Shown here in pieces: positions 1 through 64,000 of a stretch of 64,000 nucleotides of DNA. The notes under the pieces were generated by a model that was not told the origin of the DNA, made no database searches, and was given only the letters and a program-made list of their open reading frames with translations. This DNA is from Vitrella brassicaformis CCMP3155 (lineage: Eukaryota > Protista > Chromerida). The DNA is taken from NCBI GenBank assembly GCA_001179505.1, contig CDMY01000341.1, positions 1 through 64,000 on the forward strand, given 5' to 3'. Both the position numbers and the translations under genes were made by a program. The stretch's first letter is position 1; each line of letters opens with the position of its first letter.

Positions 1-241
1 TGCAGTTCTCGTCACGTCGGTCCGCTGAGACGGCGTCGTCAAGCAGATCTTCACGATGAAGACCCAATTGAGGCTCGGGGGGATGTGGGAGAGCGTGCCG
101 GGGGGGCGAGAAGGACGCCAGAGGAAGAGCCAATAAGGCTGAGCGATATGATGAGCTGCGGCGGGCAGCATCACGAGGAAAGGTCGGAGACGCCAGCCAC
201 AGCCAAATGGGCACGGACGAGGACCGGACGAGGACCAACAT
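1..241 (-). CDS. 5' part of an unknown protein-coding gene running off the window start
   Basis: ATG at 241 (minus) opens a stop-free frame to the window edge (MLVLVRSSSVPIWLWLASPTFPRD...EDLLDDAVSADRRDENC). It lies head-to-head with mago nashi. No family recognised. Confidence 0.4.
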   Translation of the reverse strand, partial: MLVLVRSSSVPIWLWLASPTFPRDAARRSSSYRSALLALPLASFSPPRHALPHPPEPQLGLHREDLLDDAVSADRRDENC

Positions 242-267
242 GACCCCCAGAGGGAGGGGAAGCCGAT

Positions 268-305
268 GGCATCCTCAGCCAAAAGAAAACAAGGCTGAGG
301 ATGCC
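268..305. repeat. Perfect 13-bp inverted repeat with A-rich 12-nt spacer
   Basis: ggcatcctcagcc (268-280) / ggctgaggatgcc (293-305) flank aaaagaaaacaa, in the intergenic spacer between divergent genes. Confidence 0.85.
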
Positions 306-485
306 TCGAGATCTGCCTCTGAGGCGGACATTTGCGAGAATAAAGAAGGCCGGAGGAAGAGTGTTGCCCATCAACCGGCCTTCCCCTCCTCCCGAAGTGG
401 GAGGGGGAGGCAACTGCTTAAGGGTACTGTGAAACGGAGAGTGGGCAACCTTCCTACTCTGAAGCCGAACAGACGGAACCACAAG

Positions 486-1461
486 ATGGCGGACGACGCG
501 CAGCAGCCAGATGAGGAGTTCTACGTCCGCTACTAGTAAGTGATCTCAGAACCAAGCACAGCGGCACGTGCTGCACGAGCCAAGTATGACATCACGCTTC
601 GGTGTGTGTGTGTGTGTGTGTGTGTGTGTTGTGTGTCCACCAGCGTGGGCCACAAGGGCAAGTTCGGTCACGAGTTTCTGGAGTTTGAGTTCCGTTCGGA
701 GGGCAGGCTGCGCTACGCCAACAACAGCAACTACAAGAACGACACCATGATCAGAAAGGAAGGTACGCTACGCAGATATATGGCCTCCCTCCCTCGTACG
801 ACCGACAGGCATACCGGCGGCGCGGCGGGAGGGCATCACTGACTGGTTGATGTGCTGCTTGGTCGATGTGTGTCTCCCAGCGTATGTGTCTCAATCGGTC
901 ATCAATTGCCTCAAGAAGATCATAGAGGACTCTGAGATCGTCAAGTGAGCCGGATGGATGGACACACGGAGGCCCTGCAGGCTGTGCTGTGGCCATCCCG
1001 TATCAATGTGAGTCGGTTCGTGTTTGTGTATCCAGGGAGGACGACTGCTACTGGCCTGCACCTGACCGTGTCGGCCGTCAGGAGCTGGAGGTGGTCCAGG
1101 GCAACCACCACATCTCATTCACAGTCAGCACACACAACACGCGCATTCATACTCCTCGGTCGGTCGCCACGGCTTACCATCTCCTCTGTGTTGATGTGTT
1201 TGTTGTGGATGGTTCCCTCACTGTCAGACGTCGAAGATCGGTTCGCTGGCGGACGTGCAGGCGAGCAAGGACCCCGACGGCCTGAGGGTGTTCTACTACC
1301 TCGTGCAGGACCTCAAGTGCTTCGTCTTCTCCCTCATCGGACTCCACTTCAGGGTAAGGTTGCAACACCACACCACTACACACACACATCAAGCGCCACA
1401 CACGTGGCTGAGTGTGTTGGTGTGGTGGTTCGAATGATGCGTGCAGATCAAGCCCGTGTGA
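486..1461 (+). CDS. MAGOH: Mago nashi (exon junction complex core), 6 exons
   Basis: Exons 486-535, 644-762, 881-944, 1036-1123, 1228-1353, 1447-1461 with GT-AG introns splice to [50 protein letters not shown]...[19 protein letters not shown], the hallmark Mago sequence. Confidence 0.96.
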
Positions 1462-1979
1462 GTCCGTTGCTGCCCCCCTGCCCCATCCACCCATTCCCCC
1501 GTCCCTCGCTCAGCCTGTTGTGTCGATGAGGACTGCTGCCTACCTACATGCCTACCTGCCTACCGACTGCTGCCTGATACTGTTGCTGAGTGCATGCTTT
1601 CATGCGTGACGGATTTTAATGCCATGCAGCCCTGCTGCGTACCAGTCTAGCTAGCTACATGGGTGCATCTGGCTGCTGACCCTTGGAACATACAGACAGA
1701 CGGGGCCAGCATGTGTGTGTGTGGACACTCGAACAATGAACGATTCATGCCATGCCTTCGATTGATGCCTTCCACACCCATCCATCCTTTCACCGAACGC
1801 CAGCCAGCACTGTCAGTGTGCATCCCTCCATACGCTTGCTCGCGCACACACATCAGACGTCACTTTGTCCCGCACTCATCGACCACGCTTCATTCACAGA
1901 CACCGAAAAAGGCTCACTCGAGTGCCCATGCGATCTTCCAATCAGCGCACAGCCGCTGTGCCCGCCGCTGTGCAGTCGC

Positions 1980-3092
1980 TCATCCCTTCTTGGGATTGAC
2001 GAACGCCTGCACTGTCCCGCCCATGGCCTTTGGCGCCTCGCTCGTGCCTGGGAACAAACAAACGAACGAACAGGTCGACACACATACAGTGGCGGCTGCA
2101 GGTCGTGGGCGTTGATATGCTTCGTGCGTACCTGCGTCTGCTAGCAGCTTGGCGAGCCTGTCGAAGACCTGCTGCGCCAGCTCGATGTTGGCCCGCTCGC
2201 GGCCTCTCAGCCGCATCGTCACCTTCACCTGATGCCCACCGAACAGACAGACGATGGCCAAGGGCTCGATCAGCGAGTGCATGGGTGTCTGCTCACCCTG
2301 TTTTTGGCCTCAAGCCACTTCTTGGCGTTGTTGGCCTTGACGCCCAGGTCGTGGTCAGATATCCTGACACACCAAACAGCAACCTTTCGTCGCTTCAGGT
2401 GCTTTTCTGTGACACTGACTGCATTGACCAACCTACCGACCTGGCGGATATTTTGAGCTCTTTGACCTCGGAGGCCTTGCTGGCCTGCCTCTTCTTGAGT
2501 TTCTCCTGCTTCTCCTGCTGGTACTTCCACTTGGCGTACTCGATGATGCGACACACAGGCGGGTCGCTGTTGGGAGATATCTCAACCAAGTCCATCCCCA
2601 GATCGTCGGCCTGATCCAACGCCTGTCAGATGGATGGACGGAAGAAGAAATGATTGATGGCAGGAAGCCGTCTTCGAGTGTGTGTGTGCTCACGTCGTCT
2701 ATGTCGACGATGCCGACCATGTCGCCCTTCTCGTCAATCAGACGCACCTGGGCGGCAGTGATCTCCTCGTTGATGCTGAACCAGAGGCAACAGACACACT
2801 CATGCATGACGCTGACTGTTTTGTTACCACTGCATGCCCTCACCCACCTGACACTCTTGTCCTGCCGCTGCATCGTCCGTCGCTGCGCCCTCCTCTGCTC
2901 CTCCTCAATCGCCAGCGGCACCCTCCTGCCCATCTGCAGTACCGTCACACCGGCCCTCATGCCATTGTGTGGCCTCAGATCTGGGACACCATCCCTCCGC
3001 CGCGGCAAGGACGGTGCTAAAGACGACCGAGATGGGAGGCGAAAGGCAGACGAGAGGCCCAGCAGGCTCAGCAGGGCTACAACAGAGTGCAT
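1980..3092 (-). CDS. infC: Translation initiation factor IF-3, probably plastid-targeted, multi-exon
   Basis: Spliced motifs [70 protein letters not shown] and [11 protein letters not shown] match the IF-3 N and C domains. The N-terminus [20 protein letters not shown] is a signal peptide ending in a SAF motif. Confidence 0.9.
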
Positions 3093-3267
3093 CCACCAAG
3101 ACGCGGCTTTGCTGCATCTTGGTTCTGGAGAAGAAACCGGAGTTGCCTGGTCACTGCGGACTTCTGATGGCATGCAAGGACGGCAGACCACCCCGCGCGG
3201 CATTTTCTTCTGAAAGCGAGCTCAGCCGAGAAAACCCTGGACCCCAGAACCCTAGCGATAAACCCTG
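3093..3267. promoter_or_regulatory. Putative bidirectional promoter between IF-3 and DHQS II
   Basis: Only 175 nt separate the divergent ATGs (3092 minus, 3268 plus). Three AACCCT telo-box-like hexamers at 3233, 3248 and 3261. Confidence 0.5.
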
Positions 3268-5175
3268 ATGCTTTTGTTCCCATCTATTCTGTCCCTTTCA
3301 GCCCTTTCCAGCAGCGCATTCGTGCAGCTACGGCAGCAAACAGGAACCTTGGGACGCTTTAAGGCCAGGCGAGTTTCTCCACTCATGACATCTCGCCCGC
3401 TGGAGCTGTGGCTGGACGCACGAGCTGACAAACAAATCGGCAAGCAAAGCTATCCATTCAACAGAGTGCTGTACGCTGGGCACACAGCCATCCCTGAGTT
3501 GAGAGATGAGGACCTCATGGAGATGGATGGAGTGCTGAGGAAGGGAATCAATGAGGTGGGCAAGGTGGTCAAGATCATTCAGCCCGAGGACCAGAACGAG
3601 GGCAAGAAGCTCATTGGATCTGTGGAATGGATTGTGATTGACTGCGACGGTACGACTGGACACAAAGCGCACATGCGGGCGCGCACAGGAGCAAAACACA
3701 CATGGGTGACTTTGTGTGCGTGTAGATTGGGTGCAGATCCCTGGCGAGAACATGGTGGCGGCAAGCCACCAGACGCCCACGCGGATCTGTGCCGTCGTCA
3801 CGGACGCCTCGCAGATACAGGGGCTGGCCTTCTCACTGCAGGTGGGTCAGCCGCTCATCGGGGTGTGTTTAGGCACATGTCTTTTCATGGGCTGTTTGCT
3901 TTGCACATGTATACTGTAGTTGGGTGTGGATGCGCTGCTGCTGCCGCCAGACCAGGCCATGTGGAAGGCCGCTTTGGAGGCGCGCACCACGAGGGGCCAG
4001 GGCACCCAGCCCACCAACGCAGAGGCATCTCAGCCCTCTGCAAAGGTATTGGACGAGGCGTGCATGCTGATGGGGAATGGTTTGATTCATTGTTTTCATT
4101 CACTCAGGGGGTCGCCAGTGCGCACAGCGGGCTTCGGTTTGCTCGTGTGGTGTCTGTGAGTGATGGAGGTGTCGGGGATCGTGTCTGCCTGGACCTCATC
4201 CAGAACATGCGGCACGGCGAGGGCGCTCTGGTAGGCTACGTACTTGGGCTCTCACCACCCACTACCACCAGAGGGCCATCTTAAGCTTATGTCCGTCTGC
4301 GTGCAGGTGGGCTCCAGTGCAATGAGGCTGGCCTTCGTGCATGCTGAGACCATCCCTGCGGGGTTCGTGCCGGCCCGACCGTTTCGCATCAATGCCGGCC
4401 CCGTGCACGCCTACTGCCTGATGGGCGACGGCAAATCCACCAAGTACCTGTCTGAAATACAGGTGGGCGGGGCGGCTGTGAGTGACGTCAGCCAGCAACA
4501 AGGACGGCCGTGTGTGCTGCTGCATGGTGTGTGCATGAGTGTGTGTCAGGCCGGCGATGAGATAGCGGTGGTCAGTCTGCCTGCAGGGGCCGACGGGAGT
4601 GTCACGTCGCGTGCAGTGTCGGTCGGAAGATGCAAAGTCGAGCGGCGGCCGGTGCTCAAGGTCATCTTCCAGGTGACTGCCTGCCTGCCTGCCTGCCTGC
4701 GTACCCAGGGCAAGCACTTCAGTGACCTGCTTTGCTGTCATTCTGTGCGTGCATGGCCGTGTCAGATTGAATCAGCAGATGGCACGGCAGCCCCATCAGC
4801 CGGCAACGTGAGACGAGAAACGACACGATGGAGATCCATTTGTGACTCCTCCATGTGTTCCCTCTGTTGTCCTCCTTCTCTGCAGGTGTTTCTGCAGCAG
4901 GCCGAGACCGTGAGGCTCCTGAAAAGGGACGAGGGCACTGAGAGGCCCTCGGGCGAGCACGCCTTCCTGCTTCCTGGTGGAGGTGAGGGTGAGTCGGTGT
5001 GTTGGGTGGTGCCGGTCTCCATCACAAGCCTCAAAGCAGGTAGCTGCAGACAGCATGGTCGGTGCTCCAGTCGATGTGTGTATGTGCTCTTCCAGGCGAC
5101 AGCATATTGGTTCGAGGACAGTCAGTGGGGACGCATCTGGGGCAGCCCATCGATGCCAAAGTGGTCGAGATTTAG
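3268..5175 (+). CDS. 3-dehydroquinate synthase type II (archaeal-type DHQS family), probably plastid-targeted, multi-exon
   Basis: Motifs QIPGENMVAA, VGDRVCLDLIQNMRHGEGALVGS, FVHAETIPAGFVPARPFRINAGPVHAY, KYLSEI, GRCKVERRP, FLQQAETVRL and PVSITSLKAGDSILVRGQSVGTHLG...VVEI* (TAG at 5173-5175). Leader MLLFPSILSLSALSSSAFV. Confidence 0.88.
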
Positions 5176-5633
5176 CGTGTCTCATTCATCAGATTCCGTA
5201 TCATTCATGCCTTCCCTGTTTTGTTCCAAAAATCGATGGAGGGCAATGCAGAACAGACAGATGCCTGACTGTGTGCCTGCCCTTGCTCTTGCTCTGTCTG
5301 CATTGCCTTCCTTGGATCTTGCTGCCTGGGGGAAAGCAATTTGTGTGAGTGTGTGGATGGACAAACAAATGGTCGGACGGATGGGTGGATGCGACGGGCT
5401 CACTGACTGACTAGCTGATCGGTGCTGCTTTGCATGTGACTGTGTGCGTGTACAAAATAATCTGCTTGTATGCTTCCATCTGAGTGAGAGACAGGCCGAC
5501 ACACAAGGCAGGCAGCACGGACAGCGATTGTCATCTGTAATTACAATGAGATATGATGCACACACATATCCGTCTCGATCCGACGCATGAATCACGCACC
5601 CGTGCCACTGTCCCCCTCTATCCCTTCCCTCCC

Positions 5634-7995
5634 TCATGCCAGCTTGTATGCCTCCAGCTCATCAATGTCGAAGTGCCATCCCTTCACTGACACAGGCAGG
5701 AGCACTCGGTCATCGTCATCACTGTAGTCGCTGAGCCTGACATCCGGCCACTCCCACTGGCGCCACTCGTCGGGCTGCTCGTCCTCCAGCATGGCTCCTT
5801 GGCACCGCTGCATGGTCTCGTCGCTGGCTGCTGCTGGGGCGCCGATCTGGGCGGCCTGACGGATACCGAAGCTGAAGCATGCCGTGTGGAGGACGGCCGT
5901 CAGCTCAGACTCAGCCGATGAGAAATCGATGAACTCGGTGACTCTCTCCTGCACACACGGAGAGAGAGACCATTGGCTACCATGACTCCCTTGCTCATTC
6001 AGGTGGGTACCCACCTGTGTGCCCGCGATGCAGATGATGTCGTGCTGGCCGATGTAGCCCACGTGTGGGTGGCTGTCTGTCCCCTGCAGCTTGAAGCCGA
6101 AGGCTCTCGTGTCGGGGCGGCTCTTGGCCGTGCCGGTGACCTCGATGGGCCCCTCGATGATGACGGCGAAGAGCTCATTGCTGCCGGCCACCTTGGAGAT
6201 GAGCAGCAGGGGGGAGTGGCCCTTGACGGCATCGAAGAAATCCAACCACCTCCAACCATTCACAGTCGCCCTGACACGACACACACACGCATCAAGACAC
6301 AGAGGCATGGTGAGAGAGTGCCGGCATGCTCACATCTGTCTGGCCTGCCCTTCTCACTTGTATATGCGCATGACCGGGTCGCCCACACACGACGGGATCT
6401 GTGCCGGTGCGGGCAGCCAACCGTCACACCACTGCCGCATCTTGAGCAGGTGCTCGGTGGTCAGCAGGCCGTCAGCCGGTCCCAAATGGCGATCGCTATC
6501 CAAACCGTACCTGACACACACAACACACACACCCACGGAGAGAGAGAGAGAGAGAGAGAGCAGCCGTCGGGTCATTGTGTGGTGAGCACTCTTTTCGCTG
6601 TTACATGGTGAGTGCGTGTCGGTATTTGTTGATGGCCAGATCACCCATCGCCCCCCGCACGTCAGCCGCTGTGATGGTTGCCCCCTTCATGTGGGCACGA
6701 GATACGACATCGACAATGCGCCGGACATGCTCGATGGGCGCACGAACGGTAGGGCCGTACCTGACACGACAGACAGACAGACAGACAGACAGGGGATACA
6801 AGCGAGCTCTCAAAAGGCCCAAGTCTGTGCAGGCGCACCTGATGAATCTGTTGGCAAAGGTAGAGTCGTCGCCCAGCGATTTCGCTACACCTATCGTCAC
6901 CGTCACCGTGGATCCCGACACACTCGCTGACACCAACTGAAGAGGGCAACCACAACCACAATATGCAGTCAGTGCATCTCCTCTGATCCCCTTCCCTCAC
7001 TGTGTCCAGCTCACCGTATCGTCCTCCACATTGCCCGTCTTGAGTAGTGGCTTGATGGCATCCAGCCGCTGCTCATGTGCGGCCTTCTCCTCCAGCGCCT
7101 TCTTCGTCAGCCTGTGCAGCTCCGCCGTCAGCCTCAGCTGAGCCGCGGCGGGCTGCCCGGCATCCTGCTGCTGGTCCGTGGCTGGGTCGGCAGCGGGGAG
7201 GAAGGCGTCGCCACCGGGCCGCCGCTTGTGTGAGGGGTCCCACAACAGCAGCTCAACCCAGTACCTGACGACACACATCATCGGCTGCATTGGACCGTCA
7301 CGTGTGTGTGGTGGGCCTGGTGCTCACGTGAATGGCGTGTCGTGTTGCTTGGCCGGGGGGATTGCAATGTTGTCCACCTGCTCCTCCTCATACATAATCA
7401 GATTCATCACCAGCCTGCATCCCGCCCAACACACACGCACACACACAACACACACGTGTGTGTGAGAGAGATGACATGATGAATGAATCCATCACTGAGC
7501 CCTCCTGACTTGACCAGGTGAATGCAGGTGGCCAGATCGGCAAAAAATGCGATCGTTCTCGTCATGGATAAACGCAGCGTCAAATTTGCCACCGAAGAGG
7601 GTGGCGAGCACCGAGTTCTTGACCGCACAGAGAGTCGATCGCTGGACCCGCACCTGCTCGCCGCTCACATTCAACTCCAACACATCCTTCATCAACTCTT
7701 CCTGCACACTACAACACACACAAACACACGCGCGATGAATGCATGTCCTCGACTGCCTTTCCGCTTTCTGGTCCATCTCGCTCACCATTGGTTTGTTTGG
7801 CGCTGCAGCAGACCCGCCCAAGGCTCTTTGGCGCTCCTCCAGCTCCTCCAGCATGGCTTGCAGCGCGTCGGTGACGCTTCGGCTGTACTGGATGGACTGA
7901 TGCAGCGCGCCGAGGGAGGCGCTCTCACCAACAGCGCCGCCATCAGGACACCTGCGTTTCTCGCCAACTGCTGCAGCAGCAGCTGATGCAGCCAT
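5634..7995 (-). CDS. BTB/POZ (KCTD-type) + C-terminal TLDc-like protein, copy 1; apparent -1 frameshift at 7542-7547
   Basis: BTB: VLELNVSGEQVRVQRSTLCAVKNSVLATLFGGKF...DENDRIF. TLDc-like: RIYKATVNGWRWLDFFDAVKGHSPLLLI...WHFDIDELEAYKLA*. Compared with copy 2, one base is missing in a T6 run, which is either a pseudogene lesion or a homopolymer error. Confidence 0.75.
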
Positions 7996-9021
7996 CTATC
8001 GCAGGAGAAATCACAATGCCCTACAGTGACAATGCCAATGCATTCATCGCATTTCTCCTGAACGCTCCGCTCAAACTGTTTCACGCTCGGATTTGTTTCA
8101 CCCTGTGAGCTCGCCCTTCTGCTTCTCTTCTTTTCCGCCGTTCTCCCCTCTTTCATGCTGCCGTCAGCTGCCTGGACGTCCTGATCTGCCTGGACGTCGA
8201 AGTTCGACGCCATGCCGCCCCTCCGCATTTTCTCTCTTTCGCTGTCAGGGCAGCGTGAACACCCCAGCACAGCTGCAAGGTGGCAGGTGTGCATGTGCAC
8301 GGCAGAGAGCATGCACACAAGGTGGCAGGTGTGCATGTGACCGGATTCTGTGCTGCTTAGGTGGTGCTGATCAGCGTCGAGGGTGTTGTCAAAGGAGCAC
8401 AGCAGCGGCACGGCGGCAGCGGGCAATGAGACCGCCACACGACGTCAGATGGCAAGGTGAGACACGGCATGCAGGACAGGTGTGTGAGTGTCCCGCTTTC
8501 ACTTTCACGTGCATGTGCATGTGTGCGTTTTCAGATAACTGACTGGGTGCTACTCGTCCACAACCACAACGACACACATGCAAGGTACACACGACACACA
8601 GCCACAATGCAACACAGGACAATCCCATCCTGCCTCTCTTTCACCCTCATGAAGGTTCGTCCGGACGAGGCAAGTAGGTCGCATACCAAAGGACAGTGGT
8701 GCTGTGCTGCCGGAGTTGGCAGGTACGTACGTCAGGAAGCCAGATAGATGCACTCACTGGGCGTGGACGTGTTGTGTGGCTGCATGTGTTGTGTGCGTCT
8801 GTCTCTTCAGGCAGGTGTTGTAGGCGAGCCCTGGGGACCACCCTGCCATCCACTGAGATCTCCCTCGTCCACCCACTCACCCAAGGATCTTCTTCTCTGT
8901 CTAGCTAGAGTGAGTGTTGTGGTTTTTGCGTACTTACTGGTGCATGGCATGGTGGGGCTGTCCTGTCGGGGAGTGGCTGCCTGTCGCGTGTTTATACGAA
9001 TTCTTTCGGCTGTTGTGCTTT

Positions 9022-10798
9022 CCCTCCGCTCCGCTGTGTTGGCCGTCCGGGCGTCTGCTGCGGTGCTGGCGGAACAGTCCACAGGGTCTCGACGGCAATG
9101 CAGTATGTGCCGGTCAGGGTACTGCAGCGGAGGGAAGAGAGAGACGAGTGCTGGACTGTAGGCTACTGCACATTCCTGTCGTCATCTGACGGGCGGGCAC
9201 TGCACAGAGAGCGATGCTTCATTGAGTTGGGTTGGGTTGACATCCGATTTTTGTGGTGTGACTTCGTTGCCCACAGCTGAGTCCTATCGGTGAGATGGCG
9301 TCTTCGTCATGAGTGGTGCATTTTGCTTGGGTTCTGTATGCCTTGTGCTGTGCGTGACCCCCTCGTGCCCTCATGTACGGTCTCTGCGAAGTGCGTCTCA
9401 TTGCTGTGCGGGCAAACGCATAGCGATGACACGTGCTGTGCGGCGGCCTGACATGGGGCACGAGGGGGGCACCGTACCACGGCAAACAGTGAACACCCCA
9501 CCTCTATCCGTGAGTCTTCGCTTCACGTGGCAGAGGATGGGTGGATGCGTGTGTGAGCGCCAGGGCAGAAAAGCCGAGGGGTGTCTTTTCTGCCTCTCTC
9601 GAGTGGTGTGGTGTGGTTTATGTGTGTTTGCTGGTGCCTGTTGTGCCTGTCCGTCATTGTATGGTGTCTCCTGCGCTGTCCCTCCGCTGTGTTGGCCTGG
9701 CGGGCGCGTGCTGCAGTGCTGACGGGACATCACACACGGTCTCGACGGCAATCTTGCACGTGGCTGACAGGCCAATGCAGCGGAGGGAAGCGAGAGACGA
9801 GTGTCATTACGTCACTGCCTTCGCTTTCCACAGATGAGTGCCGCACCGCAGGCTAAGGCTATTCTGTTCGCTGGCTATTCTGTCTTCATCATCACTGGTA
9901 CATTATCTAGCTTGAGTCGCGTGTGTATGCTGCTGTGCGTGACCCCTCGTGCCCTTATGTGGGATAGCTGGGGGCGAACGTCTCATTGCTGTGCGGGCAA
10001 ACGCGCTGCAATGACACGTGCTCTCCAGCGGCCTGACATGGGGCGTGAGGACGGCAAAACGCCGCCTCGCTTCAAGTCAGACGTGGGCGCCAGGGCAGAA
10101 ACGCCGAGGGTGTGGGTGTCTTTTCTGTCTCTGCAGAGTGGTGTGGTCGGTGTGGTTTATGTGTGTCTGCTGGTGCCTGTCGTGTGTCTGGCGGTCATTG
10201 TATGCTGTCTGTCTGTCTGTCTGTTGTGCTGTCCCTCCGCTGTGTTGGCCTGGCGGGCGCGTGCTGCAGTGCTGACGGGACACCATACACCGTCTCGACG
10301 GCAATGCTTCACACGGCTGTCAGGCCAATGCAGCGGAGGGAAGCGAGAGACGAGTGCTGGAAGCCAGCTCATGATCAGCGCTTTCTCGAGAGCAGTCAGT
10401 GGCTGCTCCTCTATGGTGTGGCCACACGCATCAGTCCGTCCATGTGGGTGGGGGGGGTTTGGCGGTTCGTTGGCATGGTTGTCGGACTGTTTTCCGCGTG
10501 TGTGTGGTGTTGATGGGATGCGACCACTTTTGTAGTCATGTCTGGGTGGCCGGCTGAGTCGACAGAACCAGTCACCCACTCCATCAGGGAGGGATTTCAC
10601 ACACTTGTGGATTGGTGTGCTGTTGACTGGGTGGGGTGGGTGCATCAATCAGTGGTGCTAGGCTGTACTGTGTATCCTTTGTGGTGTGCGTGATCCACAT
10701 CATGCCCCCATGTCAGGCCTGGTTGGAACGCTTCATCGCTGTGCAGTCATTTGCACGGCTGTGACACGTGCCCGTCAGGGAAAGGACATGGGGCATGA
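9022..10798 (+). ncRNA. Candidate structured-RNA cluster: six alternating long hairpins (family T1 at 9022-9134, 9680-9787, 10233-10340; family T2 at 9358-9468, 9945-10050, 10700-10798)
   Basis: By manual pairing each unit folds into an extended stem-loop. T1 outer stem: ccctccgctgtgttggcctg / caggccaatgcagcggaggg, 20 bp with 2 G-U. T2 upper stem: tcattgctgtgcg-ggcaaa-cgcatagcgatga, 13 bp. Copies differ by compensatory or wobble changes. No known RNA family recognised and expression is unproven. Confidence 0.5.
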
Positions 10799-11542
10799 GA
10801 ATGGCACCGTACCACGGCCGACATGAGCGGCAAACAGTGGCCCGGCCTCTATTCGTCACTGTCGTGGGTTTTGCATCACAAAAGGTTCCGTTCATCACAG
10901 ACGAGTTTTGTAGTGATGGTTTGTGTGCTACGGTGTACTGCTGCGTGTACGTTCCTGCACTGCCTGAGATCGGACGGATCAGCTCAGTGTCTCTGTCTCT
11001 GTCTCTGGCGCATTCGAGCGCCTCCAGTCTGTCTGAGCACGTGGACCCAGCCGATCTACGATCGTTGTTTACAGCAATGCCTGTCGCCTGATAGTCGAGC
11101 GACTAGATGTGACAGACATACACAGATGTCCTGCTTGCTCTGTGCCTCACACGCTGTTTTGTTGGCCGCCGGCACGTAACGCGCCCATCTTGCTCATCCA
11201 TCCTGACGCAAGGGAAGAACGGACATTGTGGGAGTGACGGGCTCAGACAGAATCGCTGGTGTTGGGTATATAATGAGTGAAGACTGGATGCTGTGGCTGA
11301 ATGGCATGGCTGGCAGTATGTGCCGGCACAGTGAGCTGTGGGTTGTGAGGAGGAAGACCAACTTGTGACGAATGAAGCCATTCTGTCGATGTGTCTCCCT
11401 CCTCTGGCTCACAGCTAACGACGACAAAGGCCTAACTAACGACACCGCTCTCTGCATAACCACCCCCGCCCGCCTAGGCCTTGCTTGCCGACGCGACACC
11501 CTACCAGCCCACTCCAAACGCACAAGCATACTCACACTCACA

Positions 11543-14500
11543 TCAGTTCAAGTGTGAGGTGGAAGGCGGCCTCGAGAGAGCTCTACAGTCATTCAAATGC
11601 GGTACTGCAGAGCTCTTCGAATCCACCATCCAGGACACACTCGACCGACGTCGTGCACTGCTCTGCACACATCACCATGTATCATCCCTCATTGACACCT
11701 GCACACATCACACCCATGCCATGCCATGCCACCATGGATGAGAGAACAAGCGCTGACATCGGCGCCCTCTCCCCTCCCCAGCTCAGCCAGCTTACGTTGC
11801 ATGAGGAACTGCAGCTTGGCCACGATCTCCGCGCACTGCGTGGCTGTATCTGCTTCGTACTCGACCTCCAGCTGTCGATCGGCCACCTTGCCGCGGCCAC
11901 CCTGATCGCGGCCCTCGCCCCAGCCCCACGACGTCTTGCGGGACACGCCATCAGCCGACTCAGGCGACACGGCCCTCTGATGCACACACACGTACATCAA
12001 ACAAAGAGGGGGCATTGTACAATGGTGTCATCTTGGGTGTGTGTGTGCGGCTTTCTGTGACCTTTCTGTAAGTGATAGCGAAAGCGCGTGGTTTGTCTGG
12101 TATGCACTCAGCGGTGACGATGTCGCTGATGTGCCAATCGACCAGCGACGTCTCGGCCGCCGACCCCTCCGCTGCTGTCAGTGCTGCGGCAGCCGCAGGC
12201 ACGCTCTCTCCCCTCCGATTAGCTATGCGCCGAAACTGGATGATGGAACAGCAAAGCACCCACACAAAGATAATGAACAACGTCCCCTGTCTGTGTGCCT
12301 CGTTTACTCACTGACCAGTGGCCCCCAGAATCCTCCCCCTCTCCATCCAGCGCTTCGCTGAGGTGCGGGTGGCGGTGTGGTGGGCGGATGTGCCATGGCG
12401 AAGGGGTCTGCCGTGGTGGCGTCGGCCTGTGCGGGCGGCAGAGGGGAGTGGGCGCCGGATTGCGGTGGCGGCGGTGGGGGTGCGAAGGGTAATGCGGGCG
12501 AGGGCAGGAGGGGGCTGTTGGTGTTGGAGGGCGTCTGGGTGGTCGACATGACGAGGGGCGTCACCTTGTGATAAACACGGTTGCGGTCCACAACAAATAC
12601 CTACACAAAAGGAGAGAGGATGGTCCCATCGTCTGCCTGTCCGTCTGTCTGTCTGTCTGTCTGTTGCTTACACATGGTCTTGGCTTGGCTGCCGGTGCGG
12701 TGGCCGGCGTGGTGGGTCCGTTTGGCGGCGACAGCTGCAGCGACGGTGGGGGTGAGGTGCTGCGGACAGTGACATGCAGGTGGTACTCCGACGCGATGGA
12801 GGCCGTGTACTCATTGAACAGAAACATCGACAACGGAGGCCTGCACACACACACAGAGGTCAAACATGTGCCTTGCATCCCTCCGGGTGATCCGAGTGAT
12901 CTGTGTGGGTTAGTGTACTTACCTGACTTCCTTCCCAGCCAACTCAGCCTGAGCAGTGGACCTCTCTGTGCGGCGCGGTGCGGCCGACGACAGACATACA
13001 TACACGCCAGCCACAGCACAGTGAGTGACGACACGGCACCTGTCTGTCTCTCGCTCTGTCTCTGGCCTGCCTACGTTGTGGGCTGTCCTTCCTCACGAGC
13101 CGCAAGCTCCTGTCCTGCTGCGGGATGTCCTTGACCTGCCACCCCATCTGCAGACGCTGCGGGCGACCCATCACAACTCGCTGACACCACACACACCAAA
13201 GCACACCACAACAGCATGGCAGACCCATTCATCCATGCGAGCATCGACAGCTGCAAACCTCAAAGGCCATAGTGGCGGGTGTGAATGCCTCGTCCCTCTG
13301 CCGTGCCACGAGACTGAGCAGGTCGAACAGCCGCGACTCCTCGCTGATCTGCACCACTGTTCGGGGCTGCTGGTCTGCGGTTGGGGCGTCCGACCCGACG
13401 GCTGGCGTCTCTGCCGGAGGACCGATCACTGTCAACACCTGACAAACAAGTAGAGCAGACCGAGAAGGCTCTCTGTGTGTGTCTCTCCGACCGACCCACC
13501 CGTGTTTTGGAGCCGATGCTGAGGACGTCCGAGGCGCACCGGATCATGCCGCCCCCCTTGGCGGCCGCCGCCTCCTCCTCCCCCTCCCCATGTGGAATTG
13601 TTGCCCTCTGCCGCCGACCCCTGCCGCCCACCTGCTGGCCCGGTGTGGGCGAGCTGCTCTCCGCACCCTCCATCTCATCGCTGCTCGTCCGCACCTTGGG
13701 GTGGTACATGACGCTCAGACTGCCCCCTTGGCTCTGGATCCGGCGGTGACCCAGCAGGCCTTTGCCGTCACCACCAACCCAGGATTGCACACGGGGCGGC
13801 GGGGGGATGGGCGCCGGAGGTTGCGTCTGCGGCAGGTGTCTGCTGGCTGGCGTGGAGGGGCCGGGGGGTGGGGTGCCCAGCAGGAGATTGGGGTTGGACG
13901 CGAAGGTCACGCTGGCGTTTTTGGATTGACGGGGTCTCGGTTGGGCGGCGCCTGTGCTGGTGGGGGACGTGTCGGGCGACCGCGCTGACATGGCTCGACT
14001 GGACTGACGGTGACGCGGAAGACTCGCAGGTGTCGGGGCCTGACAACAGGCAGGCAGGCAGGCAGGCAGGTGTGTTGCGCCGTGTGTCCCCCTCTCTATG
14101 TTATGTATGTTTGTGTGATGGATGGCTGGCCACTGACCTCGAAAACAGGCTGGCTGATTGCTTTCTTCATGAGCTTCTCGTCGGACGACTTCCGGGCCCG
14201 CGCCTCTATCTCCAGCTCCGACACGCGCCGTGGCGACGCCATGACACTGGGAGGCGTCCTGGGTCCCGCCCAGCCCTTGACGCCACCCACGCCCCCGACC
14301 ATGGTCGGCCACTCTTCCTTCTGCTTCTCCTTGTCCTTCTCCTTCTCCTCCTTCCGCGCCTCCTTCTCGCTCCCCGTCGAGGATTTCCTCTCTGCCTCTT
14401 CCTCCTCCTCCTGGATGGCCGCCTCGGTCGGCAGGAAGCCCCCCGACCCTGCACGCGATCCGCGCCTTGTCAGGGGGAAAAGGGTAGATGGGGGCGGCCC

Positions 14501-16496
14501 GATGGGCTCGGCCTCCATTGCTTCAGAGCCCCTGGCTGACGGGCTGCCGTCGTGCGGGCGAGAGGGGGCGGCTGGCCGTCGGAGGACGGTGAATGAAGGC
14601 GCGTTGTCGCTGGCGATGGCCCAGCGTGGCTGTGACGGCTGCTGGTTGTAGAACATGGGGGCCTTCTCCATCCTCTCGAGGTCAGAGTCGGCTTCGTCGC
14701 TCTCGAGGGGGCTCTGCCGGATCTCCACTGTCTCGCCCTGCCGGCCCAGCCGCTGGTCGAACGAGTGGCTCCTGGGGAAATCCACCGATATCGACCTGCT
14801 GTCCTCTGACGTCCCCGGGTCGGCTTCGTCCTGCGGGCCGCCGCTCCGGGGGTGGGACCCGACGGCCGGCGTGAAGGTGTCGGCGGAGTCGAAACGGTCC
14901 CGACGGAAGTCGGCGAAAGGATCCTCTCCCCCCTGAGAAGTGGATGCGTGGATGGTTTATCTGGAGGGGGGCGTGTCAGTGTCTAGTGTGCTTCGTTGTG
15001 ATCGACCTGGTCAGAGATGTCGCCCAGTGCACCTTCGTCGAGGTCGCCGAGTGAGGTGCCTCTCGGCGTCATGGCCGACCTGTCGCCCTCTGCAGCACCA
15101 GCTGCCTCACAGAGACAGATCTCGGTCATGTTGAACTTGCCCACCTCCCTGCACACACCACACACACAACACCAACACCACACATTGTGCCATGAGATGA
15201 TGGTTCAACAGACCTTCCGCTTTCGAGCGGTGGCAGGTCGTAGTCCGGCCCCTCTTCGTCTTCATCGTACATGCGCAGCTCGTACGCAGCCGGGTGACGG
15301 TACCTGCACACACACAACAGGGAGGGGCACCAGTGAGTGACCCAGACAGTCACCTGGCAGGCCAGGCAGAAAGCCGTCGTGCTGTCGTGTCGTGTATGTT
15401 GCCTCAGTGCGCCCGCCGACCTCAGTTGCCTCTCTCGCCCGAATCGGCTGACCACTCGGGAGAGGAGGTCACCTAGTGTGAGGGACGCCGACACCGACAG
15501 CTTCACGGACGTGCTGCCAACACCAACCACCGAAAACCATTCCTTCATTCATTCCTTCATGAGTGTGAATCCGTTCGACGGCTGTCAGCTGACTGACCTG
15601 TCTTGATGAGGCGGAAGGTGTATGGTGAGAGTGAGCTGGCGGCCCGAAGGGGCGGAGGGGCGCCGGGGCACTGCCCCCGATAGGCCCATCGCCGACTCGC
15701 AGTACTGACAGACAACACACAACGAACATCACATCGCGCACACACATTAATTTCGTTTCTGTCAGCCCAGCCCAGCCCGTCTGACTGACTGACAAGCGCC
15801 CCACCCACCGATCCACCACATTGACCAGCTGAGCTCACCTACCTTGATATTCTTCTTGAGTGCCATCGACAGAGCGCTCTCCTTGCCAAGAGACGACCTG
15901 CCGCCCTTGCCCGTCTCCACTGGCTGCCGCGGGAAGAACGGACCCTCGCCCAACGGATGGTCACCCACGTGTGTCGAGTAGCCCAGCGGCCGCAGACGGG
16001 CCGCATCGCCGCCATGATGGTGGTGGTGATGGGCGGTGTCCCTTCCCCTGAAGGGGTGGTGGTGGACGGGCGGTGTGTGCGGCAGTCTCTGCCTCATGGG
16101 CGCGTTGGGCTGCCATCGCAGGATCTGTGTGGGCGGCTTGGCGGGAAGGAGTCGCAGGTTGCGGTGAAGGTGGAAACGGGTGCGGCTGCTGTCGGCGTGG
16201 GGCGCCCACTGATCCGTCGCCACATCTGAATGAATGAGTCGAGTGAATCAACGAGAATGAATGTGTGCAGGTGGCCGATTCGTCTGTGTGTGTTGTGCGT
16301 TGTGTGTTGTGTGTTACCCACCCAGTTCGTCGAGGTGAGTGACTTCGTATTTGGGTGACATGTCGAGGAGCCTCTCCACATCCTGCGCTATGACGTCGCG
16401 GTCACAGTCGGGCACGAGATTCGTGGACCGCTCGCCGCCTCGCAGGCCATTCAGCTCGAACAGGAGCGACAACTCACTCGCCTCCGTGAAGTCCAT
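11543..16496 (-). CDS. SIN1: SIN1/MAPKAP1/Avo1-like TORC2 subunit (CRIM, RBD-like, PH), multi-exon
   Basis: CRIM-like: SVKLSVSASLTLGDLLSRVV...AAYELRMYDEDEEGPDYDLPPLE...KFNMTEICLC. RBD-like: VVQISEESRLFDLLSLVARQR. PH-like: VFVVDRNRVYHK...WHISDIVTAECIPDKPRAFAITY...EYEADTATQCAEIVAKLQFL. The domain order matches SIN1. Termini approximate. Confidence 0.75.
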
Positions 16497-16959
16497 CGCC
16501 AAACGAAGCGTGCGGCCGTTACCAAAGCACGTGAGGCATCGCGTGGGATCTAAAGAAACGTCGATTCATCCTCGAGAACCTCCTGCAAGACCTGCTGTTC
16601 CATTGCGAGCTTGAAACATCTGAGTGCCGATCGGTTCATTGCCTCGCCCAGCAGATTCTGAGCGTTCAGGTGTCATCCATGCGCACCCATACAACGCACA
16701 CCATGCAGATCGTCTTGCGGGGTATTGGATGGATCCATCTGTTGCAATAAGCGACACGCACATACTCAGAGGACGTGGCATTGCATGCGACTCGACTCGG
16801 TCGCTCCAATACCAACACACGCACGACAGCTGCCGATCTGACAGCACGCAGCAGCACAAGACGACACGCCACATGAGCCGACGATGGATTGCGTGTGCGT
16901 TGGTTGGCACACTCACCCACTCACCTCAGCGTGGCGTGAGGGTGTCAACTAGGCATCAT

Positions 16960-19196
16960 TACTCACTCATCCGCCTCCCACCGCCTCGCTCCCACCCACT
17001 GCTCTCCGTCTTGTGCTCACCGCGTCCTGCCCCTCTCTTCTGCCCGCTTCTCGTCGGGGCTTGGGTCACGCCAGTTGTCACGCTGCCACCGCCGCCCCTC
17101 ATCGCCCCGGTGATGCTGCTCGCGCCACCGATCCTTCCGCCCGCCCCGCATGCCCCAATCGTTGCCGTTCTGCTGGTGAAAGCGGCCGGGTGAGGGGCTG
17201 TTGGCTTGCTCCTCGTGCCGCCAGCCCTGGCCCCCTCCTCTGTGGCCACTGCCTCCCCGATAGTAGTTGTCCCTGCCGCGCACATTCCAGTTGCTGCTGG
17301 GGTGGCGGTGGTTGTGTGTGGGTGACCCCGATGTGCCCCGCCATGAGCGGCCTCGGCTGCCGGGGGAGCCGTCGTGTGTGGCTGGGCGGGGAGGGGGCGA
17401 TGGCCAGTTGTAAGATCGTCTGAAGGAGCCCTCTGCGGGGGTGGAGAGAGGGGGGAAGGGGCAGGGGGGTAGCCTGTTGCCAAACTTGTCCTTGTCCTCG
17501 ACCTTCATCTGCACATCAATGAATGAGGAAGCAGGAGTACTGGATATGGATGAGGGCCTCCATCTGGAGTGGTTGATGGTCTGCCAGACAGATGTATACC
17601 TACCTCTAGGAGCTTTGCGATAGCGTCGTCGAGGTACACACGAGTCTCTGTGTGCTCATTCCGGCACGCAATGGCCACCTCCAGCCTACACACAAACAGA
17701 CAGGACACACACAGATCACCAGCAATGGCGGCAGCGTCTGTCTATCTATCGTTGGTCTCTTCCTCCCTCCCTCCCTCCGTGTGCCGCACCAGAGGTCATA
17801 GTCGGGCCACCTGGCGTATACGTCAGTGAGCCAGGGCTTCTCAGTCACGCTGTGGACGAACACCGTGTCCATATCTGACCATACACACACACACACACAC
17901 ACACACACGCACTTCCCTGGCCTGATATGGCACCTATAGACAGAGGTGGACGAATCTCTCGGCTCTGTTGACTTACCGGCGTGCCACGAGGTCCTGCAGA
18001 AGCTGCTGTCCAGGTGGTGCCAGTTCTCGAGATGCAGCGAGAACAACTGCTCGTCGGGACCTAACACGATAGCAGCAACAGGGGCGTCTGGCGGTTCGCT
18101 GGGCGGTGTCCGTCTGTCCGTCTGTCTGTCTGTCTGTCTGTGTTGTGTGTGTGTGTCGTGTGGACTGACCACATCGGCGGTTCTCATCCCCATACTTGCC
18201 CGTGCGGCCGTCCTTGTGTGACTGCTGCTCCTCCAACACACACATGCAGTGCTCAAACGCCGCCGGGTCAGGCCTGTGTGCAGCAACACACACACAGCAG
18301 AAAGGTGCGCACGGCTGATCGATGTGTCCATTTCGATGTGTGTCGCCTTCCCTGCTCGTCTCGTCTGGCTGACCTGAGGAGCATGCAGCAGCCCCTCATG
18401 CCGTACTGACTGTCGACGGCGCTCCTCATCTGCTCGTCCGACACCAGAGAGCCCTCAGCCACCTCCCCGAGATCAGGGGCTGAACACATCCCTGACAGAC
18501 ACCGACAGACACAGATGGACAGACACATTGCCGAACGTGCCGATAGATTTGGCCATTTCTCTCACACAGCTCGCCCACCTGCAGGTGCCTCCACTGCAAA
18601 CGCGTTGGCCACCTTGTGTGCGATGGCGTGCGTGTCCATGTGGATGTTGGCCAGCACGTCAGCGTCGAGGAACAGCACCTTGTCGTATTCGGTCAGCTGC
18701 AGCACGCGGAGCTTGGAGAAGGCGTAGTCGAGCCAGCTGGCGTAGAACTGCTCCTTCCCCATGTATGGCATCTTCACCGCCTCCGCACAAATGAGATCCA
18801 CCTGCACACCGACGCACCAACGAACGAACGAACGAACGAACGAACGGAAAAGAATGGAATCTGTGACTGTCTGTCTGTCATGGGCGGCTCACCTACCTCA
18901 ACGATACGATGGTAGACCGTCATGAGGGCCTGTCTGTCGTCGTCTGTGATGAGTTGATTGACCATGACCACCCGCGGGATGCTCTTGAGGCTACACATCT
19001 TGAGGCTGTAGCCCAGCGTCAGAGCTCCCGCCACATACGGACATCGCCGCCTTCTGACTGCCACATACCCTGTCGGCACCACATCACACCACACCACAAT
19101 CACGGCAGCAGCAGCACAACGTAACGTAACGATGCCACTACACCCATCCATCCATCCCATCTTGGGCACACACCTTTCCTCGGTGTTTGGAAGCAT
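16960..19196 (-). CDS. Glycosyltransferase family 8, glycogenin-like, with an R/G-rich low-complexity C-terminal tail
   Basis: YVAGALTLGYSLK...RVVMVNQLITDDDRQAL and FSKLRVLQLTEYDKVLFLDADVL (GT8 DxD motif). Last large exon 17017-17514 is R/G/W/H-rich. Start and stop positions uncertain. Confidence 0.75.
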
Positions 19197-19536
19197 ATCG
19201 TCACAAATGCAATGCGTTCCTCTGCAGCTGCTGCACTCATCGGTACTCTCCTTCGAGCGATCCGGCTGCGAGCTTAAAGCGGGAAACCGATGCGCTGAAG
19301 AGGAGGACGAGAGAAGAACTGCAGCTCTCGCTGCCTGTTCCACTTTCTGCGTGCGCCTGCCTGTTTTGCTCTTTCAGTCGTGGAGTGAGATCGGCTGGCT
19401 GATCTGAGTGCAGATTGGATTGGCATCGTAGCTTGCCCCTCTCGATCTTCTGAGGAGGGGCGGGCAGGTTCACCGTGCTTTGACCAGAGATCAGATAGGA
19501 TCACATCAGCACATCCCATCTATCCATCCATCCACG

Positions 19537-22040
19537 ATGTATGTGACGGCCAATCCCAACGTGCACATGAACATGTTCAAAACGGTGAGTGAGGTCATCA
19601 CACTCCCACACAGACAGCACAGACAGACAGACACATACGGTCGGTCAACTTGCTTGTCCTCTCTCTTTGTGTGTGTGATGTTTGCTGTGTGTTTGTGTGT
19701 TGCTTCCATCCATGCACTCACTCCACATGTACAGGTCGTCAAGGCCGTGCTGGGTGTGCAGTTTCTGGGGATGGGCTTCTACCTGAGGTGGCTGTACGAG
19801 CAGCGCTCCAGGAGCGACGCAGACACCACACCTGCTACAGGTACACACGTGGCTGAGGGAGGGAGGGAGATATCAAGGGCTGGACTGGGCTGGGCCACCT
19901 GATCCGATCACTCATCCAACTGTCTGTCTGTGTGTGTGTTTGTCTGCCTGTCTGCTGTCCGTCCCCGCCAATCAGAGACGGATCGGCTGCAGGCTTTTGA
20001 CTACATGGCCGACAAATATGAGGCCGCATTCCGAGGCTTCGAAGGGGTACGCTGCACTCCGATAAGCACACACACCACGACACCTCCATCCATCCATCCA
20101 TCCATCCATCCATCCGTCGGTCGCCCATCAATATGTCTGCTTCGTCTCTGTGTGTGTGGTGGTAACTGACGCCACGCCGCTCCCTTTCCTCAGCTGTTCG
20201 CCGATTCCCGCGAGAGCGTGGTTCGGCGCGCGCGTGGCCACGTGTTGGACATGTGCTCGGGCAACGGGCAGAACTTCGTCGTGCTGGGCAAGGTGCCCAC
20301 CATCAAGAGCCTCACATGCGTCGAGTGCCTCGACTCCATGCTCTCAACCATCAAGAACAAACTCGGTGGGGTGACTTGACTTACGGGCATTGTGGTTGTG
20401 TGTGTGTGTTGTGTGTCCCATACAGATGACCAGGAGCTGGAGCGAAAGCCGCTGCACTACCCCATCTACGTGTTCAAGGCGGACGCCGAGCGGCTCCCCT
20501 TCCCGGACCAGTCATTCGACAGCGTACTCGGCGCCCTCACACTCTCGTCCGTCGAACACGTACGTAATACACTGGGCGGGCCAGTCGGTGCGTCTGTGTG
20601 TGTATCTCTCTCTCTCTCTGTGTGTGGCTGTGTGTGCACATCTCTCTCTGTGCTATGTGCGTGTGGATCGGTGTCTGTCAGCCTGACGAGGTGTTGTTTG
20701 AGATGTCGCGAGTGTGCAAGCCCGGCGGGCGCATTCTCATATTCGACTACCACAAACCGCACTGGAAGCCCCTTCACATCGTCTAGTAAGACGCACGCAC
20801 ATTCATCAGGCACACGTGACCTGTGTGTGTGCGATGGATGCGCCGACACAATCTAATCAATCTGTGTCTTGTCTTGTGTGCGTGTGTGCCATCTACTGGC
20901 AATCAGCACGTGGTTCACAGAGGCCTCGACGGAAAGCGTCAAGGAGTTCGGACTCACCCAGGACAGAGACCTCATGTAAGTAACGACCACACCCCAACCA
21001 ACACCCACACACAGACTGTCAGGCAGGCTTCCATCTGGCCATGTGTGTGTTGTGTGCCGCTCCCCGCCCCGTTCGTTCGTTTAGAGGTCTGATGCGGCGG
21101 ATGCACTTCCCCATCCGCACCTGGCGGGGCCGACACGGGGGCGCCGTCATGGAGATCAGCGCGGCCCCCATCCCCAACGAGTACATGCCCGTCATACGCG
21201 AGCGCCTCAACTACAAAAGGGACAAGATCGAGCGGGACTCGGCCGACGAGACCGCCGCACGCACCAAGAAGCTGGCAGAGGAGCGGGAGAAGTCCATGGG
21301 CGGCATCAACATCTACTCTGGAGGTGAGGTGCGGGCGACTGACTGACTGACTGATGTGGGGCGTCCGTCCGTATGCATCATTGGTGTGTGTTGTGTGTTG
21401 TGTGTTGTGTGCAGGGATTGCCCAGGGGGCGTATGCCGACTGGGCCAGCTTCAAGCCGATGAAACTCGAAGACAACCCCATCATCCGCCAGACAGTCGAC
21501 GTCGATGCGCTCCAACCTCAGACACCCACACACGCACCAGCAGCAGCAGCAGCAGCGGAGGGCCAGCGGGCCAAGCCAAGGCAAGGCCTCTTCAGCCTCC
21601 TGTCCACCCCCGCAGAGCTCCTCGTCTTCGCCAGCGCCCAGAAGGGCACCACCACTGCGATGGCCACCGACATGGACGAATCCCCGACAGAGGAGGAGAT
21701 CCGCCTCAACCAGCCCACCCTGGAGCGCCCCTTTGTCAACCCCAACATCAACAGCGGCGCCGAGACGCTCACCTTCGGCCGACGGCCGCGCACCGGTCCT
21801 CTGAAGGATCTACAGCCGTCTTTGGTGTATGTGTACGTGCCGCTGCAGCTGCTGGAGATCCCTGGCGTCAAGAAGGCCGAGGCGCCCGAGCCGCGGCGCG
21901 ACAGGGGGTCGTTCGAGTACTTTGTGGAGACGGACAACAAGCTGCTGAACCACCTGGGGTGGATATGGGAGCAGTTCAGCCCGCTGGCATGGGGCTTCAG
22001 GCGATTCACAAAGGCTGACGGGATTGACCCGGGCGAATGA
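19537..22040 (+). CDS. Class I SAM-dependent methyltransferase (OMS1/METTL7-like) with N-terminal hydrophobic segment and long C-terminal extension
   Basis: Spliced: VVKAVLGVQFLGMGFYLRW, ARGHVLDMCSGNG, ADAERLPFPDQSFDSVLGALTLSSVEHPDEVLFEMSRVCKPGGRILIFDY. Further phase-consistent exons run to the stop at 22040. Confidence 0.8.
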
Positions 22041-23478
22041 GTGATGAACCAATCGGGGGGGAGGGCGTGTGTGTGTATGTGTGTTTGTATGTGCTGTGCT
22101 GTGTTGTTCCCATCCATCGGTTTCGGCTCCTGAGATCCGCCTGATGCGATTGCCCACGTCATGACGGACCTTGGTGAGCGGAACTGATTGACGGAAGAAC
22201 ACAACACAACACAACACACGCGCACGGTGTGTGACCCGTCGGCGGCATGCAGTCACTCACTGGTCTGTCTGGCCCGCCCACACACCAGACCAGACCAGAC
22301 CAATCATTCCCCCATATATTCACACGGGCCTGTGTGTTTTTGTGTTGTTGCCCTCGTGCGAAAGGTTGCCTGACTGCAGTGGAGTGCAGTTGTGTGGTGT
22401 CGTTGGTGTCATCATGTCTCGTGAGAGCCCTTGAAGCAAACATTCATGGTGTCAGCCACAGCCAATCTGTGTGGTGGGTGGGTTGACTCGACAGACATCG
22501 TTGGCTTGGTTGAGTCGAATCGGTCGAATTAGGTCACTGTGAGGCAGTCAGTCAGTCAGTCATATAAGCAGACAGTCGTCCATCTGTCCATCCATCCATA
22601 TATCCGAACCCATGAACCCATCCTCCCCACGCACCCCAGATAAAAGGCGGGCGCCAGCACATCACAGCTCCACACACCTCGACACATCCACACACGCATT
22701 CACACGTCATCAACCACCTGATGTATATATAGGATGGGGTGGATTCGGTCGGCCTGTCTCGTGGCGTCCGTCTTGTCTGTCCGTCACCAAAGCTGCCTAC
22801 ATGAACGGCACCGACTCCACTCGTGTGTGTCGCCGGCGCTGGTCGCCGTCGGCCGCCAGTGGCAACGAGCAGAGAGACGGACCACACACATGTTCGTTCA
22901 CACATACACACCACACGTCCCGTCGTTGTCTTGTCGATTGGCGCAACTCTCATCGTCGGTCAGGAGAGAGCAAAAAGGAACGACCACGGCAGGCAGGCAG
23001 GCAGGCACAGCACATCTGGCTGGCTGGCTGGCTGGCTGGCTGAGAGAGGAGGGGGCTCCTGGGTGAGTGGGGGTCAGCATAGCATAGCACACGTAACATC
23101 AGCCATACAGGCAGACAGACAGACAGACAGACAGACAGGCGGACAGGCAGACAGTTCAAAAACACACACACCACACCACACACATTCAGTGACACGGCAC
23201 ACACAGGTACGTGCCCCCCGCCCCGCCCCCCCGCTCAGCTAGGTCATTCACAGACAGCTGCCCACCGGCAGGCACCATCCAAGGCCCTCCCGCAAACACG
23301 AAGTCATACGTGGGCCACATTCATTGTCGCGTCAAAATGCCAGGCGGCAGGGATAGAGACATGGCGGTGGCGTGTGCGTGCGGTTGTGTGCAGTGCGTGT
23401 GGCGCACGGGGGAGGGGCGGGAGGAAAGGGGTATGTGTGCTCTGTAGAGTGAGTGACTGGTTGAGTCAGTGGAGTGGG

Positions 23479-26015
23479 TTAGTTGCCGAGCCCCCGCTCC
23501 AGTAGTCTCGTGATAGCCGCGTTCACGTCGCCGCCCACCTCCTGCAGCGCCTGGATGTTGGCCTGACACACACACGCACAAGTACAATCTGCAGATGTCC
23601 ACCTCTAGGCACCGCAGTGATCAACTTACGTCTGTGTCGATGAAACCCATCTCCTGGAGCTGCGCCAGCTGAGTGCTGAACCTGGCACACACACACACAC
23701 ACACGTGTGGCCGGACGGACGGAAGGAGTGTGTGCCGTGTCGTGTCCTCAATTACTCAGCCACCTCACCTCTCTTCTGGCGGTCGTGTGTCGGCCGCCGC
23801 GCCCAGCCCCGCCATGCCAGCGCCGCCCATACCTCCTAAACAGACAGATAGACACACACACGGACACACAGATGGTCCATGAACGTGTGTCTTTGCGTAT
23901 GTGTGTGTGTCTTACCCATGAGTTGCTGCAGGAGTGCCATGTTGGCAGGGTCCGCCCCCATGCCACCCCCCATGCCACCCATCATGCCGGCCGCAGGGTT
24001 GGGCGCACCGCCACCCTGCCCACCCACGGCTGCCGTACCAACGCCACCTGCACCTGCACCAGGGCCGCCGCCCAGCGCCGGGTTCCCGCCCTCTGACGTG
24101 ACACAACAACACGGAGGCACACCACACCAAACCAGAGAGAGATCGTGTGTGTGTGTGTGTGTGTGTTGGGTAGGGTAGAGGCAGGAGAGCTTAGCTTACG
24201 TATGTTGCGTTGCAGCGTCTGCATGGCCTGGTCCATCTGTGCGATGGCCTGCAGGTTCTGCGGGTTCATCATCTGCGCCAGCAACTGGGGGTTGTCCATC
24301 ATCTGCTGCATCATGGGGTTCTGCGCCTGAAGGAGTGAGTGAGAAACACACAGACAGTTGTGTCCGACGCGTCGGGGTGTGTGTGTGTGTGTGGTCATAG
24401 GTACCGTCATTTGTGTGAACATGGGGTTGTTTTGGAGGATGGCCCTGAGCATCTCCGGGTTCTGCGACATCTGCTGCATCATCTGCTGGACCATCGGATT
24501 GTTGACCATCGCTGCACACACACGTCCAACACAGTCGACCATACCGTCCACACAGACATGGACTCAACAGCAGGCCATCTCACCGACCTTGTAGCATTTC
24601 TGGGTTGAGTCCGCCGGGGGGCATCCCGCCCATGCCGCCCATGCTGCCCATACCAGCCATAGGGTTCGCACCACCTAAACACACACACACACACCCACGT
24701 GTGGAGGTCAAGCAACCGGCCATCATTCATCTGTGTGTGCGTGCGGGTGCCATCTGTCCGTCCCCACTTACCTTGTCCACCGCCTGTGGTGCCACCTCCG
24801 CCTGCCCCCGGTGCGCCTGCTTGTGGGTTGGCCATGCCCTGCATCATCTGCTGCATCATCTGCTGCATCTGGGGGTTGTTCATCATGGCCCCAAAGTCCA
24901 TGCCGCCCTCCATCCCGCCCATCCCCATCCCGGGCATCCCACCCATACCCATACCCGGCGCACCACCCATGCCTGCAGAAGAAAATGTAATGGCCACAGA
25001 CCAGACCAACAGGAGTCAGGCAGGCTACTTTGATGCGGTCGGTGGCTGTGGACACACACACCTGTGGTGGGTGCCGGTGTGGTGGTGGTCGCTGGTGCAG
25101 TGCCCGCGGCTGGCGTCATTGTCGACGCACCTGCGAGCGAGCGATCAGGCAGACAGTAGTCACTGGTCGATGGTCGAAACCAGTGCAGTGTGTTTCTTTG
25201 TGTGTGGTTACCTCCTGCTGGTCCATCGGTGGGTGCGGCTGCCTGGGGAGCTGGGCCCTTGACCTGAGGGAGGCAGACAGACAGACACCACACACCGCAT
25301 CGATCACAGCAGAAGATGACACACATCGACTACACTACACCAGTTGGTGTTGCATCCCNNNNNNNNNNNNNNNNNNNNNNNNNNNNNNNNNNNNNNNNNN
25401 NNNNNNNNNNNNNNNNNNNNNNNNNNNNNNNNNNNNNNNNNNNNNNNNNNNNNNNNNNNNNNNNNNNNNNNNNNNNNNNNNNNNNNNNNNNNNNNNNNNN
25501 NNNNNNNNNNNNNNNNNNNNNNNNNNNNNNNNNNNNNNNNNNNNNNNNNNNNNNNNNNNNNNNNNNNNNNNNNNNNNNNNNNNNNNNNNNNNNNNNNNNN
25601 NNNNNNNNNNNNNNNNNNNNNNNNNNNNNNNNNNNNNNNNNNNNNNNNNNNNNNNNNNCCCCCCCCCCCCCCCCCCTGCCCCTCCCCTCTCCCACTGAGC
25701 ACTGACTGACTCACCAGGTGCATGGTGTGTCCGCTCTCCACTTTGTGGTCCGCCAACACATCATTATCCTTCAAAATCCGGCCTGAGTGATGAGATCCAC
25801 CACACACACACAGAGGGAGAGAGAGAGATCAGCATACACACAGGTCTGACGCCATCGGCTACCCTACCCTTGTAGATGAGTCTCTGTTGGTCTGGTGGGA
25901 AGCCGCACTTCTCCTCGGCGGCCGTCTTGACGTCGCGGATGGTCATGTCGGTCTTGAGGGTGAGCGAGAACTCGTCACCCCGAGACACCTTAAACTTCAC
26001 CTCTATCTCACTCAT
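23479..26015 (-). CDS. DSK2: Ubiquilin / Dsk2 (UBL-STI1-UBA); spans an assembly gap
   Basis: UBL: MSEIEVKFKV...CGFPPDQQRLIYKGRILKDNDVLADHKVESGHTMHLV. STI1 repeats: MVNNPMVQQMMQQMSQNPEML. UBA: QLAQLQEMGFIDT..NIQALQEVGGDVNAAITRLL. Confidence 0.92.
25359..25658. other. Assembly gap (300 N)
   Basis: Run of N, followed by a poly-C tract. Confidence 0.99.
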
Positions 26016-26341
26016 CGCACACACACGCTCCGACACACGCTAGCTACCGACGACCGAACCGACTGGCACACGCGCTGATCTGCCACCAAAACCAATGGCC
26101 GGCCTGCTGATTGACAGACGCAGACGAACACTCTGCCTGCGGCAAGTGTAGTCGTCAAAAGCGGGGGGAAATAGACCTCTTGCTTGTGCCCTTCTGCCGC
26201 TCTGTCCCCTCCTCAGCAGCTCAAACTGCGAGCTAAGAATCGCTTCAGCGACAGGAAGGAGGCCAAACGGGGAGAGCAACACGCGCAGAGGAGAACACTG
26301 CTCGTCACCTGTTGAAGATCCGCCTTGTGCGCATTCATTCC

Positions 26342-28364
26342 ATGGCACATCCGAGATCAGCAGCCATCTCCCACTCAGCAGCCTCAGGGACGGCACGGGA
26401 GCCGATCTGTCCACGAGCCGATGCACAAGACGCCGACGCCCCATGTGCGCCATCATCTCGTGCAGCATGCCCTCACCGACGACAGACAATCGCGTCGCGG
26501 TCTGTCTTGCCCCTTTCTGCCGTGTTTGTGGCTGTCGTGCTCGCTACCACCGCTCAGTTAGCCCACTGCATCGACAGGGGAGCCTTTCTGCGGCCATTTA
26601 CGGGCAGCATGACGACGCCTGCGCGGCGATTGGAGAGGATGCGGCAGCATCTGCACCCGGCGAGGCGGCCTTCTGATCTGTTGAGGACTCGGCTGTTGAT
26701 GGCTGACGATGAGGACGTGCAGACGGTGACCACGGACTCGGTGACCAAGGACTACTACAAGATCCTCGGGGTCGACAGGGGGGCATCCAAGAAAGAAATC
26801 ACCAAACGGTGCGTGCGCCATGCCGTCCGCCTGTGTCGCGTGTGGAACCATCTGTAGGTTTGTGTGTCCATGTGATGTGTGTCAGGTACAAGGATCTGCT
26901 GCGCGAGTTTCACCCCGACTTCGGCGGCGACAAGTACGTCATGATGGAGCTCAACGAGGCCTACGAGGTCCTCGCTGACGACGCCAGGCGAGAGGTCTAC
27001 GACCGCACCGGCCAGGCACCACCCTCCGCCGAGCAGCAGCAGCAACAGCAGCAGCAGCAGATGGCCGGACAGCCGACCGGCGGATGGCAGGAGATCGGAT
27101 TCAACGACATATTCGACACATTCTTTGGCGGCGGCATGGCCGGCGGTTAGCTTAGCGAGGCAAAGCCCCACCACGCAGAGATGCGCATCGCATCATCAAT
27201 GTGTGTTGTGTTGTCAGGTCGGCGTCGTCGGGCAGCGCGTCGCGGCAGTGATTTGAAGGTGGAGCTGGAGGTTGACTTCGCCACTGCCGTGTTTGGTGGG
27301 ACGGAGAAGGTGCGGCTCAAGCACGTGGAGACGTGTGAGGTCTGCATGGGGACCGGCGCCGCGCCCGGCACCAAACCTGTCGTATGCCCCACCTGCAACG
27401 GACAGGGCATGGTCTTCCAGGTCAGACGACAAATGCCCGGGGCGGAGGGGACTTGTCTGTCTGTCTGTCTTCTGTTGTGTGTGGGGTGTGCGGCGCGGCG
27501 CGTGTTGTGTGTGCAGGAGCAGCGGACCCCCGTTGGGTACATATCTACCGGATCGACGTGTCCCACTTGTGGCGGTGTGGGCGAGATCCTCGCGGACCCT
27601 TGCCCTGCGTGCAACGGACAGGGCCTCGTGCAGAGGACCAAACAGATTGACGTGAGCGAGCTGAGCGGACACATACAATACACACGATAGATACCGAGCG
27701 ACACACAGACAGACAGATGTATATATGCACGCTGATCTGATCCACCCCCCCGTCAGGTGGCTGTGCCGGCTGGTGTGGAGGAGGGCATGAAGCTGCGCAT
27801 CAAGGGGGAGGGCGACGCCGGCATGAACGGGGGCGAAGCGGGAGACCTGTAAGCAAACCATGCCATCCATCCATCCACTCGTGTGTGTGTCCGGCCCACC
27901 CATCAGGTTTGTGTTTGTCAAGGTGCGTCCGGACTCCCGCTTCACGCGCAAGGGGACGTCCATCTTTTCTGAGACCACCATCTCGTACACCGACGCCATC
28001 CTGGGCAAGACGGTCGATGTGGAGGTCATCGACGGCACCGAGCCCGTCAGGATCCCACCCGGCACACAGCCCGGCACCACCATCAAGGTCCCCGGCAAGG
28101 GCGCGCCAAAGGTCGGCATCCCCGACTTTCGCGGAGACCATTTCACCACCGTCAAGGTCGGCACGGCACGCCGTCTGTCCGTCTTTGTCTACCCTCTGGT
28201 GGATGGATGGATGGATGTCATCTCCGTGTGTGTGTTGTTAGGTGGAGATCCCCACGAGTGTGTCCGGTCGTGAGCGTGAGTTGATTGAGGAGCTGGACAG
28301 GCTGCGGCCGTCATCAGGGTCGCGCGAAGAGGGTGGGAGGGGCAAACGCTTTTTCGGATTGTGA
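26342..28364 (+). CDS. dnaJ: Type I DnaJ/Hsp40 (J domain, zinc finger, C-terminal domain), probably plastid-targeted
   Basis: DYYKILGV...[11 protein letters not shown] (HPD motif) and four CxxCxGxG repeats ([32 protein letters not shown]). C-domain: [20 protein letters not shown]...[20 protein letters not shown]. Hydrophobic segment [23 protein letters not shown] precedes GAFLRPF. Start codon uncertain. Confidence 0.92.
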
Positions 28365-29039
28365 CGATGGTGTCTGTCGGTGTGGGGGCGAGGCCCTCTC
28401 TCTAATCTGTCTGTCGGTCTCATTCATCCAGAAGAGTGCAACCAACGATTACAATGAGCGAGTGTGCCCACGCTTCACGTTTTATTTTATCGCCACCTAG
28501 CTTATGGTGTGGTGTTGGCTGGGCTGGCGGATGAGGTGAAGTGCGCACGTGTCACGTGTGTGTTGATGTGATGGTTGGAGAGGGAGAAGCGAGATTCTGA
28601 ATGCGTTTCTGCGTCGTCGTGACCTGAGTGAGCATTGCATTGCAGTGCCTGCGGTGGTGTATGCGTGTGTGTGGAGGGAGAGTCACTGCCGAGGGTTTAA
28701 GAGCCGGATGGACAGACAGACAGACAGACAGTGTGTGAGTGAGCCAACGTGCATCCATCAACGTGCCTGCCTGCCTGCCTGCCTGGATGGATGGATGGAT
28801 GTCCGGATACACACACGCAGTAGAGTCTCAAACCACACTGACTGACACTCTCAAGTGCAGCAGCAGGCAGCCAACCCACCATGAGACACACACACACGCG
28901 TGTTGTCACTTCCTCGTGCGCTCTTCCGTCCGCCCGCCGCCCTCCACCACACGTGTGTATTCTGATCTGCACACACACACAGACACTGACACACCTCAGA
29001 CATCCCACCCACCCACCCCTCCCTCATCTGTGTGCATCT

Positions 29040-31864
29040 GACGTACGTCGTCCTGCTGCACACGAGAAGAGGCCGCCAATGCCTGACGGAGCGGGCGGCG
29101 GTGGGGGTGGAGGGTGCGATGGTGGGCCAGGGGAGGCTTGGTCGTCACACGCACCGGGGTGGATGAGGCAGACGCACAGGTGGCACGATGGAAGTCACGA
29201 ATTGACGGCACCTGAAAGATACAGAGACAGAAAGTGTGCGCGTGTGCTTGTACGTGTGGGTAAGGGGGGGCCTTCGTTACGAAGTCAGGTCGTCGGCCTT
29301 CTCTTGGTGAGGTGTGGGGCGGTGTTGACGGCGCCTCGGAGCGGGGCTGGGCGAACAGCCTGCCGGACCAACCACCAATGACGCAGACAAAGTGGTGTCT
29401 CCCTCTCCCACTCAGTCGACATACCCGGTCATCATTTTGTGTTTGATGCCTGCGAGGAAGGATACGTCCGCCTGGCCCTGGCTGCTGCCGCCAGCACGGT
29501 CGTCCCGATGATGCTCCACCAACGTCCGACTGCACACACACAACACAAGCGAGGGAGAGCGAGCACGGCGTCATTTTGTGCGCCTCTCTCTCCCTCCCTC
29601 CCTCCCTCCCTCGCCCACAGACAAACACCTACTTGCCCCTCCTGTGCGCCGTCTTGAGCCCCTTCCTGATCAGCTCTAGCTTCTTCAACGTGTCGCGAGA
29701 TTGGTTCCAGCTGTTACATATCGAGGCAAGGGCAGCCACACCCACATCCGGATAGCCGTCAGCTCTGGGCGGTGTCGTGTCTTACTGACAAGGCGATTTG
29801 CACTTCATCGAACTGCGATGCGAGGATGTACAGGTCATCGATGTCGTCATCCCCCATCGCTGCTGCTGCTGGATTGGTGTCTGTGGGAAGAGACTCCATC
29901 TCGGTGAGCAACGAGCCCCTGAACGGACCGCCAGACGATTGTAGAAGCATGCAGCGAGTGTTCCTCTTTCCCCTTCCCTCTCCCTTGGTACGTGAAGTCA
30001 TTGGACAGTGCCGATTGGAACGAGTCCACTTTGCGGCGCAGCTCGTCCACCGTGCCCAAAATACTGAGACAACACACCAAGATATGGGTCTTAAGACATG
30101 TGGGCTATCTGCGGGGGAGGTGAGGTTTGTGTTGTGTGGGCTGTTCTGTACTCGTGTGTGTGTAGTTCGGTGACGTTGGACTTGAGGGAGTCGACCTGTG
30201 TCTTGAGGCTGGCCATGGCACCATTCAGGTACCTGTGTGGGCGAGAAAGAAGATGTTCAGAGAAAACCCTCCCTCGTCATGTGCTGGGCTGTGCTCACTC
30301 GGTCATGTTGATCCACTCGATCTGCATCTTGTCCACCATAGAACGGTACTTGTCCGTCAACTTACGCTCCAAATGCCTGCAGGCAGGGCAGACACAGAGG
30401 TTGGGGAGACAAACACAAACAACACCTCCGTGTGTCCGCCCTTGTTTGCTGGTGTGTACGCGTTGCATACTTGAACTGCTCGGCGGTGATGGTCCTGAGT
30501 TTGTCGTCTGTCTTTCTGACGTACTCTTTCACCGTCTCCTCCATCTCGCTCACCTTGGCCTCCACCTTACACCCGCACACATGACGGACGGGTCGATCAA
30601 CAGAGGCGCGCCTGGTGGTCGTGGCCTGCAATGCTCACCGCATCTCCTCGATGGCTTTGGAGCATTTGTCCTCAACCGCACTCTCCCCTTGGTCTGTCTG
30701 AATCCATGGGGTGGCGGCTGCAGCGGCAGCGGCCGCAGGGCCGTCTTGTGTGTCGTTGTCTCCCTCTGGTGCTTGCTGCAGATAGAGGATTGAGGCACAC
30801 ACAGCCTCCCTCTTTGTCTGTATCAAGTCGACTCCTCCACACACACCCACCGTGGATTCGCCCCCCTCCGTAGACAAGTGTGTGCGGCGCTGTGGCGTGG
30901 TCGAATCAATGTCTCTGGGGACACACCAGTGGAAAGATGGATGGGATGCCTGCACACCAGGGGACGGGGATGCGTGTGTGCAGACCTGTTGATGGCCTTG
31001 CTGTCACTGCCGTCCTCGTTCCCCTCGACTGCCCGCAGCCTGTCGTCGAACGCCGTGAGCATCTCACGGAGCAGCTTGTTCTCCTCCACAATGTGCAGAT
31101 TGGCCGCGCACATCCGACTGACATGCACACACAGGTGGAGAGACCAATGGATGGATGGAAGGCCACGCGGATCTTGGTGTGTCTCCCCACCTGTTGGCTT
31201 CCACGAGGTCCTTCTGGGCATTTCTCAGCAGAGTCACCTGCGTCTCTGAGCCGCTTGTGCTGTCGATTGGCCTCGCCCAGTGCCTCCTGCAGCTCATGGT
31301 CGATCAGAGCCAACACATCCTCCTCTTTCACTCCCCGCCTGCAGTACACGTGCATAGGACATCCACGATGGTGTGTCTGTCGTGTTGTGGTGTGTTCTGG
31401 TGGGGGTGTGTTGGTGTACTGTACGCTTCTGCCTCCTGCTCGCGCAGACGGTCGTTGAATGTCTCGCCGAGCTGACGCAGAAACAGATGCTCACGCTGCG
31501 TGTCAATCCTGACAGAGAGAGGAGAGAGGAGGGCCAATGAGGTGTCCTGTGAGTTGTCTGTCAGTGTCTGCGACTTACTGAAACCGTTCGAAGTTGTTGG
31601 ACTGGTGCTTCAACTCGGCGTCCATCGCCCTCTGCAAAGGACACACACAAGGGAAGCCGTCTCCATTCATCGACGTGCTGCCAGATCTCGGGGTGGTCGC
31701 TGCACTAATTGCAGTGTTGGTGGCACTGCGAATCTTACGTGTTTGAGTGAGAGCTCCTGGACCTGCTCGCTCATCCCCGCGATGGTCTGCTGGATTGCCG
31801 CATCCTTGGCCTGCAAAGCCAGGCGGCCGTGGGTGGAGAACCCCCTCCAATTCGACACCTTCAT
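29040..31864 (-). CDS. Unknown coiled-coil protein, multi-exon
   Basis: Successive heptad-like exons (LQAKDAAIQQTIAGMSEQVQELSLK; LIDHELQEALGEANRQHKRL; VEENKLLREMLTAFDDRLRAVE; VSEMEETVKEYVRKTDDKL) bounded by microsatellite introns. Ends approximate. Confidence 0.6.
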
Positions 31865-32068
31865 GGTCACAGCGCAATTGCTGCGGAATCTCTGCCCGCT
31901 GACAAGACTCTGAGCAACAGCGGCTGATTTTGTCTCTCTTGGCGTGAGATTCCCGATATCGAATGGGCAACTTAATTGAGACTGGCCCCCACAACAGAAA
32001 CGATGGCTCAGCCCCCATCGCTGATCATTCATTCATGCGATGCATCAGTCCAGCCTTGCATGCATCAT

Positions 32069-34425
32069 TCAGTCCCTCATGCCCTGCCCCTCGCTGCCCT
32101 CCTCCGCCTCATCCTCCTCCCGGAACACAGGCACCTCAGGCAGATGTGCCATACCCATCATGCGACCACCACCACCACCGCCACTGGCAGGCGGCACATG
32201 ATTGGCCATCACGTGCCCGCCCCCGCCATTGACCATCCCCCCACTCGGCACAAACCTGGGCGGGTCGGCTGGGATGGGGACAGGCCCGCCGAAGGACGGC
32301 GGCAGGAAGCCGCCCGGGGGGACGATGCCGTTGATGGAGGGCGGCGGCGCTGGCCGCGGTGGGAGGCTTCCGAAGGACCTGAAGCGCATCTCGGTGTCGG
32401 ATGGGCGGGGGGTGGACCAGATCTGGGTGAGTGGCTCCAGGTAGGAGAGGGACCCGCGGTGCTGCTCGTCGTGGGAGCCCTTCAAGGCAACGCCGATGAA
32501 GTAATGACCCTGCAAACACAACAGAACAGAACCAGCGTCATGTCATGGGTGGATGCCTGCTGTGTGCTTGCTGTGCGCTGACTGACGCACACACCGCACC
32601 TGTATGAGTCTCCACTCCTCGAGTTCGTCGAATATTTCGAGCCGCTGGATGCGGGCGATCTCGGCACCGTCCAGGTGCAGGTCGTACACGTCATTCATGT
32701 CGGCCGCCTCACACCGAGTGAACCCCAAACTCACATACCTACACACACACACAACCAACACAAACCACGTTGGTTGCGTTGCGCTGAGTTTGTCGGTCTG
32801 TATGTCTTTTCTGCCGCCGTGCGCGCGTGTGTGTGCGTGTGTGTGTGTGTGGCCTCACCTCTGCCTTTGCGAGTCGAGTGTTGGGTACTCGTGGATGCCG
32901 AGCAGCGGACACCCCCTGGCCTGATCGATGCCACGTACCCATCCATCCCGTCCATCACACCAGCAGAGGCAAGCTGTGGTTTGGTGCCTTCCTCATTCGC
33001 CCGCTACCTGGAGATTTCGGACCATCGTGCGGCCAAATGCATCGTGAGGCAGGATCTGCACACGAACGAGATGCCAAACACGTGAATAAGGCGAATAGCG
33101 CCACGTCACATGGACTGACTAACCTGCTCGTAGACGACGAAGGCGCTGGGAGCCTTAGATACCGCATTCGCCGCCCAACGGATGATCTGACCAGAGAGAG
33201 GAATGATCACGTGGAGCTGCAGCACCATCGATGGTGCTTCACTGAGCTATTGCGCCCCCTTCCCTTGGTGGGTTGGGCACCGACCGCATCTGAGTGCAGG
33301 GGCTGCATGTACACGAGCACACACTCGGCCAACCACAGTGTCGGCAAACTGCTCAGACACAACATCCAACACAGACAAACAGGGCGGGTGCGGTGCGTCT
33401 AATGGTGTCAGCCAGCAAGGATGCGGTGTGCTGCCTGCCTGTTGACCGACTCACTCACTCGTCCTGGAATCCAGCCTGCACGAGCTGCCTCTCAAACTCG
33501 TCGACTTGCCGCATATCGGCCGCCACCATCCGCAGAGGCTCAGACCGCAGCGCACCGCCAGGGACCTGCACAATGTCTTCACGGTTGCGCGCCATGGCCT
33601 TCCAACAGGGCTCCTTCCTGACACAGCCAACACATCCGAGGGCGTGCGCCGCATCATGTGTGTGTGTGTGTGTGTGAAGAAGTGTGCTTGCCTCAGTATG
33701 GTGTGGGCCTTCCTCTGAATGACCTCTGGGAAGTCACACTCGAAACACACCACTGACTGGGGCTTGTCCTGATGTCCACACACACACACAAACGGCTGAT
33801 CGGCGCACGGTGCAGGGGTCCCATTCCTTCTCATTTTTCACTTACGTTGACGTAGAAGAAGGTCGTGTCCATCCCAGAGCCTGCAGACACACAGGAGACC
33901 ATCGCAGCCGTGACGACAACACTCTGATGGTCAACACAAACACACTGCCCACCAAGATTGACGATCTGTGCAGTGGTGCCCTGCACACACACACCCGCAG
34001 TCAATGTCTGCCTGTCCATCTGCATGTCGTTGCCCGCGTGTCGTGCCTGTGGTATGCAGCTGAGGAAGCCGTCGATGGCCTTGCGAATGCCCGCCACTCG
34101 AGCATAGTAGCCCCTGTTGATGAGTGGGGACCTCCGGGTAACGCGCCGGACAAAGTGCTCCAGATAATCATCCCGGAAGTATCCCATGCGGACGGCAGAT
34201 CTGCAGCCGACAAACACGTCAACACACACACACACACACACGGTGAGAGAGAACAAAGGGGCGGACGTCAGTCATCATTCCGTTTCGACGAGTGCGTCCA
34301 GTTAACTGCTCTCCCTCTGATCCTCCCTCTCACAGTTTGCTGCTGGCGGCATCTTCGGTGGTGTTCTGCACGGCCGCATCGCCGCTCATCGAGAAGTTGC
34401 CCACAGGAGCCTCGTCATCAATCAT
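32069..34425 (-). CDS. LCMT1: Leucine carboxyl methyltransferase 1 (PP2A methyltransferase, PPM1-like), multi-exon
   Basis: VQNTTEDAASSKLSAVRMGYFRDDYL...RRSPLINRGYYARV, QIVNLG.GMDT, FECDFPEV, TLWLAECVLVYM, FVVYEQILPHDAFGRTMVRNLQARGCPL, IQRLEIFDELEEWRLIQGHY. Confidence 0.93.
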
Positions 34426-34701
34426 GGGCGCCAGAGATCTGTACCCCCTGGATGGATGGAAGAATGGCAAAATCCAACACTGCCGGGCGAAAGCGATGCG
34501 ACACGGCCGTGTGATAACGCTAAACACAAACACTGGAAAATTGCGCAGCTCGCGTCGGGAAGCTCACAAACCTCCCCCAGGCCGTCAGGCCGCTTAGGAC
34601 ATTGCGTGAAACCGCTCTCTCCCAGAATCGCGAACTCAGAAGGGCTCTTTCCCGTCCGTCTGTTCTTCTGCGTGATGGATCTTCAAGGCATTTGATGCGC
34701 C

Positions 34702-36025
34702 ATGGCCATTTCGTCCAGATTCCCGTCATCTCTCGCTCGTGTGCCGTCCCTTCCCATCCCCAGCCGCCCGCCAACCATTCGCAGGAGCCGCAGATTCGCG
34801 TCTGCAGCAATGGCAGCCAGTGCTGAGGGCCCACCTGTGGCAGCTGAAGCGGCTGCTCCGCCGGCGATATCTGTGCACAAGGGCTACAAGATCCAGGCGT
34901 CCCTGTGCGTTGACCGGCTGCCCATCGAGTACTCAGAGCCCAAGTACTGCAAAGAGTGGAGGGAATTTCGAGAAGAGTGGGAGGAACGCACCGGTGAGTC
35001 AGCGGGCGGACCGAGCCTTTGTTTGTCTGTGCGCTCATCTGTGTGTTGTGTGTGTTGTGTGACATCAGGCACCAAGATGTCCGTGCCGGACGAGGTGACG
35101 TTCATGAGCTACCCCTTTCAGTTCCTGCTGACCGAGGAGGAGCAGAGGAAGCGGCGGGTCCTGGTGGAGAAGACTGGCGACGAGACCATGTCAGAGCTCG
35201 AGTACCTGCTCTCACAGGCAAGTAACTAACACCGCCACCCCACACGCACCTGCAGGCAGTCAGGCAGGCATCATCGAGGCAGAGTGGACGACCCCCGTTG
35301 TCTGAATGACCGCAGGAAGGCCTGTCGCTCAGCGCCCAGGCGCCCCGCAAGAGGAAGGCCAAGACCAAGGCATTGGACGCCTCGGCTGACGAGGCGGCAC
35401 GTGCCCGTGAGCTGGCGAGGGCGACGGTGCGGTCGCTTGAGAGGGAAGGGCTGCGGCACGTGTATCTGGTGGTCAAGTATGGCAGCAAGTGGATGTTCCC
35501 TCTCACCGACAGACGGCCAAACGACACCATGAGAGATGTATGTATGTGAGGGAGTGAGTCACAGAGAGGGTCACATTGTTCGCTGCCCTCTCTCCACGTG
35601 TATGTTATGTGTGTTGGTTCATCCCTCTCCCTCTCTCTGTCAGACGTTGCGTCGTCTGTGCGCGGAGCAGCTGGGTGAAGGGTTCAGCCCCTGCTACGTG
35701 GGCAGGTGCCCCTTCACACACGACAAGCTCCACTACGGTCACGGCCAGCTGGGCATCTTGGGCAGGAAGGTACATATACAATGACAAACACCCATATTCA
35801 TGACATGACATTCACACAACATTGCCCCTCATTGCGTGTGTGCGTGTGTGGCGTGGTGTGCAGGTGTTTTACTACCGCGGCTATCACGTGCCCGGGACGC
35901 CCAACGTGCAGCCGCCCCGCGACGGCCCCGTGGCCGACTACGCGTGGCTGACGAGGTCGGAGCTGCCCAAGTACCTGTCGGAGCACAAGATGTATGTGGC
36001 GCACCCTGGGCTGCCACTGGACTGA
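34702..36025 (+). CDS. MRPL46: Mitochondrial ribosomal protein mL46-like, multi-exon
   Basis: R/S-rich presequence MAISSRFPSSLARV..., then GYKIQASLCVDRLPI...WREFREEW, TEADE...RSLER..LYLVVKYGSKWMFP, TLRRLCAEQLG, KVFYYRG and DYAWLTRSELPKYL. Confidence 0.8.
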
Positions 36026-36885
36026 CTGACCGACCAATCGACCGGGGGCCTTTCCCCAAGGTGTGTGCTGTGTGCAGCCAGCCCGCTGTTTGTGTTTAGC
36101 GGTACTGCTCGAAGGCATCGTGACAGAGACGATGAAGTGTCTGTCATTACACCTTCTAGCAGCCCGTCTGAACACAGAGAGTGGCGTGGCGCGCTGAGAA
36201 AAAATGTGTATGGCCAAGAAACCCTAACACTTGGACTGATGGACGTGTCCCGTCTCTATGTGAGTGTGAGAATGTTTGTGCGTTTGGAGTGAGTGGGTTG
36301 GTGCGTCGTGTCGGCAAGCAAGGCCTAGGCGGGTGGGGGTGGTTAATGCAGAGAGTGGTGTCGTTAGTTAGGCCTTTGTCGTCGTTAGCTGTGAGCCAGA
36401 GGAGACACATCGACCGACTGACTTCATTCGTCACAAATTGGTCTTCCTCACAACGCACTCACTGTGCCGGCACACACTGCCAGCCATTCGAATTCATCTG
36501 CGTATGCCTCATCTAGTCGCTCGACTATCAGGCGACTATCAGGCGACAGGCATTGCAATCATTGCTGTAAAGAACAATCGGAGATCCGAAGGGTTCACGT
36601 GCTCAGACAGACTTGAGATGCTCGAATGCGCCAGAGACAGAGACAGAGACACTGAGCTGATCCGTCCGATCTCAGGCAGTGCAGGAATAATGCACACGCA
36701 GCACTACACCGGCGGATGGGGGGCAGACGTGTCCCTCCCTCCCTCACTCCGTAGCACGCAAACCATCACTACAAAACTCGTCTGATGGACGGAACGTTTT
36801 GTGATGCAAAACCCACGACAGTGAGGAATAGAGGCCGGGCCGGCCATTGTTTGCCGCTCATGTCGGCCGTGGTACGGTGCCATCC

Positions 36886-38637
36886 TCATGCCCCATGTCC
36901 TTTCCCTGACGGGCACGTGTCACAGCCGTGCAAATGACTGCACAGCGATGAAGCGTTCCAACCAGGCCTGACATGGGGGCATGATGTGGATCACGCACAC
37001 CACAAAGGATACACAGTACAGCCTAGCACCACTGATTGATGCACCCACCCCACCCAGTCAACAGCACACCAATCCACAAGTGTGTGAAATCCCTCCCTGA
37101 TGGAGTGCATGGCTGGCTCTGTCTGTGTGAGTGGGTGGCTGGTTCTGTCGACTCAGCCGGCCAGCCAGACATGACTACAAAAGTGGTCGCATCCCACCAA
37201 CGCCACACACACGCGGAAAACAGTCCGACAACCATGCCCACGAACCGCCAAACCCCCACACAACACGGACGGACTGATGCGTGTGGCCACAGGATACAGA
37301 GAGAGACCTGACTGCTCTCGAGAAAGCGCTGATGATGAGCTGGCTTCCAGCACTCGTCTCTCGCTTCCTTCCACTGCATTGGCCTGCCACGCACGCACTT
37401 CATTGCCGTTGAGACGGTGTATGGTGTCCCGTCAGCACTGCAGCACGCGCCAGCCAGGCCAACACAGCGGAGGGACAGCACAGAGCAGACAGACAGACAG
37501 ACAGACAGCCACCATGCAATGACCGACAGACACACGAAAGGCACCAGCAGACACACATGAAGCACACCCACACCACTCTGCAGAAAAGACCGCTCTGACT
37601 GAAAGCGAAGAGTTACGAAAAGATGTGAGGCGGCGTTTTGCCGTCCTCACGCCCCATGTCAGGCCGCTGCAGAGCACGTGCCATTGCAGCGCCTTTGCCC
37701 GCACAGCAATGAGACGTACACCCAGGGCTGATGACATAAGGGCATGAGGGGTCACGCACAGCAGCATACACACGCGACTCAAGCTAGTGTACCACTGCTG
37801 ACGAAGACAGAATAGCCAGCGAACAACCGATAGGAATGTGTGGAAAGCGAAGGCAGTGACGTAGTCGCACTCGTCTCTCTCTTTCCCCCGCTGCAGTTGC
37901 CTGTCATGCACGTGCTATATTGCCGTCGAGACGGTGTGTGATGCCCCGTCAGCACTGCAGCACGCGCATGGAAGGCCAACACAGCGGAGGAAAAGCGCAG
38001 CAGACACCATACAATGACGACAGACACAACAGGCGCCAGCAAACACACATAATCCACACCCACATCACTCGAGAGAGGCAGAAAGACACCGCTCGGCTTT
38101 TCTGCCCTGGCGCTCACACATGCATCCACCCACGTCTGCGTGAAGCGAATCTACAAATTGAGGTGGGGTGTTCACTGATTGCCGTGGCACGGCGCCACCC
38201 TCATGCCCCATGTCAGGCCGCCGCACAGCACGTGTCATCGCTATGCGTTTGCCCGCACAGCAATGAATCGTACCGAGCTGAGACCACATGAGGGCACGGG
38301 GGGGGACTCGCAGCACAAGGCATACGCAACCCAAGCAAAATGCACCACTGATGACGAAGACGCTATCTCACCGATGGAAGTCATCTGTGGGCAACGAAGC
38401 CATACCACAAAAATCGGATGGCAACCCAACTCAATGAAGTATCGCCCTCTGTGCAGTGCCCGCCCGTCAGATGACGACAGGAATGTGCCGTAGCCTACAG
38501 GGACGTGATCGCACTCTCGCCTCTCGCTTCCCTCCGCTGCAGTCACCTGCCAGGCACATACCACATTGCCGTCGAGACGGTGTGGACTGTCCCAGCAGCA
38601 CTGCAGCACACGCCCGGAAGACCAACACAGCGGAGGG
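36886..38637 (-). ncRNA. Second copy of the six-hairpin cluster (T2 36886-36984, T1 37367-37474, T2 37645-37749, T1 37883-37993, T2 38199-38302, T1 38530-38637)
   Basis: Same stems as in 9022-10798 on the minus strand. Two T1 units are exactly 108 nt. There are compensatory changes relative to the copy-1 counterparts. Confidence 0.5.
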
Positions 38638-39620
38638 ACAGCACAACAGCCGAAAGAATTCGTATAAACACGCGACAGGCAGCCACTCCCCCCCGACAGG
38701 ACAGCCCCACCATGCCACGCACCACTAAGTACGCAAAAACCACAACACTCTAGCTAAGCTAGACAGAGAAACAGATCCTTGGGTGAGTAGGTGGACGAGG
38801 GAGATCTCGGTGGAGGGCAGGGTGGTCCCCAGGGCTCGCCTACAACACCTGCCTGAAGAGACAGACGCACACAACACAGCCACACAACACGTCCACGCCC
38901 AGTGAGTGCATCTATCTGGCTTCCTGACGTACCTGCCAACTCCGGCAGCACAGCACCACTGTCTGTCGTTTGGTATGCGACCTACTTGCCTCGTCCGGCC
39001 GAACCTGCATGAGGGGAAGTGAAAGAGAGGACAGGATGGGATTGTCCTGTGTTGCGTTGCGGCTGTGTGTCGTGTGTACCTTGCGTGGCGGGATAAATGG
39101 ACGAGTAGCTCCCAGTCAATCATCTGACAACGCGCACATGCACATGCATGTGAAAGCGGAACGCTCACACACCTGACCTGCACGCCGTGTCTCACCTTGC
39201 CATCTGACGTCGTGTGGCGGTCTCATTGCCACTGCCGCCGTGCCACTGCTGTGCTCCTCTCACAACACCCTTGACACTGATCAGCACCACCTAAGCAGCA
39301 CAGAATCCGGTCACATGCACACCTGCCACCTTGTTCAGATGCTCTCTGCCGTGCACATGCACCATTCAGCTACCTTGAAGTCGTGTGGGGTGTTCACGCT
39401 GCCCTGACAGCGAAAGAGAGAAAATGCGGAGGGGCGGCATGGCGTCGAAGGGACAGGCCAGTGGGCAGATCAGGACGTCCAGGCAGCTGACGGCAGCAGG
39501 AAAGAGGGTAGATCGCAGAAGGGCGAAACAAATCCGAGCGTGAAACAGTTTGAGCGGAGCATTTGGAGAGGATGAATGCATTGGCATTGTGATTTCTCCT
39601 GCGATAGCATTGTTCAGAAG

Positions 39621-41972
39621 ATGGCTGCATCAGCGGCGGCTGCTGCAGCAGCTGGCGAGAAACGCAAGTGTCCTGATGGCGCTGTTGGTGAGAGCGCCTC
39701 CCTCGGTGCGCTGCATCAGTCCATCCAGTACAGCCGAAGCGTCACCAACGCGCTGCAAGCCATGCTGGAGGATCTGGAGGAGCGCCAAAGAGCCTTGGGC
39801 GGGTCTGCTGCAGCGCCAAACAAACCAGTGGTGAGCCAGATGGACCAGAAAGCGGAAAGGCAGTCGAGGACATGCATTCATCGCGCGTGTGTTTGTGTTG
39901 GTTGTGGTGTTGTGGTGTGCAGGATGAGTTGATGAAGGAAGTGTTGGAGTTGAATGTGAGCGGCGAGCAGGTGCGGGTTCAGCGATCGACTCTGTGTGCG
40001 GTCAAGGACTCGGTGCTCGCCACCCTCTTCGGTGGCAAATTTGACGCTGCGTTCATCCGTGACGAGAAGGATCGCATCTTCCTGCAGATCTACCCACCTG
40101 CATTCACCTGGTGAGGAAGGCCTAGTGATGGATTTATTATGTCATCTCTCTCACACACGTGTGTGCGTGTGTTTGTGTGTGTGTGTTTGGCGGGCTGCAG
40201 GTTGGTGATGAATCTGATTATGTATGAGGAGGAGCAGGTCGACAACATTGCAATCCCCCCGTCCAAACAACACGACACCCCATTCACGTGAGCACCAGGC
40301 CCATCACACACACATGACGGTCAAATGCAGCCGATGATGTGTGTCGTCAGGTATTGGGTTGAGTTGCTGCTTTGGGATCCCTTCCACAAGCGGCGGCCGG
40401 GCGGCGACGCCTTCTCCCCGCTGCCGACCCAGCCACGGACCAGCAGCAGGATGCCGGGCAGCCCTTTGCGGCTCAGCTGAGGCTGACGGCGGAGCTGCAC
40501 AGGCTGACGAAGAAGGCGCTGGAGGAGAAGGCCGCACATGAGCAGCGGCTGGATGCCATCAAGCCACTACTCAAGATGGGCAATGTGGAAGACGATACGG
40601 TGAGCCGGACACAGTGAGGGAAGGGGATCAGAGGAGATGCACTGACTGCACGTTCTGGTTGTGGTTGCCCTGTTAAGCAATTGGTGTCGACGAGTGTGTC
40701 GGGGTCCACGGTGTCGGTGACGACAGGCGTAGCGAAATCGCTGGGCGACGACTCTACCTTTGCCAACAGATTCATCAAGTTCGCCTGCACAGACTTGGGC
40801 CTTTTGAGAGCTCGCTTGTATCCCCTGTCTGTCTGTCTGTCTGTCGTGTCAGGTACGGCCCTACGGTTCGTGCGCCCATCGAGCATGTCCGGCGCATTGT
40901 CGATGTCGTATCTCGTGCCCACATGAAAGGGGCAGCCATCACAGCGGCTGACGTGCGGGGGGCGATGGGTGACCTGGCCATCAACGGATACCGACACGCA
41001 CTCACCATGTAACAGCGACGAGAACACACAGAGCTGCTCACCACACAATGCCCCGACGGCTGTTCTCTGTCTGTGTGTTGGTTTGTGTCAGGTACGGTTT
41101 GGATAGCGATCGCTATTTGGGGCCCGCTGACGGCCTGCTGACCACCGAGCACCTGCACAAGATGCGGCAGTGGTGTGAGGGCGAGGAGGACGCCCCCGCA
41201 CACATCCCCTCGTGTGTGGGCGACCCGGTGATGCGCATATACAAGTGAGAAGGGCAGGCCAGACAGATGTGAGCATGCCGGCAGTTTCTCGTCATGCCCG
41301 TGTGTCTTGATGTGCATCCCATGTCAGGGCGACTGTGGATGGGTGGAAGTGGTTGGATTTCTTCGAGGCCGTCAACGGCCGCTCCCCCCTGCTGCTCATC
41401 TCGAAGGTGGCCGACAGCAATGAGCTCTTCGCCATCATCATCGAGGGGCCTATCGAGGTCACGGGGACGGCCAAGAGCCGCAGCGACACGAAATCGTACG
41501 CCTTCAAGCTGCAGGGGACAGACAGCCACCCACACGTGGGCTACATCGGCTGGAACAACAAGATGTCAATCGCGGGCACACAGGTGGGTGCCTACCTGAA
41601 TGAGCCAGGCAGTCATGGTGATGGTCTCCTCTTTATCCATGTGTGCAGGACAGAGTCACTCCCCTCATCGACTTCATTTCACCCGCCTCCTACGCGACGG
41701 CCGTCCTCGCCGCTGCATCTTTCTACTTCGGCGTCCGTCCGGCCGCCCAGATGGGACAGATCGGCGCACCAGCAGCAGCCAGCGATGAGATCATGAAACG
41801 ATGCCAGGGAGTCGTGCTGGAAGAAGAGCAGGCCGACGAGTGGCGGCAGTGGCATCGGCCGAGTGTGAGGCTCAGCGACTACGGCGGTGACACTGACGCA
41901 GTGCTCCTGCCTGTGTCTGTGAAGGGATGGCACTTCGACATTAGTGAGCTGGAGGCATACAAGTTGGCGTGA
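39621..41972 (+). pseudogene. BTB/POZ + TLDc-like gene, copy 2; two apparent -1 frameshifts
   Basis: Paralog of 5634-7995. Single-base deletions relative to copy 1 near 40277 (gacacccattc vs gacacgccattc) and near 40412 (gccttctcccc vs gccttcctcccc). Confidence 0.65.
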
Positions 41973-42741
41973 GTGAGGGAAGGAGGGAGGGGGACGGTGG
42001 CACGGGTGCTGGATTCATGCGTTGGATCGACACGCGCTTTGTACAGATGACAGTAGCTGTCGGTGCTGCCTGCCTGTGCGTCGGTCTGTCTCTCACTCAG
42101 ATGGAAGCATACCAGCAGCCAAACCGCCATTCACACGCAATTGAGCAGCACCGATAGTCAGTCAGTGAGTCCATCCTTTGGGTGGACTCTATCTGTTGGT
42201 TTCTGCGTAGTCTGTCTGTCGAGCGTGTGTGGTTGAAATGGACAAGGGCGGGTGGATGAGTGAGTGGGTGAAGGAGATTTCTTGCCGCCAAGCTCTAGGC
42301 TGTACACATGGGTTGAATGAACCACACAATGAACGAACGCATGAAGACGGACACCACTCCACTCACACACACAGATGGTCTCACACATGCGCACACAGAC
42401 ACAGACACATTGAATGTGTACCATGGGGCCATCCAGCCATCCAGCCAGCGCACAGATATTGACATCATCTACACAAGAGCCGCCCTCCTGCTGCAGCCAG
42501 CAGCCACTATGTGTGTGTGATCTGAACCACACAGACAACCAAACACAGCCGTGAGCAGCAGCAGAGAGGCGGTGGTCTGCGAGTCGCCTTGCGTACCTAG
42601 CTCTATGTGAGATGGTTGCTGCTGCTGTCCTCCTCGTCCATCTCATCGACACTCCTGCCAGCCAGCCAGACAGACAGACAGCCATGTGTGTACTCATGCA
42701 GAGAGCCCCCATCCACCCCTCCCCTCCCCTCCCCCCTCAAC

Positions 42742-44760
42742 TCACTGGTCGTCCTCCACGTGCTGTTGCTGCTGCTCGTCGTCATCGTCGTCGATCATAT
42801 CGCCATCCTCCTCCTCTCCCGAGTCGCCGTCCATGCCATCCTCGGCCACGGAACCCTTCACACGTACCCAACACATTGAGGAGTGGAAATGGGTGACATG
42901 GCATGTGTGCGCGCGTGTGCCTCCTTCCACCTCATCTGGATCCTCGCCGTCCCCGCCGTCCTCAACACCGTCCTGCACACACACACAACAGTGAATCGTC
43001 ACATGCATGTGACTGTGTGTCCCTCCCTCACTGACCTCGTCTAGGTCGTCGTCGCTCGAGCTATCATCATCATCATCCAATGGCTCCTCACCCCACAGCG
43101 CACCGGGGGGCCCCCTCCCACCCATGGCCTCCCACCATTCTATCGTCTGCACCACACACTGGCCTCCCCCCGCCCCTTGCACCACCACACGGCCATCGAA
43201 CGAGCTCTCGAATGGCTTGCTCTTGCCGAATCCCCTGTCGATGTCAGGCAGCTCATAGCGCTGCGCCTCCTCACATCGAATCAGGTGGATGACCTCACGG
43301 AGGCCATAGACTATGCCCTCGTCTACCTGCCCGCCCTCTCCCCCTCCCTGGCTGTCTGACGTGTCGGTGTGTGTGATGTGTGGCGTGACGAACGCAGTGC
43401 GCTGAAACAAACGGCGCCGCACAGAGGGGCTGGCCACATTGCAGACACGCGAGATGAAGAAAGACAGTGCCGCATTGAGCCGCCGCCCGAGTGGCGTGCG
43501 ATCAGAGAAGGGCAGAGATGGGGGCTCTATGTACGAGGCAATCTGACAGCACAACACACCCACACCGAACACAGAGTGGGAAGCCGACAGGGCAGACAGA
43601 GTGCGCAGGCGGGCGAGGGACGTGTTGATGAAGCGCATGGCGTGAGTGGTAACAGAGCGACTCAGATAGTCGTGGTACACCGACAAAATGCGGTGCTTAT
43701 CTCTGGCTGTGGGGCGAAAGTGGGTGAGTGCTATGTCTACCGATGCCCCCAGTTGGATGAGATGCTGCGCAGCAGTGTGGTGATCTTCCCACACAAAGGC
43801 GAGAAGGGGCGGCTGCCACCCCCCATCGTCATCTACGTCAGCTCCTGCCTCATGCACCAGGAACGACATGACATCAACATCCCGGGCAGCAAAACAGAGT
43901 GCGTCACTATCAGCCCTCACTCCCTGCTGCCTCACCAGCCAGTACATAATGGCCCTGTTCTGACTGTCGACGGCTTCATTCAACGCCCTACTGCCCCTGT
44001 CCCCCTCCACCACCTCCCGTCCCATCCCCTCTACTAGTTTCTCGAGAATGGCGATGTGGGCGTCCGTCTGGCCATCGTGCGCCGCATCCCCCTGCTGGTG
44101 CCGCTGCTGCTCATCCGGCTGCTCTTCTTTGTCCACTCGGAAGCGGCACTTACACGCCTCGTAGAGAGTCGAGTATCCGTAGAGGCTGGGTGGTGAGGGT
44201 GCTGCTGCTGCGGCAGTGGTCAGCCGAGTGACGATCTCCAGGCACTCCGTGGCCGAGACCTCTTCCATGGCGGAACTGGCGAAGAGCGACCGCAGCGAAC
44301 CACCATAGTAGCACCTGGCGGCGTGCCTCAGGAGGGTCCCGATCATGGGCAGGAGGGCCGACAGCAGACGGGGGTCGGCACAACCCAGGCGGTCTAGCAC
44401 CAAGTCCAGTGGTGTCTTGCCGGTACAAAATGGGGCGTACACAGAGGTGTCATAGTTCACCTCCGCTCCAGCGTCGAGGAGACAGTCCAGCATCGCGGCA
44501 CCATCCTCTCCGACGCACGTCTCAGCAGCCAGATGCAGCAGGGACAGCGGGGAAATGTAGCCGTCACAGGGGTTCTTGCGATACCGCCCGTTGGGGTCGG
44601 CCGTCTCTTGCGTCAGCAGCTGGGCTGCTGCGTCAGGTGAGAGGGAACCATAGTGGAGGCCGAAGGCCAACTCTTTGGTGGCCGAGAGGGCAAAGGCGGG
44701 CGCTCCGCCGCGTGAGAGGGTCACGGGGAACGGCTCTCTAAGGTGCTGCTGGTGCGGCAT
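42742..44760 (-). CDS. Ankyrin-repeat protein with acidic C-terminal tail
   Basis: 672-aa ORF with ankyrin-like units (SPLSLLHLAAE...LLDAGAEVN; RALNEAVD...; ALCFAA..VDVMSFLVHEAGADVD; PPLL...HLIQLGASVD). Two probable in-frame introns lie near the 3' end. Confidence 0.8.
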   Translation of the reverse strand: MPHQQHLREPFPVTLSRGGAPAFALSATKELAFGLHYGSLSPDAAAQLLTQETADPNGRYRKNPCDGYISPLSLLHLAAETCVGEDGAAMLDCLLDAGAEVNYDTSVYAPFCTGKTPLDLVLDRLGCADPRLLSALLPMIGTLLRHAARCYYGGSLRSLFASSAMEEVSATECLEIVTRLTTAAAAAPSPPSLYGYSTLYEACKCRFRVDKEEQPDEQQRHQQGDAAHDGQTDAHIAILEKLVEGMGREVVEGDRGSRALNEAVDSQNRAIMYWLVRQQGVRADSDALCFAARDVDVMSFLVHEAGADVDDDGGWQPPLLAFVWEDHHTAAQHLIQLGASVDIALTHFRPTARDKHRILSVYHDYLSRSVTTHAMRFINTSLARLRTLSALSASHSVFGVGVLCCQIASYIEPPSLPFSDRTPLGRRLNAALSFFISRVCNVASPSVRRRLFQRTAFVTPHITHTDTSDSQGGGEGGQVDEGIVYGLREVIHLIRCEEAQRYELPDIDRGFGKSKPFESSFDGRVVVQGAGGGQCVVQTIEWWEAMGGRGPPGALWGEEPLDDDDDSSSDDDLDEVSEGGTHSHMHVTIHCCVCVQDGVEDGGDGEDPDEVEGGTRAHTCHVTHFHSSMCWVRVKGSVAEDGMDGDSGEEEDGDMIDDDDDEQQQQHVEDDQ

Positions 44761-45089
44761 CGTCAGATCTTACGGGCGGGATGGGCGAGGCTGCTGCAGA
44801 CACACATACACCAGGCAAGAGAAGCGGGATGACGAAGCTAGGGGGACCTGCCTGGGCTGCCTTCTCACCTGTATGAGCATCACAGGCGGGCATCTTGGCG
44901 CCACAGTGCGTGGGCGCCGCTACCACCTGGACACGCCACCTGGACACGCCACCGTGCGGAGGAGTGGCATGGCGTCGAAGGGACAAGCCGATGGGCAGAT
45001 CGGCCATGCAGGCAGAGCGGCCGATGGGTGCCATGAGTTCCATGGGCTGAGTTACACGGGGGCGCGAGAGGCCAGGTGAATAGTTGCCG

Positions 45090-46066
45090 ATGGCCCAGGA
45101 TCAGGAAGGTATGCGTCACTTCCCATAATGCTTTCGGCGTCTCCTCCTGCAGCGGTTTCTCTTGCAGATATCGATATCGCTGGTGGACCAAGTAGTGATG
45201 GTGACGCGCCTTCGCCTGTCGTTGGCGGCAACGATGCCGCTGGCAGCCCGACTGACAATACATGTAGAGGAACCGCCGCTGTCTTTGAGGTATGACGAGC
45301 ATCTTCATCCATGAAAACACACGCAAACTGCACAGATGCCTCAAGCTTTGTTTCCTCACTTTCTTATCCATCGGATTCCTGCAGGCCATTCGGATGCAAG
45401 GGTGGTCCGCCATTGCTTTGGTAAGCATCCATCGACAGACAAAGGCATCACTCGCCCTACACAGTGTCGTTTCCCTTCCGCCCTGTGTGCAGCCTCGAGA
45501 GCTTCACGTTGGCGTCTTTGCGTTCGTCAATCCCGTGTGGTGCCTAAAGCCGCCCCTGCCCTCCCCACTCAGCGGGGCAGTCCTTCAATACCACACCGAG
45601 CTTGTCATCGACTGCCGCAGCACACAAGAGAGAACCTTCTGGCAGCGGATGACGTCGCAGACGGCGTACGAGCTCGGCAAACAGATGATCAACCTCAAGT
45701 GTCTCATCCATCGCTACCCACGAACACCTGATGGAGCGGAGGGCCTTCCTGCTGGCGGCAACTATTTCTCACCTCGATGGTGCCGTGGGACCGTGATCGG
45801 GCTAGTGGAGGGGCATGTGCAGGGACGGCGAGCGGCGCGCGTGAAGGAGGGGCCGGGGACCACGATGGCAGAGGGATCGCTCAAGTCGTTGACCTTCGAG
45901 TCCGTGGTGATTCCACACAGCGGACGACACGAGATGAACCAGCTGAACATCACCAACTCTGAGCCTTTTCAAGTTGCTGTCGCCCCATCCCACCCCATCA
46001 ACCTCCCGGCCCTCACTGAGGTCAACGGCGTCACCCACGGCCACTCTGTCATCGATGGGCGGGGAT
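45090..46066 (+). CDS. Paralog A of an expanded unknown-domain (+TLDc-like) family; truncated by assembly gap
   Basis: Exon 1 ATGGCCCAGGATCAGGAAG|gt, exon 2 DIDIAGGPSS..., main exon RELHVGVFAFVNPVWCLKPPLPSPLSGAVLQYHTELVIDC...WCRGTVIGLVEGH. Nearly identical to paralog B. Confidence 0.6.
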
Positions 46067-46366
46067 NNNNNNNNNNNNNNNNNNNNNNNNNNNNNNNNNN
46101 NNNNNNNNNNNNNNNNNNNNNNNNNNNNNNNNNNNNNNNNNNNNNNNNNNNNNNNNNNNNNNNNNNNNNNNNNNNNNNNNNNNNNNNNNNNNNNNNNNNN
46201 NNNNNNNNNNNNNNNNNNNNNNNNNNNNNNNNNNNNNNNNNNNNNNNNNNNNNNNNNNNNNNNNNNNNNNNNNNNNNNNNNNNNNNNNNNNNNNNNNNNN
46301 NNNNNNNNNNNNNNNNNNNNNNNNNNNNNNNNNNNNNNNNNNNNNNNNNNNNNNNNNNNNNNNNNN
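46067..46366. other. Assembly gap (300 N)
   Basis: Run of N. Confidence 0.99.
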
Positions 46367-47999
46367 GCATCTGTAAGGACGGCAAGTGCAAGCCGGTACG
46401 CATTCATAACGCACTCGTGGTCCCTGAACGACGTTGATTGGTTGCGTGTTGCCTGCTGTCTGTCTGTTTGGTGGTTGGCAGATTTAATGATAGCGCACCT
46501 CACTTAGAATACACACAACACTACTCGAGTGGCTGGCTGCTCGAAATGGCTGTCTGCCTGTTTGGCCGCCTGGCTGCCCGTGGAATGAGATGGCCGTCTC
46601 GTCGACTGATCTGCAACCTCTGTCTGTCTGTCTGTCCGCCGATTCCCACGACTGTAGCCACCACACACACACACATACACACACGAAGAACGACCAGACA
46701 GAACACACCACCGCTAGCCGCGTTTTAAGAGGGGGGCCGACACGTGTCGATAAGGGGTGGAGGGAGGGAGGGGGGGGGGCCCTTTTTGACGAACAGAGGG
46801 CGGGAATGGCTGGCTGGCACAAACACAGACACACCATTGGTCGATCGACATGTCGGGCCGTTGCACAGCCAGTGTGTGTGCGGTGTACATGTGGAGTGTG
46901 CTGCTGCCGCTGGTGGGGTGTGATTTGTGTGGCTCGATGGCTGATGGAATGAGTGGACACAGACACACACATGCATGTGCGTAATTGAATCACCCATGGA
47001 CCACAACATGGCCGTGTGCGCGCTGAGCTGTCCGACACTGGATGGAGGCTTCGGTGTCCGTCGACCATTTGCCATTCAATGGATTGATATTCCCGTCCCC
47101 CCGTGTCAGTCACCCCACGCAGAAGCGCACCAAACAACACCCAGACCATGCAACGCGATGCAAGCGGTCCACAGTACACCGAAATAACGCATTACACATT
47201 CCCGACTCGACTCCCCGCTCTCAATCTGCCCCTTGGCTGTGCGTTGAGCTAGTGGGTGTTGCCGGCCTTATCTCCTCCACTCGCCATCGCCATGCCGCCA
47301 CCACCCTCTGACATGCACACACAATGGGATGCATAATCCACCCAATTGAATCCACAAGCCGTCCATCCGTCCACACATGCTCACCGTTGGCATTGTCTGC
47401 TTTGTCTGTCGTCGTGTCTGGGTCGGTTGTGCTGCTGCCGTGTGTCAGCCGACGGACTGCCATCATCGAGCCCGCTGCACTGCCGCCGTTGTCCCCCTCC
47501 CCCCCCGGGGTCTGCAAGCTTCCAACCGATCTGATCTTCCTCCTCGGGTGAAGTGTGTTCATGAGACGAATGTCCATCTAGAGCGTCACATGTATGTACA
47601 TGCTGCAGCCTCGCTGCCAGAAAAAGCTAGCTACACCGAGAGAGACAGAGAAACTCACAGGTACCCTCAGCGCCCCGCCCACACAGCGATGCAGACGCGC
47701 AGATAGATAGACAGACAGACAGTCACCTGAGCGTCAGTCTGCTTCAGACTTCAATCAATAGACGGCTTGAAGCCGTTGTCATAGGTCGCTGCCGAGCACT
47801 TGTGTATTCCAAGACCTCCGATCTATAAGAGAAATCCAAACCTGAACACACGCACACACGCACACGCACACGCACACGCACAGGGCTGTGTCTGTCTGTT
47901 CATGGCGGTCTCCATTGCCCTGTCTGTCTGTTTGTTACCTCTCTCTAGACACTTCGCTACACAGGCAGAATCTAAACCACACATGACACACACAGAGAC

Positions 48000-48490
48000 A
48001 GACAGACAGACAGTGGCTGAGTCCATCCGGCTGGCCTCTCTTGGAGTGTGCAGATCGATCAGAGCTAGTTGCTCACAGAAGGCAGACACCCACGTTTTGA
48101 AAACGTTTTGAAAACCTCGAAGTCCTTGTCTGAGCCAGGCGGTCTGCAAGCAACAGCCAGACAGAACCCAAATGCGCGCGCATAGCATAGTACAAACACA
48201 AAAAACAGACGTACACTGCTTACCTCTTGCCCTGCTGCAGGATTTGGACAGGATGGCCTCAGTGTCGGCCAACCACTGCAGAACCTCCTCGTCGGTCGGC
48301 TCCTCGTCGGTCGGCTGACCGACCTCGCCCCAGAAGCGCTTCTGTGCACACACACACACACGCGCACCAAAGACACACACACACACATATACTGAGACCA
48401 CGCTGCCGATCTCTGCTGCCTTACAAATATGGCGAACATGTCATCGAAAGCCTCGACGCCGCGTTCAAGCTTGAATCGGGGCGTGACGGC
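48000..48490 (-). CDS. Possible small multi-exon gene or gene fragment, unknown
   Basis: Phase-compatible exons AVTPRFKLERGVEAFDDMFAIF|gtaag and ag|KRFWGEVGQPTDEEPTDEEVLQWLADTEAILSKSC. No start codon or family identified. Confidence 0.3.
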
Positions 48491-48829
48491 TGGAGGTGCC
48501 GCATCCGAAGGGCACAGACGTCACGCCGACGAGCCGACTCTCTGGTGTGGAGAACGCCGGTGTGGCAGACGACGACACTGCCGCTGCTGCTGCTGCCAGG
48601 GAGAGAGCGGCGACGAACGTGAACGTCGGGAGGCGCATGGAAGGACCATAGATCAGCAGCAGCGGGATGAATCCTCAAACTTGGTGCTTACAGATCTTCG
48701 AGGACGTCACCGTCCTGGATGGTCACATTAATGTAGGGATTCTTCGACCTCATTCTCGAGCTGCGCCGTTGATGAGTTACACGGCGATGGGAAATAGGTT
48801 GAATTGAGAGCCCCGGCTAGAGCTTCACG

Positions 48830-50419
48830 ATGGCCCAGGATCAGGCAGGTATGCGTCACTTCCCAACAGTGCTTTTGGTTTCTCCTCCTGCAGCGGTTTT
48901 CTTTGCAGATATCGATATCGCTGGTGGACCAAGTAGTGATGGTGACGCGCCTTCGCCTGTCGTTGGCGGCAACGATGCCGCTGGCAGCCCGACTGACAAT
49001 ACATGTAGAGGAACCGCCGCTGTCTTTGAGGTATGACGAGCATCTTCATCCATGAAAACACACGCAAACTGCACAGATGCCTCAAGCTTTGTTTCCTCAC
49101 TTTCTTATCCATCGGATTCCTGCAGGCCATTCGGATGCAAGGGTGGTCCGCCATTGCTTTGGTAAGCATCCATCGACAGACAAAGGCATCACTCGCCCTA
49201 CACAGTGTCGTTTCCCTTCCGCCCTGTGTGCAGCCTCGAGAGCTTCACGTTGGCGTCTTTGCGTTCGTCAATCCCGTGTGGTGCCTAAAGCCGCCCCTGC
49301 CCTCCCCACTCAGCGGGGCAGTCCTTCAATACCACACCGAGCTTGTCATCGACTGCCGCAGCACACAAGAGAGAACCTTCTGGCAGCGGATGACGTCGCA
49401 GACGGCGTACGAGCTCGGCAAACAGATGATCAACCTCAAGTGTCTCATCCATCGCTACCCACGAACACCTGATGGAGCGGAGGGCCTTCCTGCTGGCGGC
49501 AACTATTTCTCACCTCGATGGTGCCGTGGGACCGTGATCGGGCTAGTGGAGGGGCATGTGCAGGGACGGCGAGCGGCGCGCGTGAAGGAGGGGCCGGGGA
49601 CCACGATGGCAGAGGGATCGCTCAAGTCGTTGACCTTCGAGTCCGTGGTGATTCCACACAGCGGACGACACGAGATGAACCAGCTGAACATCACCAACTC
49701 TGAGCCTTTTCAAGTTGCTGTCGCCCCATCCCACCCCATCAACCTCCCGGCCCTCACTGAGGTCAACGGCGTCACCCACCCGGTGAGACTCATCGATGGG
49801 CGGGGATGGACAACACCGGCTGTCGAGCGTGTCTCTGCACCTCATACGCCCGCTGAGGTTTTGGACATCCGGCCGTTCGTCGCCACGACGAGGTCCCTCG
49901 CCGAGCTGTGGTCGGCGTCTTCGATGATGCCCTTTCATCTGGCTGAGCTGCTGGAGTCCGTCCCTGTGGGACAGCGGGGGCAGCCGGGGCCTCTCGTGAA
50001 CCTTCGGGTGATACCTACCATCAAGCTCTACGGCATCGAGTCAACCGATGCCTGCAGGGACGGCCTCCAAGACCTGCAGGCAAGAACGGAAGATTGGGCA
50101 CAGAAAGCGTGCGAAAGAAAGGCATCGGCGTTGTCTCACCTCGATTGTGCTCTGGTTTCAGAAGTGTTTGGTGCATCGAGGCTGCTCGAAGGCCTTCGAC
50201 TTTCTGCGCATAGAGGTGCATCGCAGCGACTGCCTTGACCTGCTGCTCAGCAACTTCGCGACATTCAAGGCCCTGGCCTCGCTCATCGACACGACCTGCT
50301 CGCCATCGGCCAAGGTCGACTGCAGCATCATCTCCCCTGACGGCGTGTTGCGAGACATCTCTCTCCCCCATCTGCTGGCCTACACACATTTCGACTTTAC
50401 CAACCTGCCCAGCTGCAGC
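48830..50419 (+). CDS. Paralog B of the expanded unknown-domain family; truncated by assembly gap
   Basis: Same exon structure as A (MAQDQA|DIDIAGG...). Continues through IKLYGIESTDACRDGLQDLQ|GC-AG intron|KCLVHRGCSKAF up to the gap. Confidence 0.65.
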
Positions 50420-50719
50420 NNNNNNNNNNNNNNNNNNNNNNNNNNNNNNNNNNNNNNNNNNNNNNNNNNNNNNNNNNNNNNNNNNNNNNNNNNNNNNNNN
50501 NNNNNNNNNNNNNNNNNNNNNNNNNNNNNNNNNNNNNNNNNNNNNNNNNNNNNNNNNNNNNNNNNNNNNNNNNNNNNNNNNNNNNNNNNNNNNNNNNNNN
50601 NNNNNNNNNNNNNNNNNNNNNNNNNNNNNNNNNNNNNNNNNNNNNNNNNNNNNNNNNNNNNNNNNNNNNNNNNNNNNNNNNNNNNNNNNNNNNNNNNNNN
50701 NNNNNNNNNNNNNNNNNNN
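50420..50719. other. Assembly gap (300 N)
   Basis: Run of N. Confidence 0.99.
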
Positions 50720-53700
50720 GATATCGATATCGCTGGTGGACCAAGTAGTGATGGTGACGCGCCTTCGCCTGTCGTTGGCGGCAACGATGCCGCTGGCAGC
50801 CCGACTGACAATACATGTAGAGGAACCGCCGCTGTCTTTGAGGTATGACGAGCATCATCCATGAAAACACATGCAAACTGCACAGATGCCTCAAGCGTTG
50901 TTTCCTCACTTTCTTATCCATTGGATTCCTGCAGGCCATTCGGATGCAGGGATGGTCCGGGATTGCCATGGTAAGCATCCATCGACAGACAAAGGCATGA
51001 CTGACTCGACGACGGAGGGCGTTGCGTCCCTTGTTTGCCATCTGTGTGTGTGCAGCCTCGAGAGCTTCACGTCGGCGTCTTTGCGTTTGTCAATCCCGTG
51101 TGGTGTCTCAAGCCGCCCCTGCCCTCCCCACTCAGCGGTGCCGTCCTGCAGCACTACACCGAGCTCGTCATTGACTGCAGCGACACACGGCAGAGAACAT
51201 TCTGGCAGCAAATGACCCTGCAGACGGCATATGAACTCGGCAAACAGATGATCAACCTCAAGTGTCTCATCCATCGCTATCCACGGACACCTGCCGGGGC
51301 AGCTGGTAACTTCTATATTGCGTCTCGATGGTGCCGTGGGACCGTGATCGGGCTAGTGGAGGGTCATACGGCGGGACGACGGGCGGCGAGAGAGAAGGAG
51401 GGGCCGGGGACCACGATGGCCGACGGATAGCTCAAGTCATTGACCTTCGAGTCCGTGGTGCTTCGGCGCAGCGGACGACACGAGATGGACCAGTTGGGCG
51501 CCATCAACTCTGCCCCTTCTGCTGCCGCCCCATCCCATGCCATCAACCTCCCAGTCCTCACTGATGTCAACGGCGTCACTTGTGGCCACTCTGTCATCGA
51601 TGGGCGGGGATGGGCAACGCCAGCTGTCGAGCGTGTCTCTGTACCAAATACGGTGACCGAGATCGCGGACATCCGTCCGTTTGTCGCCACGACGAGATCC
51701 CTCGCCAAGCTGAGGGCGGCGCTGCGATGATGCCCTTTCATCTGGCTGAGCTGCTGGAGTCCGTCCCTGTGGGGCAGCGAGGGAGTCCAGGGCCCTTTGC
51801 GAAGCTTCGAGTGATTCCTGCCATCAAGCTGTACGGCATCGAGTCGACCGATGCCTGTAGAGACGGCCTCCAGGATTTACAGGCAAGATCGGAAGATTGG
51901 GCACAGAAAGCAGGCGAGAAAGGCATTGACATGTTCTCGTCTCGATTGTGCTCTGGTTCTCTGGTTTCAGAAGTGTTTGGTGCATAGAGGCTGTTCGAAG
52001 GCGTTCGACTCCCTGCGCATAGAGGTGCATCGCAGCGACTGCCTTGGCCTGCTACTCAGCAACTTCGCGACATTCAAGGCCCTCGCCTCGCTCATCGACA
52101 CGACCTGCTCGCCATCAGCCAAGGTCGACTGCTGCATCATCTCCCCTGCCGGCGTGTGGCGAGACATCTCCCTCTCCCTCCTGCTGGCCTACACCCGGTT
52201 CGACTTCACCAAGCTGCCCACGTGCAGCCTCCCACTCGTCAATGCGCTCTTGACTGCGTACAACGTGCGCCTCGACAGCTCACACAGCCACATCGACTGC
52301 CCAAAATTCGGGACCAGTGGCCCAGGACTGAGAGGCGCATGCCACTACGTCTGGAGGGTCACGCAAGACCAGCTGGATGGAGCAACCAGCGACATCGGCA
52401 GGGAGAGGATGAATGAGCTCGTCTTCGAGTCCGGTTGGTACCGGGATGAGGGCTGCAGCATATCCATAGAGTGTGCGGAGGGTTTCGCCCCTGCCGCTGA
52501 TGCCGTGCCACCTGAGCCTCCCGAGCTCAAAGCCCTCAACAGGACAAGAGTGGAGCGGGTGAAGACTCTGATCGTCAACCATCGCATCGGGCTGGGGTTG
52601 GCCAAGGCGATCCTGAGCAAGGGCCCGCATCTCACCGAGCTGCAGCTGACCGACATGGCGCCGACGGACGTGCCAGACCTGCTCTCACTCAGGGTGCCGA
52701 AGCAGCTCCTGCTCCACTCTTTGTGGGCAGAGGGTGATCGGCCGCTGGGTGTCGTGCCCTTTGACGTGCGATTCCAGCAGCTCAGGGGACTGACGGCCGG
52801 GGGTGGCGTCGCCCTGCAGCTTGCGGCCGCCCTGAGGCGCCACGTCCCATCGCTGGATGTGCTCGCCGTGGCCGGCAGCGAGATAGACGCGCTCCAGGTG
52901 CTCGTGGTAGGGGGCGTAGGGGCCGTCGCCCAGCTGTCTTTGGGATTCGTGCATGAGGGCCGCCACGAGTTCATCAGGGCTGCCGACGAGAGGGAGGGCA
53001 TCACGCTCGGCGATCACAGGGACCAACTGCCCCACATCGACAGCCTTGTCATGTACCTAGACGGTAAGTGGCGAAGAGATGGGGATACATTCACTCGCTG
53101 TATCTTTGTATGATGTCTCATGGTTTTCAGTGCCTTCTGCTGATGTTGCCGACCCGGGCGCCTTCATTCTGTCGAGCGTCTGGTCGGTCCTCGAGATCGA
53201 GTCCATCTCACGGCTGAAAGTCGTCCTGCCCCAGCACTCCCATGTGGATGAGCTCAAGGCAGCAATTGTCCGGCGATTTGGGCCTGGGCGGATGGTGCAC
53301 GGGCAGGTCCATCGAGAGTATGGGTACCTGGGTCTTTACCTCACAGCCAATGACATCGCAACTGTAAGGCCGGGGAGAGAAATGAGCTTAGAATTACACG
53401 GCGAATGCACCGCCTGTGTCGCTTTCCAATCTGTCCATTAGATGCGCAGAGCGGCGTTTGCCCACTCGTCGACGGCCGACCGGCTCGAGGCACTGATGCG
53501 CATAGAACGCCCGCATCAGAGGCTCGCGATGATCACCAATCTGGCGGACACCGTGAAGCGGCTGTCGCATTGCCTGCCCTCCCTCCCCCCCGATGTCTCA
53601 GCCGAGGCACTCGCCAGTGACTTCGCCGGCCGCGTGCGTGCTGCTGCGCCCATGACTGTGGTCGACCCCCCGTATGCGCCTCGGCGGCTGAAGGCGCCAC

Positions 53701-54440
53701 TCATGGCGGCGATGGAGAGACACGGCCTGGCGATGGAGCCCATGATGCGGCTGCATGACGAGCATGGCGATGGGTCGTGCATCCCCAGTCCCTCTGTGAT
53801 CGCATCCGCCGCTCAGCTGATGGCCGTACTGCAGAAGACGGACAAACAAATCACAGCCATCGAACTGCTCTACAAGTAAGAGAAAATGAATGCGAAGAAA
53901 ACAGTATAGACTGAGTTGTCTCGATGTCTCCTTATGTGGTTGCAGAGCGACTGAGCACGGCTTTGCATACACCGACATGCTTAGCCGTGTGGGCCGTGCG
54001 AGCCCCCTGCTGTTCCTTGCTCGCGCAAATGGAGACATGCACGGCTTTTTCATCGACACCAGCCTGCAGCCGGCCACAGCACTGCACATGGAGACCCCCA
54101 ACGGCCCGCGGGCCTTAAATCATTATGAGGCGGCCTGTCTCATCTTCAAGGCATCCACAGCCGCTCCGCCGACCTTCCAGTCGCCTCAGTGACGCTCCAG
54201 TGCGTCTCGGTCTCGCGAGCACACAACCAGCCGTGTGGAGTCCGAGCTAAGGTGAGGCTGGGCCCCTTGGTCGGCCGTGAGTGGCTGGGGCTGTGGGCGC
54301 CTGCTCCTCTGGAATGGGTGCAGAGTGCGGCTGATGGGCGGTGCTGGGTGCGTGTGGGATGGTAGCAAACAGTGGTGATGGGATATGAGACGCACAAGCT
54401 CGTTGCTGACGAGATAGAGGTGTTCAGACTCATGCAGTGA
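50720..54440 (+). pseudogene. Paralog C: unknown N-terminal/LRR-like region + C-terminal TLDc-like domain, disabled
   Basis: In-frame TAG at 51428-51430 where A/B have TCG. A -1 frameshift near 51722 and another near 54185 relative to paralogs. TLDc-like: LLYK|ATEHGFAYTDML...HGFFIDTSL...VADEIEVF. Confidence 0.7.
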
Positions 54441-54759
54441 GTGAGTTGGGTGAGGGGTGAGGGGGGGCGGGATGGAGAGAAGGTCGGGATGGATGAGGGA
54501 AAGGGGCGGTAATTATGCGTTGGTCGCTTCCGGATTTGTTGGAAGAGACCGATCTAGACGGGACAGACCGTTACATGGCCTTCAAACGTTTCAGTGCTCA
54601 CGTGCGTGCACATGAATGTCTCCGAGGAATATTGTATCCATTTGTTGAGAGGCCAACTACGACACTAACGCGTAAGCCCCAAAAAGCAGCAGGTTCGAAA
54701 AAGTAGCCATGCAGCAGGCCATGGTCTCCTTGCAGATGAACGATCCATCCCACGCCAAA

Positions 54760-57700
54760 TCACCCGGCCGCCCCGCCTACGGCCCCCGGAAGTGAAAATC
54801 GCAGCACCTCTACTTCATCGGCAACCATGAAGTCCAACGAAGTTGAGGTATCAGAGGACCATATGACGTCCACCCGGCATTGCCCTGCCGCTGCCGCTGC
54901 CGCTTCCGGGTCGACTGCCCACAGTCTTAGCCCCGTCGCCCCTTGCGAAAGTCTAGTCGCCAATGTCTGTGTCTGTCCTTGCGATAGGACAGACACCGAC
55001 GAGCCCACGATCAGCTTTGCGATTTGGTCCACGCCATTGGGCTCAATGTCCCTTCGCAGCACAGAGACACACTGCGGCGTCGTTGAGGGTGACTGGAAGG
55101 TGGGCAGGGAGAAGCCAGCTATCTTGAAATTGAGGCCAGCCACCTCATAGTCGTTGGAGGCGCGCGCACTTGGTAGCTGAGGGGGCGGCAGGACGCTGGC
55201 GTCGACGAAGAAGCCGTGGATGTCTCCATCGGCCCGCACGAGGAAGAGCAGGCAGCTCGCATCGCCCACACGATTGAGCATGTCAGTGTACGCAAACCCG
55301 TGCACAGTGGCCCTGTAGTCAATGAAGCACGCCAAGGAGAGGAGAACAAGAGAAGAGCATCATGGGCTGAGGTAATCGATGGTGTATTTTGGCTCTCTTA
55401 CTTGTAGAGCAGCTCAATGCCTGTCATCTGTGTGCCCGTCTTCTGCAGTACGGCCATCAGCTGACTGGCGGAGGCGATCACAGAGGGGCTGGGGATGCAC
55501 TGCCCATCGCCATGCAGCCGCATCATGGGCTCCATCGCCAGGCCGTGTCTCTCCATCGCCGCCATGAGTGGTGCCTTCAGCCGTCGGGGCGCATACGGGG
55601 GGTCGACCACAGTCATGGGCGCAGCAGCACGCAGGCGGCCGGCGAAGTCGATGGCGAGCGCATCGGCTGCGATGTTGGCATCGTGTGAGGGAAGATACTG
55701 TTTGAGCATTGACGAGAGGCGCTTCACGGTAACCGCAAGATCGGCGATTATTGCAAGCCTCCGGTGGGGGGCTCCTGCTGGCAGAAGTACCTCGAGCAGG
55801 TTAGCGGCCGACGAGTGGACAAAGACCGCCATGCGCAACTGATCAGCAGAGACACAATGAAGGAATGCAGATAGATAGTACTTTCTAAATGAGCACCACG
55901 ACAAACATCATTGCGGCCTTTCCCTTACTGCTGCGATGTGTTCGCTCGTCATGAAGAGATGCAGTACTCCGTCCACTGAATGCACATTCCCCTCTATCTC
56001 GGTGCGGCCTCTGAAGCGTCTCTCAATTGCTTTGTTGAGAGCATCCAGATGGGATCGATAAAGCAGGACCACCGTCAGCGTGGAGACCGACTCAATCTCG
56101 AGGACCGACCAGATGCTCGACAGAATGAAGGCACCGGGATCGACAACATAGGCCGATGGCACTGAGGCAGGGAGACACGGAGACACGGAGCCGTAACCTG
56201 ATCAGCGAGTGGACATTTTCTTCATTCTTTCGCTACTTACCGTCTAGTTTCATGACCAGCTTCTTGATGTGGGGCATTTGGTCCTTGTGATCGCCCAGTG
56301 TGATGCCCTCTCTCTCGTCCTCGGCCTTGATGAACTCACGGCGAGTCTCAGACACATAGCCCAGATGCAGCTGGTCGATCGTCCCACCACCTCCATTGAC
56401 GAGAGCCTGGCGCGCCCCTCCTTCGCTGCCGCAGATGCTGAAGTCACGGATGGCTGACATGTGGGGACGTGTGGCTGCCGCAAAAAGTGCAACAGCGTCT
56501 CCCTTGACGAGGAGCGTCTTCACCTTCTGGAGACTCTGTCGAATACGCAGTGGAATACTGATCTCGCACCCTTCCTCCTCTTGACGCAACTGCTCGACAG
56601 TGAGCCTTTCGGGCATCCTCCACACACAGACGCACGCCAGGAGGCTCAATACGTCCGATGAAAACATGTCCATCACCCGCAAATTCTCGAGTTGTGCACC
56701 ACTTCGCAAAAGCATCTTTGCCACCCCCATGCCGATGCGGCTCTTGACGGTCAAACTTTTCACTCGCACGAGTAAGTCAGCTCTTAGGGCTTTGAACTCG
56801 GGAGGCTCTGGTGGGAGGGCGTCAGTTGGCGGGGTCCAGCCCTCCTCGCACTCGATGGACATGCTGAATCCACTTTTCGGAGCGCACCCTCCAAGCGACA
56901 GCGTGTTCACCAAGTTCTTGTCGATAGGCCCGTTGGATGGTCGCGCCACTTGGTTCTGCGTGACGGTCCAGACGTAGCGGTATCCGGGCCGGACACCGCC
57001 TTGATCAATACTTGTGACAGAAGGACAATCAGGGTCCTCCGGCTGTGGCTCAATTTCCACATTTTAGAGTTTCTGCAAGATGCTGAGCAGCTGCGGACCG
57101 CAGCCGGGGACTTTGTCGAACCGGGTGTAGGAAACTAGATTGTTTAGTGGAATGTCTCGCACCTCGTCAGCACAGCGCAGAAAACGGCAACAGACCTTGC
57201 CCGATGCCGCGCACGTCGTATTGATGAATGTGGCCAGCGCCTTGAATGTCGCAGAATCGTTGAGGATCAGCGAATGGCAGTCGCTGCGCCGCATGCTTAG
57301 GTCTAGGTAAGTGATGCACTTCGAGCAGCCACGATCCACCAAACACTTCTACAGCCAAAGCACATTCGAGGAAAGAGCGTATTTGTGCGATGACCCCTTT
57401 CCCGAGCCCCTTTCCGTGCCGTTCTTTCCTTTCTGTGCCACCTGCAGGTCCCTGAAACCGTCTCTGATCATATCGGTGGATTCGATCTCGTAGACTTTGA
57501 TGCGGAGAATCACTCGAAGGTTCGCGAGAGGCCCTGGACTCCCCTGCTGGCCCGCTGGGATGGACTGCAGCAACTCAGCCAGCTGCAAGGGCATCATTTC
57601 CATATTCTGAGGCATTTCTAGCTGGACTAGGGACTGTGTTGTGGCGATGAACGCCCTGATATGCGCCATGTCGGTGGATACTGAGAACACGCGCTGCAGA

Positions 57701-58673
57701 GCTGGCATGGCCCATCCCCGTCCATCAATCGCCGAGAGACCTAAGTGAATGCCTTTGACATGAGTGAGGGCGGGGAGGCTGATAGCTTGGGAAGGGGTGG
57801 CAGTAGGAGGTGTAATGTTGATGTTGTTCAGCTGAGTCATCTCTGGCCGTCCCGAATTCGAAAGTACCACTGCTTCGAAGACAAAAGACTGTAGAGAGCC
57901 CTCGACCGATGTGGTCGTCGGCCATTCCTTCTCTCTCGCCAACCGCCGTCCCGCCACATGACCCTCCACCAGTGCGACGAAGATGCCGTGGCACCATCCA
58001 TATGCACCGACATAGTAGCCAGACCTCACCCCTGGTGCCCCTTCAGGTGTTCGTGGATAGCGGCGTATGAGACATCTAAGGTTGATCATCTGTTTGCCGA
58101 GCTCGTATGCCGTCTGGGGCGTCATCGTCTCCCAGAATGTCCTCTGCCGTGTGTTGCTGCAGTCGATGACGAGCTCGGTGTGGTGCTGCAGGACTGCACC
58201 GCTTAGTGGGGATGGCAGGGGCGGCTTGAGACACCACACGGGATTGACAAACGCGTAGACGCCAACGTGAAGCTCTCGAGGCTGCACACAGGGACGGAAG
58301 GGAACAGGTCTGGTCCTGGGCCCTTTGTTTGTCGGCGAATGCTCTTACCAGAGGAAGGCCGGACCATCCCTGCAGCCGAATGGCCTGCACGCGTGTTCAG
58401 CAATTCATTTGTCAACCGGGAGAGAGAGGCAAACACAAGTGGGGAGAGGCACACAAAGTTGAGGAAACGATGACCGACGTGTGCGCGTTTTCCCATGGGC
58501 AATTGCTCATGGTTTACCTTGAAGACGGCAGCTATCGCTTCATCACTGGCCGCAGAAGCATCGTTGCCACACATTTCGTCATGTTGGCCGGTGGCGTCAC
58601 CCGTGGACTGCGGCTTTCGTGTGGAGTTGGGGAAAAGAAAGCCGAGTTGGAGGCAGCCACTCCCGCGCTTCAT
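54760..58673 (-). CDS. Paralog D of the same family (full length, with TLDc-like C-terminus); one in-frame TAA
   Basis: Convergent with C and collinear in exon structure. ORFs 57064-57342 and 56233-57060 are in the same frame, separated by TAA (57064-57066) where C has TAC. Ends ...DFMVADEVEVLRF. Start approximate. Confidence 0.65.
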
Positions 58674-59024
58674 CTGTACGACATCGACGCCCACCGCGTC
58701 GGTCACTTTGTTAGCACGACTACACTGCGTGTCACCGAATTGCCATCCCTCACCGGGCTCACCTTGAGAATCCCCTGACGACGAGATTTTGCGTTGGGGC
58801 CGGCTGAGGATGGAACTCTTTGCTCTTCTTGGTTTGTGCTTGCGCGGCAGCCACCCCGTCTTGCGCCCCCCCTTTTCCCTTTCCTCGTCTAAGCTCGCAA
58901 GATCAGCCCCCTCGATCAGCCCTCCGATCAGCCAAACCGCTGCGGCCAGAGAGGATGAGGCCTTCTCTGCTGCAGTGCGTCAGTGTCAGCTGCTGAAGAA
59001 TGAGCAGGATCTGCCTTAATCGCG

Positions 59025-61481
59025 ATGAAACTATCTCTTCCGTTCGTCGTCGTCTTGCTCCTGATGGTATACTCGGTGCTCGGCTTGGAGAGGAAGCTCG
59101 TCAGAAGTCATCCCTCGTTCATGTCGAACCCGCCAACTCGACGGCTGTCAGGCACCCGACACGGGCGCGTGCTGCACAGACTCCCCTGCGGCAGTGGGCG
59201 TGTTCGTTCCAGATCTGTCTACTCAAGGCTGCTCACAAGGCGGCCTTCTGTACTACCAGAGCAGCAGCAGACGGGCGGGAAGGTCGTCTTCAAGATCAAG
59301 AATGCCGTCAACAAGCTGCTGCGATCCGCTGTGGGCAGGGCGATTCGGCGGCGGAGAGCTGTATACTCTATAGCTACAGAACAGGTGCGCACAAGGAAGG
59401 GAGGAACCCATCCGACCGATTGAACATCATCTTGTCGCTGTGTGCAGGTCGCTGAAGCCGAGGATTTATCAGACAACGCCGTTGTGCTCTCAATGGAGGC
59501 GGGAGCGAGCATTCAGAAGAAGAAGCGACCAAACTTCGCCCTTCGAAAGAGACGGAGCAGGAGGAGGAGGCGGCGGCCGCCGTCTGCAGGCAAGAGGACC
59601 GGCAAGAGCAGGGTTGACAGCGGGACAGCAAATGCGTCAAAGATGTCCTCAAGATCACGTTCAAATGCCAAGAGGATCGACGCGCCCATCGCCAGCTACC
59701 ACAAGCTGCTTTCCAGCCTCAACAAGGCGTCTGACACGCCTGTCCATCTCGACTTCCGCCTGTACCTCTGCGCGCTCAACGTATACCCGCACGGCTTTCC
59801 CGACAGGCTCTCTCAGAAGAAGATGCGTCCGATCTTCACTGTTGGCTCAAAGGTGTTCAAGCTCCTGGGGCACTTATTTACCTTCATGAGGTGCGGCGGG
59901 TCGCCCAGCAACGGGGAGCTGGGCGAGTCGGTGGAGGAATTCCACGAACGGGTCACAGCGTCGCTGGAGGGAAGGAAAGCCGACCACACCCTCCCGCCTT
60001 CCTGCAGCAAGAAGGAGGCAATCAGATTACTCGGGGCCATCTACTGGAGCAACCTTTGCTCGGAGAGCGGAAGAGATGGATACCTCCACTTGGACAAGGC
60101 GATGCGGGCGTCGCTGACGCTGCTGGATCACGTGATCCTGGCGCCATCTGGTCGCTCAGCGCGCAAGTCGTTGCCCCGGCTGCTGCCTCTCTTGACCAAC
60201 GGCTCGGTGGCCCTATCGGATTGGGAGCATCCCGGTGATGGGCAGATGCCTAACGAGGAGGTGGAGAGGATGTGGGGGTATGAGTTCACTGACAAGAGGA
60301 TACTCGAGAGGGCGCGCATCGCCACCACCACTATGTCTGAGATTGCTCAGGGAAATCTGACCAACACGGTGGGTGGACAAGGGGCAGGCATGACACGCAC
60401 GCGCGGATACGCACACAAATGCATTGTGTCTTGTTTGCAGACGGAAATCATGGACAATGAGGCAATGGAGTTCCTCGGTGATGGCGTGTTGAGCCTTCTG
60501 TCTGTGCACCTCACTCGCGACAACACCAGCGACACCCGCCACAGCTTGGCCCACCTCAACTTCACTGAGACGGAGCAGCAAGTGACCAACGCCGTGCTGG
60601 CCGACAAGATGCAGCGGCGGCTGGAAAGGGCCAACAGGACGCTAGCCGAAGTCGTGAGAGTGGATCGGGATGATCTCACTGCCAAGAAGCGGTGGTCTGA
60701 CCTCTATGAGGCGTTTATCGGCGCCATCTTTCTCGACTCGGATATGTCGCTGGAACGGGTTCTCGATGTCATCGCCGTCGACTTCCCGCTGGCACATCAC
60801 CGCAAGAAAGCCGCCCCTCCTGTCCCATTATCCCCCTCCCCCGCTTCTATCCTCTCAATCGGTCTGCCTCAGAGCATCGCCACGCCCCGATTTCACGACA
60901 CCGGTGTGCCATGGCGTCACCACGTCGACCAAGAGACAAAGCTCGGGCTGGACGAGAGGGGCAGCGTTGTCGTGGCCATCAGCTCGGACGACGGAGAGAT
61001 GAGGCGGTTCACTTTGCCGCATGTGGGCTACGACCTGATCGATTTGGACCTTATCCTAAGGAGGAACAAGCGAGGGGGGAGAGGGAGGAAGAGGTACCAC
61101 TACATCAGCACCGTGAGGCTCATCCTCGACCCGTCCAAGGTTCCGCCGATCCACCAGGAAGACTCCCTCAAACTGCGCATGCAGAAGCTCAGCAGGGCCC
61201 TGTTGTACCTCACTGCTTCGTCGGACAAGCACCAGCACCAGCACCATCGTCGCTTCACGATCCGCCCGGTGACCGTGAGTGAGATCCGTGGCTTCGGCGC
61301 CGTGAAAGCCTTACAAGAAGACCATGGCCGCTATCTGCCTGAAGACGTGTGGATGCGGCGGGATGGCGTGGAGGGAAATGAGGCCGATGCCTATTACAGC
61401 GCTACAGCAGGGGTGAGGACGCGGGCGGCTGACCGCAAGAGACAGAGAGTGCTCTCCCTCGCCGAACGGGCGTTTCGGTGA
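59025..61481 (+). CDS. Ribonuclease III domain protein with N-terminal signal peptide (probably plastid-targeted)
   Basis: RNase III signature NEAMEFLGDGVLSLL and second motif WSDLYEAFIGAIFLDSD, with the acidic catalytic residues present. Leader MKLSLPFVVVLLLMVYSVLG is followed by an R/S-rich segment. Intron 59385-59447 and a probable in-frame intron near 60369-60440. Confidence 0.85.
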
Positions 61482-61509
61482 GGGGTGAGGGGAGGGGGAT
61501 GTGGAAGGG

Positions 61510-61568
61510 CAGAGGGGCAACGCCCCTCTGGAGGGGCAACGCCCCTCTGGAGGGGCAACGCCCCTCTG
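61510..61568. repeat. Three tandem 19-bp palindromic units (gaggggcaacgcccctctg)
   Basis: Units at 61512, 61531 and 61550, each a gaggggc-aac-gcccctc stem-loop, about 30 nt after the RNase III stop. Confidence 0.9.
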
Positions 61569-63717
61569 GTGTGTGTGTGTGTGTGCGTGTGCCTGCCTAC
61601 TGGCAGCCAGCGATGCGACGTGTAAAGATGGATGGATGGATGGATGGGCTTTTTGGTAGTCAAGCTTGTAAGGGCGGAGGTAGACAGACCAGCAGTGTGT
61701 GAGTGAGGCGTGTGGTTGCATCCTGACCTTTTGACGAGAGCTTCGTGCTCGGGGCGGGAGCCCTACAATGACTTGCCTGTGTGTGGTGGTTGAAAAGTGA
61801 CACTCGAGCAGTAGCAGATAGATAGATACACTGCATCCACAGTCCAATCAATCAATCACATCACCAGTCAGTCCACCGCCCACCCACACACACGTGCATG
61901 AGCATGAGCATCAGCATGACCACACCCTCCCCGCCAACCTGCGCGCCCCGCCTGCTATTCCTCTCGCTCGTCGTGGAGGGAAAAAGGTCCTCCACACACC
62001 ACCACACCCAACACCAACACAACCAACCAATATGATGAGATCATGTGGGATTTAAAGCAACCGATGGCCACGCAGACAGACGCACCCAAGTGGCTGACCG
62101 ACACGCACATGCATGTGGGTGATCCCAGTGATTAGAAAACAGCGCTAGACCGACATTCATTGAGACGTATACGGGCACTCCTGCACCCCCGGGGCGGGTG
62201 CGACCGACGTGTGCTGGTCGATCGCCCCGTTCCTTTTTTGGCCCGTTCCTCCCTGCCATCAGCTTTGAAAGGCTGACGCCCCCAGCATAGCATCCACCCA
62301 GAGAGATATACTCTACAACACACCAAACCACACCGTTCCCACAGTCCCACCCCCCGCACACACACACACACACAGATGCGACCACAAAGACACACGCACA
62401 CGCCCCCCATCGCCCGATGGATTCATTCAATCGCTGACTGACTGACTGATGCTGTCACGTAAGTACGACGCTGCACTTTCTCTGAGATGTGGCGATCGAC
62501 ATGGGATGGGTAAAAGGGTAAGTGTTGTGTTAGATAGTATACACAGGGGTGACAGCCATGCATTCACTCAGCACAGTGGCCTGGCAGGGGGAAGCGCCGC
62601 AACCAACACACACACACACACACAGATCTCCTGCATGTGTGTGTGTGTGTGTGTGTGTGTATGCGTTGCGCGCCTGCCCCAGGCCTACACACACCTACAC
62701 ACAGACACTCAGGAGGTATAAAACGGTTCATTCGTCGACGCACTCTGGACATATACAATCAATCGGCCAGCAGGTGAGTGGCCATCTGGCTGGCTGTGTG
62801 GCTGTCTGTCTGAAATGCCTTCATCCATTCGAGCAGGAAGAACGGACGAAAAATGCTCGAGAGAGGTGCAGACGAGACGAGCGGGGGAGGGAAAAGACGA
62901 TCGCTCGCTCGCTGGCCACTAGGAGAAATATGCGATGCGCATGCGGGACTAACCGGGGGGCCCAAACTCCCTGTCCCGTGTCTGTCTGTCTGTCTGTCTG
63001 CCCTCGTGTGTTGTGGTGCCGGCAACGTGACGCCCTCGTGGCGCACTGTGACATCCCAGCCTTTCCTTCTACTGGAGGATCGCCGTGCGGTGACAACGTC
63101 ACATCGCCAGCATCATCCAAAGTGAGGGCAAACGAGGCGAGGGAAGGCAGGCCAACCACAGTCACTCAATCCTCCAACTAGCAGGCTTGGTGCGCAGTCA
63201 TAGTAGGTAGGATCACTCAACCAGCCAACCACCGAGCGCATCGAACAAGGAAGAGAGGGCGGGAAGAAAAGCTCAGCTCCCCTGCAATGCAATGAAGGCG
63301 AAAACGCACCATGAGGCCAGGCCTCATACACTCAGACACGCCACTGGACGGACTGACCAATTCGTGCTCTGCTCTGCTCGTGCTCTGCTCACAGGTGCAT
63401 GGGATGCTATCAATCAGTCAATGAGAGAGGAAAGAAAACATTGGCAATCAGTCGGTCGGTCGATGGTATCTATCTTTCTATCTAGCAGACAGATATACAG
63501 ACAGCGATGTACGCACATTAGTTAATGCATATGGATGGCATGAGTGAATGAATGATTATGGTGAGTACTGATGTTTATATATATAGATCCACCCACCCAC
63601 ACCCACACCCACCCACCCCGTAGCCAGACCCACACTAAGCAAATTCTCCCTTGCTTGCCCCTCCGACCTCCTCCCCTCCCCGACAGGCAAGAGAGAAGCT
63701 CTAGGCGATCTAGCGAC

Positions 63718-64000
63718 CTAGAGTCCCTTGTAAGCCCAGTCCAGGTCTCCCTGCTCCATGCCCAGCCGCGAGTGCACCCCCAGACCCAGCGACTCGCCAG
63801 TGGCTATCAGACGCCCAGGTTGGGGCGTGCGGTAACGACGCGCTGACACCGAACGAAACAACTCCTGGACAAAGACACAGAGAGGAGGGAGGGGCAATGA
63901 AAATGGGGAATGCTTGATCCATAGGGTGGTGCACCGCCCCCGTGGCACTGACTGACCTGTTCGACCCAGACGGCGAGTAGTCTTGGGTGTGAGATGGGGA
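63718..64000 (-). CDS. 3' end of an unknown gene entering from beyond the window
   Basis: Phase-0 exons PISHPRLLAVWVEQ|gtcag and cag|ELFRSVSARRYRTPQPGRLIATGESLGLGVHSRLGMEQGDLDWAYKGL*. Confidence 0.45.
   Translation of the reverse strand, partial: PHLTPKTTRRLGRTGQSVPRGRCTTLWIKHSPFSLPLPPLCVFVQELFRSVSARRYRTPQPGRLIATGESLGLGVHSRLGMEQGDLDWAYKGL

Follow-up and report, generated by a model that had tools for sequence, protein, structure and literature searches.

Organisation of the locus

The analysed stretch of DNA, referred to here as the window, comprises the first 64,000 nt of contig CDMY01000341.1 of Vitrella brassicaformis CCMP3155 and contains an inverted segmental duplication. The two copies (5393-11543 versus 42175-36258) are approximately 85% identical and lie approximately 27 kb apart; in a self-blastn comparison of the window, 5393-11128 aligned with 42175-36495 at 85% and 11306-11543 with 36487-36258 at 88% identity. 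Each copy carries a BTB_2-type gene, whose homologue P0003 combines BTB_2 and TLDc domains, and an array of long inverted repeats. The copy-A gene is encoded on the minus strand by exons spanning approximately 5627-7995, a structure derived from the spliced transcript of a paralogue (L007), and likely starts at 7995, with the array 1-3 kb upstream. A protein search identified the product of the copy-B gene as P0076 of V. brassicaformis CCMP3155. The public annotation of copy B was taken from the called genes of CDMY01000341.1 (locus L006, corresponding to 30576-51972 of the window). There, the BTB/TLDc gene is represented by two separate models, one of 204 aa and one of 337 aa, and the array interval (36026-38839) is devoid of genes. 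The frameshift seen in copy B does not demonstrate decay of the gene, as it falls in an intron (defined by L007), and only the split public models hint at a disruption. The annotated 72-aa multi-exon model has the same orientation as the copy-B array, occupies the interval separating this array from the start of the BTB gene, directly upstream of the array, and may correspond to the 5' portion of the array transcript.

In copy A, the array extends over 9016-10820 of the plus strand and consists of six long inverted repeats of two families in the order T1-T2-T1-T2-T1-T2, forming three degenerate tandem units. The T1 starts are spaced by 653 and 553 nt and the T2 starts by 585 and 750 nt, in full agreement with the strict alternation and the three units described for this region in the first-pass annotation. 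The same annotation had noted conserved short flanks, and these were recovered in the flank alignments, where GTGCGTGA precedes T2 and AAG(C/A)GAGAGACGAGTG follows T1. The spacer blocks (families D3-D8) could also be aligned between the units, showing that the two-hairpin module is repeated as a whole. The array is repeated with the same six hairpins in copy B (36864-38648, minus strand), so that the 12 hairpins of the first-pass annotation were accounted for by two arrays, the second being inverted. For each family, a covariance model was derived from its six copies (R1 for T1 and R2 for T2). Together with simple patterns, the two models returned exactly six T1 and six T2 elements in the 64 kb, plus antisense echoes, and no T1 or T2 copy was found outside the arrays in the window. 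The two families did not appear related to each other, as local alignments of arm against arm were no better than those of shuffled sequences. The weakest of the 12 hairpins is T1a of copy A.

Table 1. Coordinates and folding properties of the features of the window (dG in kcal/mol; R1 and R2, covariance models)
Feature	Position	Strand	Model match (bits)	dG	z	Remarks
Duplication copy A	5393-11543					BTB/TLDc-type gene (-) and upstream array
Duplication copy B	36258-42175					gene on +, array on -
T1a, copy A	9016-9150	+	R1, 119	-57.2	-2.6	core 9022-9136; 5-nt CTCCG duplication in 5' arm
T2a, copy A	9340-9485	+	R2, 151	-87.9	-11.5	core 9354-9472
T1b, copy A	9669-9803	+	R1, 149.5	-79.1	-10.0	core 9679-9789
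T2b, copy A	9925-10070	+	R2, 134	-64.7	-5.7	core 9939-10054
T1c, copy A	10222-10356	+	R1, 147.8	-81.9	-10.7	core 10232-10342
T2c, copy A	10676-10820	+	R2, 135	-55.3	-4.6	core 10690-10800
T1a, copy B	38514-38648	-	R1, 136	-64.1	-4.9	
T2a, copy B	38179-38321	-	R2, 143	-70.2	-6.8	
T1b, copy B	37868-38002	-	R1, 144.9	-68.7	-8.2	
T2b, copy B	37625-37769	-	R2, 127.7	-64.0	-6.0	
T1c, copy B	37351-37485	-	R1, 137.2	-68.6	-8.4	
T2c, copy B	36864-37008	-	R2, 138.8	-55.3	-4.3	
72-aa multi-exon gene model	38840-39440	-				called genes of CDMY01000341.1 (L006 8265-8865, -); ATG to TAG
G+T-rich, A-poor strand-skew domain around array A	8700-11300	+				GC skew +0.03 to +0.24; AT skew -0.07 to -0.40

Folding of the hairpins and strand specificity of pairing

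All 12 hairpins were predicted to fold into stem-loops with a core of 43-50 bp and free energies of -55 to -88 kcal/mol, in line with the imperfect end-to-end stems of approximately 45-50 bp proposed earlier, T1a of copy A being a weak example. Copy A was folded on the plus strand and compared with 200 dinucleotide shuffles, and copy B was folded on the minus strand and likewise compared with shuffles. Eleven of the 12 hairpins were far more stable than the shuffled controls (z-scores of -4.3 to -11.5), the exception being T1a of copy A (-2.6). When the sequence was folded in a sliding window of 120 nt, the hairpins stood out as isolated peaks. In the consensus folds, T1 forms 51 pairs within 135 nt and T2 forms 48 pairs within 145 nt; in these models the stems probably extend into the conserved flanks, to approximately 50-55 bp. 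A third, small hairpin was considered in the T2-to-T1 spacers (9553-9605 and 10083-10140) and rejected, its stability (z = -1.3 and -0.1) being no better than that of shuffles.

The sense strand of the arrays points away from the BTB gene in both copies (plus in copy A, minus in copy B). Its fold was 6-24 kcal/mol more stable than that of the reverse strand for 12 out of 12 hairpins, with 4-13 G·U pairs per hairpin in sense versus 0-5 in antisense. When the two arms of a hairpin were aligned (5' arm versus reverse-complemented 3' arm), the 12 hairpins together yielded 412 Watson-Crick positions and, among the mismatches, 83 of type G·T, 17 of type A·C and 78 transversions; considered as DNA, the arms show a Watson-Crick complementarity of only 74-76%. 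A decaying DNA palindrome under strand-symmetric mutation would be expected to accumulate G·T and A·C in equal numbers. The observed ratio of 83:17 (binomial p ~1e-11, computed on non-independent copies; 38:6 in copy A alone) therefore indicates that the pairing is a property of the RNA of one strand. The first-pass annotation had described the non-Watson-Crick pairs as mostly G-U on the array strand, and this holds for the complete set. Because the stems depend on G·U pairs, they would form in RNA and not as DNA cruciforms. Part of the G·U excess could also stem from a mutational bias of the region that favours G and T on the plus strand.

Preservation of the fold between copies and units

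The preservation of the fold was evaluated by placing the observed types of substitution randomly at positions with the same source base and refolding the resulting sequences, with 300 simulations per direction. The compared pairs differed by 9-37 substitutions, and in most comparisons only 0-10 of the 300 simulated sequences were as stable as the observed one. For T1b (15 substitutions between copies A and B), the observed energies of -68.7/-79.1 kcal/mol were set against simulated means of -46.6/-52.0, and none of the 300 simulations was as stable in either direction. The corresponding counts were 3/300 and 0/300 for T1c (14 substitutions), 7/300 in each direction for T2b (13 substitutions), and 0-10/300 for the deeper unit-to-unit pairs (19-37 substitutions). 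Two of the 22 directional tests were not significant, namely T1a from B to A (44/300) and T2a from A to B (79/300).

In the consensus structures, 92% of the cells are paired. In T1, one-sided variation affects 18 pairs, which are kept paired through G·U. Classical covariation, another point raised by the first-pass annotation, was present in one family and absent from the other. In T2, six pairs and 11 cells carried double changes, and none of 500 shuffles reached this level by cells or by score, whereas in T1 two pairs with double changes were found and 182 of 500 shuffles scored as high; each family is represented in these counts by six sequences forming three near-duplicate pairs, which leaves the comparison with low statistical power. 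The covariation signal is thus modest for T2, absent for T1 and weak overall. Taken with the strand-specific pairing, the preserved folds make it fairly probable that an RNA-level structure is under selection on the sense strand of the array, in each of the three tandem units and in both copies of the duplication.

The hairpins were 88.4% and the spacers 81.0% identical between the copies (gaps counted; p = 2.5e-5), and the conservation of the hairpins was similar to that of the ORF segments of the neighbouring gene (82% to 95%). A run of 223 nt (10577-10799), which contains T2c, is 100% identical to copy B. In T2a, a run of 63 nt covering the loop and the 3' arm (9398-9460) is identical between the copies, and approximately ten differences fall in the 5' arm. 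In T1c, one difference was found in the 5' arm and loop and 13 in the 3' arm. This arm asymmetry is striking in T2a and T1c and is only local; over whole arms it was not significant (variable columns 16/50 versus 21/50, and 28/54 versus 22/53).

Strand composition and transcripts

The array of copy A is embedded in a G+T-rich, A-poor domain, with the skew strongest at approximately 8700-10900 and flipping at approximately 8700 and 11300. The spacers have a G+T content of 0.64 and an A content of 0.14, and the G+T content of the sense-strand introns of the neighbouring gene is 0.58. This similarity of composition to sense-strand introns would point to transcription of the plus strand, and the skewed domain may correspond to the extent of a plus-strand transcription unit.

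Metagenome and transcriptome contigs were scanned with a 24-base pattern that recognises each of the six T2 copies. The scan returned only four unrelated GC-rich contigs, which were regarded as chance matches. The scanned collection does hold Vitrella transcripts, as contig L001 aligns to 58921-63588 at 99-100% identity and lacks two short introns. A stable poly(A)+ T2 transcript was thus not assembled there, a weak negative that would be expected if the precursors were processed quickly. The Logan contigs carrying the neighbouring genes were discarded as evidence of expression because they represent unspliced genomic DNA.

Searches for coding potential, known RNA families and transposon features

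The non-coding character of the region, assumed in the first-pass annotation, was upheld. An ORF at 9801-10535 (244 aa), which runs across T2b and T1c, was considered as a protein and rejected, since a search of 5.8 billion proteins yielded no homologue and the ORF is not retained in copy B, where no annotated gene covers the array. Among the ORFs called from any assembly, none matched the array, which constitutes a weak negative. The earlier statement that no known RNA family was recognisable was equally borne out: Rfam 15, whose families include snoRNA, snRNA, Y RNA, vault RNA and known miRNAs, gave no match at the gathering score within the window, and a permissive scan was also blank. The best sub-threshold match was MIR4387, with 19.8 bits versus a gathering score of 84 (E = 1.4). 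The snoRNA boxes and the Pol III A/B boxes with T-run terminators that were looked for by eye gave only partial, unconserved matches and were rejected.

Dispersed copies with target-site duplications, which the first-pass annotation had named as the mark of a foldback transposon, were not encountered: the covariance models found no further copies in the 64 kb, and no matching flanking duplications were visible in the hairpin alignments. T1 had no match in viral contigs. Classification as a MITE or foldback transposon is not supported within the 64 kb, where only the 12 array members occur, the arms are 74-76% complementary and the G·T:A·C ratio is 83:17.

Interpretation of the arrays

With a probability of roughly one half, we interpret each array as a polycistronic cluster of sense-strand hairpin RNAs serving as miRNA-like or hairpin-siRNA-like small-RNA precursors. 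Each would constitute a non-coding gene cluster, whose transcript or transcripts would contain six imperfect stem-loops of two unrelated families in alternation. Transcription would start in the 8200-8900 region, which is shared with the BTB promoter, and proceed divergently from the BTB gene. The stems of 45-55 bp with small bulges would be a natural substrate for an RNase III or Dicer-type enzyme, and their cleavage would release miRNA-like or hairpin-siRNA-like small RNAs. The likeliest mature products would be the locally invariant segments, which in T1 lie in the middle and upper portion of the 5' arm and in T2 in the 3' arm; on the opposite side of each stem, changes would be tolerated provided that pairing holds, often via G·U.

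The strand-specific G·U pairing and the preservation of the fold would also fit a structured non-coding RNA, or an RNA element, with a function other than that of a small-RNA precursor. One example would be a divergent upstream transcript with hairpins that bind double-stranded-RNA-binding proteins, act in processing, termination or stability, or regulate the BTB gene in cis. The array also travelled together with the BTB gene in the duplication, the flanks adjoining the stems are conserved, and no target sites were found in the window, all of which would suit such a role. We nevertheless consider it unlikely: Dicer-type enzymes cut near-continuous duplexes of 45-55 bp with small bulges such as these, Rfam holds nothing comparable, and no family of long perfect hairpins arranged in alternating arrays is known to us to serve a different function.

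About equally unlikely, in our judgement, is a neutral tandem repeat of two foldback or MITE-like palindromes, expanded through unequal crossing-over before the segmental duplication copied it, in which the hairpins would persist through youth or gene conversion. The 223-nt stretch of perfect identity is suggestive of gene conversion, the tandem units include alignable spacers and not the hairpins alone, the hairpins are only modestly better conserved than the spacers, and T1 lacks covariation. However, palindromes at the DNA level should decay symmetrically, whereas here arms with 74-76% Watson-Crick complementarity require G·U on one strand (83:17) in order to fold, and the 9-37 substitutions per pair are placed so that the fold is kept; moreover, no copies occur outside the arrays in the 64 kb or in viral contigs, and target-site duplications are not evident. 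Very improbable is an untranscribed element acting as DNA, such as cruciform-forming or protein-binding repeats in the promoter of the BTB gene or upstream of it. The position 1-3 kb upstream of the gene start and the joint duplication with the gene would agree with it, but G·T-dependent pairing with a strong strand asymmetry would make poor DNA cruciforms, and the elements are 110-140 nt long with conserved stems rather than short motifs.

Comparison with known systems

Among free-living organisms, chromerids are those most closely related to apicomplexan parasites, and Vitrella is photosynthetic. RNA silencing has been kept in some apicomplexans, such as Toxoplasma, and lost in others, such as Plasmodium. 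In animals, hairpin-RNA endo-siRNA loci provide comparable long-hairpin precursors. A literature search for small RNAs, Dicer or Argonaute in Vitrella or Chromera returned no paper. Compared with MITEs and foldback transposons, the Vitrella hairpins are alike in size (approximately 100-150 bp) and palindromic build, and differ in that their arms pair mainly via G·U on one strand, that they occupy fixed positions inside a larger tandem unit, and that neither target-site duplications nor dispersed copies are evident in the 64 kb. The stems are also longer than those of typical animal or plant pre-miRNAs.

Within the wider lineage of apicomplexans and chromerids, Toxoplasma gondii possesses Dicer, Argonaute and multi-member miRNA families that derive from intergenic or intronic fold-backs, some of them sharing one locus (PMC2877743). 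MIR-60 and MIR-4 comprise eight members each, and miR-15 and miR-49a share a locus (Braun et al. 2010, PMC2877743). The resemblance to the arrays described here therefore lies in fold-backs in intergenic or intronic DNA, in multi-member families with two different miRNAs sometimes at one locus, and in lineage-specific sequences without homology to plant or animal miRNAs. In contrast to the Toxoplasma genes, the Vitrella stems are longer (approximately 45-55 bp), and the two families alternate in tandem units that have in turn been duplicated; the two systems share no sequence similarity, as judged only from the absence of Rfam matches. Expression and Argonaute loading have been demonstrated for the Toxoplasma miRNAs, whereas the Vitrella hairpins are putative precursors.

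The arrays can also be compared with the polycistronic miRNA clusters and long-hairpin precursors of plants and green algae, such as the DCL3-dependent hairpins of Chlamydomonas (PMC4817775), in which several imperfect stem-loops likewise lie on one strand, a few hundred nt apart. As in those precursors, the stems could fit more than one phased duplex, and the paralogous hairpins arose by tandem duplication. Two unrelated families in strict A-B-A-B-A-B order are an unusual arrangement among such clusters, one that is simply explained by the duplication of a two-hairpin unit. If validated, the arrays would represent the first miRNA-like genes of the chromerid lineage, and the 12 paralogous precursors in two diverged copies would offer a handle on the birth, duplication and retention of such genes.

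A broader proposal, which we regard as quite doubtful, is that Vitrella encodes a class of G·U-rich hairpin RNA genes of approximately 110-140 nt in alternating two-family tandem arrays, which would yield miRNA-like RNAs, with an RNase III-domain gene as one possible target. By analogy with the plant miR162-DCL1 pair, the 5' UTR of this gene (59141-59176, 48 kb downstream) would suggest an autoregulatory loop.

Sequence matches to the hairpins within the window

Matches of 21-mers from the hairpins with up to three mismatches occurred in the window at about the number expected by chance, and the best duplex windows were not unique, so that no convincing target emerged within the window. Only one RNase III-domain gene was seen in the window, and its product shows weak similarity to the RNase IIIb domain of Dicer (E = 0.002). 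A 13-mer and a 15-mer shared with the hairpins were found close together in the 5' UTR of this gene. The 15-mer alone occurs in 38% of shuffles, and the predicted duplex energies fall in the top 1% and are not unique; the paired occurrence was reproduced in 0/300 shuffle sets, by a statistic chosen after the data had been seen. The 13-mer (59141-59153) is identical to part of the T1c 3' arm and is followed, 8 nt downstream, by the 15-mer (59162-59176), which is identical to part of the T1 5' arm, both being in the sense orientation.

Arrays and their duplication

The two copies of the inverted segmental duplication, A and B, each comprising a BTB/TLDc gene and an array of alternating T1 and T2 hairpins, share a 223-nt run of complete identity, around which they are otherwise approximately 85% identical. 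The 3′ end of T2c, the T2 hairpin of tandem unit c, coincides exactly with the end of this run, which is likely to represent either a recent gene-conversion patch or an unusually strong constraint. The CTCCG duplication in T1a of copy A was missing in the other five T1 copies. Since this duplication coincides with the weakest fold, T1a of copy A may be decaying. A publicly annotated 72-aa model is situated between array B and the BTB gene, in the array-sense orientation; in copy A, its ATG and last exon are kept (about 8225-8824, + strand). Possibly, this model is an artefactual CDS prediction within the primary transcript of the array.

Coordinates of features in the window
Feature	Position	Strand	Remark
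Perfect-identity run, 223 nt	10577-10799 and 36885-37107		100% identical between copies A and B
CTCCG 5-nt tandem duplication	9029-9043		5′ arm of T1a, copy A
72-aa gene model	38840-39440	-	multi-exon, without domain
RNase III-domain gene	58921-63588 (ORF 59442-61481)	+	transcript contig L001
Two T1-identical blocks	59141-59176	+	in 5′ UTR of RNase III gene
Gene-sized repeat copies	45088-46066, 48828-49807, 50720-52228; inverted 57115-58389

RNase III-domain gene

The RNase III-domain gene is expressed; transcript contig L001 was 99-100% identical to it. A single RNase III domain was detectable in the 638-679-aa product, and the top matches among solved structures were to the Dicer RNase IIIb domain, although weak (E = 0.002). 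Candidate assignments are a Dicer- or Drosha-like protein or an organellar RNase III. The 5′ UTR contains a 13-mer that matches the 3′ arm of T1c perfectly; 8 nt downstream, a second block, of 15 nt, matches the T1 5′ arm without any mismatch. Such a pair occurred in none of 300 shuffle sets in a post hoc test, and the predicted duplex energies at this site were not unique.

Other genes and repeats

The local gene-sized repeat family comprises at least four copies that share 71-98% identity and are arranged both as direct and as inverted repeats; the product of one public model within this region is 720 aa long and matches TLDc weakly. An unspliced, genomic ENA metagenome contig (ERZ893784 k147_2854373) was 72-75% identical to both BTB/TLDc copies over C-terminal exons and introns, and represents either a further paralogue or a Vitrella relative in an environmental sample. 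Two neighbouring ORFs (3268-5410, + strand) matched archaeal-type 3-dehydroquinate synthase II (DHQS/DHQS_2nd), an unusual enzyme type in a eukaryote.

Follow-up and report, generated by a model that had tools for sequence, protein, structure and literature searches.

We describe T1, a family of long imperfect hairpins in the genome of Vitrella brassicaformis CCMP3155, of which six copies are found in the stretch of 64,000 nucleotides analyzed here (the window; positions 1 to 64,000 of contig CDMY01000341.1) and two more distant relatives, X1 and X2, are encoded elsewhere. Comparison of these sequences supports T1 as a hairpin in which base pairing is maintained at the level of RNA, because one strand folds more stably than its reverse complement, G-U combinations are in excess over A-C combinations, and compensatory changes separate T1 from X1 and X2. 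We consider it probable that T1 is an RNA hairpin under structural selection. Our best explanation for the data as a whole, that T1 is a so far undescribed family of long RNA hairpins with imperfect stems and a likely use as a diced small-RNA precursor, is a close call that falls just below even; the precursor role taken by itself, which is argued by analogy, we hold a shade more tentatively still.

An Inverted Duplication Carries Two Hairpin Arrays

The source genome comprises 72.7 Mb on 1064 contigs, with a GC content of about 58%. An inverted duplication of about 6 kb is found in the window, with two arms that are 86.5% identical and lie about 25 kb apart (table 1). Each arm encodes, on the far strand, a gene that has a BTB_2 domain and weakly matches TLDc, and it also carries an array of long hairpins; in arm A the array occupies the plus strand, opposite to the BTB/TLDc-like gene. 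Sixteen paralogous BTB/TLDc-like genes are listed in the genome, and a genome-wide BLAST search with the 2.3 kb array matched its own two arms only. Two further exons in the window are 100% identical to the annotated 3-dehydroquinate synthase II of V. brassicaformis CCMP3155.

The order of hairpins in each array is T1, T2, T1, T2, T1, T2, followed by one further hairpin; T2 is a second hairpin family, unrelated to T1, with which it alternates. The whole region is G+T-rich on the hairpin strand. Comparison of the two arms reveals a mosaic, in which some blocks are 100% identical (among them 10591-10790) and others only 55-85%, a sequence pattern that indicates ongoing conversion. The background mismatch between the arms within the array is 10.0% (184/1846 sites), with transitions about as frequent as transversions. 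It had been considered that a 23-nt segment of T1, reported as conserved, might prove to be a spliced coding exon. Apart from a single case, the indels that distinguish the arrays lie outside the T1 hairpins, and their lengths are not divisible by three; the array is therefore non-coding, and the coding exon is rejected.

Table 1. Locations and Properties of the Duplicated Arms, the Array Hairpins, and the Distant Relatives of T1
Feature	Location	Strand	Remarks
Arm A of inverted duplication	5462..11543	+	BTB/TLDc-like gene and hairpin array
Arm B of inverted duplication	36258..42118	-	86.5% identity to arm A
Arm A BTB and weak TLDc-like gene	about 7995 down to 5634	-	Domain matches
T1 A1	9022..9134	+	113 nt; CCGCT 5-nt duplication near 5' end; MFE -56 vs -43 kcal/mol for reverse complement
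T1 A2	9680..9787	+	108 nt; 23-mer 9704-9726; MFE -76.4 vs -52.9 kcal/mol for reverse complement; z = -8.0
T1 A3	10233..10340	+	108 nt; 23-mer 10257-10279; MFE -79.2 vs -61.6 kcal/mol for reverse complement
T1 B1	38530..38637	-	Positional counterpart of A1; 44/49 positions paired, 14 of them G-U
T1 B2	37884..37991	-	Counterpart of A2; 23-mer 37945-37967; double changes at pairs 1-108 and 24-85
T1 B3	37367..37474	-	Counterpart of A3; 23-mer 37428-37450
T2 copy 1	9357..9472	+	-94 kcal/mol; z = -9.7
T2 copy 2	9944..10052	+	Hairpin fold
T2 copy 3	10694..10806	+	Mostly within the 100% identical block 10591-10790
Further hairpin, distal end of array	11330..11421	+	z = -4.4
Relative X1	C341:109327-109453	+	Covariance-model match
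Relative X2	C535:51923-52053	+	Covariance-model match

T1 Forms a Symmetric Hairpin on One Strand

An initial sequence-only reading of this DNA had listed four T1 units of 108 nt and one of 113 nt, longer through a 5-nt duplication, and had named a further unit as a counterpart. We find six units, three per arm, five of them 108 nt long and one of 113 nt, and the coordinates given are correct for all copies except B2, which lies at 37884-37991 and had been placed one base off, at 37883. All six copies fold into a symmetric hairpin in which position i is opposite position 109-i, with 39-44 of the 49 opposed positions in standard pairs and 5-10 positions per copy unpaired. Two mismatch sites are kept in all six copies: positions 37·72 are always G·A, and positions 43·66 always a combination that does not pair. 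The z-scores of the minimum free energy (MFE) range from -4.6 to -8.0 in five T1 copies, and A1, folded with its flanks and duplication, has a z-score of -1.2. In a window as GC-rich as this one, long hairpins of high stability are frequent, and stability is therefore weak evidence when taken by itself. A 14-mer common to the 3' arm of A1 and position 11313 does not covary in arm B and is probably due to chance.

The difference between the strands is consistent throughout the family. The given strand is more stable than its reverse complement by 13-23 kcal/mol in each of the six T1 copies, and by 13-25 kcal/mol when X1 and X2 are included (8/8). Across the alignment of the six copies there are 52 G-U cells and 7 A-C cells, and four G-U pairs are common to all six.

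Distant Relatives Reveal Compensatory Evolution

BLAST and pattern searches of the genome recovered no T1 copies beyond the six. To extend the family we searched the whole genome with a covariance model derived from the six copies, in which 150 candidates per run were scored out of a first-look list of roughly 20,000-28,000, and obtained X1 and X2; in a rescoring with a broader model these reached 104 and 92 bits, above all reverse-strand matches. At least eight hairpins, spread over three loci, thus belong to the family; they measure 108-130 nt and have about 47-49 opposed positions, and further members may exist. The X1 and X2 loci are paralogous, 84-87% alike over about 1.6 kb, and in each the hairpin is flanked by an unassigned ORF and an opposite-strand gene, which at the X1 locus has a weak TLDc match. 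Alignment scores for a T2-like element beside X1 or X2 were within the range of shuffled sequences. Both relatives share with T1 about 71% of the 5' arm without gaps, the core CTGCAGTGC, the basal stem, and the purine-rich 3' tail. They fold into hairpins of about 44-47 pairs (z-scores -4.1 and -3.8) that carry bulges of 1-2 nt, and X2 has a 5-nt duplication of its own. In X1, which contains 11 G-U pairs, the advantage over the reverse complement reaches 25 kcal/mol.

When the T1 consensus is set against X1, 22 pairs prove identical, 8 are changed on one side and still paired, 7 are changed on both sides and still paired (positions 3, 17, 22, 24, 28, 29, and 31), and 8 are unpaired in X1. Ten of the 13 substitutions in the 5' arm at paired sites left the position paired in X1, where about 4 would be expected (binomial estimate about 0.002). 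The proposal of covariation in T1 had been made subject to its remaining significant once more copies were included. With eight sequences, double changes are found at 7 pairs (equaled in 5/500 shuffles) and in 9 cells (0/500), the covariation score is 0.245 against 0.201 for shuffled alignments (reached by 3/500), and 90.5% of cells are paired as opposed to 36-49% when the partners are slid, in an alignment fitted to the model and structure and with a signal that stems mostly from one deep branch. RNAalifold independently predicted the same hairpin from the eight sequences.

T1 as a Possible Precursor of Small RNAs

Selection on T1 would act mainly on the helix and a few sequence patches: the basal stem (CGCUG.GUUGG with AGCGG), the core CUGCAGUGC with the apical stem, and the purine-rich 3' tail. 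The hairpins would be read from the plus strand in arm A and the minus strand in arm B, probably as parts of a non-coding transcript, one per arm and about 2.5 kb long, that presents T1 and T2 hairpins in alternation. As the most likely use, an RNase III/Dicer-type enzyme would cleave the helix, and the resulting small RNAs, from whichever arm, would be loaded on the Piwi/Argonaute proteins of the genome; the array would then represent a polycistronic microRNA-like or hairpin-siRNA cluster. Matches to Piwi domains pass the Pfam cut-off at 4 genomic loci, and 4 loci have matches to RNase III domains. Judging from these domain matches, both processing and effector domains are present, a feature in common with the miRNA systems of plants and Chlamydomonas.

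Several features of T1 are those of the long miRNA precursors of plants and Chlamydomonas. Each hairpin of about 100-130 nt has one stem with imperfect pairing, in the six copies all mismatches are symmetric, and stem positions 25-47 of these copies contain 2-6 unpaired positions per copy and no asymmetric bulges, as in the duplex of a miRNA precursor. The family members differ in sequence and keep the helix, as do miRNA families in plants and Chlamydomonas, and the tandem arrangement of several hairpins on one strand recalls polycistronic miRNA clusters. Unlike the precursors of plants, T1, known here from sequence alone, lacks a near-perfect target; unlike those of plants and Chlamydomonas, it is most conserved at the base and apex of the stem rather than along a 21-24 nt duplex. 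Also unlike miRNA families, T1 and X1 have no seed in common, and no Rfam miRNA matches beyond noise, the best score being 19.8 bits for MIR4387 (threshold 84), obtained on a T2 copy and not on T1.

Target sites were expected for a 23-nt segment of the 5' arm (the 23-mer; table 1), which the sequence-only reading regarded as a guide strand. This expectation failed, as no site complementary to the 23-mer exists in the genome when up to 3 mismatches are allowed. At the same tolerance and on both strands, the genome contains no further match to the 3' strands of A2, A3, or B2, and that of B3 has two 3-mismatch matches, both in low-complexity GT-rich sequence, which look like chance. From these scans, a plant-type near-perfect target is excluded in the genome. 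A scan of metagenomes with a 19-mer gave 8 chance matches, none of them T1-like.

Hairpin RNAs (hpRNAs) have extended homology to the genes they silence. The T1 array differs here, as its 2.3 kb match nothing else in the genome and homology to a target is lacking. In other respects it is similar to the hpRNA endo-siRNA loci of Drosophila, which are lineage-specific, repeated, fast-evolving, non-coding, and proposed Dicer substrates (PMC10317233, PMC10292708).

The sole piece that the T1 array shares with a gene is a composite in a nearby exon, where two T1 pieces of 17 and 15 nt are found on the same strand, 8 nt apart (59137-59153 and 59162-59176). The first consists of 3'-arm positions 62-70 joined to positions 86-93, and the second corresponds to 5'-arm positions 22-36; this 15-mer has no exact copy outside T1 in the 72.7 Mb besides the composite. 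The 8-nt spacing of the two matches is unlikely to have arisen by chance. The composite would lie in exon 1 (59025-59384) of a putative RNase III-domain gene; this exon spans 120 open codons, opens with a sequence resembling a signal peptide, and precedes a 63-nt GT-AG intron. Duplex energies between the T1 arms and this exon were no better than those of shuffled queries, and the composite seems to be a relic or a chance assembly, not a demonstrated target. The T1/T2 array could be imagined as the first miRNA-like polycistronic cluster of a chromerid, and one in mutual regulation with the nearby RNase III-domain gene, a loop of small RNA and enzyme comparable to that of miR162 and DCL1 in plants, but we regard this as highly improbable. 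Our literature searches returned neither a study of small RNAs in Vitrella nor any description of small-RNA genes in chromerids.

A role as structure alone, with no dicing of the helix, would fit the conservation pattern almost as well. T1 might be a structured RNA with another function, either a protein-binding platform of double-stranded RNA or a cis-acting signal for RNase III cleavage or stability within a non-coding RNA or UTR. Conservation that follows the helix and the basal, apical, and 3'-tail patches instead of a 21-24 nt duplex argues in this direction, as do the mismatch sites 37·72 and 43·66 kept in 6/6 copies and the lack of near-perfect targets in the genome; a same-strand ORF also ends about 560 nt upstream of X1, which could accordingly be part of a 3' UTR. 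No protein partner or motif is known for such a role, however, and the alternation of unrelated hairpins is more like polycistronic small-RNA clusters than like UTR elements. We consider a role of this kind unlikely overall, if well worth keeping in mind, and nothing here tells it apart from a diced precursor.

Pairing among the Six Copies

Within the six T1 copies, sequence comparison points weakly to selection on pairing. The double compensatory change that had been reported does exist: in the transition from A2 to B2, the combinations G:G, G-C, and G-U at positions 25, 24, and 23 become G-C, U-A, and A-U. There are two double changes in all, both in B2, but this number is not beyond chance, with 167/500 shuffles reaching two. 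The fraction of paired cells is likewise similar for the observed (91.9%) and shuffled (91.4%) alignments. We polarized the substitutions by judging each difference between counterparts against the other four copies. Of 31 stem substitutions since the split of the arms, 15 left the pair intact and 16 disrupted it, against a neutral expectation of 29% kept (one-sided p = 0.018), a value that rises to an estimated ~0.05 with each double change counted once and ~0.13 without the double changes. An unpolarized count of sites paired in both counterparts versus one, which is biased, gave ~51% observed against an estimated ~45% under neutrality and was not significant. We withdrew an additional test based on the MFE after random mutation, as starting from one living copy counts its changes twice and falsely rejects neutrality.

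These values are also what palindromes without any RNA function might produce, whether as decaying inverted repeats or as DNA-level repeats that template switching or gene conversion keeps similar. Covariation among the six copies is not significant, 16 of the 31 polarized stem substitutions broke pairs, and the 5-10 unpaired positions per copy are close to a rough estimate for the decay of a near-perfect ancestor; the mosaic identity of the arms indicates ongoing conversion, and a G+T-rich strand would by itself favor G-U over A-C. A neutral origin is nevertheless improbable in light of the wider family, as the seven double compensatory changes between T1 and X1 maintain pairing at about 70% identity of the 5' arm. 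Furthermore, G·T counts as a mismatch in a DNA duplex; X1 nevertheless has 11 G-U pairs, four such pairs are common to 6/6 T1 copies, and 8/8 members are strand-asymmetric by 13-25 kcal/mol.

No Support for the 23-mer as a Conserved Guide Strand

The 23-mer was correctly reported as exact at four places, in A2, A3, B2, and B3. Its description as invariant does not extend to the remaining two of the six copies, as B1 has 3 mismatches, A1 has more than 3, and the corresponding segments of the two differ at 5 sites. The rest of the 72.7 Mb genome contains no copy with 3 or fewer mismatches. Between positional counterparts, 5/69 sites of the 23-mer differ (7%) compared with 10% in the local background (p = 0.55), and 6/23 positions differ in X1; the stronger conservation expected of a mature strand is thus not observed, and the putative seed is not kept (positions 28, 29, and 31 differ). 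A2 and A3 differ at 9 sites and positional counterparts at 14-15. Being closer to each other than to their counterparts, A2 and A3 point to concerted evolution, most simply through gene conversion, and the identity of their 23-mers would fit this process.

The two arms of the hairpin do differ in the number of changes between counterparts, with 14 in the 5' arm and 27 in the 3' arm (p = 0.04), and 6 and 18 in the mid-stem (p = 0.009). An outlying tract of 16 nt, 3'-arm positions 73-88, differs in 18/48 counterpart comparisons (37.5%), nearly four times the background, and 10 of these 18 differences cluster in A3/B3. Positions 75, 76, 78, 79, 80, and 82 toggle between C and U or A and G opposite a G or U of the G-rich 5' strand, and pair-breaking changes (positions 74, 77, 81, 84, 85, and 88) are about as many as pair-keeping ones; the tract alternates purines and pyrimidines, and small compensating shifts may inflate the difference count. 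That the partner strand keeps pairing is accurate for 12-14 of the 16 positions in the four copies with the exact 23-mer, but not for all positions. Across the deep split to X1 both arms changed to a similar extent (among mapped pairs, 12 sites of the 5' arm and 15 of the 3' arm), and by this comparison the arm asymmetry is a local feature of six recent copies, not a property of the family.

The model originally put forward, in which the 5' 23-mer is the selected mature guide and its 3' partner a star strand free to vary as long as it pairs, is therefore doubtful. It would account for the identity of the 23-mer in 4/6 copies, for the fewer counterpart differences in the 5' arm, and for the core CTGCAGTGC, which is unchanged in 8/8 family members. 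It is at odds with a 23-mer no more conserved than its background, with the 5 sites separating A1 from B1, with the mutual closeness of A2 and A3 that indicates gene conversion, with the even distribution of T1-X1 changes over the arms, three of the six 23-mer differences falling in the would-be seed, and with the lack of complementary sites with up to 3 mismatches. We judge a guide and star of this kind improbable.

Known Classes of Repeats and RNAs

That a known class (a snoRNA, a MITE/foldback transposon, or a spliced coding exon) was misread as new is the most remote of the explanations: the tandem units with their AGA-containing 3' tail recall trypanosomatid-style snoRNA clusters and several ORFs cross the array, but Rfam searches by gathering threshold and E-value returned nothing above threshold, no C/D or H/ACA boxes are present, the family of at least eight copies at three loci shows no target-site duplications by eye, and the indels are not multiples of three, with the 5-nt duplications in A1 and X2 shifting any frame. 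For the trypanosomatid cluster, the genome size of 72.7 Mb and the identity of the host as Vitrella add to the negative Rfam result.

Implications for Chromerid RNA Biology

The evolution of T1 carries a caution for the analysis of hairpin families in general. A pattern of one invariant and one variable strand among few recent copies can arise from gene conversion, and the same pattern can arise from the tolerance of G-U wobble opposite a G/U-rich arm. Chromerids are photosynthetic relatives of apicomplexan parasites, and the T1 family, with its compensatory evolution and one-strand stability, offers concrete loci at which miRNA-like RNAs of chromerids could be tested.

Duplicated arms and their hairpins

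In arm A, the reading frame of the BTB/TLDc-like gene is open across the last large exon (5637-6308); the arm B counterpart of this exon (41305-41969) is broken across frames, with TGA stops. As the hairpins adjoining this disrupted gene are still intact, the gene copy of arm B looks to be decaying. The arms share a 200-bp block of 100% identity (10591-10790 vs. 37093-36894), the remainder being approximately 86% alike; the block takes in most of the third T2 hairpin (of the second hairpin family), together with sequence upstream of that hairpin. Either gene conversion has occurred here recently or the block is under strong constraint. At 10205-10226, immediately upstream of A3 (the third T1 copy of arm A), is a (CTGT)n microsatellite, which recurs at about ten more sites across the window.

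Both long single hairpins at the outer ends of the arms are encoded opposite to the array's strand; these two and the next two in the table reach -64 to -71 kcal/mol per 130 nt.

Features in the window and related loci elsewhere in the genome
Feature	Position	Strand	Remark
Long single hairpin	11541-11670	-	outer end of arm A
Long single hairpin	36061-36190	+	outer end of arm B
Long single hairpin	22761-22890	-	
Long single hairpin	27381-27510	+	
Long single hairpin	63001-63130	-	-60.5 kcal/mol
3-Dehydroquinate synthase II gene	3385-5172	+	archaeal-type, short introns
RNase III-domain gene	59448-61481		inferred exon 1 at 59025-59384
Inferred exon 1 of RNase III-domain gene	59025-59384		contains T1-like composite
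X1, distant T1 relative	C341:109327-109453 (L080:1501-1627)		
X2, distant T1 relative	C535:51923-52053 (L081:1501-1631)		
C-terminal exon paralogues (BTB/TLDc-like gene)	contigs C938, C947, C432, C371, C228, C259, C644		loci L039-L067

Other genes and T1-like sequences

For the 3-dehydroquinate synthase II gene, which already has a Vitrella annotation, the nearest named relatives are from brown algae and archaea. Two T1 pieces of 17 nt and 15 nt, in the same sense and spaced by 8 nt, lie at 59137-59176; across the whole genome, the 15-mer has no further exact match beyond T1. Duplex energies of the T1 arms with this composite were no more favorable than those of shuffles, and its role as a T1 target is therefore unsupported.

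Paralogues and distant relatives

The host loci of X1 and X2 are paralogous (84-87% alike), each hairpin being flanked by an unassigned ORF on one side and an opposite-strand gene on the other; that beside X1 has a weak TLDc match. The window itself carries paralogues of this neighboring gene, at 53541-54555 (-) and 55048-55669 (+). For the arms' BTB/TLDc-like gene, the C-terminal exon is part of a family with at least 16 paralogous loci in the genome (46-77% identity), several of them grouped on C947 and C938, and many of the matches contain in-frame stops.
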